From the NCBI GenBank assembly GCA_045105035.1, contig JBGCCZ010000134.1, forward strand, positions 153-64,152: a DNA stretch of 64,000 bases. Direction: 5' to 3'. Positions 1-64,000 of this stretch are shown one piece after another. Both the position numbers and the translations under genes were made by a program. The first letter of the stretch is position 1, and every line of letters begins with the position of its first letter. Source of the stretch: Pirellulaceae bacterium. GTDB taxonomy: Bacteria; Planctomycetota; Planctomycetia; Pirellulales; Pirellulaceae. A model generated the notes under the pieces. It had not been told where the DNA came from. It saw nothing but the letters and a program-made list of their open reading frames with translations, and searched no databases.

Positions 1-622
1 TCTGCGTCGATACTGTTGACTCACAGCCTGGCAAACCCGTCTTCAATCGCACCGTAACGTTGAAGGATTCCTGGGCCAAGATGCAGTCCAAAGGAAAGAC
101 CAATTAGCCATCGGCCAAGCTCAGCTTTCTTTCATATGCGCCGTGAGTCTCTGCGCATCGATTGAACTGTGTGGCAAACTCTCGCAGGTCTGATAATCAG
201 AAAGTATGTGCGGTTCATAAGCAACAACTTAGTCTTTGCTTGCCTAGAGATTCTGTAGAACGGTCGAGGAACCGCCTGCGGCTCCTACGTACACCTGCAG
301 CGTGGCAACCATCCGTTCGTCAGATAATTCGAAATTAAGTGCAGTTGTAATAGTTCGCACTTGGACTCTTTAGGCAGCGAGTCAGACTTGCTGGATTAAA
401 AAAGTTCTTTGTCAAAAAATACAATCCTTGTGCCCAAACGAAACTAACGTGCAATTGCCCTGGTACCTGAGATTGGCTTTGAAAATTCTGCGGACACAGC
501 ACGCTGCGGGGTGAGCGTCATATCACCAATGCCGGATCGATTGGATTTTTTCTTCGGTTGAACCCAAGTTTGTGGTGCCTTTGTGGAGTCGACGGTGGTT
601 TATGCCGACGTGCTTGGCGATC

Positions 623-1939
623 TCATGGTTTGGGGAGATCGAAGCGGAGGAGTCGGCTTTCTTCGAGGCCGTCGCTGACTCGCAGGTAAAGCTGGTTTCC
701 GGAGATGGCTGGAAGCGAGCGGTAGAGTCCTTCGGGGAGTAAGCTTCTGCCTAACTCGGTGTACTCCTCTGCCTGCGGATCGAAGACTACCAACTGGCCC
801 TGCAAGGTGAGGGCGAGTGCGGAGTTCTCGGTGGCGATGAGGTGGGAGGTACCGAAGTCGACTGGCGTCTTCCAGATGGTGGTTTGTTTCACTGGATCGA
901 ACGCAGCTAGGCTCGCGTCGCCCGTGTCCTCGCGGCCATCAATTCCAATCATTCGGTCGCCAATGCGAATCGGCGTGTTGTACTGACTTCGCATCAAGCG
1001 GCGATCTTGGTAGCGGCTTGTAAGTTTTCCTCCGTCAATGTCGAGCAAAACCGATCCGATGCCGTAGCTTGCGGTTAAGAAGAACGACTTTTGTGAATCG
1101 TCGATGGCGATCGGTGTGGCGGCGTTCACTGTCGGGCCTCGCCGACCAAAAGGCACTTCGCCGAGCACTTTACCATTGCTGGAATCGATGAGCACCGTGT
1201 TGTACCGCATGACGCAAAGCAACTTGGGGCTTTCGTTGGGAGCGTTGCTATTGGTGATAATTGGCGACGCGTAGCTGGCTTCGTAATCCGTGGCGGTCCA
1301 GGCGTCTTTTCCATCGGCCAGGTTTAGGGCGACGATTCCGCCGGCCTTACCGCCAACGCAGATAACGGCTTTGTCGCTAACGATGATGGGTGAGCTACCG
1401 GCGCCGAAGTAGCCGTCTCTGGCTTGAAACTCTTTTCGGAGCGGTCTCTGCCAAATGATTTTGCCTTGGTTGATATCGACGCAAACTGCATCACCGGCGG
1501 CGCCGTAGCAGACTGCGAGATTGTCTTTGACTGCGGGCACACAGCGTGGGCCGCTATCTGGATTTACGGTTCCTCGGTAACTGGCTGCCCAGGAGACCTT
1601 CCAAAGGGATCGCCCGTTTTTTGAATCAAGAGCTTGGAGCATCTCCTGATTTCCAACTCGGTGGGGCACCAGGATCTTCTCCCCGACGATGGCGGCTCCT
1701 GCAAATCCGCTTCCCAAGCCGACTTCCCAGTTCGGTTTTAGTTCCGATGGCCAGGATTCGGTCTTCAGTTGAGTCGACTTGGCTTGTCCATCTTGTGTGG
1801 GGCCTAAAATGCCAGGCCAATCTTGGGCAGGAGTAACTTCAAGCGGTATGAGCAGGAGAGCGACGAGCAAACCAAGTCCTAGGCTTCGGCAAGATCTCAA
1901 GAACGGAGTCTTGCGGCTGGCAAAAATGGTTGTGTGCAT
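623..1939 (-). CDS. PQQ-like beta-propeller repeat protein (BamB-like), secreted
   Basis: Hydrophobic signal peptide then 'QDWPGILGP', with repeated 'A(L)D...G...W' blades, typical of planctomycete PQQ-repeat proteins. The ORF extends to 1978; ATG 1939 is the more likely start. Confidence 0.85.
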   Translation of the reverse strand: MHTTIFASRKTPFLRSCRSLGLGLLVALLLIPLEVTPAQDWPGILGPTQDGQAKSTQLKTESWPSELKPNWEVGLGSGFAGAAIVGEKILVPHRVGNQEMLQALDSKNGRSLWKVSWAASYRGTVNPDSGPRCVPAVKDNLAVCYGAAGDAVCVDINQGKIIWQRPLRKEFQARDGYFGAGSSPIIVSDKAVICVGGKAGGIVALNLADGKDAWTATDYEASYASPIITNSNAPNESPKLLCVMRYNTVLIDSSNGKVLGEVPFGRRGPTVNAATPIAIDDSQKSFFLTASYGIGSVLLDIDGGKLTSRYQDRRLMRSQYNTPIRIGDRMIGIDGREDTGDASLAAFDPVKQTTIWKTPVDFGTSHLIATENSALALTLQGQLVVFDPQAEEYTELGRSLLPEGLYRSLPAISGNQLYLRVSDGLEESRLLRFDLPKP

Positions 1940-2111
1940 GTTCAATGTACTCCTGTTTAGAAACCGCAGCTCTTCCATCGTCGAGCCAGCTAGAACAGGT
2001 ACAACGTGTACGTTCTGACTTCGACGCTCGTCATTCTAGGTGCTGAGCTAGTGGAAGAGGCGGTCGGAGTGTGCTGCGTGGGCGGTCATTTTATATTTAG
2101 CGAGTGCATAA

Positions 2112-3365
2112 GTGCCAAAGTGGGTTCGACTCTGGGGAAAGAAACGCGGATCGCGAATGAGCGGTTGGTGGGTCGTGGGCAGTGTCGGTGAGGCTGCATT
2201 TTTCGGTGCCTTGTTTCTGCTCGGTATCGTTTCCTTTACGACCGTCGTGACTTCGCAAGTCTTTTGGCCTGACGACACCGTCTTCAAGCCTGGTCTGGGG
2301 TTCTGGCTGATGGTGATCGCGTCCGTGTCCTTCATGGTGATCGGGCTGTCTGCGTTTATTCTTCAGGTTTCGAGTACGTTGGCTTCGCCGGAAATGCGTT
2401 CCGCGATGGCGCGGAAGGTCAAGGAAGATCACCTCCGGCGTTCTGCGGGAGGTAGCAATATTCCGGAAGACTCAAATCTTCCGGAGTTGCAGCCGCTGAT
2501 GGATAGTCCGGGAGTTAAATTGGCTTACCGCCTGGCAGCACAGCGGGGAGAAAGAACGCCCTTGATCTTGAGCACGTTGTTTGCGACGACGTGGAATGCG
2601 ATGGTGGCAGCGTTCTTCGCAGTGACTCTGCAGCAGTTCCTGAGCGGCGGTCCGGTGCTTTTCATGGCCGTCCTGCTGGTGGCCTTTCTTGTTGCTTCGG
2701 TGATTTCAACCCGTTGGTTTTTTGGCCTTTTTCTACAAAGGCTTGGAATTGGTCCGACGGCTATAGAAATCGACATCCTTCCTTTGTTACCCGGCGGCGA
2801 CTATCGGCTCTACCTCTGCCAATACGGAAGAGTCCGTTTTCAACGCTTGGATCTTTGTTTGGTAGCTTATGAGGAGGCGACCTATCAGCAAGGGACAGAT
2901 GTGAGGACGGAATCGCGTGAGACGATGCGCGTGCCCATTCACGTGACGCAGCTCTTCGAGGCGGGCGAAGGTAGATTGGTTCACCGACAAGTGGGAGATC
3001 GGGCAAACGAGCGGCAAGATGATAAGGCGGAGTACGATTCCGGGGCGGGGACAGGCCTCTCGCAGGATGAGCAACCGGAGGAATGTCGCGACAGTACAGA
3101 CGAAAAATCAATGGAATCTGAAGCCGCCAGCATGACTGGAAATTCTGATGAAACTCGTGGCAAAGGTGGTCTACGACTCGTCGCCGAGCCGGAAAAGCCT
3201 TTAGAATTGGATTGCTTTGTTAGCCTACCTACGGATATCATGCATTCGTTCCATTCACAGCATAACGCAGTGACTTGGAAGGTCGTCGTTGAAGGGGAGT
3301 GTGCCAAGTGGCCCGCGTTTTGCCGAAAATTTCCAGTCGCCGTGTACCCCCGAAGCGCGGTGTAG
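2112..3365 (+). CDS. Planctomycete-type membrane protein (about 4 TM segments) with a C-terminal beta-rich domain
   Basis: 417-aa ORF with hydrophobic segments near residues 20-50, 62-86 and 150-205. Beta-rich C-terminus 'LPTDIMHSF...VTWKVVVEGE...FPVAVYP'. Confidence 0.75.
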   Translation: MPKWVRLWGKKRGSRMSGWWVVGSVGEAAFFGALFLLGIVSFTTVVTSQVFWPDDTVFKPGLGFWLMVIASVSFMVIGLSAFILQVSSTLASPEMRSAMARKVKEDHLRRSAGGSNIPEDSNLPELQPLMDSPGVKLAYRLAAQRGERTPLILSTLFATTWNAMVAAFFAVTLQQFLSGGPVLFMAVLLVAFLVASVISTRWFFGLFLQRLGIGPTAIEIDILPLLPGGDYRLYLCQYGRVRFQRLDLCLVAYEEATYQQGTDVRTESRETMRVPIHVTQLFEAGEGRLVHRQVGDRANERQDDKAEYDSGAGTGLSQDEQPEECRDSTDEKSMESEAASMTGNSDETRGKGGLRLVAEPEKPLELDCFVSLPTDIMHSFHSQHNAVTWKVVVEGECAKWPAFCRKFPVAVYPRSAV

Positions 3366-3760
3366 GGCAGCGTAGTGAGCCGGCGCTTGGGTTACGACTG
3401 CTGGGTTTGCAGCCAAGGCTGGAGCCACACGAGCTTTTTGAGTTCGAATACCGAGTGCGTCGGGTAAAGGCCGAAGCCGTCGATCGCGTTGAGATTTCGG
3501 TCGCTTGGCAAACAGAAGGTAAGGGTTCGGAAGACATGGGGGTTCACCTCTTCCGAAGCCTGAGCGGTGACGACGCGGGGAAAATTCTAGACGGACGACC
3601 GCAAGTAGTTGTCACAACGCTTCCCGGCAGTCCACTTAGCTACTCCGGTCAGATTTTGTCGATCAAGTGGTGTGTGCGGCTCCGCGTCTATTTGCAAGAT
3701 GGGCGAGAGTTCACTTGTGAAAAGCCCTTTGAGCTCGGGCACCTGAGTTTTGAAGTCTGA
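3299..3760 (+). CDS. Hypothetical beta-sandwich protein (possibly arrestin/SpoOM-like); start uncertain
   Basis: Motifs 'ISVAWQTEGKGSEDMGV' and 'LPGSPLSYSGQILSIKW'. Overlaps both neighbours as in an operon. Confidence 0.7.
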   Translation: MCQVARVLPKISSRRVPPKRGVGQRSEPALGLRLLGLQPRLEPHELFEFEYRVRRVKAEAVDRVEISVAWQTEGKGSEDMGVHLFRSLSGDDAGKILDGRPQVVVTTLPGSPLSYSGQILSIKWCVRLRVYLQDGREFTCEKPFELGHLSFEV

Positions 3761-4460
3761 GGACGTGAAGTCCAATCCGTTCGCAACGCGTCACGTACGA
3801 CCAGGCCAAATCCCCTGGGTCGGCGACCGACAACACTCTTTAGATTCCATTGTTTCAAGCTGGGAATCACGCGGCAGTCGAATGGGTGCGATCATCGGAC
3901 CGCACGGAACTGGTAAGTCAACGCTGCTGAGTCATCTTGTTCCTAGGTGTTTCTCGGGACCTATCCTCAGCGCCGCTTCATCGTCCAGTGAGTCCGAGGC
4001 TTCGGTCGCCTGGGTTCAGCTTCGTCGCGGGCAAAATGTCGGTTTCTGTAGCTTGCCGCCGATTTTGCGGGAGCCTGGAATTTGCGATTGGATTCTCGAT
4101 GGGTTCGAACAACTATGGTTACATCAGAAACTCTATGTCCATTGGCGACAGTGGATGCGTGGTGGAAAATTGCTAATTACGGCACACCGTCGGCAGCCGG
4201 GCGTACCGGTGATCTACCGCACTGAGTCGTCGCCCGAATTGGCGCGGGATCTGGTGAGTAAGCTTCTGCAGGCCTCGCTCGCAGAGAAAGCATTCGAGTT
4301 CCAGCCGGAGTCGATCGTTGAGTTGGAAGCGCTGGTGTTTGAGAGTTGGCGACGGCATGGCGGGAATATTCGAGAGGTTTTCATGGACTTGTACGATCGC
4401 GTCGGGAATGGATCTAAACTGAGGATCCAACAAGGTGACACGGGACGGATCGGCACGTAG
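3750..4460 (+). CDS. Small P-loop NTPase (AAA+-like)
   Basis: Walker A GPHGTGKST, Walker B WILDG, C-terminal 'GGNIRE' sensor-2-like motif. Confidence 0.8.
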   Translation: MKSEDVKSNPFATRHVRPGQIPWVGDRQHSLDSIVSSWESRGSRMGAIIGPHGTGKSTLLSHLVPRCFSGPILSAASSSSESEASVAWVQLRRGQNVGFCSLPPILREPGICDWILDGFEQLWLHQKLYVHWRQWMRGGKLLITAHRRQPGVPVIYRTESSPELARDLVSKLLQASLAEKAFEFQPESIVELEALVFESWRRHGGNIREVFMDLYDRVGNGSKLRIQQGDTGRIGT

Positions 4461-4536
4461 TGTCAATCGGCAGCTTGATACAATTCGACATTCACCGCTC
4501 TTCAACAACCTATTGCTTACCAACGAAAGAAATTGT

Positions 4537-5220
4537 GTGGCAGCTCGACTGACAGTCGTCGTTTCTCAATCGACCAATCAAGGCTCCGCCATCTCCGATA
4601 TGGAGGAGACACTGGTTGCAGAGTTGATGCTCAGCCCGGGCCTTGATGCAACGATGGTTGGGCCGCTGGAACGGATTGAAGCCGACGATACAGATTATCT
4701 TTGCTTGAGTAGCTATCAGTACAATTTCGCGTTGGTCTCGACGCTAGACGCGCCGGCCGTTCAACAGGCTTGGGACCGACTCGGGTTGAGCGGAACCATA
4801 GTCGATTTAGGCTTGGCCGACGGGGCTAACAGCTCGTCAGCCCAGTCGGATGTAGTTGAAGGTAAACGCATTCTGTATCTACGGCTGAACCCAAACGCGA
4901 CAGTCGGTAGCGTGGTGACGCAGTTGCAAGAGTTGTTGGCGGCTCGAAACGTCAAGCCCGTTAGCATCGGAGGTCTTGCGAAAACGCCCATTCCGAAGCG
5001 TCAGTCGATCTCGGAACCTGCATTGGCCGATCTCCAGCAACCGAATTCGGAGAGCAAACTGGAGGACGGCAAGTCGGTTCGTTCTGGCCAACCCGAAGCT
5101 GTTCCGGAAAAAGCACCCATCGTTGCGTCTGTAGAAGTCGATTCTGCAGAAGTCGACGACGATGAGGAATGGTCACACTTGGACCAGCTGGTCGATGATT
5201 TGGATGATCTTGATCTTTGA
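4537..5220 (+). CDS. Hypothetical protein with acidic C-terminal tail
   Basis: The ORF spans 4435-5220; GTG 4537 ('(M)AARLTVVVSQ') is the likely start. Ends 'LDQLVDDLDDLDL'. Confidence 0.7.
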   Translation: MAARLTVVVSQSTNQGSAISDMEETLVAELMLSPGLDATMVGPLERIEADDTDYLCLSSYQYNFALVSTLDAPAVQQAWDRLGLSGTIVDLGLADGANSSSAQSDVVEGKRILYLRLNPNATVGSVVTQLQELLAARNVKPVSIGGLAKTPIPKRQSISEPALADLQQPNSESKLEDGKSVRSGQPEAVPEKAPIVASVEVDSAEVDDDEEWSHLDQLVDDLDDLDL

Positions 5221-5235
5221 GTGAGGAGATCACGC

Positions 5236-5979
5236 GTGGATGAGTCGAACAGAGGAGAGGTTAGGTCGGACTCCAACCAGGAAGCTGGCTCACAGTGGAT
5301 TGCCTATGAGCTGCATGACGGCTTGTTGCAGTGGATTCTTGGAGCACGAATGCAGTTGGACGGAATCGCTCGGCAACTGGAAGGAATTGAAGAGGTTCCT
5401 TCGCGTGCTCGGGTGCAATTCGAGGTAACGCGTAAGATGCTTGAGTCGGCAGCCGAGGAGGGAAGGCACTTGATCGGCTTCTTGGAGGCCGGTGCAGGGG
5501 CGGTAATGTCAGCTGAGACCGCCGCAGACGCGAATTCCAACTCTGGACTCGTTCCAGAACTGCAGGCGTTTATCGATCGTTCGGAGTCGCGGCTTGCGGG
5601 GCAGGCACGGCTTGCAGATGAATCGGGGGGCATCCAGTTGCAATGCGAAAGCCAAGCCTGGATGCGGCTCGCTCCACGTGCGCAGTGGAATATTCTGCGG
5701 ATGCTACAGCAGGCTATTTCCAACGCGGTGCAGCACGCAGGACAATGTGAAATTGTGGTTCGCATTCAAGACGAGGAATCCGAGGGAGAGGTTTCTCGCC
5801 TAGTCTTCGTCGTAGCGGACACTGGGGTCGGCTTTGACCCGGATCAAGCCGTCTCCAACCACTTTGGCATCAAAGGCATGCGCCATCGTGCGCGGCTCAT
5901 CGACGCTTCCATCGAACTGCATTCAGCGCGGAATGAGGGTACTGAGGTTCGTATTTCGATTCCCGTGCCTTCGCCGTAG
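5236..5979 (+). CDS. Soluble HisKA_3 (NarX/UhpB-type) histidine kinase without a sensor domain
   Basis: H-box 'IAYELHDGLLQ', N-box 'QAISNAVQHA', G1 'DTGVGFD', G2 'HFGIKGM'. SD GAGGAG at 5223 precedes GTG 5236. Confidence 0.85.
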   Translation: MDESNRGEVRSDSNQEAGSQWIAYELHDGLLQWILGARMQLDGIARQLEGIEEVPSRARVQFEVTRKMLESAAEEGRHLIGFLEAGAGAVMSAETAADANSNSGLVPELQAFIDRSESRLAGQARLADESGGIQLQCESQAWMRLAPRAQWNILRMLQQAISNAVQHAGQCEIVVRIQDEESEGEVSRLVFVVADTGVGFDPDQAVSNHFGIKGMRHRARLIDASIELHSARNEGTEVRISIPVPSP

Positions 5980-6013
5980 AGAACTCAATGCATCCGCTTT
6001 TTCTTTGCGCTGC

Positions 6014-6256
6014 TTAAGTCTTGGCTTCGGTTCCCATGTCTTTCAGGGATTTGCCGAGCCGCTTGCGGCTGCCGGACTGTTTGGTTTTCCCTGGCAAAGA
6101 TTTTGGCGGCGACGCGTTTCGATCGAGTTGCAGGAATCCCGAGACGCTGGGGTGCAATTCTTGTTGCTCTGGAGTGCCCAGTTGTTCAACGGCATCGCTC
6201 ACGCCCAAGAGCACTGATTGGCGAACACCATCGCGAAGCCAAGAAAAGAAGTTCAT
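6014..6256 (-). CDS. Small conserved planctomycete hypothetical protein (~80 aa)
   Basis: 'MNFFSWLRDGVRQSVLLGVSDAVEQLG...RKRLGKSLKD'. ATG 6256 lies within ORF 6014-6406. Confidence 0.7.
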   Translation of the reverse strand: MNFFSWLRDGVRQSVLLGVSDAVEQLGTPEQQELHPSVSGFLQLDRNASPPKSLPGKTKQSGSRKRLGKSLKDMGTEAKT

Positions 6257-6615
6257 TCCGTTCATTTCATCATCCCGATTACTAGACATTGGTAGGCGTG
6301 GGGCGACGCACGCTGCGACTACGCACCCGTTTCTTTTAGCGAACCGGGCGCGCAGGGGTACAGATCGTTTTATTGCAAGCGAAGGGAGCGCGAGGTCCAA
6401 CGCCAATCACTTTTTCAGTTTGGGCAGGATAGTAGCCCGGCTGTCCCAGCCGGCACCCAGCATATTCTCGACTCTGAGATCCGAACTACTTTGTATAGCT
6501 TGAAAAACTGATTGACCCTGTTAGAAGATCTTGGGGAGTTCGGTCGACAGTGCCAGAACCTGCAAGACTGCAGGTTTGTATGGAACTTAGAGAACCTCGA
6601 AACCCGCAACTTTGA

Positions 6616-6891
6616 CTAACGAGGGTTGGGCGACCGGTGAGGGCGGAAGTAGCCGATTTTCTCCAGGGCCCCGTAGACTTCCTCAAGTGTCTTTTCGCCA
6701 AAGTTGGAAATGCTCAGCAAATCCTTTGGTGTGCTCTGCAGCAGGTCGCGGACTGAGAATATGCCTTTCTCTTCAAGGCAATTTGTAGTTCGAACGGTTA
6801 AGCCAATTTCCGCGGTACTCAACTCAAGCTGCTCTCGCTTGATTCGAGCTTCTTCTTCTACTTGGCTAACAGGAATCCGTGTTCGCGCCAT
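6616..6891 (-). CDS. Stand-alone RNA polymerase alpha-subunit C-terminal domain protein
   Basis: 'GLTVRTTNCLEEKGIFSVRDLL...LLSISNFGEKTLEEV' aligns to the alpha-CTD (E. coli LELTVRSANCL...PNLGKKSLTEI). SD GAAGGAG upstream. No alpha-NTD. Confidence 0.9.
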   Translation of the reverse strand: MARTRIPVSQVEEEARIKREQLELSTAEIGLTVRTTNCLEEKGIFSVRDLLQSTPKDLLSISNFGEKTLEEVYGALEKIGYFRPHRSPNPR

Positions 6892-7112
6892 TGAGTTGCT
6901 CCTTCAATCCTTTGATACGGCGTAAATTCCCCGGCTCGTTCCGGAGACTTCCGATTCGAAGTATAACGAAGGATTGGATATCCTCCAATTACCGGACATA
7001 TCTCTAGCTTGCTAGCATTAGATAGCCGCGCATTCGCGGGCTACTCGAAGACGCCTCTAGCCACCGCCCTTCATTTAAATTTCTACAGAGTGCTAAGGAG
7101 AAGCCCTCAGCC

Positions 7113-9503
7113 ATGCCGCGCAACGACTTGCTCACAGGACTGAACGACTCTCAAGTTGCCGCGGTAACACACGTCGATGGACCGTTGATGGTTTTGGCCG
7201 GTCCTGGTAGCGGCAAGACGCGGGTGGTGACACATCGAATCGCTTATTTGATTGAATCTGGCGTTGATCCACGGAATCTGGTTGCCCTCACCTTTACGAA
7301 CAAAGCTGCTCAAGAGATGCGGCGTAGGGTGGAGCAGTTGGTTGGCGAGGCGAATCTATGGATGGGGACCTTTCATGGCTTTTGTGTAAGGCTGCTGCGA
7401 CGTTACGCAAGGCTGGTGGGGCTGCCGGAGAATTTTAGTATTTACGACACGTCGGATGCAGAGTCCGTTCTGAAAGTTGCCATTCAGAAAGCTTCGTTCG
7501 AGTTGACCCATCAATCACTCGGTTCTTTGGCAAATCGGATCAGCTACTTCAAGAATCGATTGGTGACGCCAGAGATTCTTGAATCGGAGGCTCTTTCTAG
7601 TGAAGAACACGCGGTTCAGGCGGTTTATCCGTACTATCAACGCGAGTTGCTCAGCAATGGTGCCGTCGACTTTGACGATATTCTGATGCACACCGCGATG
7701 CTGCTGCGTTCGAATCCGGAATTGCGAAGCGACTGGGATCAGCGGCTTCGGTATGTGATGGTGGACGAGTATCAAGACACCAATTTAGCTCAGTACGTCA
7801 TTGTGCGTCATTTGAGTGTTGACTTGCCCAACTTGGCAGCGACGGGAGATCCGGATCAGTCGATTTATGGGTGGCGTGGTGCCAATTCGAAAAACGTGTC
7901 GAACTTTGAACGCGATTACCCCGGGTTGCGCGTTGTTCGGCTCGAAGATAATTACCGCAGTTCGCCGCAAATTCTGGCAGTCGCGGATCATCTGATTCAG
8001 CACAATGCTTACCGCAAAGAGAAGCATCTCATTCCGACTCGAGGCGAAGGGGCCGAAGTTCGGATGACAATCTACGAGTCCGCGCGGCAGGAGGCAGAAG
8101 ATATCGCGGAGGAAGTTGCCGCATGTCACGAGCGAGGTGAACCGCTAAGCGATTTTGCAGTGCTCTATCGAACGAACGCACAGTCGCGATTGTTTGAGCA
8201 TGCTTTGATGCGAAGGCAATTGCCCTTTCAATTGATCGGTGGCTACCGGTTTTACATGCGGAAGGAGATCAAGGATCTCGTGTCGTACTTGTTGTTATTG
8301 CACAATCCCGAGGACGATGTTGCGCTGATGCGTTCCATTAATTCTCCGCCTAGGGGTATCGGCAAGCAGACTCTCAGTAAGATTCAAGCTTATGCGACAC
8401 AGCAGGGTCTACCTATGTTGGCGGCGTGCAAGGATTGTGCGGAACATGGACTTTTGTCGAAACGCGCCGCGACTGCAGTGAAGAAGTATGTTGGCATCTA
8501 TGAACAACTCCGAACCCTGATTCATGGGCCTCTCACAGACTTGTTGGAATCGACTATCGAACTCACGAAGTACCGTGCTCACCTTGCCAAGCAGAAAGCG
8601 GGCGACGATGAGAGTGATGTTGCTGAGAATTTAGATGAACTGTTGGCTGAGGCGTACGAGATTGACCACGCCGTGGACGCGGTAGTCGGCGTGGATCAAG
8701 AGCAGAGTGCTCTTGAGAAGTTCCTCGAGTTTGCGGCGCTTCAGTCGGAGTCGGATCGGTTCGATGGACAGCAAGACCAAATGACGCTGATGACGCTGCA
8801 TGCCGCCAAGGGCTTGGAGTTTCCGCACGTCTACATTGCGGCTGTTGAGGAAAACATCCTGCCGCATTCACGCAGCAAAGAAGACCCAATGCAGCTCGAA
8901 GAGGAGCGACGTTTGTTCTTTGTTGGGATTACCCGAGCCGAAAATCACCTGCAAATTAGCTACGCGAAGCGACGTGGCTTCTCCGCGGGGCAAGGCTCTG
9001 GAGTGCCCAGTTCCTTTCTGATGGAACTGCCTCGTGGTGAGCTTAAGGTCATCGATAAGACCGCCGCTCGTGGCGGATATTTTGGCGATGGTGAATTTGC
9101 GGATTCCAGTCAGCAATCTTGGGGCGGTGATTGGGACGAGTTTAGCCAAGTGGACGAATCGCAGGCCCAAGATGAGAATTTTGATTCGTCGGTCGACTTC
9201 GAAATCTCTCAGTTGTCACCGGAGGAGATGCAGAGTCGAGCACAGAAGCAGAAAGTCCTGAGTGCGATGCCAGCCCTACGAGTGGCGAGCGACTTGCTGA
9301 ATGCCGAGCCTGAGGCCGAAGCGAACCGGATTGCAGATGTTGGGTCATGGGTTGAGCACGAGAAATTCGGCTTGGGGCAGATCACTGCTTGTGAAGGACG
9401 TGGACCCAAGCGGTCGGCAACGATCCGTTTTGTGAGCGACAATTCGAGCCGCACATTTCGTTTGTCGTTTGCAAAACTACTACCCGCGGAGCCTCCTCGG
9501 TAG
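7113..9503 (+). CDS. pcrA: ATP-dependent DNA helicase UvrD/PcrA
   Basis: AGPGSGKT, LTFTNKAA, VDEYQDTN, GDPDQSIY, TLHAAKGLEF, EERRLFFVGITRA. C-terminal Tudor-like 'VEHEKFGLG'. Confidence 0.95.
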   Translation: MPRNDLLTGLNDSQVAAVTHVDGPLMVLAGPGSGKTRVVTHRIAYLIESGVDPRNLVALTFTNKAAQEMRRRVEQLVGEANLWMGTFHGFCVRLLRRYARLVGLPENFSIYDTSDAESVLKVAIQKASFELTHQSLGSLANRISYFKNRLVTPEILESEALSSEEHAVQAVYPYYQRELLSNGAVDFDDILMHTAMLLRSNPELRSDWDQRLRYVMVDEYQDTNLAQYVIVRHLSVDLPNLAATGDPDQSIYGWRGANSKNVSNFERDYPGLRVVRLEDNYRSSPQILAVADHLIQHNAYRKEKHLIPTRGEGAEVRMTIYESARQEAEDIAEEVAACHERGEPLSDFAVLYRTNAQSRLFEHALMRRQLPFQLIGGYRFYMRKEIKDLVSYLLLLHNPEDDVALMRSINSPPRGIGKQTLSKIQAYATQQGLPMLAACKDCAEHGLLSKRAATAVKKYVGIYEQLRTLIHGPLTDLLESTIELTKYRAHLAKQKAGDDESDVAENLDELLAEAYEIDHAVDAVVGVDQEQSALEKFLEFAALQSESDRFDGQQDQMTLMTLHAAKGLEFPHVYIAAVEENILPHSRSKEDPMQLEEERRLFFVGITRAENHLQISYAKRRGFSAGQGSGVPSSFLMELPRGELKVIDKTAARGGYFGDGEFADSSQQSWGGDWDEFSQVDESQAQDENFDSSVDFEISQLSPEEMQSRAQKQKVLSAMPALRVASDLLNAEPEAEANRIADVGSWVEHEKFGLGQITACEGRGPKRSATIRFVSDNSSRTFRLSFAKLLPAEPPR

Positions 9504-9611
9504 CGGTCTAACTTGGCTGGTTTGGTAACCAACACGACTTTGAGCTAGCGGCCGCAAACGGTTCGATAGCCTGGCTTTTTCACAATTTTTTGACTGAAGA
9601 CTGCGAATCGA

Positions 9612-11072
9612 ATGAGTGTTAAGAAATATCCCAAAGTCGCACAGCTTCGTACCGTAGAGAAACTGCAAGAGCATTTGGCTGAGTTGGGAGTAACGATTCC
9701 TTGCGACGATCAGGTTGTTTCTGCGGAAGACGGATCGCCGCTGTCCGAGCCGATCGTGGTTCGCGACTTCGAGGTTGGCAATCGTTGGTGCATTCACCCG
9801 ATGGAAGGGTGGGACGCGCACCGCGACGGTACTCCATCGGAGCTGACGGTTCGCCGTTGGCATCGTTTTGGGCTCAGCGGCGCGAAACTGATTTGGGGCG
9901 GCGAGGCTGCTGCTGTTCAGCCGTCAGGTCGCGCGAATCCGAATCAGACGCTCGCGACTCTCGATAACGAACCCGGACTGCGTACTTTGCTCGAAGCGCT
10001 TCTCACCGGCCATCGTGAACAGGGCTTGAGCACAGATGACTTGCTCGTTGGTTTGCAGTTGACGCATTCGGGACGATTTTGCAAGCCCAATGATCCGAAG
10101 CGTTGGGAGCCACGCATCGCGTACCATCACCCATTACTTGATGCGAAATTCGAGATCGATCCCAACGATGATTCGGTCGTGTGGACGGACGACGAACTCG
10201 AAACCTTGATTGACGACTACGTGATTGCGGCCAAGCAGGCGGAGCGAATCGGTTTTAAGTTCGTTGATGTGAAAGCCTGTCATGGCTATTTGCTGCACGA
10301 GTTTTTGAGTGCTCGCATTCGTCCAGGGAAATTTGGTGGTGATTTGGCCGGGCGATCTCGTGTTCTGCGGACCATCATCGAGCGTGTACGGAACGAATGT
10401 CCGGATTTGGGGATTGGAGTTCGGCTGAGCATTTTTGACTCGCTGCCATACCGTCCAAACGAAGCGGATAAAGTCGGCGAGCCATGGGAAAGCGACTTGC
10501 CATATACGCACGGTTTTGGCCTCGACCCGAGCGATCCATCGAGATTTGATTTGACCGAGCCGAAACTGTTGATCGAGATGTTGCGCCAGTCGGGGCTCGA
10601 TCTATTGAACGTGACCTTCGCGAGTCCGTACTACAATCCTCATTTTCAACGCCCGGCCATATTCCCGCCAAGCGATGGGTATTTGCCGCCCGAGGACCCG
10701 TTGGTTGGCGTAGCGAGGCATTTGGATGTCGTCGCCCAAGTGAAAGCTGCTTTCCCAGACATGCCAATTGTGGGGTCAGGGTACAGCTACCTGCAGGAAT
10801 TTTTGCCGAAGGTCGCTCAGGCTGTGGTGCGAGACGGCATGGTCGACTTCGTAGGTCTGGGGCGTATGGTCTTGTCCTATCCAGAGTTGCCGGTCGATTC
10901 GCTGGCGGGCAAAGAACCAACTCGGAAGCTCATTTGTCGCACTTTCAGTGACTGTACAACCGCGCCGAGGAATGGCATTGTCAGTGGCTGTTATCCTCTG
11001 GATGAGACATACAAATCCATGCCCGAAAGAGAGCAATTGCAGGAGTTCAAAGTTTCCCAAGCTTCCCGATAG
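9612..11072 (+). CDS. NADH:flavin oxidoreductase (Old Yellow Enzyme-like TIM barrel)
   Basis: 'NRWCIHPMEGWD', 'GLQLTHSGR', 'DVKACHGYLLHEFLS', 'DFVGLGR'. Confidence 0.85.
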   Translation: MSVKKYPKVAQLRTVEKLQEHLAELGVTIPCDDQVVSAEDGSPLSEPIVVRDFEVGNRWCIHPMEGWDAHRDGTPSELTVRRWHRFGLSGAKLIWGGEAAAVQPSGRANPNQTLATLDNEPGLRTLLEALLTGHREQGLSTDDLLVGLQLTHSGRFCKPNDPKRWEPRIAYHHPLLDAKFEIDPNDDSVVWTDDELETLIDDYVIAAKQAERIGFKFVDVKACHGYLLHEFLSARIRPGKFGGDLAGRSRVLRTIIERVRNECPDLGIGVRLSIFDSLPYRPNEADKVGEPWESDLPYTHGFGLDPSDPSRFDLTEPKLLIEMLRQSGLDLLNVTFASPYYNPHFQRPAIFPPSDGYLPPEDPLVGVARHLDVVAQVKAAFPDMPIVGSGYSYLQEFLPKVAQAVVRDGMVDFVGLGRMVLSYPELPVDSLAGKEPTRKLICRTFSDCTTAPRNGIVSGCYPLDETYKSMPEREQLQEFKVSQASR

Positions 11073-11104
11073 GCCTATTGAGCCCAATAGGCCCAATAGG
11101 CAAT
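11072..11104. repeat. Short inverted and tandem repeat (GGCCTATTG-agcc-CAATAGGCC; CCCAATAGG x2)
   Basis: Directly visible between the oxidoreductase stop and lexA. Confidence 0.6.
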
Positions 11105-11209
11105 TCTGGGGTCCGGTGGGTGGTCGCTAGGAATGCAGTTCCTGCGAATTATACTGAACGGATGGCTACTGCTCTCAGTGCCCTCTCGTTTCTCGCCCAC
11201 CGGTTCGCC

Positions 11210-11836
11210 ATGGCTTCGCAGCTCACCACGCAACAGAAATACGTCTACGACTATATTCGCGATAAGATCGTGACGCGTGGTTACGGACCGACGGTCCGCG
11301 AAATTGGCGAACACATGAACATTAAGTCGCCCAATGGAGTGATGTGCCATCTGAAGGCACTGGAAAAGAAGGGGATGATCGTTCGCAAGGCGAATAAGAG
11401 CCGCGCGATCGAATTAACGGAGGAGCTCAATAGAGCGGATTCGGTCGGCCTGCCGTTGACTGGCGGTATTCGCAACGCAGTCTGTTTCCCACCTCGAGCC
11501 GACTTTGAGGCTTCCGGGCGGGATTTAGATTTCGCCGATTTGCTTAACAGCGAGAAGTGCGGTGGAGTCGTCGTCTACGATGATTCTTTGGTCGACGTGG
11601 GCATCCGCAAAGGTGACACGCTAGTTACGGAGCGTCGCGCGTCGGCCACCGATGGTCAGTTGGCGATTGTGCGTGTTCCAGATTCCGCGGGTGGCTTCAC
11701 CCACATGGTTCGGTTGGTCGTCCGCGAAGATGGCCATTACAAGTTGCAGTCTGCCAATCCGGCTGAGCCGGCGTTGGTTGTTGATGAAGTTGAAGTGGCT
11801 GGCGTTGTAACCGGATTGATCCGTCGCTTTGCTTAA
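11210..11836 (+). CDS. lexA: LexA-family repressor with degenerate autocleavage domain
   Basis: N-terminal 'LTTQQKYVYDYIRDKIVTRGYGPTVREIG...SPNGVMCHLKALEKKG...SRAI' is a LexA DNA-binding domain. The C-terminus has an S24-like fold. Confidence 0.85.
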   Translation: MASQLTTQQKYVYDYIRDKIVTRGYGPTVREIGEHMNIKSPNGVMCHLKALEKKGMIVRKANKSRAIELTEELNRADSVGLPLTGGIRNAVCFPPRADFEASGRDLDFADLLNSEKCGGVVVYDDSLVDVGIRKGDTLVTERRASATDGQLAIVRVPDSAGGFTHMVRLVVREDGHYKLQSANPAEPALVVDEVEVAGVVTGLIRRFA

Positions 11837-11884
11837 GCTCCGGCCGCCTTTTTTTAACCCACTTCGCCTGCGGGCGCGCTCTAG

Positions 11885-13315
11885 CTATGCGGCTTTGCTG
11901 ACGGCAGCCCGCTGATTCAACTTGTTGTAAAGAGTCTTCAGGCTGATTCCCAACTCTTCCGCGGCTGCCTGCTTGTTACCCTCGTGGCGCGTGACTGCCT
12001 CGTGAATAACGGTGAGTTCCATTTCTTTGAGTGACATCGGGCCGAGGGATCGTAGCTCTTTTCGCAGCCTGCGGTCCGTAAACTGCTTCGGCAAGTGTTG
12101 CGTCAAAATGGGAGGGTTTTCGCAAAGGATGCATGCATGCTCAATCACGTTGGCGAGCTCGCGTACGTTGCCCGGCCACACATGATTCTTAAGTTCGACC
12201 ATGGCTTCTTCGCTAATCAGTTCCGAATCAGAGACTTGCTCGTCACGGAATCTCCGGAACAGGTGCACGGCGAGTTGTTCGATGTCTTCGCTACGCTCAC
12301 GGAGTGCCGGAATGTGGACTTCGAAGGTGTTGATTCGAAACATCAAGTCTTCGCGGAATTCGCCTGCTTCTACCATTGCTTCCAAGTCGCGGTGAGTCGC
12401 GCACACGACTCGCACGTCGATTCGAAGCGGGTCGTTATCTCCCACGCGGCGGATCTCACCGCTCTCCAACACTCGTAAAAGCTTAGCTTGCATGCCGAGT
12501 GGTAGTTCACCGATTTCGTCGAGGAATATGGTGCCCCCGTCGGCGGCTTGAAAGAGCCCATCTCGCTGTGTGTCTGCTCCAGTGAACGCGCCCTTGCGGT
12601 GACCGAAAAGTTCGCTTTCGATCAGGTTTTCAGGTAGTGCGCCGCAGTTGATGGCGACGAATGGTTGGTCTCTCCGAAGGCTTTCCAGATGAACGCTCTT
12701 GGCGACTAGCTCTTTGCCGCAGCCCGTTTCGCCGCGGATGAGAACGGTCGAAGAGGTCGGCGCGACTTTGCCCACAAGTTTCTTGAGCGCATGCATCGAC
12801 GGGTGATTACCGATCAGGTGGTTGCTCTCGGGCTGGGAGTCCATTCGGCTTTTCGCGGCGTGATACTGCCGCACGACACTCCGCCGTGCTAGGATTTTCG
12901 ACAGCAATTCATCTAAGGCAGAGAGAGTGCAAGGTTTGGTAAGGGAGGCGCACGCGCCGTAGCGCATCGCCAGGACGGCCGTTTCAAGTGACTCTTTTCC
13001 GGTCAGCACGATCGCCTCGGTTTGCGGCGAAAGTCCTTTGATCTGGCGGATTACTTCGGTGCCATGCATACCAGGCATGTCTAGGTCGACGAGCAGGCAA
13101 TCGTAGATTCGCTTCTTCGCAGCGTCGACGGCTTGCTCGCCATTGGCGCACACTGTTACTGTGTGACCCAAGCGGGGCAATTCCATGTTCATGAGGGACT
13201 GAAGCGAATCCTCGTCATCGGCGAAGAGGATGCTCAGACCATCGGCGTTGTTGTTCGTTGACTGCTTTGCAGTCTTCCGTTGTCGGCTCGAACTAGGCTG
13301 CTTGCTTGACGTCAT
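11885..13315 (-). CDS. Sigma-54-dependent response regulator (NtrC/AtoC family)
   Basis: Receiver domain (ADDE...DLDMP...K), [37 protein letters not shown], and a Fis-type HTH. Confidence 0.95.
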
Positions 13316-14903
13316 AGGTTTCGGAGACAGGTGGATGGATGGGGATTGTTAATGTCATGGAGGAACCAAGGTTTGGTCCACCACTTTGAGGGACCAGTGT
13401 CCCGCCATGGTCTTGCACGATGCGATAGCTGATCGAAAGCCCAAGTCCAGTGCCACGGCCATCTCGGCGACGGGTGAAGAAGGGTTCGAACAGATCTTTC
13501 AGCACTTCTTCGGTCATCCCGCAGCCGTTGTCGCGTACAACGAGTTGGAATGTATCGCCGAGCGATTCGAGTTGTACGTTAACCGCTTTGCCTTCATCGC
13601 AGGCATCAAGTGCGTTGGTAAGTAAGTTGAGGATGACTTGTTTGAATTCAGTGGGGCTTACCCACGCGAATAGGCCGGGTGTTCCTGTGTAGCGGACCGT
13701 TCGATTTCGATACTGTCCCAGGTGTTTGACCAGTTCGCATACATCTCCGACTGCTTCGTGAATATCTGTCTCTTGCCGTTGCGACGACTCGCCCAACCGA
13801 GAGAAGTCCAGTAGTCGTTCGGTGATGCCTTTGCAGCGGAAGGCCTCGTCTTGGATTCGTTTCAGGTAGTCACGCAGGATGTCGAGCTGTTCTTCATCTA
13901 GATCCGGTGTCTCGGATGTGGATTCTTTGGAAGTGGAGTGCAGGATTTCGTGCAAGCGGCTTTCTAGGGCTTCGGCGCTCCAGGCAATGGAGGCAAGCGG
14001 GTTATTGATCTCATGAGCGACACCAGCGGCCAGAAATCCGACGCTTGCGAGTTGCTCGCTACGGACGACTTCACGAGTTCGCTCCTGGACTTGCTGGTTC
14101 AGGTTGTTGCGAATGCAGACGAAGCGGTCTGTCATGTTGTTCATAGAGGTTGCGAGCTGCTCCAATTCGTCTTTGGAATTCAACTCGATGCGGTGCTCGA
14201 ATTCTCCGTCGGCGATCATCTTGGTCTCTTCAAGCAGTTGCTTGAATGGTTTGACAATCGAGTGGCGGAAGAACCAGAAAGTCCACAGCACGATAATGGC
14301 AGAGGTGATCGCTGAGACGGTAATTCCAGCGAGCCAAGTTCGGTAGCTTAGTCGTGTTTGGTCCCGCAGGCGTTCCATGCGATCGGTCAGTGAGCGAAAG
14401 AGACTCCGCATCGTGATGCTGAGCTCGGCGATCTTCTTGTTGACCGCCGCCGACAGGTCGACGTTGCTAATGCCTAGAGCCATCTTGTCCGCCATAACTT
14501 CGATGGTTTGGAGTTCATTCAAGGCGTCGTCAATTAGCTCAAGCTCATTGTCGGTTGTTGCAAGAAGTGGATCGGAGGCAACGCGTTGGGCTTCAATCCG
14601 GTTTTTGTGGGCTTCGAGTTGCGTTAGAACGTCCTTGAGCTTGGCTGAGAAAGACGGCCCGATCGATCGTTGGTTCTCTTCGATCTCGATATGCAATGAA
14701 GAGGAACCATCGCGAAGATCCTCGAACCCTTGTCGAAGGGTATCGATACGAGTGAATTCCGCGGACAGCTTGCCGACATTGATTGTCAGTCCGCGGTAGG
14801 CGTAAACACCATGCACACTGCAGAACACGAGCAAGGCGAGCATTACGCTCAGAGCTAGTGTGCTGAGTAGGATCTTTTTTCGGATCAGCATGTTGTTAAA
14901 CAC
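13293..14903 (-). CDS. Membrane sensor histidine kinase with HAMP domain
   Basis: Two TM segments, HAMP, 'GVAHEINNPL', 'NLLTNALDA', 'DNGCGM', 'GTGLGL'. Overlaps the response regulator. Confidence 0.92.
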   Translation of the reverse strand: MFNNMLIRKKILLSTLALSVMLALLVFCSVHGVYAYRGLTINVGKLSAEFTRIDTLRQGFEDLRDGSSSLHIEIEENQRSIGPSFSAKLKDVLTQLEAHKNRIEAQRVASDPLLATTDNELELIDDALNELQTIEVMADKMALGISNVDLSAAVNKKIAELSITMRSLFRSLTDRMERLRDQTRLSYRTWLAGITVSAITSAIIVLWTFWFFRHSIVKPFKQLLEETKMIADGEFEHRIELNSKDELEQLATSMNNMTDRFVCIRNNLNQQVQERTREVVRSEQLASVGFLAAGVAHEINNPLASIAWSAEALESRLHEILHSTSKESTSETPDLDEEQLDILRDYLKRIQDEAFRCKGITERLLDFSRLGESSQRQETDIHEAVGDVCELVKHLGQYRNRTVRYTGTPGLFAWVSPTEFKQVILNLLTNALDACDEGKAVNVQLESLGDTFQLVVRDNGCGMTEEVLKDLFEPFFTRRRDGRGTGLGLSISYRIVQDHGGTLVPQSGGPNLGSSMTLTIPIHPPVSETYDVKQAA

Positions 14904-14933
14904 GCGCTTGTCCTCGTAAGTTGCTCTAACTCT

Positions 14934-15578
14934 CTAAGACCAAAGCTGCAAACTGATGGTGCGCCAGACATAGACGGCCGCGATGCCGCCGATCGAAGCC
15001 AGGATAGCCTTGTACTCGCGATTTCGAATCCACTCGAACCGAGTCCAGCCCTTGAGAGCTTCTAGGTTCCAGCGAAAAGAGAGCACTCTCGGCACTCGGT
15101 TGAAATAGTCGGGCCACGAATCGGGAAACATGAACCCAAGGCGTTTTTCTTCAAACTGGATTTGCAACCAATAGAGGAATGCCATGGGTCCAGCAACAAA
15201 GAGGAAGCAAATCAAATCCTGCATGAGAATGCAGAAGCCGAACATCATCAGAAACGACCCGACATAAAGCGGATTTCGCGAAAGGGCATAAGGACCCTGC
15301 TGGGTTACTTCGCGGGACTTGTTCAGTGTTCCGGCAGCCCAACTTCGGATGCCCAGTCCAAGGCCTAGCAGGCCGATTGCCACAGCTGTACGAAGATCGC
15401 CAATGCTGAATGGATTCAGCGGGATCGTCTGTCGCACGAACAAGTTGTAGATCGTGAGTCCGATGAATCCAAAGAGGCTAATTGCGATTCTGCGCCTAGC
15501 GGCGAAGTTGAGTACAGGTTGCGACAGCAATCGACCGCCATCTTTGGTCCATTGCCCAGTCTGTATTTGCGTCGACAT
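14934..15578 (-). CDS. Isoprenylcysteine carboxyl methyltransferase / PEMT family membrane protein
   Basis: 'GPYALSRNPLYVGS' and 'EEKRL...F...W..Y...VPR' motifs; several TM segments. Confidence 0.85.
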   Translation of the reverse strand: MSTQIQTGQWTKDGGRLLSQPVLNFAARRRIAISLFGFIGLTIYNLFVRQTIPLNPFSIGDLRTAVAIGLLGLGLGIRSWAAGTLNKSREVTQQGPYALSRNPLYVGSFLMMFGFCILMQDLICFLFVAGPMAFLYWLQIQFEEKRLGFMFPDSWPDYFNRVPRVLSFRWNLEALKGWTRFEWIRNREYKAILASIGGIAAVYVWRTISLQLWS

Positions 15579-15796
15579 GATGAGTCCTCTTCCACGAAAG
15601 TCATCGCCACAGAAAGAACACGGACCTGTAATGGGCGAATGACGGAATCTCAGTCGGAGGTTAGGAAAAGCGTCGTTTGGGAGCTAGAGCGCTCTTCTAT
15701 TGAGACTCAAGTTTGTTTCGCATCTCATTGAAGCAAAACGACTTAGGGTTACTGGCGTGAGAGCCAGTTCACTTTTATCGGAGGGGTTGTCGAACG

Positions 15797-16984
15797 CTAG
15801 CGATGATGCAGGCGACGAAGCCACCAAGCTCCGGTGGCCATCAAGACGACATTCCCCAGCCAAACCGAGAATGGCGGCCATGAGCCGTCTTTGGCGTTGC
15901 CTAATCCGACTGCAAATATGGGATAATAGAGAAGCAGAATTGGCATAAAACACGCACCGAAGCTAGTCCAATGGTCGGCGGAGCGCATCCAAATCGCAAA
16001 TGGAATTGCCGCCCACACGAAGCAAAAGCAACTGAGGCCCTGTGCCCAACGTCGCCAAGGTTCTATGTCCAAACGTCGAACTCGATACTCGCTTTCGCCC
16101 ATGACTCCAATGGAAGTGTGAACGGGAGCACTATCTAGCCAATCGTATTTGCCAATCCCCAGACCCGTTGCAACTCGGGCGGCGATCAACTCCTGCGCAA
16201 TTTCGATTTTCTGGCGTTCTTGCTTTTTCACAAGATTGATACGACGGATTGGGACTTCGCTGGGATGTCCAGTGCTGGTGCCCTTCTTGGTCGCGTCACT
16301 GAGACCAATTTCATGTACCCAGATATCCGGTTTGAAGATTTGTGCAGTACCACTGTCGATCATACTATCGACTAGTTCGATACGCAGTTTGTTCCGAGCT
16401 GGATCAACATGCAGCTTTGCACTGCGGGCGGTAATCGTAATCGGTACATTTGAATTCGCGGAAGTGGTTGTGATCGTTGGTGAAATCAGATCGCGACCAC
16501 GAACCTCATGGACATGAATGGATAGCCCGTGCTCCGAAGTGTAACTGCCTTGCGTATCGAGATAGCCGTAAACGACTTGTTCGATCGAGTGCATAATCAC
16601 GCGGTTAATTCCGGGTTTGCCCCAGGAAATGGCAACGTCATTTATCCAAACCGCGATTAGGCTCAAAAGGAAGCAAGCGATCAGGATCGGCGAGATGATG
16701 CGGATTGGCTTCACGCCCGATGCCATGACAGCCAAGACTTCGTTCTCGGCGGCGATACGTCCGTACACGCTGCAGACTGCAAACAGAATGGTAGCAGGCA
16801 ATGCGAACTGCAATGAAATAGGCAGCACGTAGGGCAATAGTTCGAGAATGGCGCTCGGCCCCAGTCCTTGACTGACTAATTGCCTAGCTACCTCCGTGAG
16901 GATGATGAGCGTAGTGAAGGCGACCAGGGCAACCAAGAAAAGTTTGGTGATTTCCCAGATGATGTAGAGGTTGAATCGCTGCAT
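15797..16984 (-). CDS. LptF/LptG family LPS export permease
   Basis: 3+3 TM architecture and 'GRIAAENEVLAVMASGVKP' motif. The likely start is MQRFNLYI. Confidence 0.85.
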   Translation of the reverse strand: MQRFNLYIIWEITKLFLVALVAFTTLIILTEVARQLVSQGLGPSAILELLPYVLPISLQFALPATILFAVCSVYGRIAAENEVLAVMASGVKPIRIISPILIACFLLSLIAVWINDVAISWGKPGINRVIMHSIEQVVYGYLDTQGSYTSEHGLSIHVHEVRGRDLISPTITTTSANSNVPITITARSAKLHVDPARNKLRIELVDSMIDSGTAQIFKPDIWVHEIGLSDATKKGTSTGHPSEVPIRRINLVKKQERQKIEIAQELIAARVATGLGIGKYDWLDSAPVHTSIGVMGESEYRVRRLDIEPWRRWAQGLSCFCFVWAAIPFAIWMRSADHWTSFGACFMPILLLYYPIFAVGLGNAKDGSWPPFSVWLGNVVLMATGAWWLRRLHHR

Positions 16985-17240
16985 GAAATCCGCACTGCAT
17001 GTTGAATTGCAGGCGGAGTGTAGCACGTGCCCCTAGCCACCGAAACGGCAGCCCAGGAGCGGGCCAATTGGGAGTGATCAACTTGGGAGGGAGCTTTACT
17101 TGGATGCAAACTACGTACTTGCCCTGCTAGCGTCTGTTTAGACTTCATGCAGTGGAAGATAACGTCACCGGCAAGCGAAAATTGGCGGTGGGTTTTTTCA
17201 CCCTTGGGTGTTGATGCCTGAGCGGCAAGAGCGAAAGGAA

Positions 17241-18554
17241 TTAGAGATCCACGCCTGAGTCGCTAGCATTAGCATTGCCGCGTTGACGTTTGATTTGTTC
17301 CATGAGCTCGATGATGACGCCTGTCTGTGTTCTAACAGCTCCTTCAACGTTGCCTTGTTCGGCTTGGCTGGAAGCTTCCGTAAATTGGCTTTCGAGTTCT
17401 TCCCATTTGATGACCCATTTGCGTTCGACCGCAGCCTCTCGCAACGACTTCATCGTGCCGACCAAGTGCTCAAACAGCGATTGACTTGCAATCGCCTTGT
17501 ACTGCCGATACGGCCCGTTGCCATAGCGTGATGATTGCTCGGTGGGCGTGCTAGAAGGCCAAAAGATCTGAGCAACGCCTGTGAGCAGTGCGATGATTCC
17601 CAACGAAAACGAGACGATCGCAATTGGGATTAACGCGAGGAACCAAAACAATGCGGACAAGGCGACGCACACTCCGGCAACAACACCCAGTGCTGGCGAG
17701 AAACCACGCGACGGCGAGTTTCTGCGAACGGTGATGGATCCCGAATTGCTACAGATGGAGTCGGCGGCGATTTCAATGACAATCGCGGTGATATTGTCAG
17801 GGCCGCCGCGTAGATTCGACAAGTCGATGAAGATCTGAGCGGCCTCCTCTGGCGGAAGAACTCTCAGCAGTGCACCGATTTCCTCGTCGGTGATTTGACC
17901 GCTTAAACCATCAGAGCACAGTAGAAAGCGATCGCCTTTGCGGACTGGAAATGGACCCTCAAGATCAATTTCGACATTGGCGTTCGGTCCGAGCGACCGA
18001 GTGATGACGTTCTTCGGAATGACTCCGCTACGCGCTGTTTCATCGCTGACTTCGCCAGCTGCCTGCATTTCCCAAACAAGCGAGTGGTCGAAAGTGAGTT
18101 GATAAAGTTGTTCGCCGTGCTGTTGGTAGACGCGGCTATCTCCAACATGAGCAACGACAGCGCCTTCTGGTAGGAGGCTGAGTACCGAACAGGTAGTGCC
18201 CATCGAGCGGAACTCAATATTGGCCTGACCGCGGCGAAAGATTTCAGCGTTGGCCTCGTTGATCGCCTTATGCAGGCATTCGGCGGGCGCTCCATCAGAA
18301 ATCTTGCGGTAGTTTTGTGGGATCAGTTCAACGGCCAACTGAGATGCTAGCTCACCAGCGGCGTGGGCACCCATACCGTCCGCCACGATGAACAAGTGCC
18401 CGAATCTCTCCCACCCTTCTTTGCTCTCTGCAACCAAGTCTGCCATGGAGTCCTGGTTGATGCTGCGACGCATACCCACGTCTGTCAGGACCGCTTTTCG
18501 CACGGTGCTCGACCATTTCTGGGCATCGGTTCGCTTTTCGTGAGATTCAGTCAA
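17241..18554 (-). CDS. PP2C-family Ser/Thr protein phosphatase with two TM segments
   Basis: TDVGMRRSINQD, VADGMGAH, HVGDSRVY, LCSDGL, GGPDNIT, followed by a hydrophobic hairpin. Confidence 0.92.
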   Translation of the reverse strand: MTESHEKRTDAQKWSSTVRKAVLTDVGMRRSINQDSMADLVAESKEGWERFGHLFIVADGMGAHAAGELASQLAVELIPQNYRKISDGAPAECLHKAINEANAEIFRRGQANIEFRSMGTTCSVLSLLPEGAVVAHVGDSRVYQQHGEQLYQLTFDHSLVWEMQAAGEVSDETARSGVIPKNVITRSLGPNANVEIDLEGPFPVRKGDRFLLCSDGLSGQITDEEIGALLRVLPPEEAAQIFIDLSNLRGGPDNITAIVIEIAADSICSNSGSITVRRNSPSRGFSPALGVVAGVCVALSALFWFLALIPIAIVSFSLGIIALLTGVAQIFWPSSTPTEQSSRYGNGPYRQYKAIASQSLFEHLVGTMKSLREAAVERKWVIKWEELESQFTEASSQAEQGNVEGAVRTQTGVIIELMEQIKRQRGNANASDSGVDL

Positions 18555-18798
18555 CGTAAACCAATGGTCTAAGGGATGAAGGAACCGAAAGAATCAATCG
18601 TGGTCAGTGAGGTCCATCCGATCGGGGTAGTCATTGCAGCCCATGGTCGGACGTCCATATTACGAGGCGCCGATATTGTACTTGCCAACCGCCAGCCATG
18701 TAGTCCCTGAGCTAGCAATCTAGAGCGATGGCGGCAACCACCACTCTCGTGCGGTTCGAATCTACGATTCGAACCGGGCCGCCTGCGGTGAATGTGAA

Positions 18799-19716
18799 TT
18801 GCCCTGGCGACGCAATTTCGCACCTTCCTATACTTCGGCCAAAATCGCGGGATCTTCGTCGAATAGTCCCCGAAACAATGGATGTGATACGGGGAAGTTC
18901 CGTTCTGCATTTATCTCTCGCGAAGTCACCGAACCTTACAGCCCGAATACCTGTTGCTCGGCGATTGTAACCTTGAAGTGGAAACCTTTTCGGAGTTCAG
19001 CGTTGCGCTATTCGAGCATTTGTCCACATTCGAACAACCATATCTCTTCGCATTCGTCATTTTTTGCAGGGTGGCAATACCTGGTTATTGCCTTAAGTGT
19101 TCTTTGCCTAGCGACCAGCGGATGCGTCAGGCGACGGATAACCGTTCGCACGAATGTTCCTGGTGCGCAAGTCTTTATCGATCGCAAACCAGCCGGGCCG
19201 AGTCCAGCCTCTGTATCGCCAACGTACTATGGAACGCGAGTGATTGAAGCAGTCGCGGATGGTTACGAGACGGAGAAAGTACTGCACCGATTCAATCCTC
19301 CATGGTACCAAATCCCACCCATCGATTTCTTTGCCGAAACGCTCTGGCCATGGGAGTTGCGCGACGAACAAACCGTTGACATTGCAATGCGGCCCAAGCA
19401 ATTGCCCGATCGCGATCAACTGGTCGCACGTGGCCAAGTCCTCCGCAATCAGTCTGCTCAAGGGGTGGCTACGCCGATGGTCGTTCCAGCTGGTGGAAAC
19501 TCCAACGTTGGCTTAACCGAGAATCAGAGCTTTGGGATCACGAATCCTGTGGGAGTCGCTCCCAACCCGTACGGCGGACCAACGATGGGTGTCACCAATG
19601 GCGCTGGACCGGGCTTTGCGGCTCCAGCCAATCAGCAGCAATCCGGCGCGGGCGGATGGATGTCGCAAAGTGTTCCACCCGTCAGAGACTATCGTCCAGC
19701 GATCGGCGGAAACTAG
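18799..19716 (+). CDS. PEGA-domain lipoprotein (true start probably at or after 18973)
   Basis: Lipobox-like 'LATSGC', then 'RRITVRTNVPGAQVFID...YYGTR...DGYET' (PEGA), and a low-complexity tail. Confidence 0.75.
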   Translation: MPWRRNFAPSYTSAKIAGSSSNSPRNNGCDTGKFRSAFISREVTEPYSPNTCCSAIVTLKWKPFRSSALRYSSICPHSNNHISSHSSFFAGWQYLVIALSVLCLATSGCVRRRITVRTNVPGAQVFIDRKPAGPSPASVSPTYYGTRVIEAVADGYETEKVLHRFNPPWYQIPPIDFFAETLWPWELRDEQTVDIAMRPKQLPDRDQLVARGQVLRNQSAQGVATPMVVPAGGNSNVGLTENQSFGITNPVGVAPNPYGGPTMGVTNGAGPGFAAPANQQQSGAGGWMSQSVPPVRDYRPAIGGN

Positions 19717-19732
19717 CCGGGGTCTGCGGGCT

Positions 19733-20992
19733 CTACTTGATGCCGCCTCGCGGTCCCAGGATGGCTCCGCGAATGATCGTGGATGGATCTCTTGCAACCT
19801 TGTCCGATAGCACGCGGGCGTCTTCGACGATGGGTTGGAGACGCCGGGTGAGTGTCTCCACGTTCTGCAGCGTATTGATGATCGAGTAGTAGAGTTGCGG
19901 GTCGTCGACGATCTTGGCAAAGGTGCCTTGGCCGTTGTTAATCCGCCTAGCAACTTGATTGACCTGAGTGGTAAGCCCTCTGAGGTCAGTGAGGAAGCGG
20001 TCTAAGTTGCGGATCGTCTGCCGCACTTCGCCGACCATTTCATCGCCTTGCTCTGCGATGGTGCCCGTGATCTGGTTGACGTTCTCAACCGTCTGTGAGA
20101 CTCCGCTCAGTGAGTCGGCAACTTCGTCGATCGTTTCTTCGGCGGTGATTCCAACTCGCTCGAAGGCGTTGGCTGTTTTTTCAAAGGCGGCAACGGTTTC
20201 GCCGACTTGGTTGATGGCTTGATCAGCATCTTCGACAAGCATCGGGAGGCGGTCTGAGATGGTTGCGATGGCGTTCTTCAGCTTCGGGTCGCCAAAAACG
20301 GATTCGATCGAGCTCAACGTGTTGTTGAAGTTCGCGATCGTCGTTTGAACTTGTTGAGTGATTTTGCGGAACTCACCGTCACCACCACCAACGACACCGC
20401 GAATGTCTTGGGCCAATAAGGTGACTTGATTGCCGGCTGTCTCAATGGCACCCATCGTGGAAGCCATGGAGTCTTGCATGTTCAGCAGAGCATCCAGCGG
20501 GTTCGGGGCGACTTTACCGCCTTTGAAGAAATCGCCGTCTTGGATGTAGGCCGCAGAAACTGCTTTTTCTCTCTCATCCAAGATGCCGTCAACGGGTGAG
20601 CCTCCCACGCCGTCGAAACGTGCAATGAGACCTGGAGAATCATCGGCAACGTGAATGAACTCGACGACGGCGTCGCCAGTAATAATCGACCCTGTCCCGA
20701 TGCGTGGTTGCTCTTTGGCACGCACCGGATACTTCGAATCGAGCTCCAGTGTTAAGTTCACGCCATCCTCGCCTTGTAGTTGGACGGTTCGCACGCGACC
20801 AATTTGAACGCCGTTGATGCGGACGGGAGTGTCTGTCGTCACACCCGGTGCTGCTTCAAACTGGATCGTGACCGCATAGCGTCTGGCGAATAGGTTGGGC
20901 GCAGCGCCGAAGAAGAGAACGAGAATGATGGCGATGACCAACGAGGCGATCACCAACACTCCCACACCAAATTTGTAGCCTTGTTCGTCCAT
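19733..20992 (-). CDS. mlaD: MlaD/MCE family protein with long helical region
   Basis: N-terminal TM, 'FEAAPGV...TPVRINGVQIGRV', and a long coiled-coil. Confidence 0.88.
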   Translation of the reverse strand: MDEQGYKFGVGVLVIASLVIAIILVLFFGAAPNLFARRYAVTIQFEAAPGVTTDTPVRINGVQIGRVRTVQLQGEDGVNLTLELDSKYPVRAKEQPRIGTGSIITGDAVVEFIHVADDSPGLIARFDGVGGSPVDGILDEREKAVSAAYIQDGDFFKGGKVAPNPLDALLNMQDSMASTMGAIETAGNQVTLLAQDIRGVVGGGDGEFRKITQQVQTTIANFNNTLSSIESVFGDPKLKNAIATISDRLPMLVEDADQAINQVGETVAAFEKTANAFERVGITAEETIDEVADSLSGVSQTVENVNQITGTIAEQGDEMVGEVRQTIRNLDRFLTDLRGLTTQVNQVARRINNGQGTFAKIVDDPQLYYSIINTLQNVETLTRRLQPIVEDARVLSDKVARDPSTIIRGAILGPRGGIK

Positions 20993-21063
20993 GATTTGCT
21001 CGGCTAGGTTCTCTTGATTCTCTGACAGCTTACTTGGTTGGATGGCTTTGAAGTCAGTATTCG

Positions 21064-22041
21064 TTAGCGAGAGTACTGATCGGATAGATCCGGAGTATCG
21101 CGATACTGGTCCAGTTCACTACGTCGCATTTCCATTAGACGCTCACCCGCTTCACCGTTCACAAATTGCCTTACGCGTTGATCGTCACAATCCTGCAGAT
21201 CTTCGGGCGTACCATCAAAGAGGATTTGTGGCTCGCCTTTACGAAGTCGCGAAAACGGAAACAGCATGACGATGCGATCAGCAACTTTCAGCGCGGACTT
21301 CATGTCATGGGTAATAACCAACGAGGTCACTTTGCCCGAACTGCCGCTTTCCGAACTCCCTTTTGCCAAATTCCCCTTTGCCGAATTCCGCGTGCGCAAC
21401 ATTAACTCGTTAATCACGTCACTCATAATCGGATCGAGTCCGGTTGTGGGTTCGTCGTACAGCATTAGTTCCGGTTCGAGCACTAAAGCTCGTGCGAGGC
21501 CAACACGTTTTCGCATCCCTCCAGACAACTCGGCAGGTCGTTTGAAGGCCACGTTGTCTGGCAGGCCAACTTGAGCCAGCGCGTCACTCACGACTCGTTT
21601 GAGTTGCCGTCCCTTGGCCAAATAATGTTGGACGAGTGGGAAAGCCACGTTTTCGCCAATCGTCATGCTGTCGAACAAAGCGGCGTTTTGAAAGACGAAT
21701 CCAAACCGCCTCCGCAATTCAGTCATGTCAACATCGCCGAGTGCGTTGATATCGCGTCCACCGTAGAGGACTTGGCCGTACGTCGGTTTGATCAAACCCA
21801 CCACGGACTTAAGCAACATAGTTTTTCCGCAACCACTTTCGCCAATGATGACGAGTGTCTGTCCGCGTGGGATACGGAGGTTGAGATTGTTAAGGATTGT
21901 TTGGCCTGCGAACTGAAGTGTCATATCACGCAGTTCAACCAAGATGTCTTCAGACTGCGCAGGGCTTGCCGGCGCATCTTCCTGCTCGGAAGCGGGCGGC
22001 ACATCGGGGTAGTCGTCGATTTTGAACTTCAGTTCAGCCAT
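21064..22041 (-). CDS. mlaF: MlaF-type ABC transporter ATP-binding protein
   Basis: GESGCGKT, FQNAALFDSM, LSGGMRKRVGLARAL, YDEPTTGLDP. Confidence 0.92.
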   Translation of the reverse strand: MAELKFKIDDYPDVPPASEQEDAPASPAQSEDILVELRDMTLQFAGQTILNNLNLRIPRGQTLVIIGESGCGKTMLLKSVVGLIKPTYGQVLYGGRDINALGDVDMTELRRRFGFVFQNAALFDSMTIGENVAFPLVQHYLAKGRQLKRVVSDALAQVGLPDNVAFKRPAELSGGMRKRVGLARALVLEPELMLYDEPTTGLDPIMSDVINELMLRTRNSAKGNLAKGSSESGSSGKVTSLVITHDMKSALKVADRIVMLFPFSRLRKGEPQILFDGTPEDLQDCDDQRVRQFVNGEAGERLMEMRRSELDQYRDTPDLSDQYSR

Positions 22042-22074
22042 TTCGGTTTCAGTCGAGCTCCGAGCGATTTGGTA

Positions 22075-22944
22075 TTAGAGGAGCTTTGCGCCATAGGGCC
22101 AAATCAGGTTGTAGACGGAGTCCAGGAAGATGTTCAGCATTAGATCAATTGCCAAGATCAGGACAAAACTGATTACGAACGCGGCCGTCGCAGCCCGGCC
22201 GACACCCTCCGCCCCGGCTTGGCAGTGAAATCCGCGATAGCAGCTCACGACAGCGATAACTCCGCCGAAGAAGAAGCTCTTGAAGATTCCCATGAAGAAG
22301 TCCCAACCGCCAACGAACTGCCGGCTGTTGTTGAGATATTGGTAGTGGTCGATTCCCAGCATGATCACGCTGTAGAAGTAGCCGCCAACGATGCCCATGA
22401 AGTCCGCCATGATGGTCAAAGCTGGAATTAACAGAATGCATGCCAAAAAACGTGGTACCACTAAGTAGTGGATCGGGTTGGCACCCATGCTGGTTAGTGC
22501 ATCGATCTGTTCCGTGACACGCATCGTTCCTAGAACAGCGGCCATTGCACTGCCAACACGACCAGCTAGCATCGTGGCGGCCAGGACTGGCCCCAGTTCT
22601 CGGACCAGCGACATGTTGATGACCGCGCCAAGCCGACTTTCGAGGCCGATATTGTGAAATTGTGCGTAGCTTTGAACGGCTAAGACCATGCCGATGAACG
22701 TACCCGTCAACGCCACAACTGGCAGACTAAGTACGCCGACGTAATAGAAATTCGGCAGAATTGTGCCCCGCCTGGGCCATGCCGTGAAGAGCCACCAGAA
22801 CATCCTGCCTGCGAAGACGGCCATATCACCGACCGTCGTCATAGCATCGAAGACCATCTCGCCCCAATCGCTAATCCAGCGATAGAGTGGCTCGGGAATC
22901 AATGAGCCTCGGTAGCGTTTGCGAATTGGCGATGCAGAGGACAC
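22075..22944 (-). CDS. mlaE: MlaE-type ABC transporter permease
   Basis: 'RELGPVLAATMLAGRVGSA...GTMRVTEQIDAL', 'GAEGVGRAAT'. Confidence 0.93.
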   Translation of the reverse strand: MSSASPIRKRYRGSLIPEPLYRWISDWGEMVFDAMTTVGDMAVFAGRMFWWLFTAWPRRGTILPNFYYVGVLSLPVVALTGTFIGMVLAVQSYAQFHNIGLESRLGAVINMSLVRELGPVLAATMLAGRVGSAMAAVLGTMRVTEQIDALTSMGANPIHYLVVPRFLACILLIPALTIMADFMGIVGGYFYSVIMLGIDHYQYLNNSRQFVGGWDFFMGIFKSFFFGGVIAVVSCYRGFHCQAGAEGVGRAATAAFVISFVLILAIDLMLNIFLDSVYNLIWPYGAKLL

Positions 22945-23236
22945 TTAGGCTCTCTCGATAGACTCTAAAGACGCAACATGGAAAAACTCAAAGACACAGG
23001 GAGCCGACTTGAAATCGTTTAGGGACAAATACACTGGGCCAAAGCTGAAGTAAGATCCTAGTGAGCTCGGATGCTGGCTAAACTGAAGCGCATCACAGGC
23101 AAACTGCTGTTAAAGTTTATCGGTTACGTAGAGCCTGCGGCTTGAGCTTGTGTGGCCGAGAGCCGGTGTCTGACGTCCAGGCGCCGGTCAAGGCAATGAT
23201 TTTTTCGCGATTTCAACCCAACGAACGCTTCCCGCC

Positions 23237-24028
23237 ATGAGCCAGGAATCCAGCAGTAATCAGAACAGCCAGGCGGGTTCGGACCGAGTGGATCAGAACG
23301 AGTTCAAGCGCGATGGTGCGACGACCTGCGATCGTTCAGGCCCACTGCGTTTTGATGTGATTACGCTTTTTCCGCAGATCTTCCCCGGCTATTTGGGAGA
23401 GAGTTTGCTAGCAAAAGCCATCGAACGGGGGCTAGTGGAAGTCTGCGTTCACAATATGCGGGACTGGTCACGCGACAAGCATCACAAAGTCGACGCGCCT
23501 CCTTATGGTGGCGGCCCGGGCATGCTGCTCCAAGTGGAACCGGTCGTCGAGTGCGTGGAAGCGGTGCGGGCCCTGGCCGACGAGCCTGGCGAGTTGCTGG
23601 TGATGAGTCCGCAAGGCGAGTCTTTGCATCAGTCGATGATGCCAGCATTTGCTCAGCAGTCTCGGATCATCTTGCTCTGTGGTCGCTACGAAGGATTCGA
23701 TCAGCGAGTGATGGAGATCTTGCAACCTAGGGAAATCAGCCTCGGCGACTTTGTGTTGAACGGCGGAGAAGTTGCTGCAATGGCGATTATCGAAGGAGCC
23801 ATTCGACTAGTTCCTGGAGTCTTAGGCGATGCAATGAGCAGTCAGGAAGATTCGTTTTCTGATGAGGATTTGCTCGAATTCCCCCAGTACACGCGACCAC
23901 GCGAGTTTCGCGGCCAATCGGTGCCTGATGTTTTGCTCAGCGGCAATCACGCTGAGATCGCGAAGTGGCGTGCCGAACAACGACGCTCGCGCACTGCAGC
24001 GCGTCGGAGCGATCTTCTAGACGAATAG
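23237..24028 (+). CDS. trmD: tRNA (guanine-N1)-methyltransferase
   Basis: FDVITLFP, VDAPPYGGGPGM, CGRYEGFDQR, SLGDFVLNGGE, PQYTRP, LLSGNH. Confidence 0.97.
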   Translation: MSQESSSNQNSQAGSDRVDQNEFKRDGATTCDRSGPLRFDVITLFPQIFPGYLGESLLAKAIERGLVEVCVHNMRDWSRDKHHKVDAPPYGGGPGMLLQVEPVVECVEAVRALADEPGELLVMSPQGESLHQSMMPAFAQQSRIILLCGRYEGFDQRVMEILQPREISLGDFVLNGGEVAAMAIIEGAIRLVPGVLGDAMSSQEDSFSDEDLLEFPQYTRPREFRGQSVPDVLLSGNHAEIAKWRAEQRRSRTAARRSDLLDE

Positions 24029-24112
24029 AGCCAGCGATTGCTAGCTAGGCGACTGTCGCGAGTGACTCTCCTCTCCTAGCTCTCTTTTGGCAGCGTTGAA
24101 AACGCCCTTGCG

Positions 24113-25651
24113 GTGGAGCGCACACGTCGCGAAACTCCGCGGAAATATAGGGTCTGTTCCAAGGAAGGGAATCCATTGGCAACTCGCATATCTCCTCTCA
24201 TGGCTTGGGCTGCGGCGTTTGTACTTCTGGGCTCGATTGCCAATGGGCAGCCGCGGCCACCGTCCGAAGTACGTTTGCTTTACTTCACGGCACCGTGGTG
24301 TGGTCCCTGTCAGCAGATGAAGCCCGCGCTCCAACACTTGCAGCACGCAGGCTGGCAAATTGATTCAGTTGATTCTGATCGGCAGCCTCAATTGGTCGAG
24401 CGCTTCGAAGTTCGCAACCTGCCGACCATGGTGATCGTTGGACCGAGCGGTGAAATTGACCGTATCGTCGGCGTGACGGAAGTTGGGCAAGTCGAGCGAC
24501 GGCTCAAACGTGCGGCCGCCAGATACGCACGACCGGCCGACCTGACTTCGCGAGCTTCGTCACCGCCCGAATCCAGTGCCGCGCGGCTAGCCTCCGGACA
24601 GCCAAACCCCGCCACGCTTTCGACAACCACGCTGGGCGGCATGACGGTTCGTGGCCAATCGCCCGGGCTAAAAGGCACATTGGCATCTGCCAACAAAGCA
24701 CTCCAGGCCGGTGTGTCATTGGCTTCGGCGGTATCCAAGATCACTCCGCAGCAGGCGTGGGCGCGAGCTGCCGCGGCTACCGTACGGATTCGTGTCGATG
24801 AGGGCAATGCGACGGCTCATGGTACGGGAACCATTGTCGATACACACGGCGATGAAGCACTGGTCCTCACCTGTGGGCACCTCTTTCGCGACATGCGGCC
24901 GGGGACTCAGATCTCCGTCGATCTGTTTGCCGGAACGCCCAGTGAGATCAATTTGCCCGCACAACTTATTGACTTCCGTGCCGAAGAGGAAGACATCGGT
25001 CTGATCTCATTTCGTTTACCGGTTTCGGTTGCACCAGTACCGCTTCTGCCACGCGGACTAACGCCATCGCAAAACCAACCCGTTTTCAGTTTCGGATGCG
25101 ATCATGGCCAAAATCCGACGCGGCGCGATACACAGATTTTGAGCATCAACCGCTATCTCGGTGCCGAGAATATTGAGATCGCGGGGGCACCTGCAGTTGG
25201 ACGTAGTGGTGGTGGGTTGTTTGATATGGACGGGCGATTGATCGGTGTTTGCAATGCGGCGGACGCGGGCGAGGACCAAGGTATCTACGCCTCGGCTTCG
25301 GTTATTTACAATCAAATCGACCGATTGGGACTAGGGCATTTGTTCCGTGAGAGCGCTCCCACAGAAAGCGGTTCCGACGCAGCACAACCGGCCGCGTCTT
25401 TAGCTTCGGCTGTTCGGCCAGTGGAACCTACCCAAGCGCATGCCTGGCCTGATACACAGCTCGATCCTGCCGTTTCAGCAGGATCAACCAGGTCTGCAAC
25501 GCCGGGCATCAATGCGAGTGAAATGCCGTCAAATTCTCAGCAGCTAATTTGTGTGGTTCGCAGCGCCGATGGGCAAGAAAAGAGGGTCACCATCAACGAG
25601 CCTTCGCAACAATTGCTGGATACCATTCAGAGGGCTGCCAGCCCCCGCTAG
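24113..25651 (+). CDS. Secreted thioredoxin / trypsin-like serine protease fusion
   Basis: Signal-like N-terminus (start probably ~24176-24200), WCGPC, and triad motifs LTCGH / DIGL / GRSGG. Confidence 0.88.
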   Translation: MERTRRETPRKYRVCSKEGNPLATRISPLMAWAAAFVLLGSIANGQPRPPSEVRLLYFTAPWCGPCQQMKPALQHLQHAGWQIDSVDSDRQPQLVERFEVRNLPTMVIVGPSGEIDRIVGVTEVGQVERRLKRAAARYARPADLTSRASSPPESSAARLASGQPNPATLSTTTLGGMTVRGQSPGLKGTLASANKALQAGVSLASAVSKITPQQAWARAAAATVRIRVDEGNATAHGTGTIVDTHGDEALVLTCGHLFRDMRPGTQISVDLFAGTPSEINLPAQLIDFRAEEEDIGLISFRLPVSVAPVPLLPRGLTPSQNQPVFSFGCDHGQNPTRRDTQILSINRYLGAENIEIAGAPAVGRSGGGLFDMDGRLIGVCNAADAGEDQGIYASASVIYNQIDRLGLGHLFRESAPTESGSDAAQPAASLASAVRPVEPTQAHAWPDTQLDPAVSAGSTRSATPGINASEMPSNSQQLICVVRSADGQEKRVTINEPSQQLLDTIQRAASPR

Positions 25652-26157
25652 GCATCTTGCCGTTCTGAAGCGGTGTGTTTGGTAGTTTGGTCACTCACTT
25701 TTTCGACGGCTTCTAACTGCAACTCACGCGAGGCTTGGCTTGTAAGCCACAAGAGCAACAGGCCTCCGCACATAATCGGTGGGCCTTCGAACCAGGTCCA
25801 AAGGGGCGGCATCGGGGCGAGCAAGTCGGTGCCCAGCAAGACGCCACCGCAGAATAGGTTTAAAAAACCGATCAACCAAACCAATGGCAGAAAGCGTCTT
25901 ACGTCGAATGACGCCAGAAGGACGACGCAGCCGTGTGCGAAGTACATCGCGGACGTCGAACGCGCCAAATATTCAAAGATGGGTTCGGTCGGAATAGGTC
26001 CCAAGCTCGCTTTGGCGTGTAGCCAATCCATCCATGTCAGTGGGAAGAAGATCGGGACGAACGCCAGGCAAATGGACCCTCCGATGATTCGGAGAAGCCA
26101 GGTTGTGAGTACTTGATACCGCTGATTATTCATGGACTTGATCGTACTCGATACCAA
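25648..26157 (-). CDS. Hypothetical membrane protein (~4 TM)
   Basis: Hydrophobic ORF with 'EYLARSTSAMY' and 'PLWTWFEGP'. Confidence 0.7.
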   Translation of the reverse strand: MVSSTIKSMNNQRYQVLTTWLLRIIGGSICLAFVPIFFPLTWMDWLHAKASLGPIPTEPIFEYLARSTSAMYFAHGCVVLLASFDVRRFLPLVWLIGFLNLFCGGVLLGTDLLAPMPPLWTWFEGPPIMCGGLLLLWLTSQASRELQLEAVEKVSDQTTKHTASERQDA

Positions 26158-26386
26158 GACATCGCAGGTTAATTGGTGAAACTCGTCCAGGTCTCTAGCA
26201 TCTGGTCGGACGGGCTGAGATTGGCGTACCCTTCGCCAGCCAATTCTCCTTATAATCTCTGACCGAGCGGGATACCGCCAGACCGCGCAGACCTTTCGGT
26301 CTGTCAGGCCTCTGGACGGGTATTACCTGCAACCCAAATAGCCTCAAGTAGTAGGCGCCCTGATCTTCACGGATGGAGAATTTACC

Positions 26387-28012
26387 TTGGCTAGTGTGTT
26401 ACCAATGACCGGCGAATCGCCGGATTCAACTTTGACGAATCAAGACATGAGTGTGCAGCACAACATCCGGGTTTACAACACGTTGACTCGACAGAAAGAG
26501 CCGTTCGAGACGATCGAAGCGGGACGAGTCGGCATGTATTTGTGTGGTCCAACGGTCTATGCCGAAGCTCACATTGGTCACATGGTCGGGCCTGTGATTT
26601 TCGACACGATCAAGCGCTACTTGGTGTACAGCGGTTTTGATGTCAATTGGGTCGTAAACATCACGGACGTCGATGACAAACTCATTGCGGCTTCGACGAA
26701 ACGCGGCATTCCCATGTCGCAGGTCGCGACGGAAATGACCATGGACTATCTCGCCAACCTGCAGGCGCTCGGAGTTGACCAGATCAACTCGATGCCGCGG
26801 GCGACGGATAATATGGACGAAATTATTGCGTTCATCGAAGAGCTGATTGAAAAGGACTTTGCGTACGCATCGGATGGCGATGTTTTCTTCGATGTTACGC
26901 GTGATCCCGAGTACGGGCAGCTTAGTAATCGATCGGTGGATGATCAACAAGGCGAAGGTGGCGGAGCTGCGGCGAAGAAGCGCTCCGCAGGTGACTTTGC
27001 ACTTTGGAAGTCTGCCAAGCCTGGACAGCCGAGTTGGGAGAGTCCGTGGGGGCAGGGTAGACCGGGCTGGCACATTGAATGCTCGGCGATGAGTCGTCGG
27101 ATTCTAGGGAAGACTTTCGATATCCACGGTGGTGGACTCGATCTGATGTTCCCGCACCACGAAAACGAATTGGCGCAGAGTCGTTGCTGTCACGGGCAAC
27201 CGATGGTTCGCTATTGGATGCACAACGGGCTGATGCAACGTGAGGGAGCGGCGGCCAAGTTGGGTGGCCGTGGAGACCGAGAGCAGTCGGAGGAAACTTC
27301 GGCGTCGAACAAAATTAGCCGCAGCGCGGGCGACGGCGGTCTAGCAACGTTGATCGAGGAACAAACCGGAGAACGCATCCGCTTCTTCCTGCTTCGCTCT
27401 CAGTACCGGAGCACGATCCTGTTTGGCGATGAAGCACTGGCAGAAGCTGGCCAAGCACTTGGGACATTTTATCGACTGATCGAGCGCTTCGAGAGGATTT
27501 CAGGAACGTCTTTCTACAATGACTTTGAAGTCTGTAAGTCGCGATCCGAGGGGGATGCCCGCATGGCCTCCGTGACGGGAGACTTGATGGACGAAGTGAA
27601 GCAGAAGCGTGCTTCGTTCCTAGAGAAAATGGATGACGATTTCAACACGGGCGGTGCCGTTAGCGAACTGTTCGAAATGGCTCGCGCGACGAATCGTTTC
27701 ATCGAAAAGTCTGACTTGGAAGACTCCAAGAAACGCTCTCCTGAGGCAATGGAGACTTTAGGTTCTGCGATGAGCGTCCTGCGCGAGCTGGGCGGAATCT
27801 TAGGCGTGTTTGCCAAGCCACCGAAGGCAAGCGGTGGTGACGACGGAGATGGCGAAGTCGTTGATGGGCTGATGCAATTAGTCATCAAACTGCGTGCGGA
27901 CGCACGAGCGAACAAGGACTTTGCAACTTCGGATACGATCCGTGACGGGTTGGGAGCCCTTGGGATCGCACTTAAAGATCTCAAAGAGGGAACGACTTGG
28001 GAAAAGTCGTAG
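26387..28012 (+). CDS. cysS: Cysteine--tRNA ligase
   Basis: [54 protein letters not shown]. Confidence 0.97.
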
Positions 28013-28086
28013 CGCGCTCAGTCGATTCTCAGTGTGTCTCCTCGATCGTGGCGACCACTCGTACATAATGATGGTGGAGGCCAAGG

Positions 28087-28749
28087 ATGGGGTTATCGAC
28101 GCGGGGCACCGACTCCGAGCAGAAATCTCCCGATGAAACACCCGCGGCTTCGAAAGTTGCCGCTTCGGGGCGACTGACGCTTGGAATTGATCCTGCCTTG
28201 GGAACCACCGGCTACGGCTTAATCCGCTGGACTTCGGCGTCGGTCGAGGTCGTCGATGCGGGCATCGTGCGTTGCCGTCGCGATCGTCCACTGGAAGATC
28301 GCCTTAAAGAGCTGTACGAAGGCATCGATGAGATCGTCCGAGAGTTCTCGCCGGATGACTTCGCAATTGAAGAGTTGTATTCCCACTACGATCGGCCAAC
28401 GACGGCGATTTTGATGGGCCATGCTCGTGGGGTAATTCTTTTGGCCGCGCGGCAATCGGGCTTGGCCGTTAGTTCGTATGCAGCGACGAAAATTAAGAAG
28501 ACGTTGACTGGAAACGGGCGAGCGAGCAAGGCACAAATGCAACTAGCCGTGCAACATCAGCTCCGCTTGGCCTCGTTGCCAGAGCCTTCGGACGTCGCTG
28601 ACGCGCTGGCCATTGCGATGACACACATTCAGAACTCGCAAATCCCCTCTGCCAGCGTTGATCTATTAACTGGCAGTTCCCGTACGGTGCGACAGGCCTT
28701 GAATGGCCAAGCAGTAAGTTCGGTGTCACCCTTGGCTCCGCGAAAGTGA
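28087..28749 (+). CDS. ruvC: Holliday junction resolvase
   Basis: LGIDP, AIEE, GHARGV, GNGRASKAQ, DVADALAIA. Confidence 0.95.
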   Translation: MGLSTRGTDSEQKSPDETPAASKVAASGRLTLGIDPALGTTGYGLIRWTSASVEVVDAGIVRCRRDRPLEDRLKELYEGIDEIVREFSPDDFAIEELYSHYDRPTTAILMGHARGVILLAARQSGLAVSSYAATKIKKTLTGNGRASKAQMQLAVQHQLRLASLPEPSDVADALAIAMTHIQNSQIPSASVDLLTGSSRTVRQALNGQAVSSVSPLAPRK

Positions 28750-28860
28750 TCTCGCCTGTCAAGCTTAGGCTTGCGCGATCCCTCGCTTTGAAGTTGGGTG
28801 TAATTTGCCGGTGGAATCTACAACAAGAATCTTCTCCTTTTTCAAGAACAAAGATCGTTC

Positions 28861-29496
28861 ATGATTACAAAAATCACGGGCAAACTGGCGGCGCTCTCGG
28901 ATGATGCGGCCACGCTGGCCGTTTCGCCGATGGAGTACGAAGTATTGATTGCCGAGTTTACGCGTCGGCACCTGCAATCGCAGATCAACGAGGATGTGAC
29001 TCTCCACACGATCCACTATATCGATGGCAGCATCAAATCAGGCGGACGCTTGACGCCTCGTTTAATTGGTTTCCTAACGACGCCTGAACGCGATTTCTTC
29101 GAGTTGATTTGTTCGGTCAGTGGTGTTGGCGTGAAGATGGCGCTGCGTGCGATGACTCAACCCGTTCAAGACACGGCGGTGATGATCGAGCAACAAGACG
29201 CCAAGGGCTTGAGCAGACTGCCTGGAATTGGTCCGTCAACGGCGGAGAGTATCATTGCGAAGCTGCGTCGTAAGATGCCGAAGTTTGCGCTCTTAGTTCG
29301 AAGAGAATCCCCAGTCGATGGCGTTAAGACTGCCGAAGACGGGGTGGTCGAAGACACGTTCCAAGCGCTTTTGGCACTTGGGCACGCTGAATCCGACGCG
29401 CGGCAGTTGATCGAGTCCACCTTGGCGGCGGGCGCCAAAGCCAAGGACTCCGAATCGCTCATCCAAGATATATACAAGCGCCAATTCTCAAGATGA
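28861..29496 (+). CDS. ruvA: Holliday junction branch migration protein
   Basis: MITKITG OB-fold start, HhH motifs VSGVGVK and LPGIGP, C-terminal 'ALLALG'. Confidence 0.93.
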   Translation: MITKITGKLAALSDDAATLAVSPMEYEVLIAEFTRRHLQSQINEDVTLHTIHYIDGSIKSGGRLTPRLIGFLTTPERDFFELICSVSGVGVKMALRAMTQPVQDTAVMIEQQDAKGLSRLPGIGPSTAESIIAKLRRKMPKFALLVRRESPVDGVKTAEDGVVEDTFQALLALGHAESDARQLIESTLAAGAKAKDSESLIQDIYKRQFSR

Positions 29497-29556
29497 ACTC
29501 ATCAAGTTCAATAGCTGGGCTCGAGATAGTCGCTTTCGCGAGCGAGAGTTTTTTGA

Positions 29557-30492
29557 CTAGGGAGTTGGTTGGTCAAGAACGAGTCGTACGAACAGAGTCG
29601 CTGCGATGAGGTCGGCCGTGGTGCCGGGGTTGAAGCGGTGCTCAGGGTCCCGGAGATTTCGGTCGAACGTTTGATATGCCTGAGATTCGCTGAATCGTCT
29701 CTTGCGATCACTGCCCGTGCTCGTTCCTGTGATTTCTGATTCTGCGTTCCATAGCTGAGCGGCTTGGTCACGAACGTCGCTGCTCTTCTCGCGTCCCAGC
29801 TTGCGAGTGATGAGACCGTCGGGTTCTCTGGCGAGCCAGCGAATTTGTAAGCGGCAAACAGCTTGGTCGACGGGCCAGCCAGCTTGGAGATCTTCCTCGA
29901 GCCATGGCAGGAGAACATTCAGTACATCGCTAAAGTCGGTGGTGTACTGTCTCGCGACCGCATCGACATCGGCGACTTGCCGCATCGCGTCGACCAAGGA
30001 CTCTGGTTGCTCAGTTCCTTGGACATCGTTCTCCGCTTGGTCTCCAAGTCCGCCTGGCTGTGCGATGCGGATCGCCTCGTAGACTTCTTGGCAGTCTACG
30101 GGCGTCAGTTTGTTTAGCAGGTCATGGAGTGTTTCTTGAAGCGTATGAGCGCGGCATTCGACTCTATCGTTCCTAAGTGTTTGAACCGAGAAGGCGAGCG
30201 GAATTATCAGCAGTATGGTGCCTAGATTGGTGTTCACTCCTGCGGCTTGTCGCGAGGCGGCCGTGCATTCTCGGATCGTCGTGCCAAGCGACTGTAGCGA
30301 GTGTCCATCGAGCGTTGATTTCAGCGCAAGTGAACTGGCCACAAAGTGAGAAAAGCTCATGTCGCCGAACGAAGCCCGTGGGTGAACGTTGCCGGCTTTT
30401 TCCGCGGAAGCCTCGAGTAGGCACGCCATTGCGACTGCGTCTGCGATAGGCCAGGGGCGGTCGAAGGGGTGGGGCAGTGGAAGTGTGGCCAT
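29557..30492 (-). CDS. CitG-like triphosphoribosyl-dephospho-CoA synthase family protein (Orf7 type of C1-cofactor clusters)
   Basis: 'ACLLEASAEKAGNVHP', 'NTNLGTILL', 'PGGLG', 'NPGTTADLIAA'. Confidence 0.85.
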   Translation of the reverse strand: MATLPLPHPFDRPWPIADAVAMACLLEASAEKAGNVHPRASFGDMSFSHFVASSLALKSTLDGHSLQSLGTTIRECTAASRQAAGVNTNLGTILLIIPLAFSVQTLRNDRVECRAHTLQETLHDLLNKLTPVDCQEVYEAIRIAQPGGLGDQAENDVQGTEQPESLVDAMRQVADVDAVARQYTTDFSDVLNVLLPWLEEDLQAGWPVDQAVCRLQIRWLAREPDGLITRKLGREKSSDVRDQAAQLWNAESEITGTSTGSDRKRRFSESQAYQTFDRNLRDPEHRFNPGTTADLIAATLFVRLVLDQPTP

Positions 30493-30530
30493 GGGGTGAG
30501 TTTAGTGCAGACTAAGTGAAGAAGGCTTCG

Positions 30531-31457
30531 TTACTCAGCCAGAACACTGCGAACCTCACGAACGACTTCGGCGGCGGCTTCTTCCATGACGTAGTGTCCA
30601 ACGTCGTCGAGTTTCGTTGTTTTTGCATTCGGGAAAATTTCCTGCAAACGCTCTAGGCACTCTGGGCGAAAGCACCAATCCTTCATCCCCCAGACAAGAC
30701 GAACCGCGCGGTCTGCAAAGGACTCGGCTCCTTGCTCGATGCTCTCTAGCAGTTGCCAAGTTGGTTGACTTCGCCACCGCGGAATGTCCTGAACGAATCG
30801 AGCGATTGCGATTCGAGAATTCCAGTTGTCATACGGCGCGATCAAGCCGGCTGCAACCTTCGGCTCTAGTGCTGGCAAGCGATTTAAAGTCATCGTAAGC
30901 GCCGCTTGGGCGAACAGGTTCAGGCCTCGCATGGCGAAGTTGCCCGCCCAGGGCACACGACACATCGCGATTCGCCAGGGTACATAGGGCGGAGGGAAAA
31001 TCGCCGTGTTCAGGAATACGAACTTGTTGATCCGCGTCTTCACTTTTAGAGCTGCACCGGTTCCAATCGCGCCGCCCCAATCGTGCACGAGCAGCGTAAC
31101 GTTCTTCAAGTCGAGTTTCTCAATGAGCCGCGCCAGGTTTCCAACGTGACGTTCCAATGAGTATTCGTACTGTTGAGGTTTGTCGCTCTTGCCACAACCC
31201 ACGTGATCGACGGCGATGACGCGTGCGTCGGTTGCGCATTCGTTCAGGATGCTACGGTACGTGAAGGACCATGTTGGATTGCCGTGTACGCACAGCACGG
31301 TTTGCTCCGCCTTTTCGTCACCAGTTTGCACGTAGTGCATGCGGACCACGTCGGCAGAAGTCTCGGATTTTGGGAGCTCCAAGAACTGCGACTCAAACGG
31401 GTACAAGCTCTCCCAAGTCGCGCCCGTTTGGCTTGCGTTGTCTGATGGTTGCGGCAT
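30531..31457 (-). CDS. Haloalkane dehalogenase subfamily III / OleB-like alpha/beta hydrolase
   Basis: HGNPTWSF, DHVGCGKSDKP, VHDWGGAIG (nucleophile Asp), WGMKDWCF, GHYV. Confidence 0.85.
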   Translation of the reverse strand: MPQPSDNASQTGATWESLYPFESQFLELPKSETSADVVRMHYVQTGDEKAEQTVLCVHGNPTWSFTYRSILNECATDARVIAVDHVGCGKSDKPQQYEYSLERHVGNLARLIEKLDLKNVTLLVHDWGGAIGTGAALKVKTRINKFVFLNTAIFPPPYVPWRIAMCRVPWAGNFAMRGLNLFAQAALTMTLNRLPALEPKVAAGLIAPYDNWNSRIAIARFVQDIPRWRSQPTWQLLESIEQGAESFADRAVRLVWGMKDWCFRPECLERLQEIFPNAKTTKLDDVGHYVMEEAAAEVVREVRSVLAE

Positions 31458-31882
31458 CCGCCTTGCTGTTCAGCGCGAGGCGCTGAGGCTCCGTGTTCGA
31501 GTCGAGAACTTTTGTGGGACGAGTCGCAATTTGTTGAATAGCACTCGGACTGCAAACTCCACTCGTCCGTTGTACAAGTGGGGAGTCGGAGCCCATTGTA
31601 GGGGCTCAGCACGCTGCGAAATCCGTGCTATTCGTTACAGTCGGTTGAATTGAGGCCGAAGTATACACCCAGACTCAGGCTATGTCGCCGGGAGCCAGCC
31701 GACCGAAATAGACTGTAGTGCTAGCTGCGCGCCGACAGACGGAGATAGTCTTATCTCCGTGGATTTCCATTCGCTTTCCGCGAGCAAAAAATCGATCATT
31801 CTGGTACTCGAGTCCCATGAGCCCTTCCGTTTCCAAACTTCATTTTCGATGCAGTGTCCGTTTGGGACTCGGTTCTTTGAGG

Positions 31883-33418
31883 ATGTGGAAGTGCTTGATG
31901 GCGTTGAGCCTGCTTTGGAATGCATCACCGAATCTGCACGCGCAGAGCGTTGGCATCGTCGAGATCGATCTCTTCGAGGAAGAAACGGAAGAGCCTCAAA
32001 CCTGTCGAGTTGTGATTAAGGATGAGAAAGGGCGAAAGCTACGCGCCCGCGGCGGTCAATTCGAAAGTGGATGGAACCTGGTCGAGAGTCCGCTGGTCTT
32101 TCGCGGTCGGCCAGGCCACTACACGTATCGCGTTTACCACGGTCCAGAGTTCGCTGGTGGCCACGGCGACTTTGATCTCGACAAACGCTCGGAAGGCTAC
32201 GATGTTCTCCGGCTCCCGAAACATGCGGACATGGATGCCGAGGGGTATGCGGCTGGTGACTTGGCTGGCTTCTTGCCATCCGCAAAATTGTTGAAATGGT
32301 TACCTGCCGAACGGCTTGTCATGGCAGTCGAGGCAACAACTTCGGTGGGGGCGAACGAGGCGATTGAATTGGCAAAGTCGCCGGTCGCGCGGCTGAAGGA
32401 CAAGCAAGATTCGGAGGCCTGGATCGAACGACATAGCTACATCGATAATCGAGCGGGGAGCGGACTGGCACTGCATCACTGGGTTCCGCCCGCACCAGTT
32501 CCCGATAGTTTGCCATCGACCCGCTTGATCGTGATGGCAAAATCCTCAGGCGAGCCTAATTCCGAATCAGTCGATGCACTGGAGCCGCACGTGGAGATTA
32601 CGCGGCTGTGGGAGCGTGACGTTCCGGTTTGGTTGGCCTCGCAAAATGTGGACTCGATTCAAGTGCTCGGTCCCCATTTGACCATGGATGGAACAAAGTT
32701 CGATCGAGTGCGGGCGGCTTTGGATCCAGATCCTGGTCGATTTACTGGCGAGCGAGGGCCAGGCCGGCTGGTGGAGAATCTGTACTGGCAAGTCTTGGAA
32801 GCGGGATTTCGCATTCCTCCATCTGCTGGCAGTGGCTTCGGACGCAAGGAATCTCCGCTTGGATATAACCGCGTGTATGTTTTTTCGCCCAGTTTCGGCA
32901 GGCCTGCCTGGTGGCAAGGTTTGAAACAAGGGCGAAGCTTTGTCAGCAACGGACCGCTGCTACGAGTCACGGTCAATGGGGAAGTTCCGGGCCATACCTT
33001 TCATGCCCAAGAAGGCGGCGAGATTGAGCTAAGCGTTGCACTTAAGTTGACTGTGGGGGATCCCGTGGACTACTTGGATGTGATTCACAACGGTGAGAAG
33101 CTCTACGAAGCTCGTTTGGATGAGCATGCGAAACGCGGCGGCAGAATTCCGCCGCTTAAGGTGACTGAGAGTGGGTGGATGCTGGTACGCGTGGTCACGG
33201 GCCGTGACCATACGTACCGACTGGCGTTCACAGCGCCATACTATTTTGAAGTGGGGGAGCAGCCTCGGATAAGTCGCAAGGCTGTGGAGTTCTTCCAAGA
33301 GTGGCTCGCGAAATCGGCTCAGCGGCTTCGCGCTGAAAACGCCGTACAGCACGAGACCTATCTTCGCGCAGCCGAGGAGTTCTGGACTAGCCGGCTTGGA
33401 GCAGTCACGGCCGACTAA
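31883..33418 (+). CDS. Secreted CehA/McbA-like (PHP-fold) protein
   Basis: Signal peptide from ATG 31883; 'LEAGFRIPPSAGSG...PLGYNRVY...GRSFVSNGPLL' is typical of the family. Confidence 0.75.
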   Translation: MWKCLMALSLLWNASPNLHAQSVGIVEIDLFEEETEEPQTCRVVIKDEKGRKLRARGGQFESGWNLVESPLVFRGRPGHYTYRVYHGPEFAGGHGDFDLDKRSEGYDVLRLPKHADMDAEGYAAGDLAGFLPSAKLLKWLPAERLVMAVEATTSVGANEAIELAKSPVARLKDKQDSEAWIERHSYIDNRAGSGLALHHWVPPAPVPDSLPSTRLIVMAKSSGEPNSESVDALEPHVEITRLWERDVPVWLASQNVDSIQVLGPHLTMDGTKFDRVRAALDPDPGRFTGERGPGRLVENLYWQVLEAGFRIPPSAGSGFGRKESPLGYNRVYVFSPSFGRPAWWQGLKQGRSFVSNGPLLRVTVNGEVPGHTFHAQEGGEIELSVALKLTVGDPVDYLDVIHNGEKLYEARLDEHAKRGGRIPPLKVTESGWMLVRVVTGRDHTYRLAFTAPYYFEVGEQPRISRKAVEFFQEWLAKSAQRLRAENAVQHETYLRAAEEFWTSRLGAVTAD

Positions 33419-33682
33419 TGCCGCGTTGGCAGAGGCCGTGATCTTTCGCTCGTAGGGTAGCGGAGTTTTACTGAGACGCTGGCTGATTGGTCTGGCATTT
33501 GCTTGCACCAAATTTGGGCTCGCTGAGCTCGGCCGCTCCGTCAATTTGACTCACTTGGGCGGTGTTCTTTCAGTCTCGAAGCCCCTGCGCGAGATTGGAC
33601 TGCGTCGATATACTCCACCAGAATAAGGCAGGCGAATCTTTCGCCTTGCGAAGGCAGGTTGAAGCTCTTGAAAACAGAAACC

Positions 33683-34645
33683 ATGGCACAGGACTACTAC
33701 GCGATTCTCGGAGTTGGCCGATCTGCTTCCAAAGAGGAGATTCAGAAGGCTTATCGTCAGTTGGCTCGGAAGTACCACCCGGACCTGAACCCGGATGACA
33801 AAGTCGCTCAGCAAAAATTCAAGGATATTCAGCAGGCTCACGATGTACTCAGCGACCCTGAGAAGCGGAAAATGTACGACCAGTTCGGCCCAGACTTTGA
33901 AAAAGTAGGCGCCGGCGGAGGAAACCCATTCGGTGGTAGCGCGGGCGGAGCTGGATTCAGTTTCGAAGATCTCTTCGGCGGAGGCGGTCGAGCTGGCGGG
34001 TTCGACGGCGACTTGGGCGATATTTTTCGGCAGTTTGGTGGTGGAGGTGCAGGCGGAGGAGGGCGTGCACGCCAGCAAGCTCCGGCCAAGGGGCGGGACT
34101 TAACGGCGGAAATTACCATTCCGTTTCAAACTAGCGTGATGGGCGGGGAGGCTTCGATTTCCGTCCAACGCGGGGGGGCGAACGAGTCGATCTCAGTGAA
34201 AATTCCGCCTGGAATCGAAACGGGCAAAAAAATGCGTCTACGCGGTCAAGGTGAAGCAGGCCCGCGGGGCGATGCGGGAGACTTGATCGTGGAAGTCTCC
34301 GTGGCACCGCATCCATGCTTTCGGCGTAGTAGTCGGAACCTAGAAGTCACTTTGCCTGTCACTCTTTCAGAAGCGACTCTCGGTGCGAAGATCGATGTCC
34401 CAACGCCAGGCGGAACCGTGGCACTCAAGGTTCCACCGGGAACGAGCAGTGGTCGAAGGCTGCGAGTGAAAGGGCAGGGGGTTCGGAGCCCGAATGGACA
34501 AGACGGTGATCTATACGTTGAAATTGAGATTCGGATTCCGGAGTCGCTCAGCGACTCAGAACAGTTGACTCCCGAGCAGAGGCAAGTCATCGAAGGTTTC
34601 GATTCAATGTACTCCACGCCGGTCCGAGAAAAACTCGTCTGGTAG
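33683..34645 (+). CDS. Class B J-domain chaperone (DnaJ/CbpA-like, no zinc finger)
   Basis: DYYAILGV...KYHPD, a G/F-rich region and two DnaJ_C domains. No CxxCxGxG repeats. Confidence 0.93.
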
Positions 34646-34702
34646 AGCGTCGCTTGATTAGTTTCTTGATCTCCAGAACGATGACTTGTTGGGTTGTAGC
34701 GT

Positions 34703-35143
34703 TTGAAAGTTGATTTGAATTTAGACGGAGGCTCGGAACGTTTTCCGGTAACGCTTCGAGTCAAAAGTCGCGGCGATTTCCGTCGTGTGTTTGCGAGTGG
34801 CAAAGTCGCTGCTGACGATGTTCTCGTAATGCATGGCGTTCACCAGGGGGCGCAGGAGTCGGCAGGTCAAACTGTCGCGACTGCGAGCTCGACTTCGCCA
34901 ATCGGCATAAGTATCTCCAAGCGAGTCGGCTCTGCACCGGTGCGCAATCGTTGGAAACGATTGATTCGCGAAGCGTACCGCACGCAAAAAGCGAGCATCC
35001 CCGCAGGCCTGATCCTCATCGTTCGGCCTCGCAAGGGCGCTTCCCCCGAGTACAAATCAATTCGCAAATCCCTACGCTCACTCGCACGGCGCATCGATCG
35101 TAAACTGAATGGTCCGGCGCGTTCCGACCGGCGCGGTTCTTAG
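34703..35143 (+). CDS. rnpA: Ribonuclease P protein component
   Basis: 'LRVKSRGDFRRVF', 'GISISKRVGSAPVRNRWKRLIREAYR' (RNR motif). Confidence 0.92.
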   Translation: MKVDLNLDGGSERFPVTLRVKSRGDFRRVFASGKVAADDVLVMHGVHQGAQESAGQTVATASSTSPIGISISKRVGSAPVRNRWKRLIREAYRTQKASIPAGLILIVRPRKGASPEYKSIRKSLRSLARRIDRKLNGPARSDRRGS

Positions 35144-35268
35144 GGGCTGGCACTTTCTCGGGTTCGCCCTGCCTGCGTTCGTAGACGCAATTCACGCGGG
35201 CGGGGTGTTGAAGCGGTAGACTGGGAGGCAATCACCTCTCGTCAACTCGAATGTCTGGCTAGCTACAA

Positions 35269-37941
35269 ATGTTCCGAAACTCGATTTGCTGCTGTGTCTC
35301 CCTTGTTTGTTTTTCCTATGGTTTTGCTGGAGCCGGTTCGGCCCAGGGGCAAGTGGAAGAGGGCCCGAATGGCAAAGTGGGAGAGCGTCCGAACTTCATC
35401 GTGGTCATGGTGGATGACATGGGCTACGCGGGAGTCAGTTGCTTTGGCAATCCGTACTTCGAAACGCCAGAAATCGATCGACTAGCTGCAGAGGGCATGC
35501 GGCTAGTCGACTTCCATTCATCCGGTACCGTGTGTTCGCCAACACGCACGGGGCTACTGACCGGTCGCTACCAACAGCGGGCTGGAATCGAGGCAGTGAT
35601 TCATCCGTGGGCGAATCATCCGGAACATCGTAAGGGCTTGCAGGATTCGGAGCTGACATTTGCGGAAGCACTTTCGCAAGTCGGCTACACGAATGGATTG
35701 ATCGGTAAGTGGCACCAGGGCTATCCGACCAACTCGCCTGACTTTCATCCACAAGTCCACGGGTTTGATGAATTCTTGGGTTACCACAGCGGCAATATCG
35801 ATTTCGTAAGCCATGTCGGCGACCACAACGAGCATGATTGGTGGTACGGAAGGCAAGAGACTCGGGAAACGGGCTATGTTACCGAGCTGATCAACCATGC
35901 CAGCGTTGATTTTGTGAAGCGACACGCAGCGGCGGATAAACCGTTTTGTTTGTACGTCGCTCACGAGGCAATACACAACCCGGTGCAAGTGCCAGGGGAC
36001 TCCGTTCGTCGTACGGAAGTAAAGTGGGATCGATGGAAATGGCGAGAGGTGGATGAGTCGGAGCGCATCGAAAAATATCGCGGCATGACGATGCCGATCG
36101 ATGACGGCATCGGTCGCTTGCGAGAGACTTTGGTCGAACTGGGGATTGAAAAGAACACACTGGTTCTCTTCTTTTCAGACAATGGACCTTCGTTCGATTT
36201 TCCTAGCGGTGCCCCAGGTCTGCGAGGTGGCAAGGGGAGCGTTTACGAGGGCGGGCACAAGGTGCCGGCGATTGCGTGGTGGCCCGAAAAAATTGCGGCT
36301 GGCAGCGAGCACACCAATCCTGCGATGACTTTGGATGTCATGCCAACACTACTGAGCTTGGCCGGTGTCGAGACCTCGTCGCTAGCGAAAGAACTCGATG
36401 GGGTCGACTTGTCTTCGACACTGCTTGAGGGGAAGGAGCAAGCGCCTCGGCCATTGTTTTGGGCGTCTTTGAGTAATTCAGGCTCGCGATCAGAAGCTAT
36501 GCGCGACGGGGAATGGAAGCTGGTTGTCAAACATCCCGGGGCGAAACCTGGCACATTCGAGAATGCGAAAATAGAGCTCTACCATCTTTCAAAGGATCCA
36601 TCCGAATCCACAGACGTCGCGGCTCAGCATCAAGAGAAGGCAGACAAAATGTATGCCGATTTGCAGCATTGGTACACGCAAACTCAAGCCTCAATGACCG
36701 AACAATCCGGCGGCTGGCTTTCGCAGGAGTTTGCGCGTTTTAGCCCGAAAGACGGACCTGCGAGAGAGGTAGCCGCCGAACCTCGCGATGCATTGGTTGT
36801 TTCTGTCACCAAGTCAGTTTTGAAACGAAACCGAGACGGCAAGGCGACTACTTGGTTTCATCCACGGGCTTGTGTAGTTCCGAGCCAAGACGGCGATTCA
36901 TCAGTCTTTATGACTCTGCAGGAGATAAGCGGTTCTGACTATTTTGGGCCGGTTCATTGGGTAGCAACGTCAGATGGCGGCGATACCTGGAGTGAGCCTG
37001 AACCAATTCCTGCGCTGGGGCGGATTCCAGTGATGGGGCACCCTGACCTAGAAGCCGGCGTGTGTGACGTGACTCCGCAGTACCACCCGGCAACCAACAC
37101 AGTGCTTGCCCTCGGGCATGTCGTTTACTATCGAGGTCCAAAGTTCTCTCGCGCTGATCAACTGGCGAGATTTCCCGTTTATGCAGTTCGCCGTCCAGAT
37201 GGAACGTGGGGTAAGCGCAAAGTGCTCGAGTGGGATGATCCACGCGGTTCATTCATTTATTCGAACAACTGCGGCCAGCGCGTGGCCGATGAGAATGGTG
37301 ATATTCTGATGTCGTTTACGTTTGGCTCGGAGGCGAAAGGTCGTTCCGTGGCTGGCGTGCGATGTAGCTTTGACGGTGAGGAGCTACGAGTCGTCGAGGT
37401 TGGCCCGGCGCTCACAAGCGATGTCGGACGCGGGTTGCTCGAGCCTTCTTTGACGAAGTATGACGAGCGCTACTTCCTGACGATCCGAGCGGAGGACAAT
37501 CACGGCTACGTCGCTGTGAGCGAGGATGGATTGAACTACACGAAGAAACCTTGGGCGTGGGATGATGGGGAGCTTCTGAGCATGTCGACTACGCAGCAGC
37601 ATTGGTTGACGCACTCGGAAGCACTCTACTTGGTTTACACGCGTGGTGACGAATCGAATGCCAACGTAATACGATGGCGGAGTCCACTTTGGATGGCCAA
37701 AGTCGATACCGAACGCCTATGCCTCCTACGTGAAACAGAGCAAGTCGTGCTCCCCTTGGTCGGCAATGGAATACAACATCCAAACACCGTGGCATTGATG
37801 GGGAATTTCGATGTCACCAACGTCAGCAGCACGGAGTCGTGGGTAACCGTCGGGGAATGGTTGCCTCGAAGAAGTGCCCGAGGTGACTTGCTACTGTCTC
37901 GAATCCGTTGGTCGCACGCCAATGAAATGCTGGTCAAGTAA
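35269..37941 (+). CDS. Secreted S1 sulfatase fused to a BNR/sialidase-like propeller domain
   Basis: PNFIVVMVDDMG, CSPTR (CxPxR), GKWH, SDNG, KGSVYEGG. C-terminal Asp-boxes TSDGGDTW and SEDGLNY. Confidence 0.9.
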   Translation: MFRNSICCCVSLVCFSYGFAGAGSAQGQVEEGPNGKVGERPNFIVVMVDDMGYAGVSCFGNPYFETPEIDRLAAEGMRLVDFHSSGTVCSPTRTGLLTGRYQQRAGIEAVIHPWANHPEHRKGLQDSELTFAEALSQVGYTNGLIGKWHQGYPTNSPDFHPQVHGFDEFLGYHSGNIDFVSHVGDHNEHDWWYGRQETRETGYVTELINHASVDFVKRHAAADKPFCLYVAHEAIHNPVQVPGDSVRRTEVKWDRWKWREVDESERIEKYRGMTMPIDDGIGRLRETLVELGIEKNTLVLFFSDNGPSFDFPSGAPGLRGGKGSVYEGGHKVPAIAWWPEKIAAGSEHTNPAMTLDVMPTLLSLAGVETSSLAKELDGVDLSSTLLEGKEQAPRPLFWASLSNSGSRSEAMRDGEWKLVVKHPGAKPGTFENAKIELYHLSKDPSESTDVAAQHQEKADKMYADLQHWYTQTQASMTEQSGGWLSQEFARFSPKDGPAREVAAEPRDALVVSVTKSVLKRNRDGKATTWFHPRACVVPSQDGDSSVFMTLQEISGSDYFGPVHWVATSDGGDTWSEPEPIPALGRIPVMGHPDLEAGVCDVTPQYHPATNTVLALGHVVYYRGPKFSRADQLARFPVYAVRRPDGTWGKRKVLEWDDPRGSFIYSNNCGQRVADENGDILMSFTFGSEAKGRSVAGVRCSFDGEELRVVEVGPALTSDVGRGLLEPSLTKYDERYFLTIRAEDNHGYVAVSEDGLNYTKKPWAWDDGELLSMSTTQQHWLTHSEALYLVYTRGDESNANVIRWRSPLWMAKVDTERLCLLRETEQVVLPLVGNGIQHPNTVALMGNFDVTNVSSTESWVTVGEWLPRRSARGDLLLSRIRWSHANEMLVK

Positions 37942-37975
37942 GAGGCCGGTCAATACATCAGGGCCAAGCAATAGA

Positions 37976-38002
37976 AACGGGCGAGTCACTGACTTGCCCG
38001 TT
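37976..38002. terminator. Hairpin between convergent genes (possible bidirectional terminator)
   Basis: AACGGGCGAGTCA-c-TGACTTGCCCGTT inverted repeat; no strong U-tract. Confidence 0.5.
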
Positions 38003-38075
38003 GGGAAGTTTGAATGTTGCGCTGTGACGCGTGTCGTCACATCCGATTGGCAATCCGAGACGACGTAAAGTCGGT

Positions 38076-38648
38076 TTAGATTGCGTGAAAGGTCTCCATT
38101 TCAACGGCCAGCCGCTTACGCGCGACGTGCAGTCGACGCTTGATCGTGCCGATTGGTGCTTCGAAGTGTTCTGCCATTTCGATCAGCGATTGACCTCCGA
38201 TGTAAAACGCTTCTAGCGTTCGGCGGTCCATGTCACCGAGTCGGTTCAAGCCACAGCGAACTTGTTCGTTTCGCTCGCTGTCCAGAACGTCGTCGAGAGG
38301 CGTTTCTGCCGATGCGTGTACCGCTTCCAGCGTCTCGCTTTCCACGGCAACTGCCTTGCGACCTCGAGTCAATCGGTTGATTGCCATGCGTCGAACAATT
38401 TGACGCAACCAGCCGCCGAATGCCTCCGGAACACGGAGTTGGTCGATCCGGTCGAACGCGTGGATAAAGACGTCTTGGACTAGTTCCTCAGCCTCATCCC
38501 AGTTTCCAACCTTGCGGTACGCCAATGCCAATGCTGATCCGTGGTATCGCTCGTACAACGAAGCTTGGGCAAGACGGTTGCCTTCTTGCGCGGCACCGAC
38601 CAATTCAGCAACCGTGTTGAGTGTGTTGTTTTGTGTTTCCGTAAGCAT
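38076..38648 (-). CDS. ECF sigma-70 family sigma factor
   Basis: Region 2 'AEELVQDVF...FGGWLRQIVRRMAIN' and region 4 'SLIEMAEHFEAPIGTIKRRLHVARKRL'. SD AGGAG before ATG 38648. Confidence 0.92.
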   Translation of the reverse strand: MLTETQNNTLNTVAELVGAAQEGNRLAQASLYERYHGSALALAYRKVGNWDEAEELVQDVFIHAFDRIDQLRVPEAFGGWLRQIVRRMAINRLTRGRKAVAVESETLEAVHASAETPLDDVLDSERNEQVRCGLNRLGDMDRRTLEAFYIGGQSLIEMAEHFEAPIGTIKRRLHVARKRLAVEMETFHAI

Positions 38649-38956
38649 GATCTCACTCCTAGTGCGAGATCCAGACGCGGATTCCTTCGGTAAGCGTTGC
38701 ACGCAGAACGGGTGTCTGCCGCAAGCTCGAGAATCCAGGCTGAATCTCATATGGGCTGAGGAACAGCAGGTCTCCGGAGTGGCACGAAGAGGCGTTGCCT
38801 TCTTCTTTCTTGCCGCGAATTCGAGCGATCTTGAATTGCTGGGCAATCAAAACCGAACGGAATTCGTTGGATCTTCGGAGGTCTGCTAAAGGTTGCCGGA
38901 CTTGTGGCCGGCTGATGTCTTCTCCAAGCGGACTCGGAGATTGCTTTGACGCAGGC

Positions 38957-39262
38957 TTAGCCGTGCATCGTCGCTCTGACAGTCGTCAACCTTCGAGGGG
39001 CTGTGTAGACGGCCTGAGCTATGTCGAAACGCCGCACTGGGCGTTTAAAGCCGGGGTTACCCGGCGTCGAATCCATTGGCTGTTGATGCAAATAAGCACC
39101 AGCCATCGCGAATTCGGACTGACATAACTCGAGCCAGCACCCCCCTTGTTCACGTAGACGGAGTAGGTGAAGGAGGTTGCGTACCGCACCAGCTGCCACG
39201 ACGCTTGCAATCACGCGGCTTACCACGGAGGCGATCGAGCTGGAAATGGTTGAATTACGCAT
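38957..39262 (-). CDS. Small upstream ORF (101 aa), possible leader or regulatory protein
   Basis: Strong SD (GGGAGGAATAACC-ATG). Sequence MRNSTISSSIASVVSRVIAS...QQPMDSTPGNPGFKR. Confidence 0.55.
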   Translation of the reverse strand: MRNSTISSSIASVVSRVIASVVAAGAVRNLLHLLRLREQGGCWLELCQSEFAMAGAYLHQQPMDSTPGNPGFKRPVRRFDIAQAVYTAPRRLTTVRATMHG

Positions 39263-39746
39263 GGTTATTCCTCCCTCACGCCTTCCTGAGAACGTGAGTC
39301 GAGAGATCAAAGAACAAAAACTGGGTTCCGCTTTTCCTTAAAGAGTCAAAGCGGCAGGACCAGTGGTGGGACATACGTGTCCCGGCGATATCAAATTGCG
39401 TGATAGAACAATTCAATTTGCCCTATCAAGCTTAACGTAGAGAATCCAAGAAACAAACAGGATTATCATCGAAAGGCGGTGAGCCCTGAATCCGGAACGA
39501 TTTCTTCTTTCTCACGGTGGCTTAGACAGGTTGTATACGCATAGGTTCGCAATTCCTTCGCGATAAATCCAGAAATTCTCTGTATACCGCTTTTCTTGGT
39601 TGCAGGTGAAACCGCAAGGAAGTGCGGCAACTGCTGCTTGCGTGGCAAACCACAGGAAGAGCAGCTCCGCTAGATTCAGTATGGTGCTCGATTGTGCAGA
39701 CTTTCACAAATCACGAAGCCCAGGGGAAATTCCATTCCTCGAAACT

Positions 39747-40616
39747 CTAGTCTTCTTTGGCTTCGGACTCTTTGCTCATGGATCGGAGCGATTTGCGCAG
39801 CTGTTGGCTCAAGGAGGGTTCTTCGTATTGAAAGTAGTCACCGAGTCGTTTGAGTGACTCTTTGCGTTGCTCCGGAGTGAGCTCAGCGAACAGTTTGGCT
39901 CGGGCTTTAGCTCGAATGACCAGGATCGCCAGCCTTGCTTCTTCTTCGATTTTGGCGGCTCGTTCCATCAGGTTCTGTTTCTGATCGTCGTGGACTCCGA
40001 TCTCTTGTCCAAGGCGGCCTTCGGTGAGTGCTTCCCCGATTCCGGTTTGTGCGATCTCAACTTGATAGGCGATTTGCCGCAGACGAACGAGTTGCTCGGG
40101 GAGCAGAATCTCTTCTAACGCCTCCTCCGCTTCAATGCGATTCTGCTGCATCAACTCTCGGAAGTTCTCGCCGCCCAACCGAATGGCACCGCCACCGCCA
40201 CTGGCTTCTTTGAGTTGCTCGCGGACCATGGTTGAGAGGCGCTTTTGTGAGGCCTTCATGATCGACTCCGAGCCCTTAAACTGGTCTTCGGTTAGGTCCA
40301 GCTCGCGGCGCACGGACGCGTTTGAAAGCAAATTGAATAACTGAGACCGACTGTTCGGATCAACGCCACCCCCAAGACCCGAAATAGAGAAGCCGGAAGG
40401 TCCTCCGGTTCCAAAGCTCATCGAGGAGAATCCTTCGGCAATTCTGGCTCCTGCTTCGCCGCCTTGCATGTCTGCGTCGCCCACACCGAGGACTTGGATT
40501 TGGGCCTGCTGCCCATAGAGGCTGGCCGTTCCCGACAATGCTGCTGGGATACAAAGGCATAGTCGGAGGAAAATATTTTGGAGTTTTGCAGATGGAGAGA
40601 GCATATTCGATCTCAA
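39747..40616 (-). CDS. Secreted helical protein with LTxxQ-like (Spy/CpxP-like) repeats
   Basis: Signal peptide; LTEDQ, LLPEQ, LTPEQ motifs in a helical region. Confidence 0.65.
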   Translation of the reverse strand: MRSNMLSPSAKLQNIFLRLCLCIPAALSGTASLYGQQAQIQVLGVGDADMQGGEAGARIAEGFSSMSFGTGGPSGFSISGLGGGVDPNSRSQLFNLLSNASVRRELDLTEDQFKGSESIMKASQKRLSTMVREQLKEASGGGGAIRLGGENFRELMQQNRIEAEEALEEILLPEQLVRLRQIAYQVEIAQTGIGEALTEGRLGQEIGVHDDQKQNLMERAAKIEEEARLAILVIRAKARAKLFAELTPEQRKESLKRLGDYFQYEEPSLSQQLRKSLRSMSKESEAKED

Positions 40617-40879
40617 GAGTGGATTGGGTGGAATCTGGGCTGCCTAGTCAACGTTCTATTGCGCTGCGGATACAAGCCAGGAGTTGATTCGGCAGCGTCG
40701 AAGCGAGTCTGTAGCGTTCTGGCGAATCCACAGACCGCGACTGGCGTAATAGTTACCCCCAAGCTAATCTTGTTGCGGCTTCCGGGAAAGAACTGTTCTG
40801 TACAGGCACTTGATGCCTTGTCTGCGGTTCGTTCTTTTCTTCTTTCTCGCTCCGCCCCGACCCAACGAAAAAGACAACC

Positions 40880-41062
40880 ATGGCGCGTTTCAGTGCATTG
40901 CTGAAGGAGACTTGGTGGTTGTGGCTGCTTTTCGCGGCCGGCGGTACCGCACTTTCCTTCTTCAGTCCCGTATTCGTTGTTACTTTTCCAATCTGCATCT
41001 TTACGTTTTTCTGGTTCGCGTTCGTGCGCTACGATGCTGAAGGCAATTTTAAGGGCAGCTAA
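40880..41062 (+). CDS. Small (60 aa) two-TM membrane protein
   Basis: 'LLKETWWLWLLF...FFWFAFVRYDAEGNF'. ATG start, directly upstream of the SDR gene. Confidence 0.65.
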   Translation: MARFSALLKETWWLWLLFAAGGTALSFFSPVFVVTFPICIFTFFWFAFVRYDAEGNFKGS

Positions 41063-41082
41063 GGCGGGCAATCTCGAGTCCC

Positions 41083-42819
41083 ATGAGTGAACAAGATCCT
41101 GTGCCCGCCGAGTCAAACAACACTTCTGTGTCGCTGGCAGTAACCAACGAGCAATTGCAAGAAGTGGCATCGGTGCTGGAAGCCGTAGTCTCAGATCGCG
41201 GTGTCCTTTTGCAGTTACCCAGAGCCGAGCAGGAGCGTCTGTTGAAAGCAGCCGGACAGGTTGCCAATCCCGGAAGGGCGGCTAAGCGGCAATTGGTTCG
41301 AGCGGCCCGTGCAGAACGGAAAAAGCGCCAAGCCGAGCGATTGCAGCGGGATGAAGAAGTGTTGGCGAAGACTGGGATTCGCCAAGCTGCCTCCAGTCAA
41401 TCGGTTGGCCTATTGCCGCAGTCATCAGCAACGCAGCTCCCGTCGAGGCGGCGGATTAACCACGCTCCCCCCGATCCATTTGAAGAGATCCTACCGCACG
41501 CAGAGTCGATAGAGGAAAATAACTTTATTGGTGAATTGGAGGAACCGCGAAACTGCTACATTTGCAAAGCAGATTTTCGCAAGTTGCACTTTCATTACGA
41601 CGCAATGTGCCCAAGTTGTGCCGAGTTCAATTGGCAGAAGCGCAATCAGTCGGCGGACCTGACTGGTCGATACGCCTTGGTGACTGGAGGGCGGGTCAAA
41701 ATTGGCTTCGAGACAGCGCTCAAGCTACTCCGCAGCGGTGCAAATGTGGTCGTGACAACTCGTTTTCCCAACGACGCGGCGAGGCGGTTCTTGGCTGTCG
41801 AGGACAGTGCAGATTTTCAAACGCGTTTGCATGTCTTCGGGTTGGACATGCGGCACATACCCAGCGTGGAGGCTCTCGCAAAGCATCTGAGTGCGACCCT
41901 TCCACGGCTTGATTTTCTGTTTAACAACGCCTGCCAAACCGTTCGCCGTCCGCCTGCTTTCTATCACCATATGATGGAGGAGGAGCGGCGACATGTCGAT
42001 CATTTGAGCTTGGCTGAGCAATCGATTTTGGAGAGCTATGCAGAGCTAAAGGGGAACTCAGGTCCTGCGCTGGATCGATTGCCTTCACGAACTGTGGCTC
42101 CGACGGGGAGTAGCAATGACAGTGGCGAATCCAGTGGATCGCTGCCAAGTTCTCGTATTGAAGACGCAGGTGGGGCAGGTGCTTCAAAGGACTTGCTCGC
42201 AGGCTTATTCGGCGCGGCGGAACTCTCTCAAGTGCCGCTGGCTAAAGAGGACTCGTTGTTCAAAAAACCGGAATCGGAGATCTTCCCAGGCGGGCAGTAC
42301 GACCGTGATGACCAACAAGTTGATTTGCGTGAGAAGAACAGTTGGCGTCTAAAATTGGACGAAGTCGAGTCAGTCGAACTTTTGGAAGTGCAGTTGGTCA
42401 ACGCGGTTGCGCCGTACATCTTGAACGCTAGGCTCAAACCGCTGATGAAGCGCACTCCGAGCCACGACAAGCACATCGTGAATGTGTCCGCCATGGAAGG
42501 CGTCTTTTATAGGGCCTTTAAGCGTGATACGCATCCTCATACCAACATGGCGAAGGCGGCGCTGAACATGATGACTCGAACAGCTGCGTCCGATTACATC
42601 CGCGATCATATCCACATGAACAGTGTCGATACCGGGTGGATTACGGATGAAGATCCGGTAGAGATCACTGAGCGTAAGCGTCAGGAACGGGGGTTCTCAA
42701 CTCCATTGGATTCCATTGACGCAGCGGCGCGCATTTGCGATCCGGTCTTCCACGGATTGAATACAGGCGAACACCATTGGGGTAAGTTCCTGAAGGACTA
42801 CCACGTCTCGAACTGGTAA
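41083..42819 (+). CDS. Atypical SDR-family oxidoreductase with N-terminal Cys4 motif
   Basis: CYIC...CPSC, TGGRVKIG, NNA, NVSAMEG, HTNMAKAAL, SVDTGWI. Confidence 0.85.
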   Translation: MSEQDPVPAESNNTSVSLAVTNEQLQEVASVLEAVVSDRGVLLQLPRAEQERLLKAAGQVANPGRAAKRQLVRAARAERKKRQAERLQRDEEVLAKTGIRQAASSQSVGLLPQSSATQLPSRRRINHAPPDPFEEILPHAESIEENNFIGELEEPRNCYICKADFRKLHFHYDAMCPSCAEFNWQKRNQSADLTGRYALVTGGRVKIGFETALKLLRSGANVVVTTRFPNDAARRFLAVEDSADFQTRLHVFGLDMRHIPSVEALAKHLSATLPRLDFLFNNACQTVRRPPAFYHHMMEEERRHVDHLSLAEQSILESYAELKGNSGPALDRLPSRTVAPTGSSNDSGESSGSLPSSRIEDAGGAGASKDLLAGLFGAAELSQVPLAKEDSLFKKPESEIFPGGQYDRDDQQVDLREKNSWRLKLDEVESVELLEVQLVNAVAPYILNARLKPLMKRTPSHDKHIVNVSAMEGVFYRAFKRDTHPHTNMAKAALNMMTRTAASDYIRDHIHMNSVDTGWITDEDPVEITERKRQERGFSTPLDSIDAAARICDPVFHGLNTGEHHWGKFLKDYHVSNW

Positions 42820-42901
42820 GTTCCGGAACGTTCGCGGAGTACCTGTGAAGCCGACGCGAGATCAACTTTGAGATTTGCCCCGCGCTCGGACTTGTTTGCG
42901 T

Positions 42902-44197
42902 TTAGGTATCGAGTTCGTAGAAAATCGACTCTACGTTGCCTCGGAGGATCTGGCTGCCGAATTCGATTGCTCGTGTTTCGCTCCATCCTCGACCAATGAC
43001 AAATTGATCAGCCAAAGTTGCAGCCAAACAACGCTTGAACATCGCAAACTTCGGTAGCGCGAATTCGAGTTTATACATGTCGCTATAGTAGCCAACGATC
43101 TTGTTCCGAGGAACGGCTTCCATGCGAGCTTGCAAGTCGCTGGAGATGTAGGCTGGCGTGTTGCTGTACCACCAGTGTCCGTTGCAAACTACGTTGGGGA
43201 AGATCCAAGCGTAACTGACTAATTCTTGGTTTGTTACGCTGGCCAGTACCGAGATTGGAAACGTCACATTCGGGAACGCGTTGAAGAGGTCTTTGTATTG
43301 AATCAACGATACTCTGCTGTCGTACAAGTCTTGTCCCTGGAACACACCGTCTGGATAGACGGCTCGGTTGACCCCAATCATCAAGTCGAATGGTAATGAG
43401 AAGTCGGCGCAGTTCTCAGCGAGTTTCCAGAAGACCCAATAGCTCAAGGTTTGTACGGCCGTGCAGGGCGGGCCACTTTCGCCTTGTTTTAAGATCGAAT
43501 CCAAAGCTGCTGCGGCCGAAGCGTCGTCGATATAAGTAGGTGCAAAGTCGGGTGGCAAACTGATGGCGCAAGCCCTCGCCCCTTTGGACTTGAAGTGCTC
43601 GAAACGCTGGCGGATCGCCGCGGATAAGTCTTTTAAGGTCTGTACTTCGATACCGCTGGATTTGGCAAGACGCTCTTGGACCGGTTTGCGGTAGAAGTGA
43701 AAGACGAGCTCGTCCGTCCTTAAGCAGGGTACGTAGCGTTGGGTATCGAAGCCGCTGAGGTCATCATCAAAGTCGTTGGTCAGGAAGACGGCTTCCAGTT
43801 TCGATTTTGCGAGGACTTCCGATTCCCAGTCTGGTTGGTCAAGCTTGGCTTGTGCCGCATCGTAGAGCGTTTCCCAATTCGAGCTGTCGAGCCTCTCCAG
43901 TTCAACGCCGAATAATTCCTTGGCGGCTTCTAGCATCCACGACAACTGGACCGTATTGTCGATGTGTCCTAGTCCGCTGGCTAACCGCTCGACTTTTTCC
44001 TTGGGCGAAAGTGACTCGTCTTCAATGTCCTCTCTCGGCATACCGGCCGAATGGGCGAGTTCGGTGTAATAGTGGTATCCCAAGAAATCAGCCAGAGTCG
44101 AACTGGCAGGGCTGAGAGGATTGATGTGCGTGTGCGGGTCGATGAGAACCAGCTTGTTGAGTTCTTGGAAAAGGCTGTCTTGAAGGCTAGCGGACAT
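42902..44197 (-). CDS. Amidohydrolase-superfamily protein, uronate isomerase (UxaC)-like
   Basis: IDPHTH metal motif, 'GHWWY', 'YYSDMY'. The likely start is MSASLQ. Confidence 0.75.
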   Translation of the reverse strand: MSASLQDSLFQELNKLVLIDPHTHINPLSPASSTLADFLGYHYYTELAHSAGMPREDIEDESLSPKEKVERLASGLGHIDNTVQLSWMLEAAKELFGVELERLDSSNWETLYDAAQAKLDQPDWESEVLAKSKLEAVFLTNDFDDDLSGFDTQRYVPCLRTDELVFHFYRKPVQERLAKSSGIEVQTLKDLSAAIRQRFEHFKSKGARACAISLPPDFAPTYIDDASAAAALDSILKQGESGPPCTAVQTLSYWVFWKLAENCADFSLPFDLMIGVNRAVYPDGVFQGQDLYDSRVSLIQYKDLFNAFPNVTFPISVLASVTNQELVSYAWIFPNVVCNGHWWYSNTPAYISSDLQARMEAVPRNKIVGYYSDMYKLEFALPKFAMFKRCLAATLADQFVIGRGWSETRAIEFGSQILRGNVESIFYELDT

Positions 44198-44642
44198 GGC
44201 TGTTTGCAGTGAAGGCTTGGGGTGCGGATGACGGACCAAATAGTGTGACAAATGATTGTTCGAGAGAGAAGAACCCTGCCAAGTGTCTGCGTTTTGTGGG
44301 ATATCCAGGGAGTTTCGGCATATTCGCAGCCAGCCCGTTACGAGGCTCCTGGGATTTCCGTTCGGCAGTCCGCCTGGCTCATTGGATTCTCGTTGGGAGC
44401 CTGGACCTTTGCTCCGGCGCAAGGGTAATCGGAAAAAGGGCAATCGGAAAAACTTGCCTGTTAGGCAAGGAACGGCGGGTTGAGCGGCAATATCGAGTGA
44501 TTTGGGAGCGTCTCGTTCATCCGTTTTTGATTTGAGTCGTGCTGGAAGGCTACAATGCGCAGACAGAATCGTGCGGCTTGGGCGTATCGCAGCTTCAAGG
44601 ATTCCCGTACTTTCGCCGCTGAGAATGCTCAGGAGTTGGACT

Positions 44643-46088
44643 GTGAACGAAACCGATGCAGGAAAGTTGTCGCCCGACGATGCGGCAAATGAAACCGAAG
44701 CGGCTCAGTCCGAGGCCAAGAGCGCAGACCAAAATTTGGAAGCGGTTCCGAGGCATGAAGCGGCAGATTCAGTTGCAAAACCAGTATCAGGCCGTGATGT
44801 ACATCCACTGCATTTAGCCACGTCGACGTTTCTAAGCCTGCTGATGGTACTTGGCTTGCTGTTGTTGGCTCGACTGTTGGTCCCCTCTTTAGTTGAGAGT
44901 ATTCGATACAGTTGGCATCGCGGTCAGCTCCGGGCTGAGTATGAATTGAGTGTGGAGCACTTGAAGAGCGTGTCGCTGGATTCGCTTGCAGACGTCTCCA
45001 AGCTGGTTAGCCAGCGTATGGGGCCGAGCGTAGTGCACATCAATGTGCGCCCACGAGTGTCAACGACTTTTGCAAATTCGTTAAGTTTGGGTGGAGCGTT
45101 CGAGGGGCAGGGCAGCGGCTTTGTGATTGGGGCAGAGGGCTACATCCTGACTAACGATCATGTTCTTGAAGATGGTGGCGATATCGAAGTCACGATGAGT
45201 GATGGGCGTAAGCTGCCTGCCAAGATCCAGGGGCGAGATCGTCATACTGATCTTGCTGTGATCAAAGTGGACGCCGGAGACTTGCTCCCAATCGAATGGG
45301 GCGAGAGTCAGGGGATCGCTGTAGGGACCCCGGTTTGGGCAGTGGGGAGTCCATTTGGTTTGCAGCAAACGGTGACCTTCGGAATTATCAGCGGCAAACA
45401 TCGCGTCGACTTTGGGCGAACACGTGGTGCAAGGAATGTTCGTGGTGGGACTCCGTACGGTGATTTGATGCAAAGTGACGTTGCTTTGAATCCGGGTAAT
45501 AGTGGCGGGCCGCTGGTGAACTCACTTGGGCAAGTTGTCGGCGTGAATGCTGCGATTCTTGGCGAGACGTTCCAGGGAGTCAGTTTTTCAATACCGAGTC
45601 GAGTCGCGCGAGTGGTTGCCGATCAATTGATTCAGGAAGGCGCGGTGCCTCGTGGTTGGCTGGGTGTCGAGCTGCGGGAATTGTCGCGGCTAGAAAAATA
45701 CTCTGAGGACGGCCGGGTTCGTCCCGGCGTTAAGATTGGGCGATTTCCGGCAAATATGGACTCGCCAGCCAAGGACTCCGGATTGATGGTCGGTGACATT
45801 ATTACTGCTTTTGAGGGTCAGCCGATTTTCGACCGCACTGAATTGATTCGTATGATTGGTGAATCAGCAGCCGGCTCGACGGTCATGCTAACGATCGAAA
45901 GGCCGATTACCGACGAACTGCTCGGCATGGATGAGTCTGAAGAATCGAAAGACTCGAGCAATCCGGCGTCTGAGTCGGAGAAAGAGCGAGGCTCTGGACC
46001 GGATTCTGCGGGTGAGGAACCCATCGCAGATGCTTTCGAAGTCTTGGAAGTGAGAGTCAAGCTTCGACAGCGAGACCCGCGTCTGTAA
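44643..46088 (+). CDS. HtrA/DegS-like serine protease (TM, trypsin domain, one PDZ)
   Basis: GSGFVI, TNDHV, TDLAVIK, NPGNSGGPL, 'RGWLGV' PDZ. Confidence 0.92.
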   Translation: MNETDAGKLSPDDAANETEAAQSEAKSADQNLEAVPRHEAADSVAKPVSGRDVHPLHLATSTFLSLLMVLGLLLLARLLVPSLVESIRYSWHRGQLRAEYELSVEHLKSVSLDSLADVSKLVSQRMGPSVVHINVRPRVSTTFANSLSLGGAFEGQGSGFVIGAEGYILTNDHVLEDGGDIEVTMSDGRKLPAKIQGRDRHTDLAVIKVDAGDLLPIEWGESQGIAVGTPVWAVGSPFGLQQTVTFGIISGKHRVDFGRTRGARNVRGGTPYGDLMQSDVALNPGNSGGPLVNSLGQVVGVNAAILGETFQGVSFSIPSRVARVVADQLIQEGAVPRGWLGVELRELSRLEKYSEDGRVRPGVKIGRFPANMDSPAKDSGLMVGDIITAFEGQPIFDRTELIRMIGESAAGSTVMLTIERPITDELLGMDESEESKDSSNPASESEKERGSGPDSAGEEPIADAFEVLEVRVKLRQRDPRL

Positions 46089-46212
46089 GCCACTCGTTCG
46101 CTATTATTTCGGCTCGCTGCGCATTCGATTACGCGGATCGATTCCGTGGATCGTCGTTTGTGCTTAAGCTCTTGTGTGCAGTCTGTGTGTGTCGCCCGTT
46201 TAGGTCAGCTTC

Positions 46213-46533
46213 GTGAAACGCTACTCTGAGTACTTCTTGGCACTGTTGCTGGCAGGGATTTTGGCGGCCATCTACACCTGGATGGGAATCCGCGTCTTTA
46301 ATTTCGCTCTTGGTTTGGCGGCGGTTTGGTTTGTGATTTCCATTGTGCTGTTAAGTCGACCACCTGGGATCCCGGAGTTCGTGTCCGATCAATCTGATCC
46401 AGACGAGCAGCATATAACGCGGAAGGATGTGATCCCAACTCTAGGTATTCTGGATCGAGTGCGATTGTCCCTAAGTGTGGCTTGTGGCGCTTGTTTGCTG
46501 CTATGGCTGTCGCTCGTCTTGCTGGCAAAGTAG
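46213..46533 (+). CDS. Small membrane protein (3 TM)
   Basis: Hydrophobic 106-aa ORF filling the gap between genes on the same strand. Confidence 0.6.
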   Translation: MKRYSEYFLALLLAGILAAIYTWMGIRVFNFALGLAAVWFVISIVLLSRPPGIPEFVSDQSDPDEQHITRKDVIPTLGILDRVRLSLSVACGACLLLWLSLVLLAK

Positions 46534-46678
46534 GCGTCGTCCCCGCTACTCAAGTTGTTGCTGTGGCCAGCCGCTCCACTCGGAGTAGAATGAGGGACTC
46601 TGTGGGTAGCTGCCAAGCCAGCCGCAGATTCCGAAAAGACTTAGACGTTGACTGCAATTTCTCTCTGAGGTGACTTGA

Positions 46679-47869
46679 ATGTCCTTTTCCCGATTTCAAC
46701 GGGTCCTTTGGGTGTTCGTCTTGTGCGTATTTTCGACACAGGTTCGAGCCGAAGATCCAAAGTTGAGTTCTCTTGGCTTCGCTAGTGAAAAACCTGAAAG
46801 TGGCCCAGCGATCGAGGTCGAGGGCGGGTTTTTGGTTCCTTACACGTTGGTTGTGCCTGGAACGGAGGTCGAGATCAAGATGGTGCCGATCCCTGGCGGG
46901 ACGTTCAATCTTGGCAGCTCAGAGGACTCTGAGGGACACGTCGAAGACGAAGCGCCGACGGTAGAGATTGAAGTTGGGCCGATGTGGGTTGCCAAATACG
47001 AGACGACTTGGGAACAGTATCAGCTTTACATGTCGATGTACCGGATTTTTAAAGACCTGCAAGGGCAGGGTTTGCGGATGGTGAACGCGGACAATGAAGT
47101 TGACGCGGTCACCGCACCAACGGAGCTCTACGATCCGTCGTTTACTTTCAAGTACGGGCAGGAGTCCAACCTTCCGGCCGTGACCATGACACAGTACGCA
47201 GCGAAGCAATACACGAAGTGGTTGAGCAAACTTGTGGCCCACCAATACCGTCTGCCAACGGAAGCGGAGTGGGAGTATGCTTGCCGCGCGGGTTCTGAGA
47301 CGGAGTACTCCTTCGGCGATGACCCGGCAGTGCTGGGAGACTACGCATGGTTTTTCGAGAACTCGGACGGTATTCCTCACGGAGTCGGCGAGAAGAAGCC
47401 GAATCCCTTTGGCCTACACGATATGCATGGCAATGCAATGGAATTGGTGATTGGGGCGTACACCGAAGATGGTTACATGGCCCTAGAAGAGAATGGTGCT
47501 AAGACCGTTGTGGACTCGATTCAGTGGTCCGAGACTTTTGACAATCGATGCGTCCGCGGCGGTAGCTTTGAAGACGACGCGGAATTGCTGCGGAGTGCAG
47601 CGCGTTTGGGCTCGCAGGGTGAAGATTGGAAGACGGAAGACCCCAACGTGCCGCTAAGCCCATGGTGGTACACCGATGATCCAACGCGCGGGATCGGCTT
47701 CCGAATCGTACGTTCGTACAAACCCCTCGATGATGAGTTGATTGTCAAATTTTGGGATATCGACAACGAAGACATCGAGCTGGATGTCAATATGCGTTTG
47801 GATGAAGGCCGTGGTGTACTGACGCCGGTTGATCCTGCGTTGGCTGAGGCGATTAAAGACGCTCAGTAG
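46679..47869 (+). CDS. Secreted FGE-sulfatase (SUMF1/EgtB/PvdO) domain protein
   Basis: IPGGTFNLGS, RLPTEAEWEYACRAG, NPFGLHDMHGN, RGGSF, IGFRIVR. Confidence 0.9.
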   Translation: MSFSRFQRVLWVFVLCVFSTQVRAEDPKLSSLGFASEKPESGPAIEVEGGFLVPYTLVVPGTEVEIKMVPIPGGTFNLGSSEDSEGHVEDEAPTVEIEVGPMWVAKYETTWEQYQLYMSMYRIFKDLQGQGLRMVNADNEVDAVTAPTELYDPSFTFKYGQESNLPAVTMTQYAAKQYTKWLSKLVAHQYRLPTEAEWEYACRAGSETEYSFGDDPAVLGDYAWFFENSDGIPHGVGEKKPNPFGLHDMHGNAMELVIGAYTEDGYMALEENGAKTVVDSIQWSETFDNRCVRGGSFEDDAELLRSAARLGSQGEDWKTEDPNVPLSPWWYTDDPTRGIGFRIVRSYKPLDDELIVKFWDIDNEDIELDVNMRLDEGRGVLTPVDPALAEAIKDAQ

Positions 47870-47981
47870 GATTCTTGTGTTGTGCCTGAGTTTAATGTGC
47901 TGGATCCGATGATGATGGGAGAGCACTTTGGACTGGTCGATTTTGCCAATGCCGCTCTAGATCGCTAGTAGGACTAAAGGA

Positions 47982-48992
47982 ATGGAGCACGACGAAGTAC
48001 CGTCGTCCAAAGTCTCGCCCTCTGACTTGGGGCTGGATCAGCTTGAGTGGGGGCGACTAGAGGACTGGGTTCAGCTGGTCCGCTTTCCAACCACGTTCAC
48101 GCTGCTCTCAGGAACCATGTCGGCTGCAATCGTTGCTGGACAGGGGTGGCTGCCGCTCTCCGCGTTTTTGCCAACCGTGTTGGCTTCTTTGGCAGTTTAC
48201 TGGGCAGGGATGATCCTAAATGACGTGGTCGACATCGAAGAAGATCGGCTTCATCGACCAAAGCGTCCTCTGGCTGCTGGGAAAATCTCCCCAGTAATCG
48301 CCGGGCACGTCGGGACGGCTCTGCTGATGCTCGCCCCAATCGTCATCTTGGGCGTGACTGCGATGCACTCTAGCCAGCCGCTTTGGCAAGGAGTGGCCTT
48401 TCTTGCGGCGGTGCTGTTGTCGTTGTGTGTGCGAGTCTACGACTCGTCGCTGAAGTCAACGCTGCTGGGGCCAATTCTGATGGCAGGCTGTCGCGGGCTT
48501 AACATTTTGATGGTCGGCTGCACGATGCTCGCAGTGAGCGATATCGAAGTTTTTCCGTTGGAGTTGGCTTACTTCGCCGGCGGCATAGCCTTGTACATCT
48601 GTGGGATCACAGTCTTTGCCAAGAGCGAAGAGCTGGATGCAAAAGAAAGTGGCAACTTAGTACTGGGCTTGCTTCTGCAGGCTGCCGGGCTGATCGTGAT
48701 TGCACTGCTTCCACGCTGGGCGACGGCCGCGGAAATGTGGTATCTGGATCCGCTGCGTTACTATCCGTTGCTTATTGGATTGATCGGAATGACCGTAGCG
48801 AATCGCGCGTTTCAGGCGATTCGGAGTCCGATTTCACGGAACGTCATTTTAGCGGTCAAGCACGCGTTGCTTACGCTGATTCTGATCGATGCCGCAGTTG
48901 CTCTAATGTGGTGCGGCCCGTGGTTTGGGGGAGTCGTTGTAGCTCTGCTCGTACCAGCGCTCTTTATGGCGATATCCGTGCGTTCGACCTAG
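47982..48992 (+). CDS. UbiA-family prenyltransferase (EboC-like)
   Basis: 'GMILNDVVDIEEDRLHRPKRPL', 'YD...K', 'MAGCRGLN'; multiple TM segments. Confidence 0.85.
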   Translation: MEHDEVPSSKVSPSDLGLDQLEWGRLEDWVQLVRFPTTFTLLSGTMSAAIVAGQGWLPLSAFLPTVLASLAVYWAGMILNDVVDIEEDRLHRPKRPLAAGKISPVIAGHVGTALLMLAPIVILGVTAMHSSQPLWQGVAFLAAVLLSLCVRVYDSSLKSTLLGPILMAGCRGLNILMVGCTMLAVSDIEVFPLELAYFAGGIALYICGITVFAKSEELDAKESGNLVLGLLLQAAGLIVIALLPRWATAAEMWYLDPLRYYPLLIGLIGMTVANRAFQAIRSPISRNVILAVKHALLTLILIDAAVALMWCGPWFGGVVVALLVPALFMAISVRST

Positions 48993-49015
48993 CGTGTACG
49001 CTGTGTTCACCCGGT

Positions 49016-49375
49016 TTACTGCGCTGGCTTTGGGGTAATCGGCTGGACTTCTTGAATCGCCATTTCTGCATCGATTCGAGTGCGGTCTAAGTGGATGGAC
49101 CATTCGCCTCGGTCGCCACCAATGGCCCAAGTCCCATACAAAGTGCCTTCGCCATCGTATTGGCCGACGTAAACAACCGAGTGCCGGTGCTCGTACTGCT
49201 TAAGAATCTCGACCGTGCCATCCGGTCCGAGCGTTCCGTTGAGATCAAAAGGCGCGATGACATCGACGCCTGTTCCTGAAAGTTTCTGACCCTGAAAGCT
49301 CAGCTTCAACTCGCTCACCATCTGGCGACCAAAACCGGTTTGTTGCCACCAACCGCTGCAAGCACATTGACTCAT
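49016..49375 (-). CDS. Hypothetical small beta protein
   Basis: 119-aa ORF 'GWWQQ...G.GVD...F...G...KQY...HSVVYVG...GTW'. Confidence 0.7.
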   Translation of the reverse strand: MSQCACSGWWQQTGFGRQMVSELKLSFQGQKLSGTGVDVIAPFDLNGTLGPDGTVEILKQYEHRHSVVYVGQYDGEGTLYGTWAIGGDRGEWSIHLDRTRIDAEMAIQEVQPITPKPAQ

Positions 49376-49492
49376 TGAAATTCACTCCACTTCGAATCGG
49401 CTGGCGATAGAGATCTTTTTCGCCTCGCTGAATTCTAGCGCAGGGCGGGGCTGGGGCAACTCGAGCTTGAATCTACGGCGAAACCCACGCGG

Positions 49493-49852
49493 CTATTTCT
49501 TCCCTAGGAGTTGACCGATATTCTTCACGGCTAGATTTAGTGAAACGGCCGACATCTGGTAGTTCATATGGCCAGAAATTTCAGGCTGAATTTCCGTAAA
49601 CAGCTCGGTAGCGCGTCGGAGCTTCGAGAACTTCTTATTCGCTAGCTTGAGGTACGCCTTTGCGTCGTTGGCATCAAGCGATGGTCCCAACGCGAGCATA
49701 AAGTCGTAAAGGTCGCGGTGTACTGAAGCGAGTTCTTCGTCTTCCTGGGCTTCGTCGCTGTGCTTCAGGAAGGTTCGAACCATCCAAACGTGGGCAACCT
49801 GCTGATCGACAAGTTGCATCAGTTCGGACTCTTCGGGACTGTTATCGCTCAT
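49493..49852 (-). CDS. Conserved planctomycete hypothetical helical protein
   Basis: 'HVWMVRTFLKHSDEA...LYD...P.ISGHMNYQMS'. Confidence 0.75.
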   Translation of the reverse strand: MSDNSPEESELMQLVDQQVAHVWMVRTFLKHSDEAQEDEELASVHRDLYDFMLALGPSLDANDAKAYLKLANKKFSKLRRATELFTEIQPEISGHMNYQMSAVSLNLAVKNIGQLLGKK

Positions 49853-50088
49853 GCTGCAGACTAAAAATTAGGGATAGGGAAGGCGGGATGCGAAACCCGT
49901 CGCTATGAAGTTCCGCGTAAGGACAGTAGGCGGAGCTTCGGGTTGAACGCTATAGTATGGACCGGATGGCAACCGGCGGCCAAGTGCCAAGTCGGGGTTG
50001 GTCCGGCAAATGATCGGTCCGGTCATCCCGTTCTCAGGACAGAGACACTCATTCCCGTTTTCGATACTCATTCCCGTTTACGAGTCGT

Positions 50089-51960
50089 ATGCCAGATCTT
50101 ATTGCTCAAGGCCCTCGGCCCCAGGATCGTTGGCGTCGTACTTTGGAGGACTCGGGAGTTGAGGTCGTCCTGGGGCGTACTACGGAACCTTGGTCGGTAA
50201 AGTGGGATGATCGGATCTCGCGTCGGCATGCGACTTTGGTCTGGACAGGTTCCAAGCTGCAAATCGCGAAGCTCGAGCAAGCTCGTAACGCGATATTTTT
50301 CCGCGGCCAACAGTGTGCCAAGTTTGATGCGTCGATCGGCGATCACTTTGTCATTGGCCAAACCACGTTTACGGTGCTTGATGAGCAGGTGACGGCCGCG
50401 CCGGGCGTGGAACCCGAGCCCGTCTTCGCCGAACAGACCTTCTCGGCTCACTTGCTAAGAGAGAACAAGTATCGAGACGCGGACCAGCGCATCGAAGCGC
50501 TGGGTCGGTTGCCAGAGATAATCTCGGGGGCCAATAGTGATGAGGAGCTCTGTACGCGGATTACAGATTTAGTGTTGCGTGGGGTTCAAGAGGCGGCTTT
50601 CGTGGCCGTGCTGCGATTTAGGGACGAGCCGGAGCAGGGGACGGCCTCCTCATCTGACGGTGACACTGCAGCCGAACAGAGTTTCTCCGAGACGAAGTTA
50701 GATGTCCAATTCAATCCGGCCTTTGAAGTTCTACATTGGAATAGTCGTCAACTGGGCGGCAAGCCTCTCACGCCAAGTGTTGGCTTGGTGCGCACGGCCA
50801 CACAGACTAAGGAAAGTGTGCTGAATGTTTGGAATCGTAATTCGGTAAACCCGACGTTTACCCAGAGTGAGAATGTGGACTGGGCCTTCTGTACACCAGT
50901 CGTTTCCGACGCGTGTCCAGGCTGGGCTATCTACGTGGCGGGCGCGTTCACGACGGCTTCCATGATCGAATTGCAAACCTCTGGCATGAAAGAAGCCGAG
51001 ATGTTGCAGGACGATTTGAAATTTACGGAGCTTACGGCAACCACGCTCGGGGCCCTGCGGCAAGTTAGAGCTCTGCAGCGAAGGCAAGACAGTCTGCGTA
51101 ACTTTTTCGCGCCTGTCGTGATGGATGCTCTCGCGGGCCGCGATCCAGAGCAGGTTCTCACACCACGCGAGACAAACGTGTCGGTGCTGTTCTGCGACTT
51201 GCGAGGATTTTCCAAGCGTAGTGAAGATGCCGCTGATCGTTTGCTCGAGTTGCTTAAGCGGGTGAGCGATGCGCTGGGAGTGATGACACATCACATTCTG
51301 GCGAACAGCGGCGTTGTTGGGGACTTTCATGGTGATGCGGCGATGGGTTTTTGGGGATGGCCTATCGCGACAGGAAATCCGATACAGCAGGTTTGCCGAG
51401 CGGCGTTGGCAATACGAAATGAATTCGCTGCGGCGGCCAAACAACCAGATCACCCTTTGGCTGATTTCCGCGCTGGATTGGGAATCGCGTCTGGTTCGGC
51501 CGTGGCAGGGCGGATCGGAACAACAGATCAGGTCAAAGTGACCGTGTTCGGACCAGTCGTGAATTTGGCTTCACGGTTGGAAGGAATGACGAAGCAACTG
51601 CAGACGTCGATTTTGGTTGATGAGCCAACGGCGGATTGGATTCGGGCGAATGTTCCAACTTCCGAACTGCGCATTCGGCGAGTCGCCCGCGTATTGCCGT
51701 ACGGGATGAAAAAGCCGCTCGTAGTGAGTGAATTACGGCCACCTGCGAGCGAAGATACGATCATGTCGGACGCGGACGTTGAGGCCTATGAGGAAGCACT
51801 GGGCGAATTTCTCGAGGGCAATTGGAGCAATGCATTCCGCCTGTTACATGAAGTCCCGGCGGAAGATCAAGTCAAGGATTTCTTAACCGTGTTCATTGCG
51901 CAACACCGCCGTGAACCGCCTCCGGACTGGGCTGGGGTCATTGAGTTGCCAGCCAAGTAA
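50089..51960 (+). CDS. FHA-domain class III nucleotidyl cyclase
   Basis: FHA domain (LGR, ISRRHA), central GAF-like region, cyclase motifs LFCDLRGFS, GDFHGDA, VNLASRLE. Confidence 0.9.
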   Translation: MPDLIAQGPRPQDRWRRTLEDSGVEVVLGRTTEPWSVKWDDRISRRHATLVWTGSKLQIAKLEQARNAIFFRGQQCAKFDASIGDHFVIGQTTFTVLDEQVTAAPGVEPEPVFAEQTFSAHLLRENKYRDADQRIEALGRLPEIISGANSDEELCTRITDLVLRGVQEAAFVAVLRFRDEPEQGTASSSDGDTAAEQSFSETKLDVQFNPAFEVLHWNSRQLGGKPLTPSVGLVRTATQTKESVLNVWNRNSVNPTFTQSENVDWAFCTPVVSDACPGWAIYVAGAFTTASMIELQTSGMKEAEMLQDDLKFTELTATTLGALRQVRALQRRQDSLRNFFAPVVMDALAGRDPEQVLTPRETNVSVLFCDLRGFSKRSEDAADRLLELLKRVSDALGVMTHHILANSGVVGDFHGDAAMGFWGWPIATGNPIQQVCRAALAIRNEFAAAAKQPDHPLADFRAGLGIASGSAVAGRIGTTDQVKVTVFGPVVNLASRLEGMTKQLQTSILVDEPTADWIRANVPTSELRIRRVARVLPYGMKKPLVVSELRPPASEDTIMSDADVEAYEEALGEFLEGNWSNAFRLLHEVPAEDQVKDFLTVFIAQHRREPPPDWAGVIELPAK

Positions 51961-51978
51961 TAGAGAGTAATAAGAACG

Positions 51979-52422
51979 ATGACTGATGACCCATTCATGC
52001 GAGCCGCCATTGATGAGGCGAGGATAGGATTGGACGCAGGCGGGATCCCAATCGGTTCGGTGCTCGTCTTGGATGGTGAGATTATCGGGAGAGGCCACAA
52101 CCGTCGTGTTCAGGACGGTAGTCCCATTCTGCATGCAGAAATGGCTTGCCTTGAAAATGCGGGGCGGAGGTCGGCGGCCGAGTATCGTCGCTCAACGATC
52201 TACTCAACGTTGTCGCCCTGTGACATGTGCAGCGGAGCCATCCTGCTCTATGAAATTCCGCAGGTTATCTTCGGTGAGAATACGACTTTCGGAGGGCCCG
52301 AAGACTATGTTCGGTCACGCGGTGTTCAAGTCACGAATATGAGCTCCGCGGAGTGCATTGCCTTGATGCGGCAGTTCATACAATCGAAGCCGCAGTTGTG
52401 GAATGAGGATATTGGCGTTTGA
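51979..52422 (+). CDS. Cytosine deaminase, fungal Fcy1-type (CDA fold)
   Basis: GGIPIGSVL, HAE, LSPCDMC, C-terminal WNEDIG. Confidence 0.88.
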   Translation: MTDDPFMRAAIDEARIGLDAGGIPIGSVLVLDGEIIGRGHNRRVQDGSPILHAEMACLENAGRRSAAEYRRSTIYSTLSPCDMCSGAILLYEIPQVIFGENTTFGGPEDYVRSRGVQVTNMSSAECIALMRQFIQSKPQLWNEDIGV

Positions 52423-52519
52423 AGTTCCACCCATGCGCCATGCGTGCGCAGGTTTCAGTGGCTAACGCGTTGAACATGGCTGTATGAACTTAACCTCCGC
52501 GCTGCGAGCGGCGGTCGCG

Positions 52520-53956
52520 TTAAGCCAACAAGTCATGTTGCACTTCTCCATGGACGTCCGTTAGCCGATAGTCACGGCCTTGGAAGCGATAGGTGAGTTT
52601 CGTGTGATCGAGCCCGAGTAGGTGCAAGACGGTGGCTTGCAGGTCGTGGACATGTACTGGCTTTTCGGTCACACCGAATCCGAGCTCATCGGTGCTGCCG
52701 TAGTCCAGGCCGCCTTTGACCCCGCCACCGGCCATCCACATCGTAAAGCAGTCCGGATAGTGGTCGCGACCGAGGATCTTGCTTTTCGCAGTTCGTCCTT
52801 CGCGGAACGGCGTGCGACCGAACTCGCCGCCCCAAACAATCAGCGTGTCTTCGAGCAGTCCGCGTTGGCGAAGGTCCTTGATCAACGCAGCTACGGGCTG
52901 GTCCATCGTAGCGCACTTCTTGGTGAGTCCGTCACCAATGTCTTCACTTGGATTGGTTCCGTGGAAGTCCCAGCCCCAATCGAAAAGTTGCACGAAGCGA
53001 ACACCGGACTCCACTAATCTCCGCGCCAGCAAACAGTTGTTGGCCAAGGAGCTGCGGCCTGGCTCTGCTCCGTAGTCCTCGAGTGTTTGCTGCGATTCGC
53101 GAGAGATGTCCATGACTTCTGGAACGCTGGCCTGCATGCGGAAGGCAAGTTCGTACTGAGCGATTCGCGTTTGTGTTTCGGGGTGACCCATCTGCTCAGC
53201 CTGCAGTTGGTTGAGTTGGCTGAGAGCGTCGAGTGTCGAACGCCGCAGTTTGCGACTCATACCCTTCGGGTTCGATGCAAACAGAACTGGGTCGCCTTTA
53301 GAGCGGCACTGTACACCCTGGTAAACGCTCGGAAGGAAACCACTTCCGAACGAACTTTTACCTCCATTGGGTTGTACTCCGCTGGAAATCAGCACGACAA
53401 ACGCAGGTAGATCTTCGTTCTCAGAACCTAGTCCGTAGGTTACCCAGGAACCCATGGAGGGACGACCGGTGCGGGGAGAGCCTGTGTAGATCAGTAATTC
53501 GGCTGGGGCGTGGTTGAATTGATCGGTGTGCATGGAGTGGACCATGCACAACTCGTTGGCGACGGTCTTCAGATTCGGCAACGCGGCGGACATCCAGGTG
53601 CCCTGTTCTCCGACTTGCTCAAACTGCTGTGGAGTGCCCAGTAGGGTTGGCGTTCCGGAGGTGAACGCGAAGTCCTTGCCTTCAAGAAACGAGCCTGGGC
53701 AGTCCTCACCGTGCCTCTCTTTGAGAGTCGGTTTGTAGTCGAAGAGGTCGAGGTTTGGCGGGGAACCAGTCATGTGTAGGTAGATGACTCGTTTGGCCTT
53801 CGGAGCGAAATGAGTCTGCGCAGCACCGACAGCCTGCGTGGCTGCTTGCGAACTGTTCAATAAGTTGCCAGATGCTAGGGCGCCAAGCCCGAGTGCGCCG
53901 CCTTGGAGGAAGTATCGGCGAGTTCGGAGCTGTAGGTTTTCGATGATGGGATGCAT
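52520..53956 (-). CDS. DUF1501 domain protein (Tat substrate)
   Basis: TRRYFL Tat motif, 'AKRVIYLHM.G.P', 'ARRLVESGVRFVQ', 'GEFGRTP...GRDH'. Confidence 0.93.
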   Translation of the reverse strand: MHPIIENLQLRTRRYFLQGGALGLGALASGNLLNSSQAATQAVGAAQTHFAPKAKRVIYLHMTGSPPNLDLFDYKPTLKERHGEDCPGSFLEGKDFAFTSGTPTLLGTPQQFEQVGEQGTWMSAALPNLKTVANELCMVHSMHTDQFNHAPAELLIYTGSPRTGRPSMGSWVTYGLGSENEDLPAFVVLISSGVQPNGGKSSFGSGFLPSVYQGVQCRSKGDPVLFASNPKGMSRKLRRSTLDALSQLNQLQAEQMGHPETQTRIAQYELAFRMQASVPEVMDISRESQQTLEDYGAEPGRSSLANNCLLARRLVESGVRFVQLFDWGWDFHGTNPSEDIGDGLTKKCATMDQPVAALIKDLRQRGLLEDTLIVWGGEFGRTPFREGRTAKSKILGRDHYPDCFTMWMAGGGVKGGLDYGSTDELGFGVTEKPVHVHDLQATVLHLLGLDHTKLTYRFQGRDYRLTDVHGEVQHDLLA

Positions 53957-54037
53957 GGAGTCGTCTTCAAGCTTGGGCGGCAGATTCGTTGGCGGGTTGG
54001 ACTAGTAAGTTGTCGTAACGGGAACAGTGCTCTTTTG

Positions 54038-56569
54038 CTACCGTTTCATTAGGACTTCATCGAGGTTTAGGATCACGTTGCCGACGGACGCTAACGCGGC
54101 CAGGTGATGATCGCTTACGTGTTGAGGTTTGCCCGGAGGATCGCCAGCCAGCGAAGTGGCTGTGTTGTCGTCGCCGTCAAGCTGCTCATAGGCTTCGTCA
54201 TAGAGCTGCAAGAGTACGATTGCTTCTTTAGCGGAAGGTGCCCGATTGGTTGCTAATCGGAACATCGCCGAGATCTGGCGTGATGTGTCTTTCGGGTCGT
54301 TCACGGATGCTGCCTTGGCTGCTAGGGCTTGGGCGGCTTCGAAGAAACTTGGGTCGTTCAAGGTGACCAGGGCTTGTAGCGGTGTATTGGTTTGTTCTCT
54401 TCGCAGCATGCAGACTTCGCGGCTAGGGGCATCGAACATCATTAGCGATGGATACGGGCTCGACCGTCGCCATTTGGTGTAGAGAGCACGGCGGTAACGG
54501 TCTTCGCCTTGAGATGTTTCCCAATCCGTCTTACTGCCAAACGCGGCTTTGAGTCCGAGGTCGGGTTGAGGAGGTTGTACAGGCGGGCCGAACATTTTTC
54601 CGCTCAGTAGCCCGGCCGCAGCAAGTGCTTGGTCTCGCACCATTTCCGCGCTCAGCCGAACACGTGGACCTCGGGCTAACCAACGATTGGCTGAATCACG
54701 TTGCCAGTCATCTTGGGATACTTCAGACGTTTGCCGATACGTCTGACTCGTCACCATCAGCCGCAGTAAGCGTTTGGTATTCCAGCCCGAATCCATGAAC
54801 TCCACCGCCAACCAATCGAGGAGATCCGGATGAGTTGGGCGTTCGCCTTGCGCACCAAACTCCTCACTGGTTGTTACAAGCCCGCTTCCAAACAGCGTTT
54901 CCCACAAGCGGTTTACCCAAACTCTGGCTGTCAACGGATTGCGACGATCTACAAGCCAGCGAGCTAACTCCAATCGACTAACTGGCTTCGCAGAATCGCT
55001 GGTCTCTATCGGATGGAAAACTTCAGGCACCCCGGCGACCACCTGGATGCCCTGGGCTCGGTAGTTGCCGCGGATCTGTACGAAAGTCTTTCGGTGTTTC
55101 GGTTTCGCTAACTCGCTCAAAACAGGAACTGTTGTGGCGGGCTTCAGATCTTTCAGCGTTTTTCGGTACGCTGCAAGTCGGTCAACTTCGGACTTCGTTC
55201 GTGCTGCGTAGTTGGTAAAAAACCGTTTTCGGTCTGGCAATGAGAGCGAATCGGTCCACGGATCAACCAGGCTGAATCTCGCTTTGGTCGGTTGCGAAAG
55301 TTGTCGCGATAGTACTGCGATCTGGGACTGGATGATTTCTTTGCGATCGATCTGTTCGTCGGTAAAAAGTTGCAGGATGGGAGCTTCGTTCCTACGGTCA
55401 GCATCGGCCGTTTGATTGAAAATTGCGAACAGCTTGAAGTACTCTTCGTGCGTGTAGGGGTCGTACTTGTGGGTATGGCACTGAGCGCAGGCCATGGTAA
55501 CGCCCATCCAGACCGCCATCGTCGTGTTGACTCGGTCGACCACGGCCACGTTGCGAAACTCTTCGTCGTTCGTCCCGCCTTCGTTATTCGTCAATGTGTT
55601 GCGGTGGAATGCAGTGGCCACCAGTTGGTCTTCAGTTGGGGATGGCAGTAAGTCCCCCGCAAGTTGTTCAATCGTGAATTGATCGAGCGGCATGCCCGAA
55701 TTTAGTGCGCGTACCACCCAATCGCGATAGGCCCAAATGGTTCGCGGTGGATCATCGGCGTAGCCAGCCGAGTCGGCGTAGCGAGCAAGATCCAGCCACT
55801 GCCGCGCCCAATGCTCGCCGTACTTGGGCGATGCGAGCAGCTCGTCTACCAACTGTTCGAAGGCTAAGTTATTCTCGCTTTTGAGGGTTGAACTAACGAG
55901 GCCAGTTTCACGCGGTAGGCCAATCAGATCCAGACTAACGCGTCGTTCTAGTTCAGCAGTTGTGGCTGGCGGCGAAGGGCTCCAGCCTTGTTCTCGCATT
56001 TTTGCGTAAGTAAATCGGTCAATCGCATTGCTTCTCCAAGATTCGGGGATCTTGTTATCGATTGGTGGTAGGTCGGGTTTTGTGGGCGGAACAAACGACC
56101 AGTGTTCTGTCCACTCTGCACCCGAGTTGATCCACTGACGGACAAGCTCCGCTTCTTCATCGGAGATTGCCTTGCCGAATTCAGGAGGCGGCATCTTTTC
56201 CCCGTCATCATGGCTGTCGATGCGGCGCATGAGTTCACTGCTCTGAGCGTCTCCAGGCATGACTGGTGGCAGTCCGGAATCTGCTTCGCTGAGAAATGCC
56301 GTTCTTTCGTCCAGCCGGAAACCTCCTGAACGCTGCTCTTCGTCTGGGCCGTGACAGGCAAAGCAGCGATTCGAAAGCAAACTGCGGACGCTCCGTGTTT
56401 TCTCCAAGCCGAACTTGCTCTCTGAGCTAGTCGTTTTGGAGGTTCTCGCTGGAGCCTCTTCTACACTAAGCCCTCGCTTTGCATTCGACGTGCACCAAAG
56501 CAAAATTGCTAACAAGGCCACGAACAGTCTCAGTACTGGTTGATTTGCCGAAGACATTGCAAATTGCAC
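54038..56569 (-). CDS. Planctomycete cytochrome c / DUF1549 / DUF1553 (PSCyt-PSD1) protein
   Basis: CFACH and CAQCH heme motifs, 'HWSF', 'WLDLARYADS', 'NPLTARV.VNR.W', 'TPLQAL'. Confidence 0.93.
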   Translation of the reverse strand: MQFAMSSANQPVLRLFVALLAILLWCTSNAKRGLSVEEAPARTSKTTSSESKFGLEKTRSVRSLLSNRCFACHGPDEEQRSGGFRLDERTAFLSEADSGLPPVMPGDAQSSELMRRIDSHDDGEKMPPPEFGKAISDEEAELVRQWINSGAEWTEHWSFVPPTKPDLPPIDNKIPESWRSNAIDRFTYAKMREQGWSPSPPATTAELERRVSLDLIGLPRETGLVSSTLKSENNLAFEQLVDELLASPKYGEHWARQWLDLARYADSAGYADDPPRTIWAYRDWVVRALNSGMPLDQFTIEQLAGDLLPSPTEDQLVATAFHRNTLTNNEGGTNDEEFRNVAVVDRVNTTMAVWMGVTMACAQCHTHKYDPYTHEEYFKLFAIFNQTADADRRNEAPILQLFTDEQIDRKEIIQSQIAVLSRQLSQPTKARFSLVDPWTDSLSLPDRKRFFTNYAARTKSEVDRLAAYRKTLKDLKPATTVPVLSELAKPKHRKTFVQIRGNYRAQGIQVVAGVPEVFHPIETSDSAKPVSRLELARWLVDRRNPLTARVWVNRLWETLFGSGLVTTSEEFGAQGERPTHPDLLDWLAVEFMDSGWNTKRLLRLMVTSQTYRQTSEVSQDDWQRDSANRWLARGPRVRLSAEMVRDQALAAAGLLSGKMFGPPVQPPQPDLGLKAAFGSKTDWETSQGEDRYRRALYTKWRRSSPYPSLMMFDAPSREVCMLRREQTNTPLQALVTLNDPSFFEAAQALAAKAASVNDPKDTSRQISAMFRLATNRAPSAKEAIVLLQLYDEAYEQLDGDDNTATSLAGDPPGKPQHVSDHHLAALASVGNVILNLDEVLMKR

Positions 56570-56715
56570 TTCGTGTGAGGAAAGGAAGTAGGGCGGTTGG
56601 AGGGCAAAGAGGTCATTTCATCTTACTCTGAGTTTCTCTTCAGCGTTGTGGGGAGGCAACCGTACGTTGATTTCGTCCTCCAGGGGGATTTTGGCCGTTA
56701 GTCAGGCAGCGCACG

Positions 56716-56744
56716 AAAAAAGCCCGGAATCGATCCGGGCTTTT
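56716..56744 (-). terminator. Rho-independent terminator
   Basis: AAAAGCCCGGA-atcga-TCCGGGCTTTT hairpin with a T6 tract on the minus strand, just downstream of 56769-57251. Confidence 0.85.
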
Positions 56745-56768
56745 GTGTGCATCAGGAAGGGACTCTGC

Positions 56769-57251
56769 CTATTCGACCATAAGTGTTTCGAGTGACTCTT
56801 CTTCTTCGGTAGTCTCGAAATGCTGCGACAGTTCTTCGTCGACTTGCTTGATGCTGTCGATAAGCTCTTGTTCTTCACCGGTCAGCTTGATGTAGCCCAG
56901 GTCGCGGACAACTTCGAGGACTTCGCTGCAGGTCGGGAACATACGGCCACTGGAGCGTTTGTATTCGTCCATGGCTCGCATGAAGTCGATTTCTTCATCG
57001 TTGTAATCACGTTCGCAGGTCGTCGGATCAATCTGGCGACGGCGTTGCTTTTTCTGAGGCTTAGGTGATGCGTCGAGCTCTTCGGTCGTGCCTGACTCAG
57101 CGGCTTGTTCCAGAGCTTCGACTTCTTCAGTGCTGGGCTTGCGACGACGATCGATCGTAACTTCGCGTTCTCCGGCAGCTATCGAATCGACGGTCTGTGT
57201 ATCTTCTGCTGCAGGTGTGGAAATGATCGACTTTTTCGCTGACTTTGCCAT
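56769..57251 (-). CDS. Conserved planctomycete hypothetical protein
   Basis: '[14 protein letters not shown]...[28 protein letters not shown]'. Has its own terminator. Confidence 0.8.
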
Positions 57252-57476
57252 TGGGATCCCCTGGAGAATTCAAAGAGCTCAACTTGCCGAAGCGTGTTGA
57301 GGCAACTGTTCGATGTACCTGGGAAAACTTACCGCATCACCGAGACTATGGCGGTATCTTGGTCCAGTCTGGTCAGTCAAAACTGCAGACCTGCGTTGAG
57401 GTTTTTGGATATGCGGGTTGTGCGGGCGATTGGCCAGGCAGAGGTCACAGTTTGGGCCCGGCAACGGCGGATTTTG

Positions 57477-58058
57477 CTAAGCGCCCTTTGTCCAGAGCTT
57501 GCAGGTGTGCTCGCCTTCGTCGTCGGTAACGACTAATTCGACTGAGCCCATCTCGACCTGTGGCGTATCGCCGAGCAGTGGTTCCAGCGATGCATCTTGG
57601 ACGCTCCAGGCCTGCCCTGTTGCGGCGAGGTCGATTGTTTGTTGAGTTGAGTTAGAAGTCAGGATGATCTTCGCACCCTCGATGCGATCTGCATCGAAGT
57701 CGTCAAGGTAGACCAGGAGGCGATCGGCTTGGGAGTCGTACTTCCATTCTGCGTGCACTGCAGACGGGAATAGGTGGATCAGTTTTCCACCGTTGGGTCC
57801 AGCCGCGTGGTGGTGCGACTTCTTTTGAGGGGTCGAATTCGTTTTCGAAAGTGAATTCGCTGGCTCACCGCTTGGTTGCTCTTGCGTCGACGTTGTGTCT
57901 GCTGCAGGGGCTTGAATCTGTGTGGAGCAGCCCAGCGAACAAGCGAAGCCGATGCCTAAAGCCGCAATGTTGGCAGTCAAGTTTGACGGTAGGACGCGGC
58001 GTTTGGCAGGCCGAGCTGATTGACGAAGAACTAGCGATTTGAATAGTTGCATGTCCAC
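57477..58058 (-). CDS. Putative lipoprotein with His-rich metal-binding motif
   Basis: Lipobox-like 'SLGC', 'HHHAAGPNGGKLI', 'HAEW'. Confidence 0.65.
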   Translation of the reverse strand: MDMQLFKSLVLRQSARPAKRRVLPSNLTANIAALGIGFACSLGCSTQIQAPAADTTSTQEQPSGEPANSLSKTNSTPQKKSHHHAAGPNGGKLIHLFPSAVHAEWKYDSQADRLLVYLDDFDADRIEGAKIILTSNSTQQTIDLAATGQAWSVQDASLEPLLGDTPQVEMGSVELVVTDDEGEHTCKLWTKGA

Positions 58059-58352
58059 ACTTTTGGCCTGCAGGATTGGAAAGAGTAAGTCTATGGAGCT
58101 TTGCGTTCTGGACCGGTTGGTTCAGTAACGCCTGCTGAGCATGTTAGGAGAACCGGCTAGCTGTGAACGAAAGAGGCTGGAGAAGGAGTCATTGTAAGGC
58201 GTTAGCACAAAAGCCACGCGTTTCAGGGCGAACGTTGGCTCGAGCGAATACAATGGCATTCTCCGAATCAGAAGGACAAGATAGGACTGCCTGCCGTCGA
58301 AACGGCGGCTCCCGGACTTCGCCAAAGCAACGCCCGCAATTGGTTTTTCATA

Positions 58353-59348
58353 ATGTGCTACTTCCCACTCCGCTCAGTGTCGCTCGATAAGAGCCTCAGG
58401 CTGACGCTAGCAGCGTGCCTGTCGATTTCACTTGGTGCATTCTTGACATCCGAATCGGCGATGGCGCAGCTGACGGTGCTTTCGGCTGGGAATCGGACCA
58501 TTAAGTGGAAGGACACTCAGTTAGAAACACTTCGCACCCAGTTGAAAGACCAGCCGGCGGTTGGTGCTTTGCGTCTGGAGCTTGAATCGCAGGTTAAGTG
58601 GTTGGAGGCTTGGGAGCCAAAGAGTCTCGGTTTGGCATCTTTGTGGGAGTCGCCGACTGCCGAGGGGAGGTACGTGGAGCCCCCACTTGATCCTAATAAG
58701 AGAGCGACTGCGTTGCGGGAGCGATTGCTGGGTAAGGCTGCAAAGCCGACAAGTCGTGATACGGCGCGACTGGAGAAGCTTCTTAGTGTCTATCCAAATG
58801 ACATCGGTATCAGGCAACTTCATTTGCATTGGCTGGATCAAACGCAGTATCGAAAGCAGTATGCGGATGAGATTGCAGAAGCATCGCAGCGATTGATTGG
58901 ACTATTGGAGCAAGTTGAATCTCAGACGAGAGCGGTCAAAGTGGCGACCGTGTTTTGCCTTTATCGACGCGGGCGAGCGTTGGCTTACCGAGAATTGCCG
59001 GATGTGGTTGCGAAGGATCCTATCAGCGAACCCGAGAAGCACTCGGCAGCCTTGCTTGGCACATACACGCAGCTGATTTCTATGGTGGGCGAGGATCGGC
59101 CGGAGTTTATCTTGTTGCAGATCCGGATGTTGCGCCGTGACCATTGGTATGGCCGTGCATTGCACCTATTGGAGAGTAATGGTTCTCTCATTGAGCAGAA
59201 GTGGTTTCTGAAAAAACGCCGCGATCTGCTAAGAGACCTCGGGTGGCAAGAGGCAGCTAAAGAGGCGTCGGCAGTGTACGCCAAAGAGTTTGCTGGCGAG
59301 GTTGAGAAGGAGGCCGAGCAGGCTGCCAAGGATAAGAAGGCTGCTTGA
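58353..59348 (+). CDS. Secreted hypothetical helical protein
   Basis: Signal peptide ending 'AMA-Q' and a long helical ORF. Confidence 0.65.
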   Translation: MCYFPLRSVSLDKSLRLTLAACLSISLGAFLTSESAMAQLTVLSAGNRTIKWKDTQLETLRTQLKDQPAVGALRLELESQVKWLEAWEPKSLGLASLWESPTAEGRYVEPPLDPNKRATALRERLLGKAAKPTSRDTARLEKLLSVYPNDIGIRQLHLHWLDQTQYRKQYADEIAEASQRLIGLLEQVESQTRAVKVATVFCLYRRGRALAYRELPDVVAKDPISEPEKHSAALLGTYTQLISMVGEDRPEFILLQIRMLRRDHWYGRALHLLESNGSLIEQKWFLKKRRDLLRDLGWQEAAKEASAVYAKEFAGEVEKEAEQAAKDKKAA

Positions 59349-59600
59349 TCGCCCGTAGCCTTGCGGTGCAGGCGTCCCAAGCGTTGTTATCCCAATTGTG
59401 CGTCACGGCCTTCAGTTCGGACGCTTGCCCAAACGATATCGTCTAATAATTCAAAGCGGATCGGTGCGCGGATTGCGGTCCACCGCCAAGAAGCAAGTTA
59501 ATAAGATGTGGCGTTGTCAGATTCGGCGGACACTGTCATATTTGAATCTCTGGAGTATCCCGCTGCGATGATTTGCCGCGGGATTATTTTCGGCAGTTGC

Positions 59601-59618
59601 TTGTGAAAACTTTCACAA
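59601..59618. promoter_or_regulatory. Rex operator (ROP) upstream of the nqr operon
   Basis: TTGTGAA-AACT-TTCACAA is an exact match to the Rex consensus TTGTGAA-N4-TTCACAA, 61 nt upstream of the nqrA ATG. Confidence 0.8.
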
Positions 59619-59679
59619 TCGCGAGTTTCTTATTGGGTGTCTCTGGCAGACGGGCACTCTTCAGGGGAAAGAGGCAGAC

Positions 59680-61044
59680 ATGGTGGAGCGGTTTGAAATC
59701 GGTCGAGGGCTGGAAGTCCCGATTGATGGTGAGCCTGTTCAGAGTGGAGCAGCGCCAGAGATCAAGGAAGTAGGGCAGGTCGGGATCGTAGCTGATGACT
59801 ACATCGGCATGCGACCGACTTTGCATGTTTCCGAAGGCGACTCGGTTCAGCTCGGGCAACCGTTGTTCACAGATAAGAAAACCGAAGGGGTTGTCTATAC
59901 GGCGCCAGCGTCCGGCAAGGTGCTTTCGGTCAATCGCGGTGAGAAGCGACGATTCTTGTCGATCATTATCGACAAGCAGGGCGATCAGGAGAGTCGCGAC
60001 TTTGGGCGCGTGGATCCAGGCCAGTTGTCATCGCTCGACCGTGCAGATGTGATTAACAAATTGGTGGAGTCGGGTCTTTGGTCGAGCTTTCGCTCCCGTC
60101 CGTTCTCCAAGGTGCCTTCGCCCGGGTCGGATGTACCACAGGCGATATTCGTAAATGCGATGGACACGAATCCGCTGGCTGGAAACCCGGTGGATTTCAT
60201 TGGCGACAACTCGGAGAGTTTTCAGCATGGCTTGGATGTACTGCTGCGTTTGACGGAAGGGGACGTGTTCGTCTGCCGACCGCCAAATTCAAGCACTCCT
60301 GGCGAAATGATCAACCGTGTGCGCATGGCGGAATTCGATGGGCCGCATCCAGCAGGTCTGGTTGGTACCCACATGCACTTTTTGAAGCCAGCCACGGCCG
60401 GCCGAATCAACTGGTACTTGAACTACCAGGATCTTGTTGCCATAGGCAAGTTGTTTGTGACTGGGCAACTCGATCCAACTCGCCGTGTTTCGTTGGCTGG
60501 TCCTGCCGTCAAGAACCCTAGAATGATTCAGACGCAGGTCGGGGCGTCTCTTGAAGAGTTGGTCGACGGGGAGCTTGCCGACGGGGAACATCGCGTGATA
60601 TCTGGCTCCGTCTTGTGCGGTCGCAAGTCTGAGGAGCTAGTTGGCTTCCTGGGGCGTTACCATTTGCAAGTCTCCTGTGTTGCGGAAGGACATGAGCGAG
60701 AGTTGCTGGGTTGGCAGATGCCTGGCTTTGACAAGTTTTCGATAACGAGGGCATTCGCTTCGGCTTGGCAGGGGACGAAGAAGTTTGCTTTGACGACTAG
60801 CACCGGTGGTAGTGAACGGGCCATGGTGCCTATCGGTACTTACGAGCGGGTTATGCCGCTCGACTTGATCCCCACGCCGCTACTGCGAGCATTGATTTCA
60901 CGGGATACCGCTGCCGCACAAGAGCTCGGGTGTCTTGAGCTGGATGAGGAGGATCTCGGCCTGTGTACTTTTGTTTGCCCAGGCAAGTATGAGTATGGCG
61001 GTATTCTACGAGACAACTTGCTGACGATTGAGAAAGAGGGGTAG
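59680..61044 (+). CDS. nqrA: Na+-translocating NADH:quinone reductase subunit A
   Basis: [49 protein letters not shown]. Confidence 0.96.
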
Positions 61045-61052
61045 GCGATACA

Positions 61053-62402
61053 ATGAAGTTTCTTCGCAATACGCTCGATAAGCTCCATCCGCTCTTCGAT
61101 AAAGGCGGCAAACTAGAGAAGCTATATCCGCTTTACGAGGCGGGCGACACGTTTCTCTATACGCCCGGAGAGGTGACAAAGGGCACAACGCACGTGCGTG
61201 ACGCTCTAGACCTGAAGCGGATGATGATCATGGTCGTCGTCGCTTTGGTCCCCTGCATTTTTATGGCGCTTTGGAATACTGGCTATCAGGCGAACCTGGC
61301 GATTGCTGCCATGGCTGAGGCTGGGTTGCAGCCCCACTTTGATTGGCATCATACGATTCATGCCGCTCTCGGGCTCGGGCATGATCCCGGAAGCTTTTTG
61401 GATAACTTGGTGTACGGGGCAACTTTCTTCTTGCCGGTCTATATCGTCTGCATGACTGCGGGGGGTATCTGCGAAGTGATCTTCAGTATCATTCGTGGGC
61501 ACGAAGTGAATGAAGGGTTCTTGGTCTCTGGCTTGCTCTTTCCGTTGACATTACCGCCAGGGATTCCACTCTGGCAAGTCGCCGTAGGGATCATGTTTGG
61601 TGTCGTCGTTGGCAAGGAAATCTTTGGAGGCACAGGCAGGAACTTTTTGAATCCTGCTCTGACTGCTCGGGCTTTCTTGTACTTCGCATACGCGGGGCAG
61701 ATCAGTGGTGATAAAGTTTGGACGGCTGCCCAGGTCGCTACAACGACGGTAGCGGATGGGGTTGAGAAGGTTGCAGTGGATGGTTATTCCGGAGCGACGG
61801 CGTTGGGGCAACTTGCTGCAACGACTCCCAATGTAATGGCCAATCAAGGCTACGGAAGTCCGATGGAGTCGTTGTCTACGATCGCAACTTCCGCGTCTGC
61901 GGCATCGGATCAAATCTCCGCCACTTCGATTTCATTTATGGGTTCGTTGCTTGGGACAATCCCTGGATCGATGGGAGAGACAAGTGTGCTCGCTTGCATC
62001 ATCGGAGCTGCGGTCCTGATCGCGACCGGTATCGGGTCCTGGCGGATCATGAGTGGTGTTTGCCTCGGTGCTTTGTTGTTTTCCTCATTGCTCTACATCG
62101 TTGGTAGTGAGACCAATCCGATGTTCGGTATTCCTCCTTGGTGGCATTTCGTGATCGGTGGATTCGCCTTTGGTACGGTGTTCATGGCGACGGATCCCGT
62201 CAGTGCGTCAATGACGGAGACGGGGAAATGGTTTTATGGAGCCTTGATCGGAGCGATGACCATCTTGATACGAGCGATCAATCCGGCCTTCCCGGAGGGG
62301 ATTATGTTGGCGATTCTTTTCGGCAATGTATTCGCGCCGCTCATCGACTATTTCGTAGTTCAAGCCAACGTGAAACGGAGGGCCGCTCGCTATGCCGCCT
62401 AA
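61053..62402 (+). CDS. nqrB: Na+-NQR subunit B
   Basis: [30 protein letters not shown] (FMN-Thr), [18 protein letters not shown]. Confidence 0.96.
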
Positions 62403-63189
62403 AGACTCCATCGCGAACACTTTCATGGTTTCCTTGGTGCTCTGCGTCGTGTGCTCGCTTTTGGTGAGTAGTGCCGCGGTAGTGCTGAAGCCCATGCAGG
62501 AACGCAATAAGGTCTTAGACCGCCAGAAGAATATTATTGCCGCTGCCGGGCTGTCCGAAGAACCGGCTGCCCTTTCGGGTTCCGAAATCGAAGAGATTTT
62601 CTCCTCTCGGGTCGAGCCGAAAATAGTCAACTTAGAGACAGGCGAAACGGAGGAAGATGATCCGACGTTTGATCCTCGCAAAGCGGCTAAGGATCCTGAG
62701 CGAAGCGTAGAAGTCGAAGGTTCACTTGATATCGGTCAAGCTCGTCGTGAGAAGCGAACCCGGGTCTTCTTGGTTAAAAATGATGGCGGCGAGCTAGAGC
62801 AGGTCGTCCTTCCTGTCTACGGAATGGGGCTCTGGTCGACACTCTATGGATACGTGGCAGTCGATAAGGATCTCGAGACGATTAAGGGGCTGACCTACTA
62901 CGAACATGCGGAAACGCCCGGCTTGGGCGGTGAAGTTGAGAATCCTGCGTGGAAAGAGAAGTGGATTGGCAAAAAGATCTTTAACGATGGGGTCGATGTT
63001 GCTTCGGCCTCTCTTGAGGACATTAGAGTTGGAGTTGCCAAGGGCGCTCCCACTGCTGAGAACCTTCCGTATCAGGTCGATGGTTTGTCCGGAGCCACGA
63101 TCACGAGTCGTGGTGTCGATACCATGTTGAAGTATTGGTTCAGCGATGAAGGTTTTGGCCCGTATCTCAAGAATCTGGCCGATCAGTAA
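62392..63189 (+). CDS. nqrC: Na+-NQR subunit C
   Basis: N-terminal [30 protein letters not shown] (FMN-Thr). Confidence 0.96.
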
Positions 63190-63207
63190 GGCTTAAGGGA
63201 GCTAAAG

Positions 63208-63873
63208 ATGGCAGCGCCGACTGCAAAAGAAGTATTGCTGAAGCCAATCTTCGATAACAATCCGATTGGCCTTCAGATTTTGGGAATCTGCTCGGCGCTA
63301 GCCGTGACGACCCAGATGTCGACCTCGCTGGTGATGAGCGTTGCGGTGATCGCCGTATGCGGCTGTGCGAGTGCATCTGTTTCGTTGATCCGACACCGGA
63401 TTCCAAGCAGTATTCGAATCATCGTTCAGATGGTCGTGATCGCCTCGCTGGTGATTTTGGTGGATCAGATCTTGAAGGCGTTTCTGTTTGACATTAGCAA
63501 GCGATTGAGCGTCTTTGTTGGATTGATCATCACCAACTGTATCATCATGGGAAGGTTAGAGGCGTTTGCCTTAGCAAACAAACCAGGACCGTCTATTTTG
63601 GATGCCATTGGAAATGGTATTGGATACGCCTGGATTCTATTGGCTGTAGCCTTTGTAAGAGAGATCTTTGGTTCTGGAGCAATTTCATTGCCTGGAATGG
63701 GCCAAGTAAAATTTATCCCAGCTTCATGGTTCTATCATGCAGGAGCAGGAGGAATGGAAGGATTTTATGAGAACAACAACTTAATGATTTTGCCTCCTAT
63801 GGCCCTGATCGTTGTTGGAGTGATCATTTGGATCCAAAGAAGTAAGAACACAGCATTAATTGAAGAGAATTAA
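63208..63873 (+). CDS. nqrD: Na+-NQR subunit D (apparently chimeric)
   Basis: [18 protein letters not shown] and [16 protein letters not shown]. The 3' half has a different base composition. Confidence 0.93.
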
Positions 63874-63878
63874 TTGTC

Positions 63879-64000
63879 ATGGAGCACATTAGCATATTTG
63901 TAAAAGGAATTTTTGTTGAGAACATGATATTTGCCTACTTCTTAGGCATGTGTTCTTACCTAGCTGTTTCAAAAACAGTTAAAACTGCATTCGGATTAGG
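63879..64000 (+). CDS. nqrE: Na+-NQR subunit E, 5' part (runs off the window)
   Basis: Manual translation from ATG 63879 gives [41 protein letters not shown]. Confidence 0.92.

Follow-up and report, generated by a model that had tools for sequence, protein, structure and literature searches.

To our knowledge, cGMP synthesis in bacteria has been described for just a handful of enzymes, namely Cya2, the Rhodospirillum and Xanthomonas cyclases, and, recently, the cyclases of the Pucsar defense systems. Two positions of the catalytic domain are used here to compare base specificity, site 1, which lies four residues ahead of the second metal-binding Asp, and site 2, seven residues ahead of the transition-state Asn; in guanylate cyclases, site 1 is occupied by Glu and site 2 by Cys, Ser, Thr, His, Ala, or Gly (PMC4215837). 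Cya2 of Synechocystis PCC 6803 (2w01) is membrane-bound and carries a CHASE2 sensor. Its Glu is assisted by a supporting Lys (PMC6005667), and the E488K substitution alone turns it into an adenylate cyclase (PMC5995499). In RhGC, most of the GTP specificity is carried by the Glu contact (PMC7384201).

A precedent for an N-terminal FHA domain on a nucleotide cyclase that shares the palm-like superfold is DgcB of Bdellovibrio bacteriovorus (6hbz/6hc0), whose output is a GGDEF domain that makes c-di-GMP and which has no GAF domain. The FHA domain of DgcB reportedly binds a phosphorylated tail and thereby activates the enzyme, and we know of no report of a conserved kinase gene adjacent to it. In Anabaena CyaB1 and CyaB2, the class III catalytic domain is preceded by a GAF region, with a helical linker between the two; these are adenylate cyclases of the Lys/Asp type with tandem cAMP-binding GAF domains and without FHA. 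Rv1900c and Rv0386 have noncanonical specificity pairs, yet are adenylate cyclases. The cyclases of the Pycsar and Pucsar systems (PycC and PucC) have a class III-like fold but are small, stand-alone proteins encoded in two-gene defense operons with CNB-TIR or CNB-TM effectors; one of them, PfPucC, makes cGMP, and modeling places a Glu and a Lys at its two positions of base recognition (bioRxiv 10.64898/2026.08.12.744502).

The gene described here is located at positions 50089..51960 of the forward strand of the window, by which we mean the whole 64,000-nucleotide stretch of Pirellulaceae DNA that was analyzed. We propose, with moderate confidence, that its product is a kinase-controlled, FHA- and GAF-regulated, competent class III cyclase with a mainly nonadenylate output, likely cGMP.

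Domain Organization

The open reading frame encodes 623 residues and matches Pfam PF00211 with an E value of 1e-9 (38.7 bits, cut-off 21.9); its full-length orthologues are 46–81% identical to it. The AF2 model obtained with a 106-sequence alignment has a pLDDT of 90.9; an earlier model based on 17 close orthologues, with a pLDDT of 63, was discarded. The product is predicted to be a soluble protein in which an FHA domain, a GAF domain, a helical linker, the cyclase domain, and a C-terminal helical extension follow one another.

Residues 1–100 (50089..50388) constitute the FHA domain. In fold comparisons with VIA-align, it matches 3hx1, 3gqs, 3poa, and 3oun with Z scores of 14.2–14.4 and root mean square deviations of 1.7–2.0 Å over 90–96 residues, and the FHA domain of DgcB with a Z score of 12.9; the top-ranked PDB profile matches of the region are also FHA-domain proteins, and PF00498 is matched in 28 of 29 orthologues. 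The second domain, residues 129–332 (50473..51084), has a GAF fold that is visible by fold search only: it matches 3trc, 4g3v, 3p01, and 8jrc with Z scores of 13.4–13.7 over ∼150 residues, whereas profile searches of Pfam and of PDB sequences gave no match to it. An insert at about residues 181–210 is disordered, acidic, and rich in Ser and Thr. In contrast with Anabaena CyaB1 and CyaB2, the GAF domain is single, is undetectable by sequence profiles, and stands alongside an FHA domain. The nearest ESM Atlas clusters of this region are GAF proteins, an observation that was treated as a lead.

The GAF domain is joined to the cyclase by residues 302–356 (50992..51156), a long helix followed by short helices (residues 302–337, 342–348, and 353–356 by DSSP of the model), which is probably a signaling helix or transducer element. 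The C-terminal extension, residues 558–623 (51760..51957), contains helices at 561–576, 579–586, and 594–605, all with pLDDT above 90; it is kept in the orthologue alignment and is also common to a sister family.

Catalytic Site and Base Pocket

The catalytic domain (residues 357–557; 51157..51759) resembles Pseudomonas aeruginosa CyaB (Z 21.4), Spirulina CyaC (Z 21.1), and Cya2 (Z 19.9) in fold, and the best overall matches in sequence and structure are class IIIb adenylate cyclases (E 1e-12, Z 21). The two metal-binding aspartates are Asp370 (51196–51198), in the motif FCDLRG (51190–51207), and Asp416 (51334–51336), in the motif GDFHGD (51319–51336); the transition-state residues, Asn492 (51562–51564) and Arg496 (51574–51576), belong to the motif NLASR (51562–51576). 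All four align with their counterparts in CyaC and Cya2, and are present in a single chain, as in homodimeric cyclases. None of the 50 orthologues lacks any of them, and they are retained in at least 144 of the 153 rows of a larger alignment (the window protein, 150 cluster representatives, and two other listed relatives). The initial annotation of this DNA had described the metal-binding aspartates and the Asn/Arg pair as intact, and this holds at each position. We therefore propose from these residues that the cyclase is catalytically competent; it is also proposed to act as a homodimer, the model being that of the monomer.

Site 1 is occupied by Asp412 (51322–51324) of the GDFHGD motif, which, in the alignment to solved cyclases, faces the Lys that binds adenine in CyaC and in OaPAC, confirming the annotated replacement of the adenine-selecting Lys by Asp. 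Its counterpart is Glu488 in Cya2 and, in the E488K adenylate variant (6fht), the substituted Lys. Lys483 (51535–51537), the first residue of the motif KVTVFG (51535–51552), corresponds to Lys560 of Cya2, residue 485, which is Thr or Gly, to Gly562, and Ser495 to Tyr572; these Cya2 equivalences were obtained with short segments of one family member, P0205, aligned to PDB sequences. In family members with a K-x-G sequence, the pocket segment has its best PDB match in Cya2 (E 8e-7). The supporting Lys reported for Cya2 is probably Lys560. The comparison with Cya2 that had been drawn earlier, of an acidic residue combined with a Lys, is thus borne out.

However, it should be recognized that the canonical second specificity residue, site 2, is Thr485 (51541–51543) and not Lys483, which lies two residues before it. 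This −2 position is Asp or Glu in CyaC, in OaPAC, and in the second cyclase of the same genome, all canonical class IIIb enzymes, so that the statement that Lys replaces the usual acidic residue is literally right. The description of the base-specificity residues as swapped is accurate for the charges at site 1 and in the flank of site 2, but it does not apply to both classical specificity residues. Compared with the class IIIb adenylate cyclases CyaC, CyaB, and OaPAC, the protein shares Thr at site 2 and the metal-binding and transition-state residues but has Asp and Lys where those enzymes have Lys at site 1 and Asp or Glu at −2; the Lys expected at site 1 of class IIIa/b adenylate cyclases is missing, and the residue expected at site 2, Asp or Thr, is there as Thr. 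Compared with Cya2, it shares the homodimer-type class III domain, an acidic residue at site 1, a Lys at the −2 position, a site 2 residue that is small (Gly in Cya2), the Asn and Arg pair, and an Arg two residues past the first metal-binding Asp. It differs in having Asp rather than Glu at site 1, in having Ser or Ala at position 495, three residues past the Asn, instead of Tyr572, and in being a soluble FHA and GAF protein.

The pocket is conserved far beyond chance: Asp412, Lys483, and Thr485, like the metal-binding and transition-state residues, are kept in 49–50 of 50 orthologues across the order, which answers the proposal that conservation of the Asp/Lys pair should be checked. In a wider alignment of 151 rows (the window protein and 150 representatives of clusters at 50% identity; another two rows have gaps at this position), site 1 is Asp in 149 and Glu in one, and Lys is replaced in all 151. 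Lys is found at −2 in 139 rows of the same alignment, and site 2 is Thr in 75, Gly in 57, and Ser in 13. The family signature D…K-x-[T/G/S], near-invariant in the 150 representatives, matches E488…K560-x-G562 of Cya2. Among the other cyclase domains of the order (n = 28), Lys at site 1 is combined with Lys at −2 in none of 13 and with Asp or Glu there in seven, whereas 12 of the 13 domains with Asp at site 1 have Lys at −2. The Asp/Lys and Lys/acid signatures therefore separate cleanly within the order.

FHA Domain and Probable Partner Kinase

The residues expected to contact phosphothreonine in the FHA domain, Gly29-Arg30 (50173–50178), Ser44 (50218–50220), His47 (50227–50229), and Asn67 (50287–50289), align with the motif of 3gqs and do not vary among the 50 orthologues; their retention had been noted at the outset. 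In 19 of the 31 orthologous loci outside the genus of the window, the cyclase is directly preceded by a Ser/Thr kinase gene that runs in the same direction, the gap being 33 and 147 nucleotides in two complete genomes. The product of this kinase gene has a Pkinase domain and a weak, sub-threshold match to dCache_1. The initial view of the enzyme as FHA-regulated is supported by the fold, the invariant residues, and this kinase gene, and phosphothreonine binding by the predicted FHA site is supported indirectly by the conserved adjacency. Within the genus, the kinase gene adjoins the cyclase in none of 18 loci; a clear orthologue is present in the window's genome on another contig (E 4e-122, compared with 4e-32 for the next kinase), and coupling in this genus is proposed from this orthology.

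A mechanism can be envisaged in which the membrane Ser/Thr kinase, possibly with a Cache sensor, is the likely upstream regulator of the cyclase. The kinase would phosphorylate a Thr, either its own or one in the cyclase, the resulting phosphothreonine would be bound by the FHA domain, and the FHA and GAF domains together would shift the geometry of the linker helices and alter the activity of the homodimeric cyclase. The interaction between kinase and FHA domain, the direction of regulation, and the product are all inferred.

Nature of the Product

Judged by its aligned residues, the pocket resembles that of the rare cGMP synthase Cya2 more than that of a cAMP synthase. A product other than cAMP, most likely cGMP, is plausible because the signature D…K-x-[T/G/S] matches that of Cya2, and the main product is accordingly predicted to be cGMP or, at the least, more than just cAMP. 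Some features argue against cGMP: the strictly conserved Asp is one methylene shorter than the Glu of characterized guanylate cyclases, Tyr572, which raises the guanylate cyclase activity of Cya2, is Ser or Ala in the family, and the near-absence of Glu at site 1 (one of 151 rows) argues for a geometry unlike that of Cya2. The suggestion of a guanylate or nonadenylate cyclase made in the initial annotation is thus supported by the Cya2-like signature and weakened by the Asp in place of Glu and the missing Tyr. The only other PF00211 gene of the genome encodes a canonical, membrane-bound cyclase of the Lys/Thr type (K…E-Y-T), which would supply cAMP, and the genome encodes three proteins with cyclic nucleotide-binding domains, possible receptors.

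The cyclase domain could have lost catalysis altogether and serve as a regulatory or scaffold module, as might be suspected from the canonical β4 Arg (Arg461), which is present in only about half of the family, and from the site that fits the pattern of the usual "KG" Lys past β7, where most members have Tyr or Ala; we consider this very improbable, since the metal-binding aspartates, the Asn, and the Arg are essentially invariant, Arg530 and Arg531 are conserved close to the usual Lys position, and Arg372, two residues past the first metal-binding Asp, is present and is the counterpart of Arg450, which takes over the phosphate-binding role in Cya2 (PMC6005667). A more serious alternative is that the enzyme is still an adenylate cyclase, a kinase-controlled source of cAMP in which the Asp/Lys pair or other features of the pocket recognize adenine. 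The reversed pair could in principle still hydrogen-bond adenine, class IIIb adenylate cyclases top both the sequence and the structure matches, the window protein has the Thr at site 2 that is typical of them, and relatives are publicly annotated as adenylate cyclases. In addition, ATP and GTP are bound very similarly by class III enzymes, specificity arising in catalysis (PMC7384201). On the other hand, Lys is replaced at site 1 in every one of the 151 rows, a single Glu to Lys change at this position flips Cya2 (PMC5995499), the genome already has a canonical Lys/Thr cyclase, and the two signatures do not mix within the order, so that an adenylate cyclase appears rather unlikely, although it is the strongest competitor of a cGMP synthase.

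Production of cCMP or cUMP, in a role akin to that of PycC in Pycsar, has a smaller probability. The PADLOC PycC model scores 57 bits, above Pfam PF00211, the cUMP and cCMP synthases 7r65 and 8jsf match the fold with Z scores of up to 17 (15–17 for Pycsar and Pucsar cyclases in general), and the family has Gln or His two residues ahead of the second metal-binding Asp, the offset at which EaPycC has a Gln that is needed for CTP use (PMC11224242). But adenylate and guanylate cyclases are better matches (Z 20–21), the bulky, pocket-narrowing specificity residues of Pycsar are not reproduced, and the PycC match is confined to the catalytic core; it was set aside as generic similarity. Moreover, unlike the Pycsar and Pucsar cyclases, this is a multidomain protein encoded by a single-copy, order-wide core gene rather than in a mobile defense island, and its neighbors in the window are a cytosine deaminase, a DUF1501 gene, a 119-residue open reading frame, and UbiA, with no CNB-TIR or CNB-TM effector adjoining. 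Asp94 of BcPycC was also set aside as a precedent for Asp412, since the spacing in related PycC proteins (PMC11224242) suggests that it lies two and not four residues before the second metal-binding Asp. The deaminase, a 147-residue protein of the yeast (FCY1) type (51979..52422, forward strand), underlies the least probable proposal, a two-gene unit that joins cyclic-nucleotide signaling to pyrimidine salvage. Its identity is clear (1ysb, E 6e-41 over residues 4–146, with HAE, PCxxC, and the C-terminal tail matched; PF00383, 79.7 bits), and the TAA of the cyclase is followed, as had been reported, by 18 nucleotides and then its ATG, a same-strand gap that suggests cotranscription; the closest relative, G165, has the same arrangement. 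Of the 49 full-length orthologue loci, however, these two are the only ones with the deaminase beside the cyclase, which leaves it missing there from 47 of the 48 others examined alongside the window; DUF1501 abuts the cyclase directly in L036, L044, L048, and L050 of the same genus, and the deaminase was found in only 10 of 40 genomes of the genus, in eight of them at unrelated loci. The linkage that was to be checked among orthologues is thus kept in G165 only, and the proposed functional link to pyrimidine deamination finds no support: the deaminase is a recent, lineage-specific insertion that is very probably unconnected to the cyclase in function.

Distribution and Neighboring Genes

Of 151 Pirellulales genomes sampled, 102 yielded members of the family of the proposed nonadenylate cyclase, which comprises ∼430 clusters at 50% identity (E < 1e-30). 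The family occurs in most Pirellulales and, within a second order of the class, in one family. On a broader scale, we tentatively suggest a core, vertically inherited pathway of the Planctomycetia, in which a membrane Ser/Thr kinase with a possible Cache-like sensor would activate, through FHA-phosphothreonine docking, cyclases with an invariant Asp/Lys pocket that make cGMP or some different cyclic nucleotide other than cAMP; this wider proposal is held with less confidence than that for the enzyme itself. If it is true, these would be the largest natural group of bacterial nonadenylate class III cyclases, and Asp, instead of Glu or Lys, would be a new entry in the specificity code of the class. 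A product other than cAMP would also mean that many annotations as adenylate cyclase are wrong and that eukaryote-like Ser/Thr kinase signaling is tied directly to second-messenger synthesis through FHA. A literature search combining FHA, cyclase, and Planctomycetes found nothing, and no prior exploration of cyclic-nucleotide signaling in Planctomycetes was found in the literature.

On the other side of the cyclase gene, the 119-residue open reading frame (49493..49852, reverse strand) is divergently transcribed. It has only a sub-threshold Pfam match, and its Atlas clusters consist of hypothetical proteins of planctomycetes, but it is a conserved upstream neighbor within the genus, being found beside the cyclase in 17 of 22 fetched same-genus loci, plus L015.

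Domain Organization and Distribution of the Cyclase

The window is of planctomycete origin. The cyclase gene (50089..51960, + strand) encodes a protein of 623 residues whose named relatives come from Aureliella and Pirellulaceae, and in which only the cyclase domain (PF00211, residues 360-519) gives an above-threshold Pfam match. A first AlphaFold model, from an alignment of 17 close orthologues, was of poor quality; the final model, from a 106-sequence alignment including 50%-identity cluster representatives, has a pLDDT of 90.9, and its exhaustive structural comparison resolved an FHA domain (residues 1-100; Z 14.2-14.4, rmsd about 2 Å), a GAF domain (residues 129-332; Z 13.4-13.7) and a class III cyclase domain (residues 357-557; Z 21.4 for CyaB and 21.1 for CyaC, both class IIIb adenylate cyclases, and 19.9 for the Synechocystis guanylate cyclase Cya2). 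The predicted GAF-cyclase connection is a long helix, and a conserved helical extension (residues 558-623) follows the cyclase domain. The FHA match is sub-threshold in Pfam for the full-length protein; the assignment is supported independently by a profile of 29 orthologous N-termini, for which FHA-domain proteins take the top PDB ranks, by individual matches of 28 of these N-termini to PF00498, and by the invariance of Gly29-Arg30, Ser44, His47 and Asn67 among orthologues. The GAF domain was not detected by sequence profiles and is seen by fold; a language-model look-up, as a lead only, likewise indicates GAF. It carries a disordered, acidic, Ser/Thr-rich insert (50629-50718, residues 181-210; pLDDT < 50) that differs in length between orthologues and may serve the FHA domain as a phosphorylation site.

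Of the genomes sampled, 102 of 151 from the Pirellulales and 22 of 24 from the genus of the window carry the family. In a 251-genome sample of the phylum it is confined to this order and a single family from another order in its class (9 of 11 sampled genomes), and it comprises about 430 clusters at 50% identity with E < 1e-30. No characterization of the family was found in the literature searched.

The Nucleotide-binding Pocket

The motifs on which the initial annotation was based are all present where it had placed them. Residue equivalences were fixed by alignment with solved enzymes: Asp370 and Asp416 are the metal-binding, catalytic aspartates, and Asn492 and Arg496 the transition-state pair. 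Asp412 corresponds to the adenine-selecting Lys of CyaC, OaPAC and CyaB (site 1), to Glu488 of Cya2, and to the Lys of the Cya2 E488K adenylate variant (6fht). The canonical second specificity residue (site 2), seven residues before the Asn, is Thr485, equivalent to a Thr in CyaC and Gly562 in Cya2. Lys483, two residues earlier, aligns with Lys560 of Cya2, and the proposed likeness to Cya2 is correct; this position is Asp or Glu in CyaC, OaPAC and the second cyclase of the window genome. Ser495, three residues after the Asn, corresponds to Tyr572 of Cya2. The swap proposed in the initial annotation is thus real, but it reverses the charges of site 1 and the residue that flanks site 2 and does not exchange the two textbook specificity residues, the second of which is Thr485.

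The pattern is more than chance, since it is retained in two samples. Among 50 full-length orthologues from across the order (46-81% identity), the four catalytic residues and Asp412 are found in all, and Lys483 and Thr485 in 49 each. Across a wider sample, in which 150 sequences represent 50%-identity clusters, Asp occupies site 1 in 149 of 151 aligned rows, the flanking residue is Lys in 139, and site 2 is Thr (75), Gly (57) or Ser (13).

As a control, 28 other PF00211 domains were drawn from 40 genomes of the order; because the proteins are related, their counts are not independent events. Lys at site 1 is accompanied by Ser or Leu at the flanking position and Asp at site 2 (five domains), by Asp or Glu and Thr (seven), or by Ser and Ala (one), and none of these 13 has the flanking Lys. 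Asp at site 1 occurs in 13 domains with Gly at site 2 (flanking Lys in 12, Thr in 1), and the remaining two carry Gln or Asn at site 1. The Asp-type domains form a sister family from Pirellulales (575-643 residues; for example L096:1207-3135, L086:1180-2904 and L103:1204-3039, all − strand, plus ten further control loci) that shares the C-terminal extension, with 31% identity across cyclase domain and extension together, and also includes a GAF-like region. Its pocket is also of the form Asp...Lys-x-Gly ('VDYIGD' ... 'KFKYG'). It was not found in the window genome (88% complete), where the only other class III cyclase is a membrane protein with a canonical K…E-Y-T pocket; three proteins of this genome have cNMP-binding domains.

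Nucleotide Product

In guanylate cyclases site 1 is Glu and site 2 varies among small residues (C, S, T, H, A or G) (PMC4215837). The Glu of Cya2 is "assisted by a supporting Lys", and its Gly works sterically with a Tyr (PMC6005667); E488K alone converts this enzyme to an adenylate cyclase (PMC5995499), and most of the GTP specificity of RhGC rests on the Glu contact (PMC7384201). From this literature, the family signature D…K-x-[T/G/S] is of the guanylate (Cya2) type, and over the pocket segment the K-x-G members match Cya2 best of all PDB entries. The proposal of a guanylate or other non-adenylate cyclase is thus plausible, and open to direct test, but several features argue against a simple guanylate assignment: site 1 carries Asp, with Glu very rare, the Tyr of Cya2 is missing, and the protein as a whole most resembles class IIIb adenylate cyclases. 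With the signature set against these differences, cGMP is put forward tentatively as the main product, at somewhat less than an even chance. cAMP, which the overall similarity favors and the pocket signature does not, is somewhat less likely, a pyrimidine cNMP is improbable, and another product or none accounts for the remainder.

Genomic Context

In the orthologous loci, clustering of flanking ORFs revealed a recurrent same-strand gene upstream of the cyclase. Its product in two complete genomes is a Ser/Thr kinase of 704-811 residues, and 33 and 147 nt separate the end of the kinase gene from the start of the cyclase; the 811-residue protein has a sub-threshold dCache_1 match. The C-terminal part of the kinase lies upstream of the cyclase in 19 of 31 loci outside the genus of the window and in none of 18 within it. 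In the window genome a single clear orthologue lies on a different contig (G000 contig 207, 15377-16513, − strand; E 4e-122, the second-best of about 60 kinases scoring 4e-32), the pair being split apart in this genus. Conserved pairing of a kinase gene with an FHA gene usually marks a pThr-docking partnership, and we infer such a partnership here; the predicted FHA control of the cyclase is strengthened by this linkage.

The initial annotation also coupled the cyclase to the ORF that begins 18 nt past its TAA (51979..52422, 147 residues), which is a true cytosine deaminase of the yeast type (full-length match, E 6e-41). This coupling is refuted by the distribution of the gene: it is within 1.5 kb of the cyclase in none of 29 order-level loci and in only one of 22 same-genus loci, that of the closest relative (G165, 80% identity). 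It occurs in 10 of 40 genomes of the genus, eight of which carry it at unrelated loci. In L036, L044, L048 and L050 the cyclase directly adjoins a DUF1501 gene with no deaminase between. Ancestrally in the genus, the DUF1501 gene follows the cyclase, and the deaminase was inserted between the two in a shallow lineage.

In the window the DUF1501 gene (52520-53956, − strand) lies beside a PSCyt1/PSCyt2/PSD1 gene (54038-56569, − strand), a characteristic planctomycete pair. Upstream of the cyclase are genes for a PDZ-containing HtrA-like protease (44502-46088), an FGE-sulfatase family protein (46679-47869) and a UbiA prenyltransferase (47982-48992), all on the + strand; the 1.5-kb flanks examined take in the UbiA gene, which does not recur beside the cyclase, but neither of the other two. 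A divergent 119-residue ORF (49493-49852, − strand; sub-threshold Pfam match only, Cob_adeno_trans, 17 bits) is the conserved upstream neighbor at most loci within the genus and, beyond it, at one (L015).

Follow-up and report, generated by a model that had tools for sequence, protein, structure and literature searches.

The window analysed here is a stretch of 64,000 nucleotides from a Pirellulaceae MAG (G000; 5.87 Mb in 216 contigs, with a completeness of 88% and a contamination of 2%). It spans G000:C134:153-64152, and contig C134 is 64364 nt long, such that the contig stops 212 nt past the last base of the window. Towards its right-hand end the window carries, all on the plus strand, a run of nqr genes. 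The first three are native to Pirellulaceae: nqrA (59680..61044; Pfam NQRA_N, NQRA_2nd and NQRA_SLBB; GC 0.555, GC3 0.61), nqrB (61053..62402; Pfam NQR2_RnfD_RnfE, E 6e-96; 80% amino acid identity to the Pirellulaceae relative L083, versus 38-46% to Flavobacteriales), and nqrC (62392..63189; Pfam FMN_bind; 74% amino acid identity to L083, versus ~30-44% to Flavobacteriales). The nqrC start codon (ATG, 62392) precedes the end of the nqrB stop codon (62402), giving an 11-nt overlap within the native part of the operon; this overlap is ordinary translational coupling.

The next gene, nqrD, occupies an unbroken ORF of 221 aa (63208-63873), and its product, the deposited hybrid NqrD, matches the Pfam Rnf-Nqr family (PF02508) with 188.6 bits against a cut-off of 23.8, over profile positions 3-174 of 174. 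Nonetheless, the ORF consists of two dissimilar parts: a 5' part of native Pirellulaceae type (63208..63551), whose end at 63551 is the last base backed by independent contigs, and a 3' part of Flavobacteriales type (63552..63873), fused to the former in frame. Beyond it lies the 5' fragment of an nqrE gene, likewise of Flavobacteriales type (63879..64000; GC 0.363), which reaches the contig end at the window equivalent of 64212. Pfam matches above curated cut-offs were obtained for every nqr subunit found, the nqrE fragment as well as nqrA, nqrB and nqrC included. The AT-rich stretch is thus a terminal stub of C134, of ~810 nt, and the switch between the two types of sequence lies at C134:63703/63704.

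A first-pass annotation of this DNA had noted that, partway through nqrD, the sequence turns AT-rich and Bacteroidota-like without a break in the frame, and had offered two readings: most likely a chimera created during assembly, with a conserved stretch as the joining point, or, if real, a recombinant respiratory complex between phyla. The compositional side of that description is accurate. Its hand counts of G+C per 60 nt (38, 31, 26, 19 and 20) are exact in all five cases; in 200-nt windows, GC goes from 0.53-0.55 before position 63500 to 0.355-0.44 after it. The reported scarcity of CG dinucleotides is borne out by a CpG observed/expected ratio that falls from 1.07-1.26 upstream to 0.28-0.30 in the tail (0.30 in the nqrD 3' part). 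Similarly, the reported shift to codons ending in A or T is visible in GC3, which is 0.58-0.67 from nqrA through the nqrD 5' part and only 0.36-0.40 in the tail (0.36 in the nqrD 3' part), and in the choice of individual codons: GGA accounts for 20 of 126 glycine codons upstream versus 16 of 20 in the tail, while arginine is mostly encoded by CGN upstream and exclusively by AGA or AGG in the tail. The composition of the tail is wholly un-ameliorated. When the whole MAG is cut into 700-nt windows (mean GC 0.541, SD 0.021), the C134 tail, with a GC of 0.39, is the minimum of the MAG; it lies ~7 SD under the mean, and is the sole place below 0.42 in 5.87 Mb.

The change in composition is accompanied by a change in taxonomic affinity. 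The two halves of the deposited NqrD (residues 1-111 and residues 112-221) were scanned separately against species-representative genomes. Pirellulaceae MAGs are on top for the first half (97, 96, 91, 90 and 89% identity). For the second half, nearly all of the 80 matching loci carry Flavobacteriales or other Bacteroidota titles, the best being MAGs of marine Flavobacteriales, Crocinitomicaceae and Cryomorphaceae (77-83%), and no planctomycetes are found among these 80 loci. A single alignment shows the same switch. Over residues 1-100, identity is 97/96/90% with L083/L084/L085 and 46-53% with Flavobacteriales; over residues 117-221, it is 35-43% with Pirellulaceae, 77-81% with MAGs of marine Flavobacteriales and Crocinitomicaceae, and 58-65% with the more distant Salibacter and Vicingaceae. 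The 16 residues in between are 94-100% identical to both groups. For the NqrE fragment (111 aa), identity amounts to 86-91% with Flavobacteriales MAGs versus 54-56% with Pirellulaceae. Separate inspection of the best hits on the two sides of the switch—Pirellulaceae at 97% for the nqrD 5' half, Flavobacteriales at 80-91% for the 3' half and nqrE—thus bears out the motifs that had earlier been called Bacteroidota-like. The mosaic is absent from the close relatives L083-L087, all of which have ordinary planctomycete-type NqrD C-halves.

The switch had also been placed at the most conserved motif of nqrD, with no frameshift, and both points hold: the junction falls in this motif, and the 221-aa ORF is unbroken and matches its Pfam profile end to end. 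The exact location requires some adjustment. A start at 63510, as first proposed, is ~40 nt early, the last base that fits the native sequence being 63551. Since the close relatives are only ~70-75% identical in DNA, the crossover cannot be placed by nucleotide identity; it was placed from independent contigs instead. These identify an exact 30-nt stretch that is common to the native genome and the foreign organism, and that forms the site of the false join (63522..63551, plus strand). The stretch codes for residues of the conserved motif. As a 30-mer, it occurs exactly in 19 species genomes from Bacteroidota, Tissierellia and Spirochaetota; its carriers include Flavobacteriales (Crocinitomicaceae, Salibacteraceae, Flagellimonas), Bacteroidales, Marinilabiliaceae, Tissierellia and Spirochaetia/Sphaerochaeta.

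The independent contigs are Logan contigs, a re-assembly at k=31, from three sequencing runs (X1-X3) of one 'plant metagenome' study. Runs X1-X3 hold 51-78% of the sampled words of the locus and are probably the source samples of the MAG, so that the Logan contigs constitute an independent assembly rather than independent data. They tell which path is supported, and not whether rare molecules are absent. Contigs were placed on C134:61652-64364 (L001), in which L001:2052 corresponds to window position 63551. Each of the three runs contains a long native contig (16731, 11597 and 31594 nt in X1, X2 and X3, at depths of 29.1, 17.3 and 16.2, respectively) that matches L001 positions 1-2052 with 5-8 scattered differences, none of them within the nqrD 5' part. 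Beyond window position 63551, all three leave the C134 sequence and continue with one common, unlike, GC-rich sequence, reaching ~8.7, 2.5 and 15.3 kb past that position. None of these three contigs crosses the junction, and all three enter the native continuation.

Cover of the C134 tail is of a different order. It consists, in X1 and X2, only of short contigs (220, 204 and 151 nt) at depths of 2-3.6, while the X3 Logan contigs do not cover the tail at all. The coverage step that had been proposed as a check is therefore present: for X1/X2/X3, depth is 29/17/16 in the native part versus 3.6/2/0 in the tail (0-2 in X2 for the nqrD 3' part), an 8-fold reduction where the tail is present at all. 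The values are k-mer depths averaged over each contig rather than per-base read depths. The parts of the tail that are left uncovered (L001 beyond ~2470) were given no evidential weight. In X1, the first tail contig starts at L001:2023 and so has exactly 30 nt in common with the native contig (window 63522-63551); a k=31 graph should give just such an overlap, of k-1, where it branches. The tail was also found in a seawater run from another study (X4), as two 151-nt pieces with 0 and 1 differences; the depth of the planctomycete part in this run is zero, indicating that the owner of the tail exists apart from the planctomycete. X4 contains one other contig of relevance, of 357 nt and depth 182, which matches only L001:2015-2053 (window 63514-63552; 39 nt with 1 mismatch) and whose flanks are unlike on both sides of the 39-nt stretch. 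This contig represents a third, abundant owner of the conserved nqrD/rnfE words.

The native continuation can be located within the same MAG. The 30 nt with which the three native contigs depart from C134 are found, exactly and at the homologous nqrD position, at G000:C72:61287-61316(-), and there are no other exact matches to this loose end within G000. Read in frame, the loose end extends NqrD as ...NCIIMGRAEGFAMKN, the motif of the Pirellulaceae relatives. The C72 nqrD ORF, like the hybrid ORF on C134, has a full-length PF02508 match above the curated cut-off, and the NqrD it encodes is a mirror-image mosaic of the one on C134: its N-half is 58-59%, and its C-half 86-93%, identical to L083/L084/L085/L087. 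On the native side of the motif, C72 matches L083 at 92% for the NqrD C-half, 90% for NqrE and 83% for NqrF; on the other side, at 67% for NqrB', 42% for NqrC' and 62% for the NqrD' N-half. The nqrD 3' part and nqrE on C72 have a GC of 0.48-0.49, versus 0.54 genome-wide.

The non-native side of C72 comes from yet another source. Its NqrC' is 98% and 96% identical to those of two uncultured Arenicella sp. genomes (Gammaproteobacteria), and C72:63783-61290 aligns with the best Arenicella genome at 86.6% nucleotide identity, in an alignment that stops at the nqrD motif; past the motif, C72 is ~65% identical to Arenicella and 74-76% identical to Pirellulaceae. The MAG hence has another chimeric end, on C72: an Arenicella-like stub of 2.47 kb, comprising nqrB', nqrC' and the 5' part of nqrD' (G000:C72:61317-63783; GC 0.43-0.51, low for the MAG), is attached to a remainder that is native Pirellulaceae. 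The excerpt L002 spans C72:59798-62967. C72 and C134 share an identical 21-nt run at window 63523-63543, and at the C72 crossover the sequence reads ATCGTGATGGG on C72 versus ATCATCATGGG on the native contigs. The crossover is located just to the right of this ATCGTGATGGG/ATCATCATGGG difference, in sequence shared with the Arenicella strain of the sample, a placement that is approximate. By tblastn, in which the nqrB-E genes of C72 show 41-54% identity, C72 could be taken for a second nqr operon; that candidate was ruled out by the exact match of the loose end and by the mosaic nature of the C72 NqrD. When the MAG was searched by tblastn for a further nqrD 3' half or nqrE that might be the missing native continuation, only the 'paralogue' on C72 came up.

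Joining the two native parts in the way that the three Logan contigs do yields an NqrD of 209 aa, which is 97/94/91% identical to L083 by section and 94.3% overall, while its identity to Flavobacteriales is ~51% throughout. Gene counts point the same way. Exactly two Rnf-Nqr genes, nqrD and nqrE, adjacent to one another, are present in each of two relatives, G001 (a single chromosome record of 7.1 Mb) and G002; the MAG contains four, two per chimeric contig end. There is therefore one nqr operon in the MAG, its two portions lying on contigs that each carry a foreign stub, and the apparent duplication of the operon is an artefact of the two chimeric ends. In the true genome, C134[1..63703] should lead directly into C72[1..61316], the latter read as its reverse complement, to give a scaffold of ~125 kb. 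Taken as a gene of a single-organism nqrABCDEF operon, the deposited nqrD fails: its ORF joins two organisms, with one part of the native gene on C134 and the other on C72. The deposited 221-aa hybrid probably has no counterpart in any cell. With C134 and C72 in one piece, the native operon is unremarkable, and it is collinear with the operons of Pirellulaceae relatives. The gene order nqrA-B-C-D-E agrees with that of the Na+-NQR operon nqrABCDEF, and no biological difference from it is left when the artefact is removed.

These results bring together a composition break, a taxonomic switch, a depth step, a junction that is bypassed by independent contigs, and a native continuation that has been located on C72. 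Because of them, we consider the C134 junction to be, almost certainly, an interspecies chimeric contig produced by metagenome misassembly rather than a biological event, with sequence downstream of the join deriving from another organism, as the first-pass annotation had favoured. Over the codons of the conserved NqrD motif, the planctomycete shares at least 30 nt of identical sequence with a rare Flavobacteriales bacterium that co-occurs with it, and words shared in this manner link the assembly-graph paths of different organisms. At the shared stretch, the assembler would have left the abundant planctomycete path for the low-coverage Flavobacteriales path; coverage would then have given out ~810 nt further on, ending C134. 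The native nqrD 3' half, nqrE and nqrF onward came to be joined on C72, at the same motif, to 2.47 kb from a third organism, Arenicella sp. As the genes are homologous and aligned, such a join happens to be in frame. The stubs may end contigs either because the foreign organisms are too rare to be assembled further, or because the graph is tangled there. The exact behaviour of the assembler, including why the stubs end contigs, is something that we infer rather than show.

The main biological alternative is the inter-phylum recombination that had been raised as a possibility from the outset: in a Pirellulaceae strain, Flavobacteriales DNA would have replaced the nqrD 3' half and nqrE (perhaps nqrF also) at the motif, resulting in a hybrid Na+-NQR. 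A functional recombinant would be expected to encode a full-length Rnf-Nqr protein across an in-frame junction, as is seen here, and the stretch that is identical in both donors could have served as a start for homologous recombination. Yet an in-frame join is equally expected when aligned homologues are joined at an identical stretch, and the remaining evidence runs against a real event. The dominant contigs of three runs, at depths of 16-29, pass the motif into the native continuation and not into the tail; the tail is 8-fold shallower or absent, and turns up in seawater (X4) where the planctomycete is missing; its composition is un-ameliorated, and the contig is over after 810 nt. Moreover, C72, from the same MAG, carries the native nqrD 3' half along with nqrE and nqrF, and relatives do not have the mosaic. 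We therefore regard recombination as highly improbable. A weaker version restricts the event to a minor Pirellulaceae subpopulation (at most ~12% of cells, in one sample) that would have acquired the Flavobacteriales nqrD 3' half and nqrE by homologous recombination at the motif, and so would carry a hybrid Na+-NQR membrane core of very recent, inter-phylum origin. It owes what little probability it has to the short Flavobacteriales contig of X1, which begins within the shared stretch and so does not show its own left flank. Given that the tail is found in X4 without the planctomycete and is absent from X3, that its composition is foreign, that it sits at a contig end, and that the native continuation is present, the subpopulation is very unlikely.

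Two further readings are each assigned only a minute probability. If the genome had two true nqr operons, one of the C134 type and one of the C72 type, it would be the independent contigs that are chimeric, having crossed between paralogues. Two sets of nqrB-E are indeed recovered from the MAG by tblastn, and the Logan k of 31 is short enough that paralogues could, in principle, be crossed at a shared 30-mer. However, the C134 tail would still need a separate explanation, and the C72 NqrD is itself a mosaic, with an N-half 59% and a C-half 91% identical to one and the same relative. The nqrB', nqrC' and nqrD' 5' part of C72 belong to Arenicella (98% at the amino acid level, 86.6% at the nucleotide level) and end at the motif. 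In addition, just one nqrD-nqrE pair is present in the relatives, which include the 7.1-Mb chromosome record; the similarity of the rebuilt NqrD to L083 is even, at 94%, and the same path is taken in all three runs. Alternatively, the 3' end of the operon could be AT-rich throughout the lineage, through either a membrane-protein bias or an old, fixed transfer common to the relatives. Genes for membrane subunits can run lower in GC, and the nqrD 3' part and nqrE on C72, at 0.48-0.49 versus 0.54, do so to a degree; but the tail, with a GC of 0.36-0.42 and a CpG observed/expected ratio of 0.3, lies far beyond the range of the genome. This reading is refuted by the relatives, which are 89-97% identical to the deposited protein in the NqrD 5' half, and which have 3' halves of planctomycete type that are just ~40% identical to it.

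A misassembled junction on C134 agrees, in most respects, with what has been described for interspecies chimeric contigs. Among near-complete MAGs assembled from CAMI data with MEGAHIT, 69% contain at least one such contig (bioRxiv 10.64898/2026.10.15.759294), and both the joining of contigs at conserved regions and the carry-over of the result into bins are recognised (bioRxiv 10.64898/2026.10.15.759294). As in those cases, composition, taxonomy and coverage change abruptly at a stretch that is identical in two genomes, and the foreign piece enters the bin as binners treat contigs as indivisible. Unlike in the usual chimeric contigs, the C134 breakpoint lies inside a coding gene and in frame, such that gene callers report an intact hybrid NqrD. 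A second distinction concerns position: the published detection benchmark left out the outermost 1 kb of contigs, and the correction tool makes no cuts there (bioRxiv 10.64898/2026.10.15.759294); the C134 stub, at less than 1 kb from the contig end, falls in that zone outside the benchmark. On C134 and C72 together, a single motif has given rise to two chimeras that look reciprocal, and three phyla are thereby mixed within a single bin. The junction also resembles genuine mosaic genes, in that the crossover lies in a conserved stretch, the frame is kept and similarity switches sharply. In a genuine mosaic, though, reads would span the junction at host depth and host sequence would resume; on C134, the junction is avoided by the dominant contigs, the tail has foreign depth and the contig stops.

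In biological terms, there is no hybrid respiratory complex at this locus, and the recombinant complex first entertained is not upheld: the dominant contigs of three runs bypass the junction, and the tail is 8-fold shallower or at zero depth. The value of the case lies in quality control. The deposited hybrid NqrD, the truncated Flavobacteriales NqrE and the Arenicella block of nqrB, nqrC and the nqrD 5' part would together pass for a duplicated operon plus a cross-phylum transfer, and the in-frame junction conceals the error from gene callers. The assembly can be corrected by (i) trimming C134 after position 63703, (ii) trimming C72 after position ~61316, and (iii) joining C134 to the reverse complement of C72.

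Elsewhere in the MAG, further 1-kb windows with a GC below 0.475 lie near contig ends, at C122:18301-21200 (on a contig of 21364 nt) and at C84:1-1100; these might be further foreign stubs. Low-GC spots also occur in the interior of contigs, at C96:45701-47200 and C162:5601-7100.
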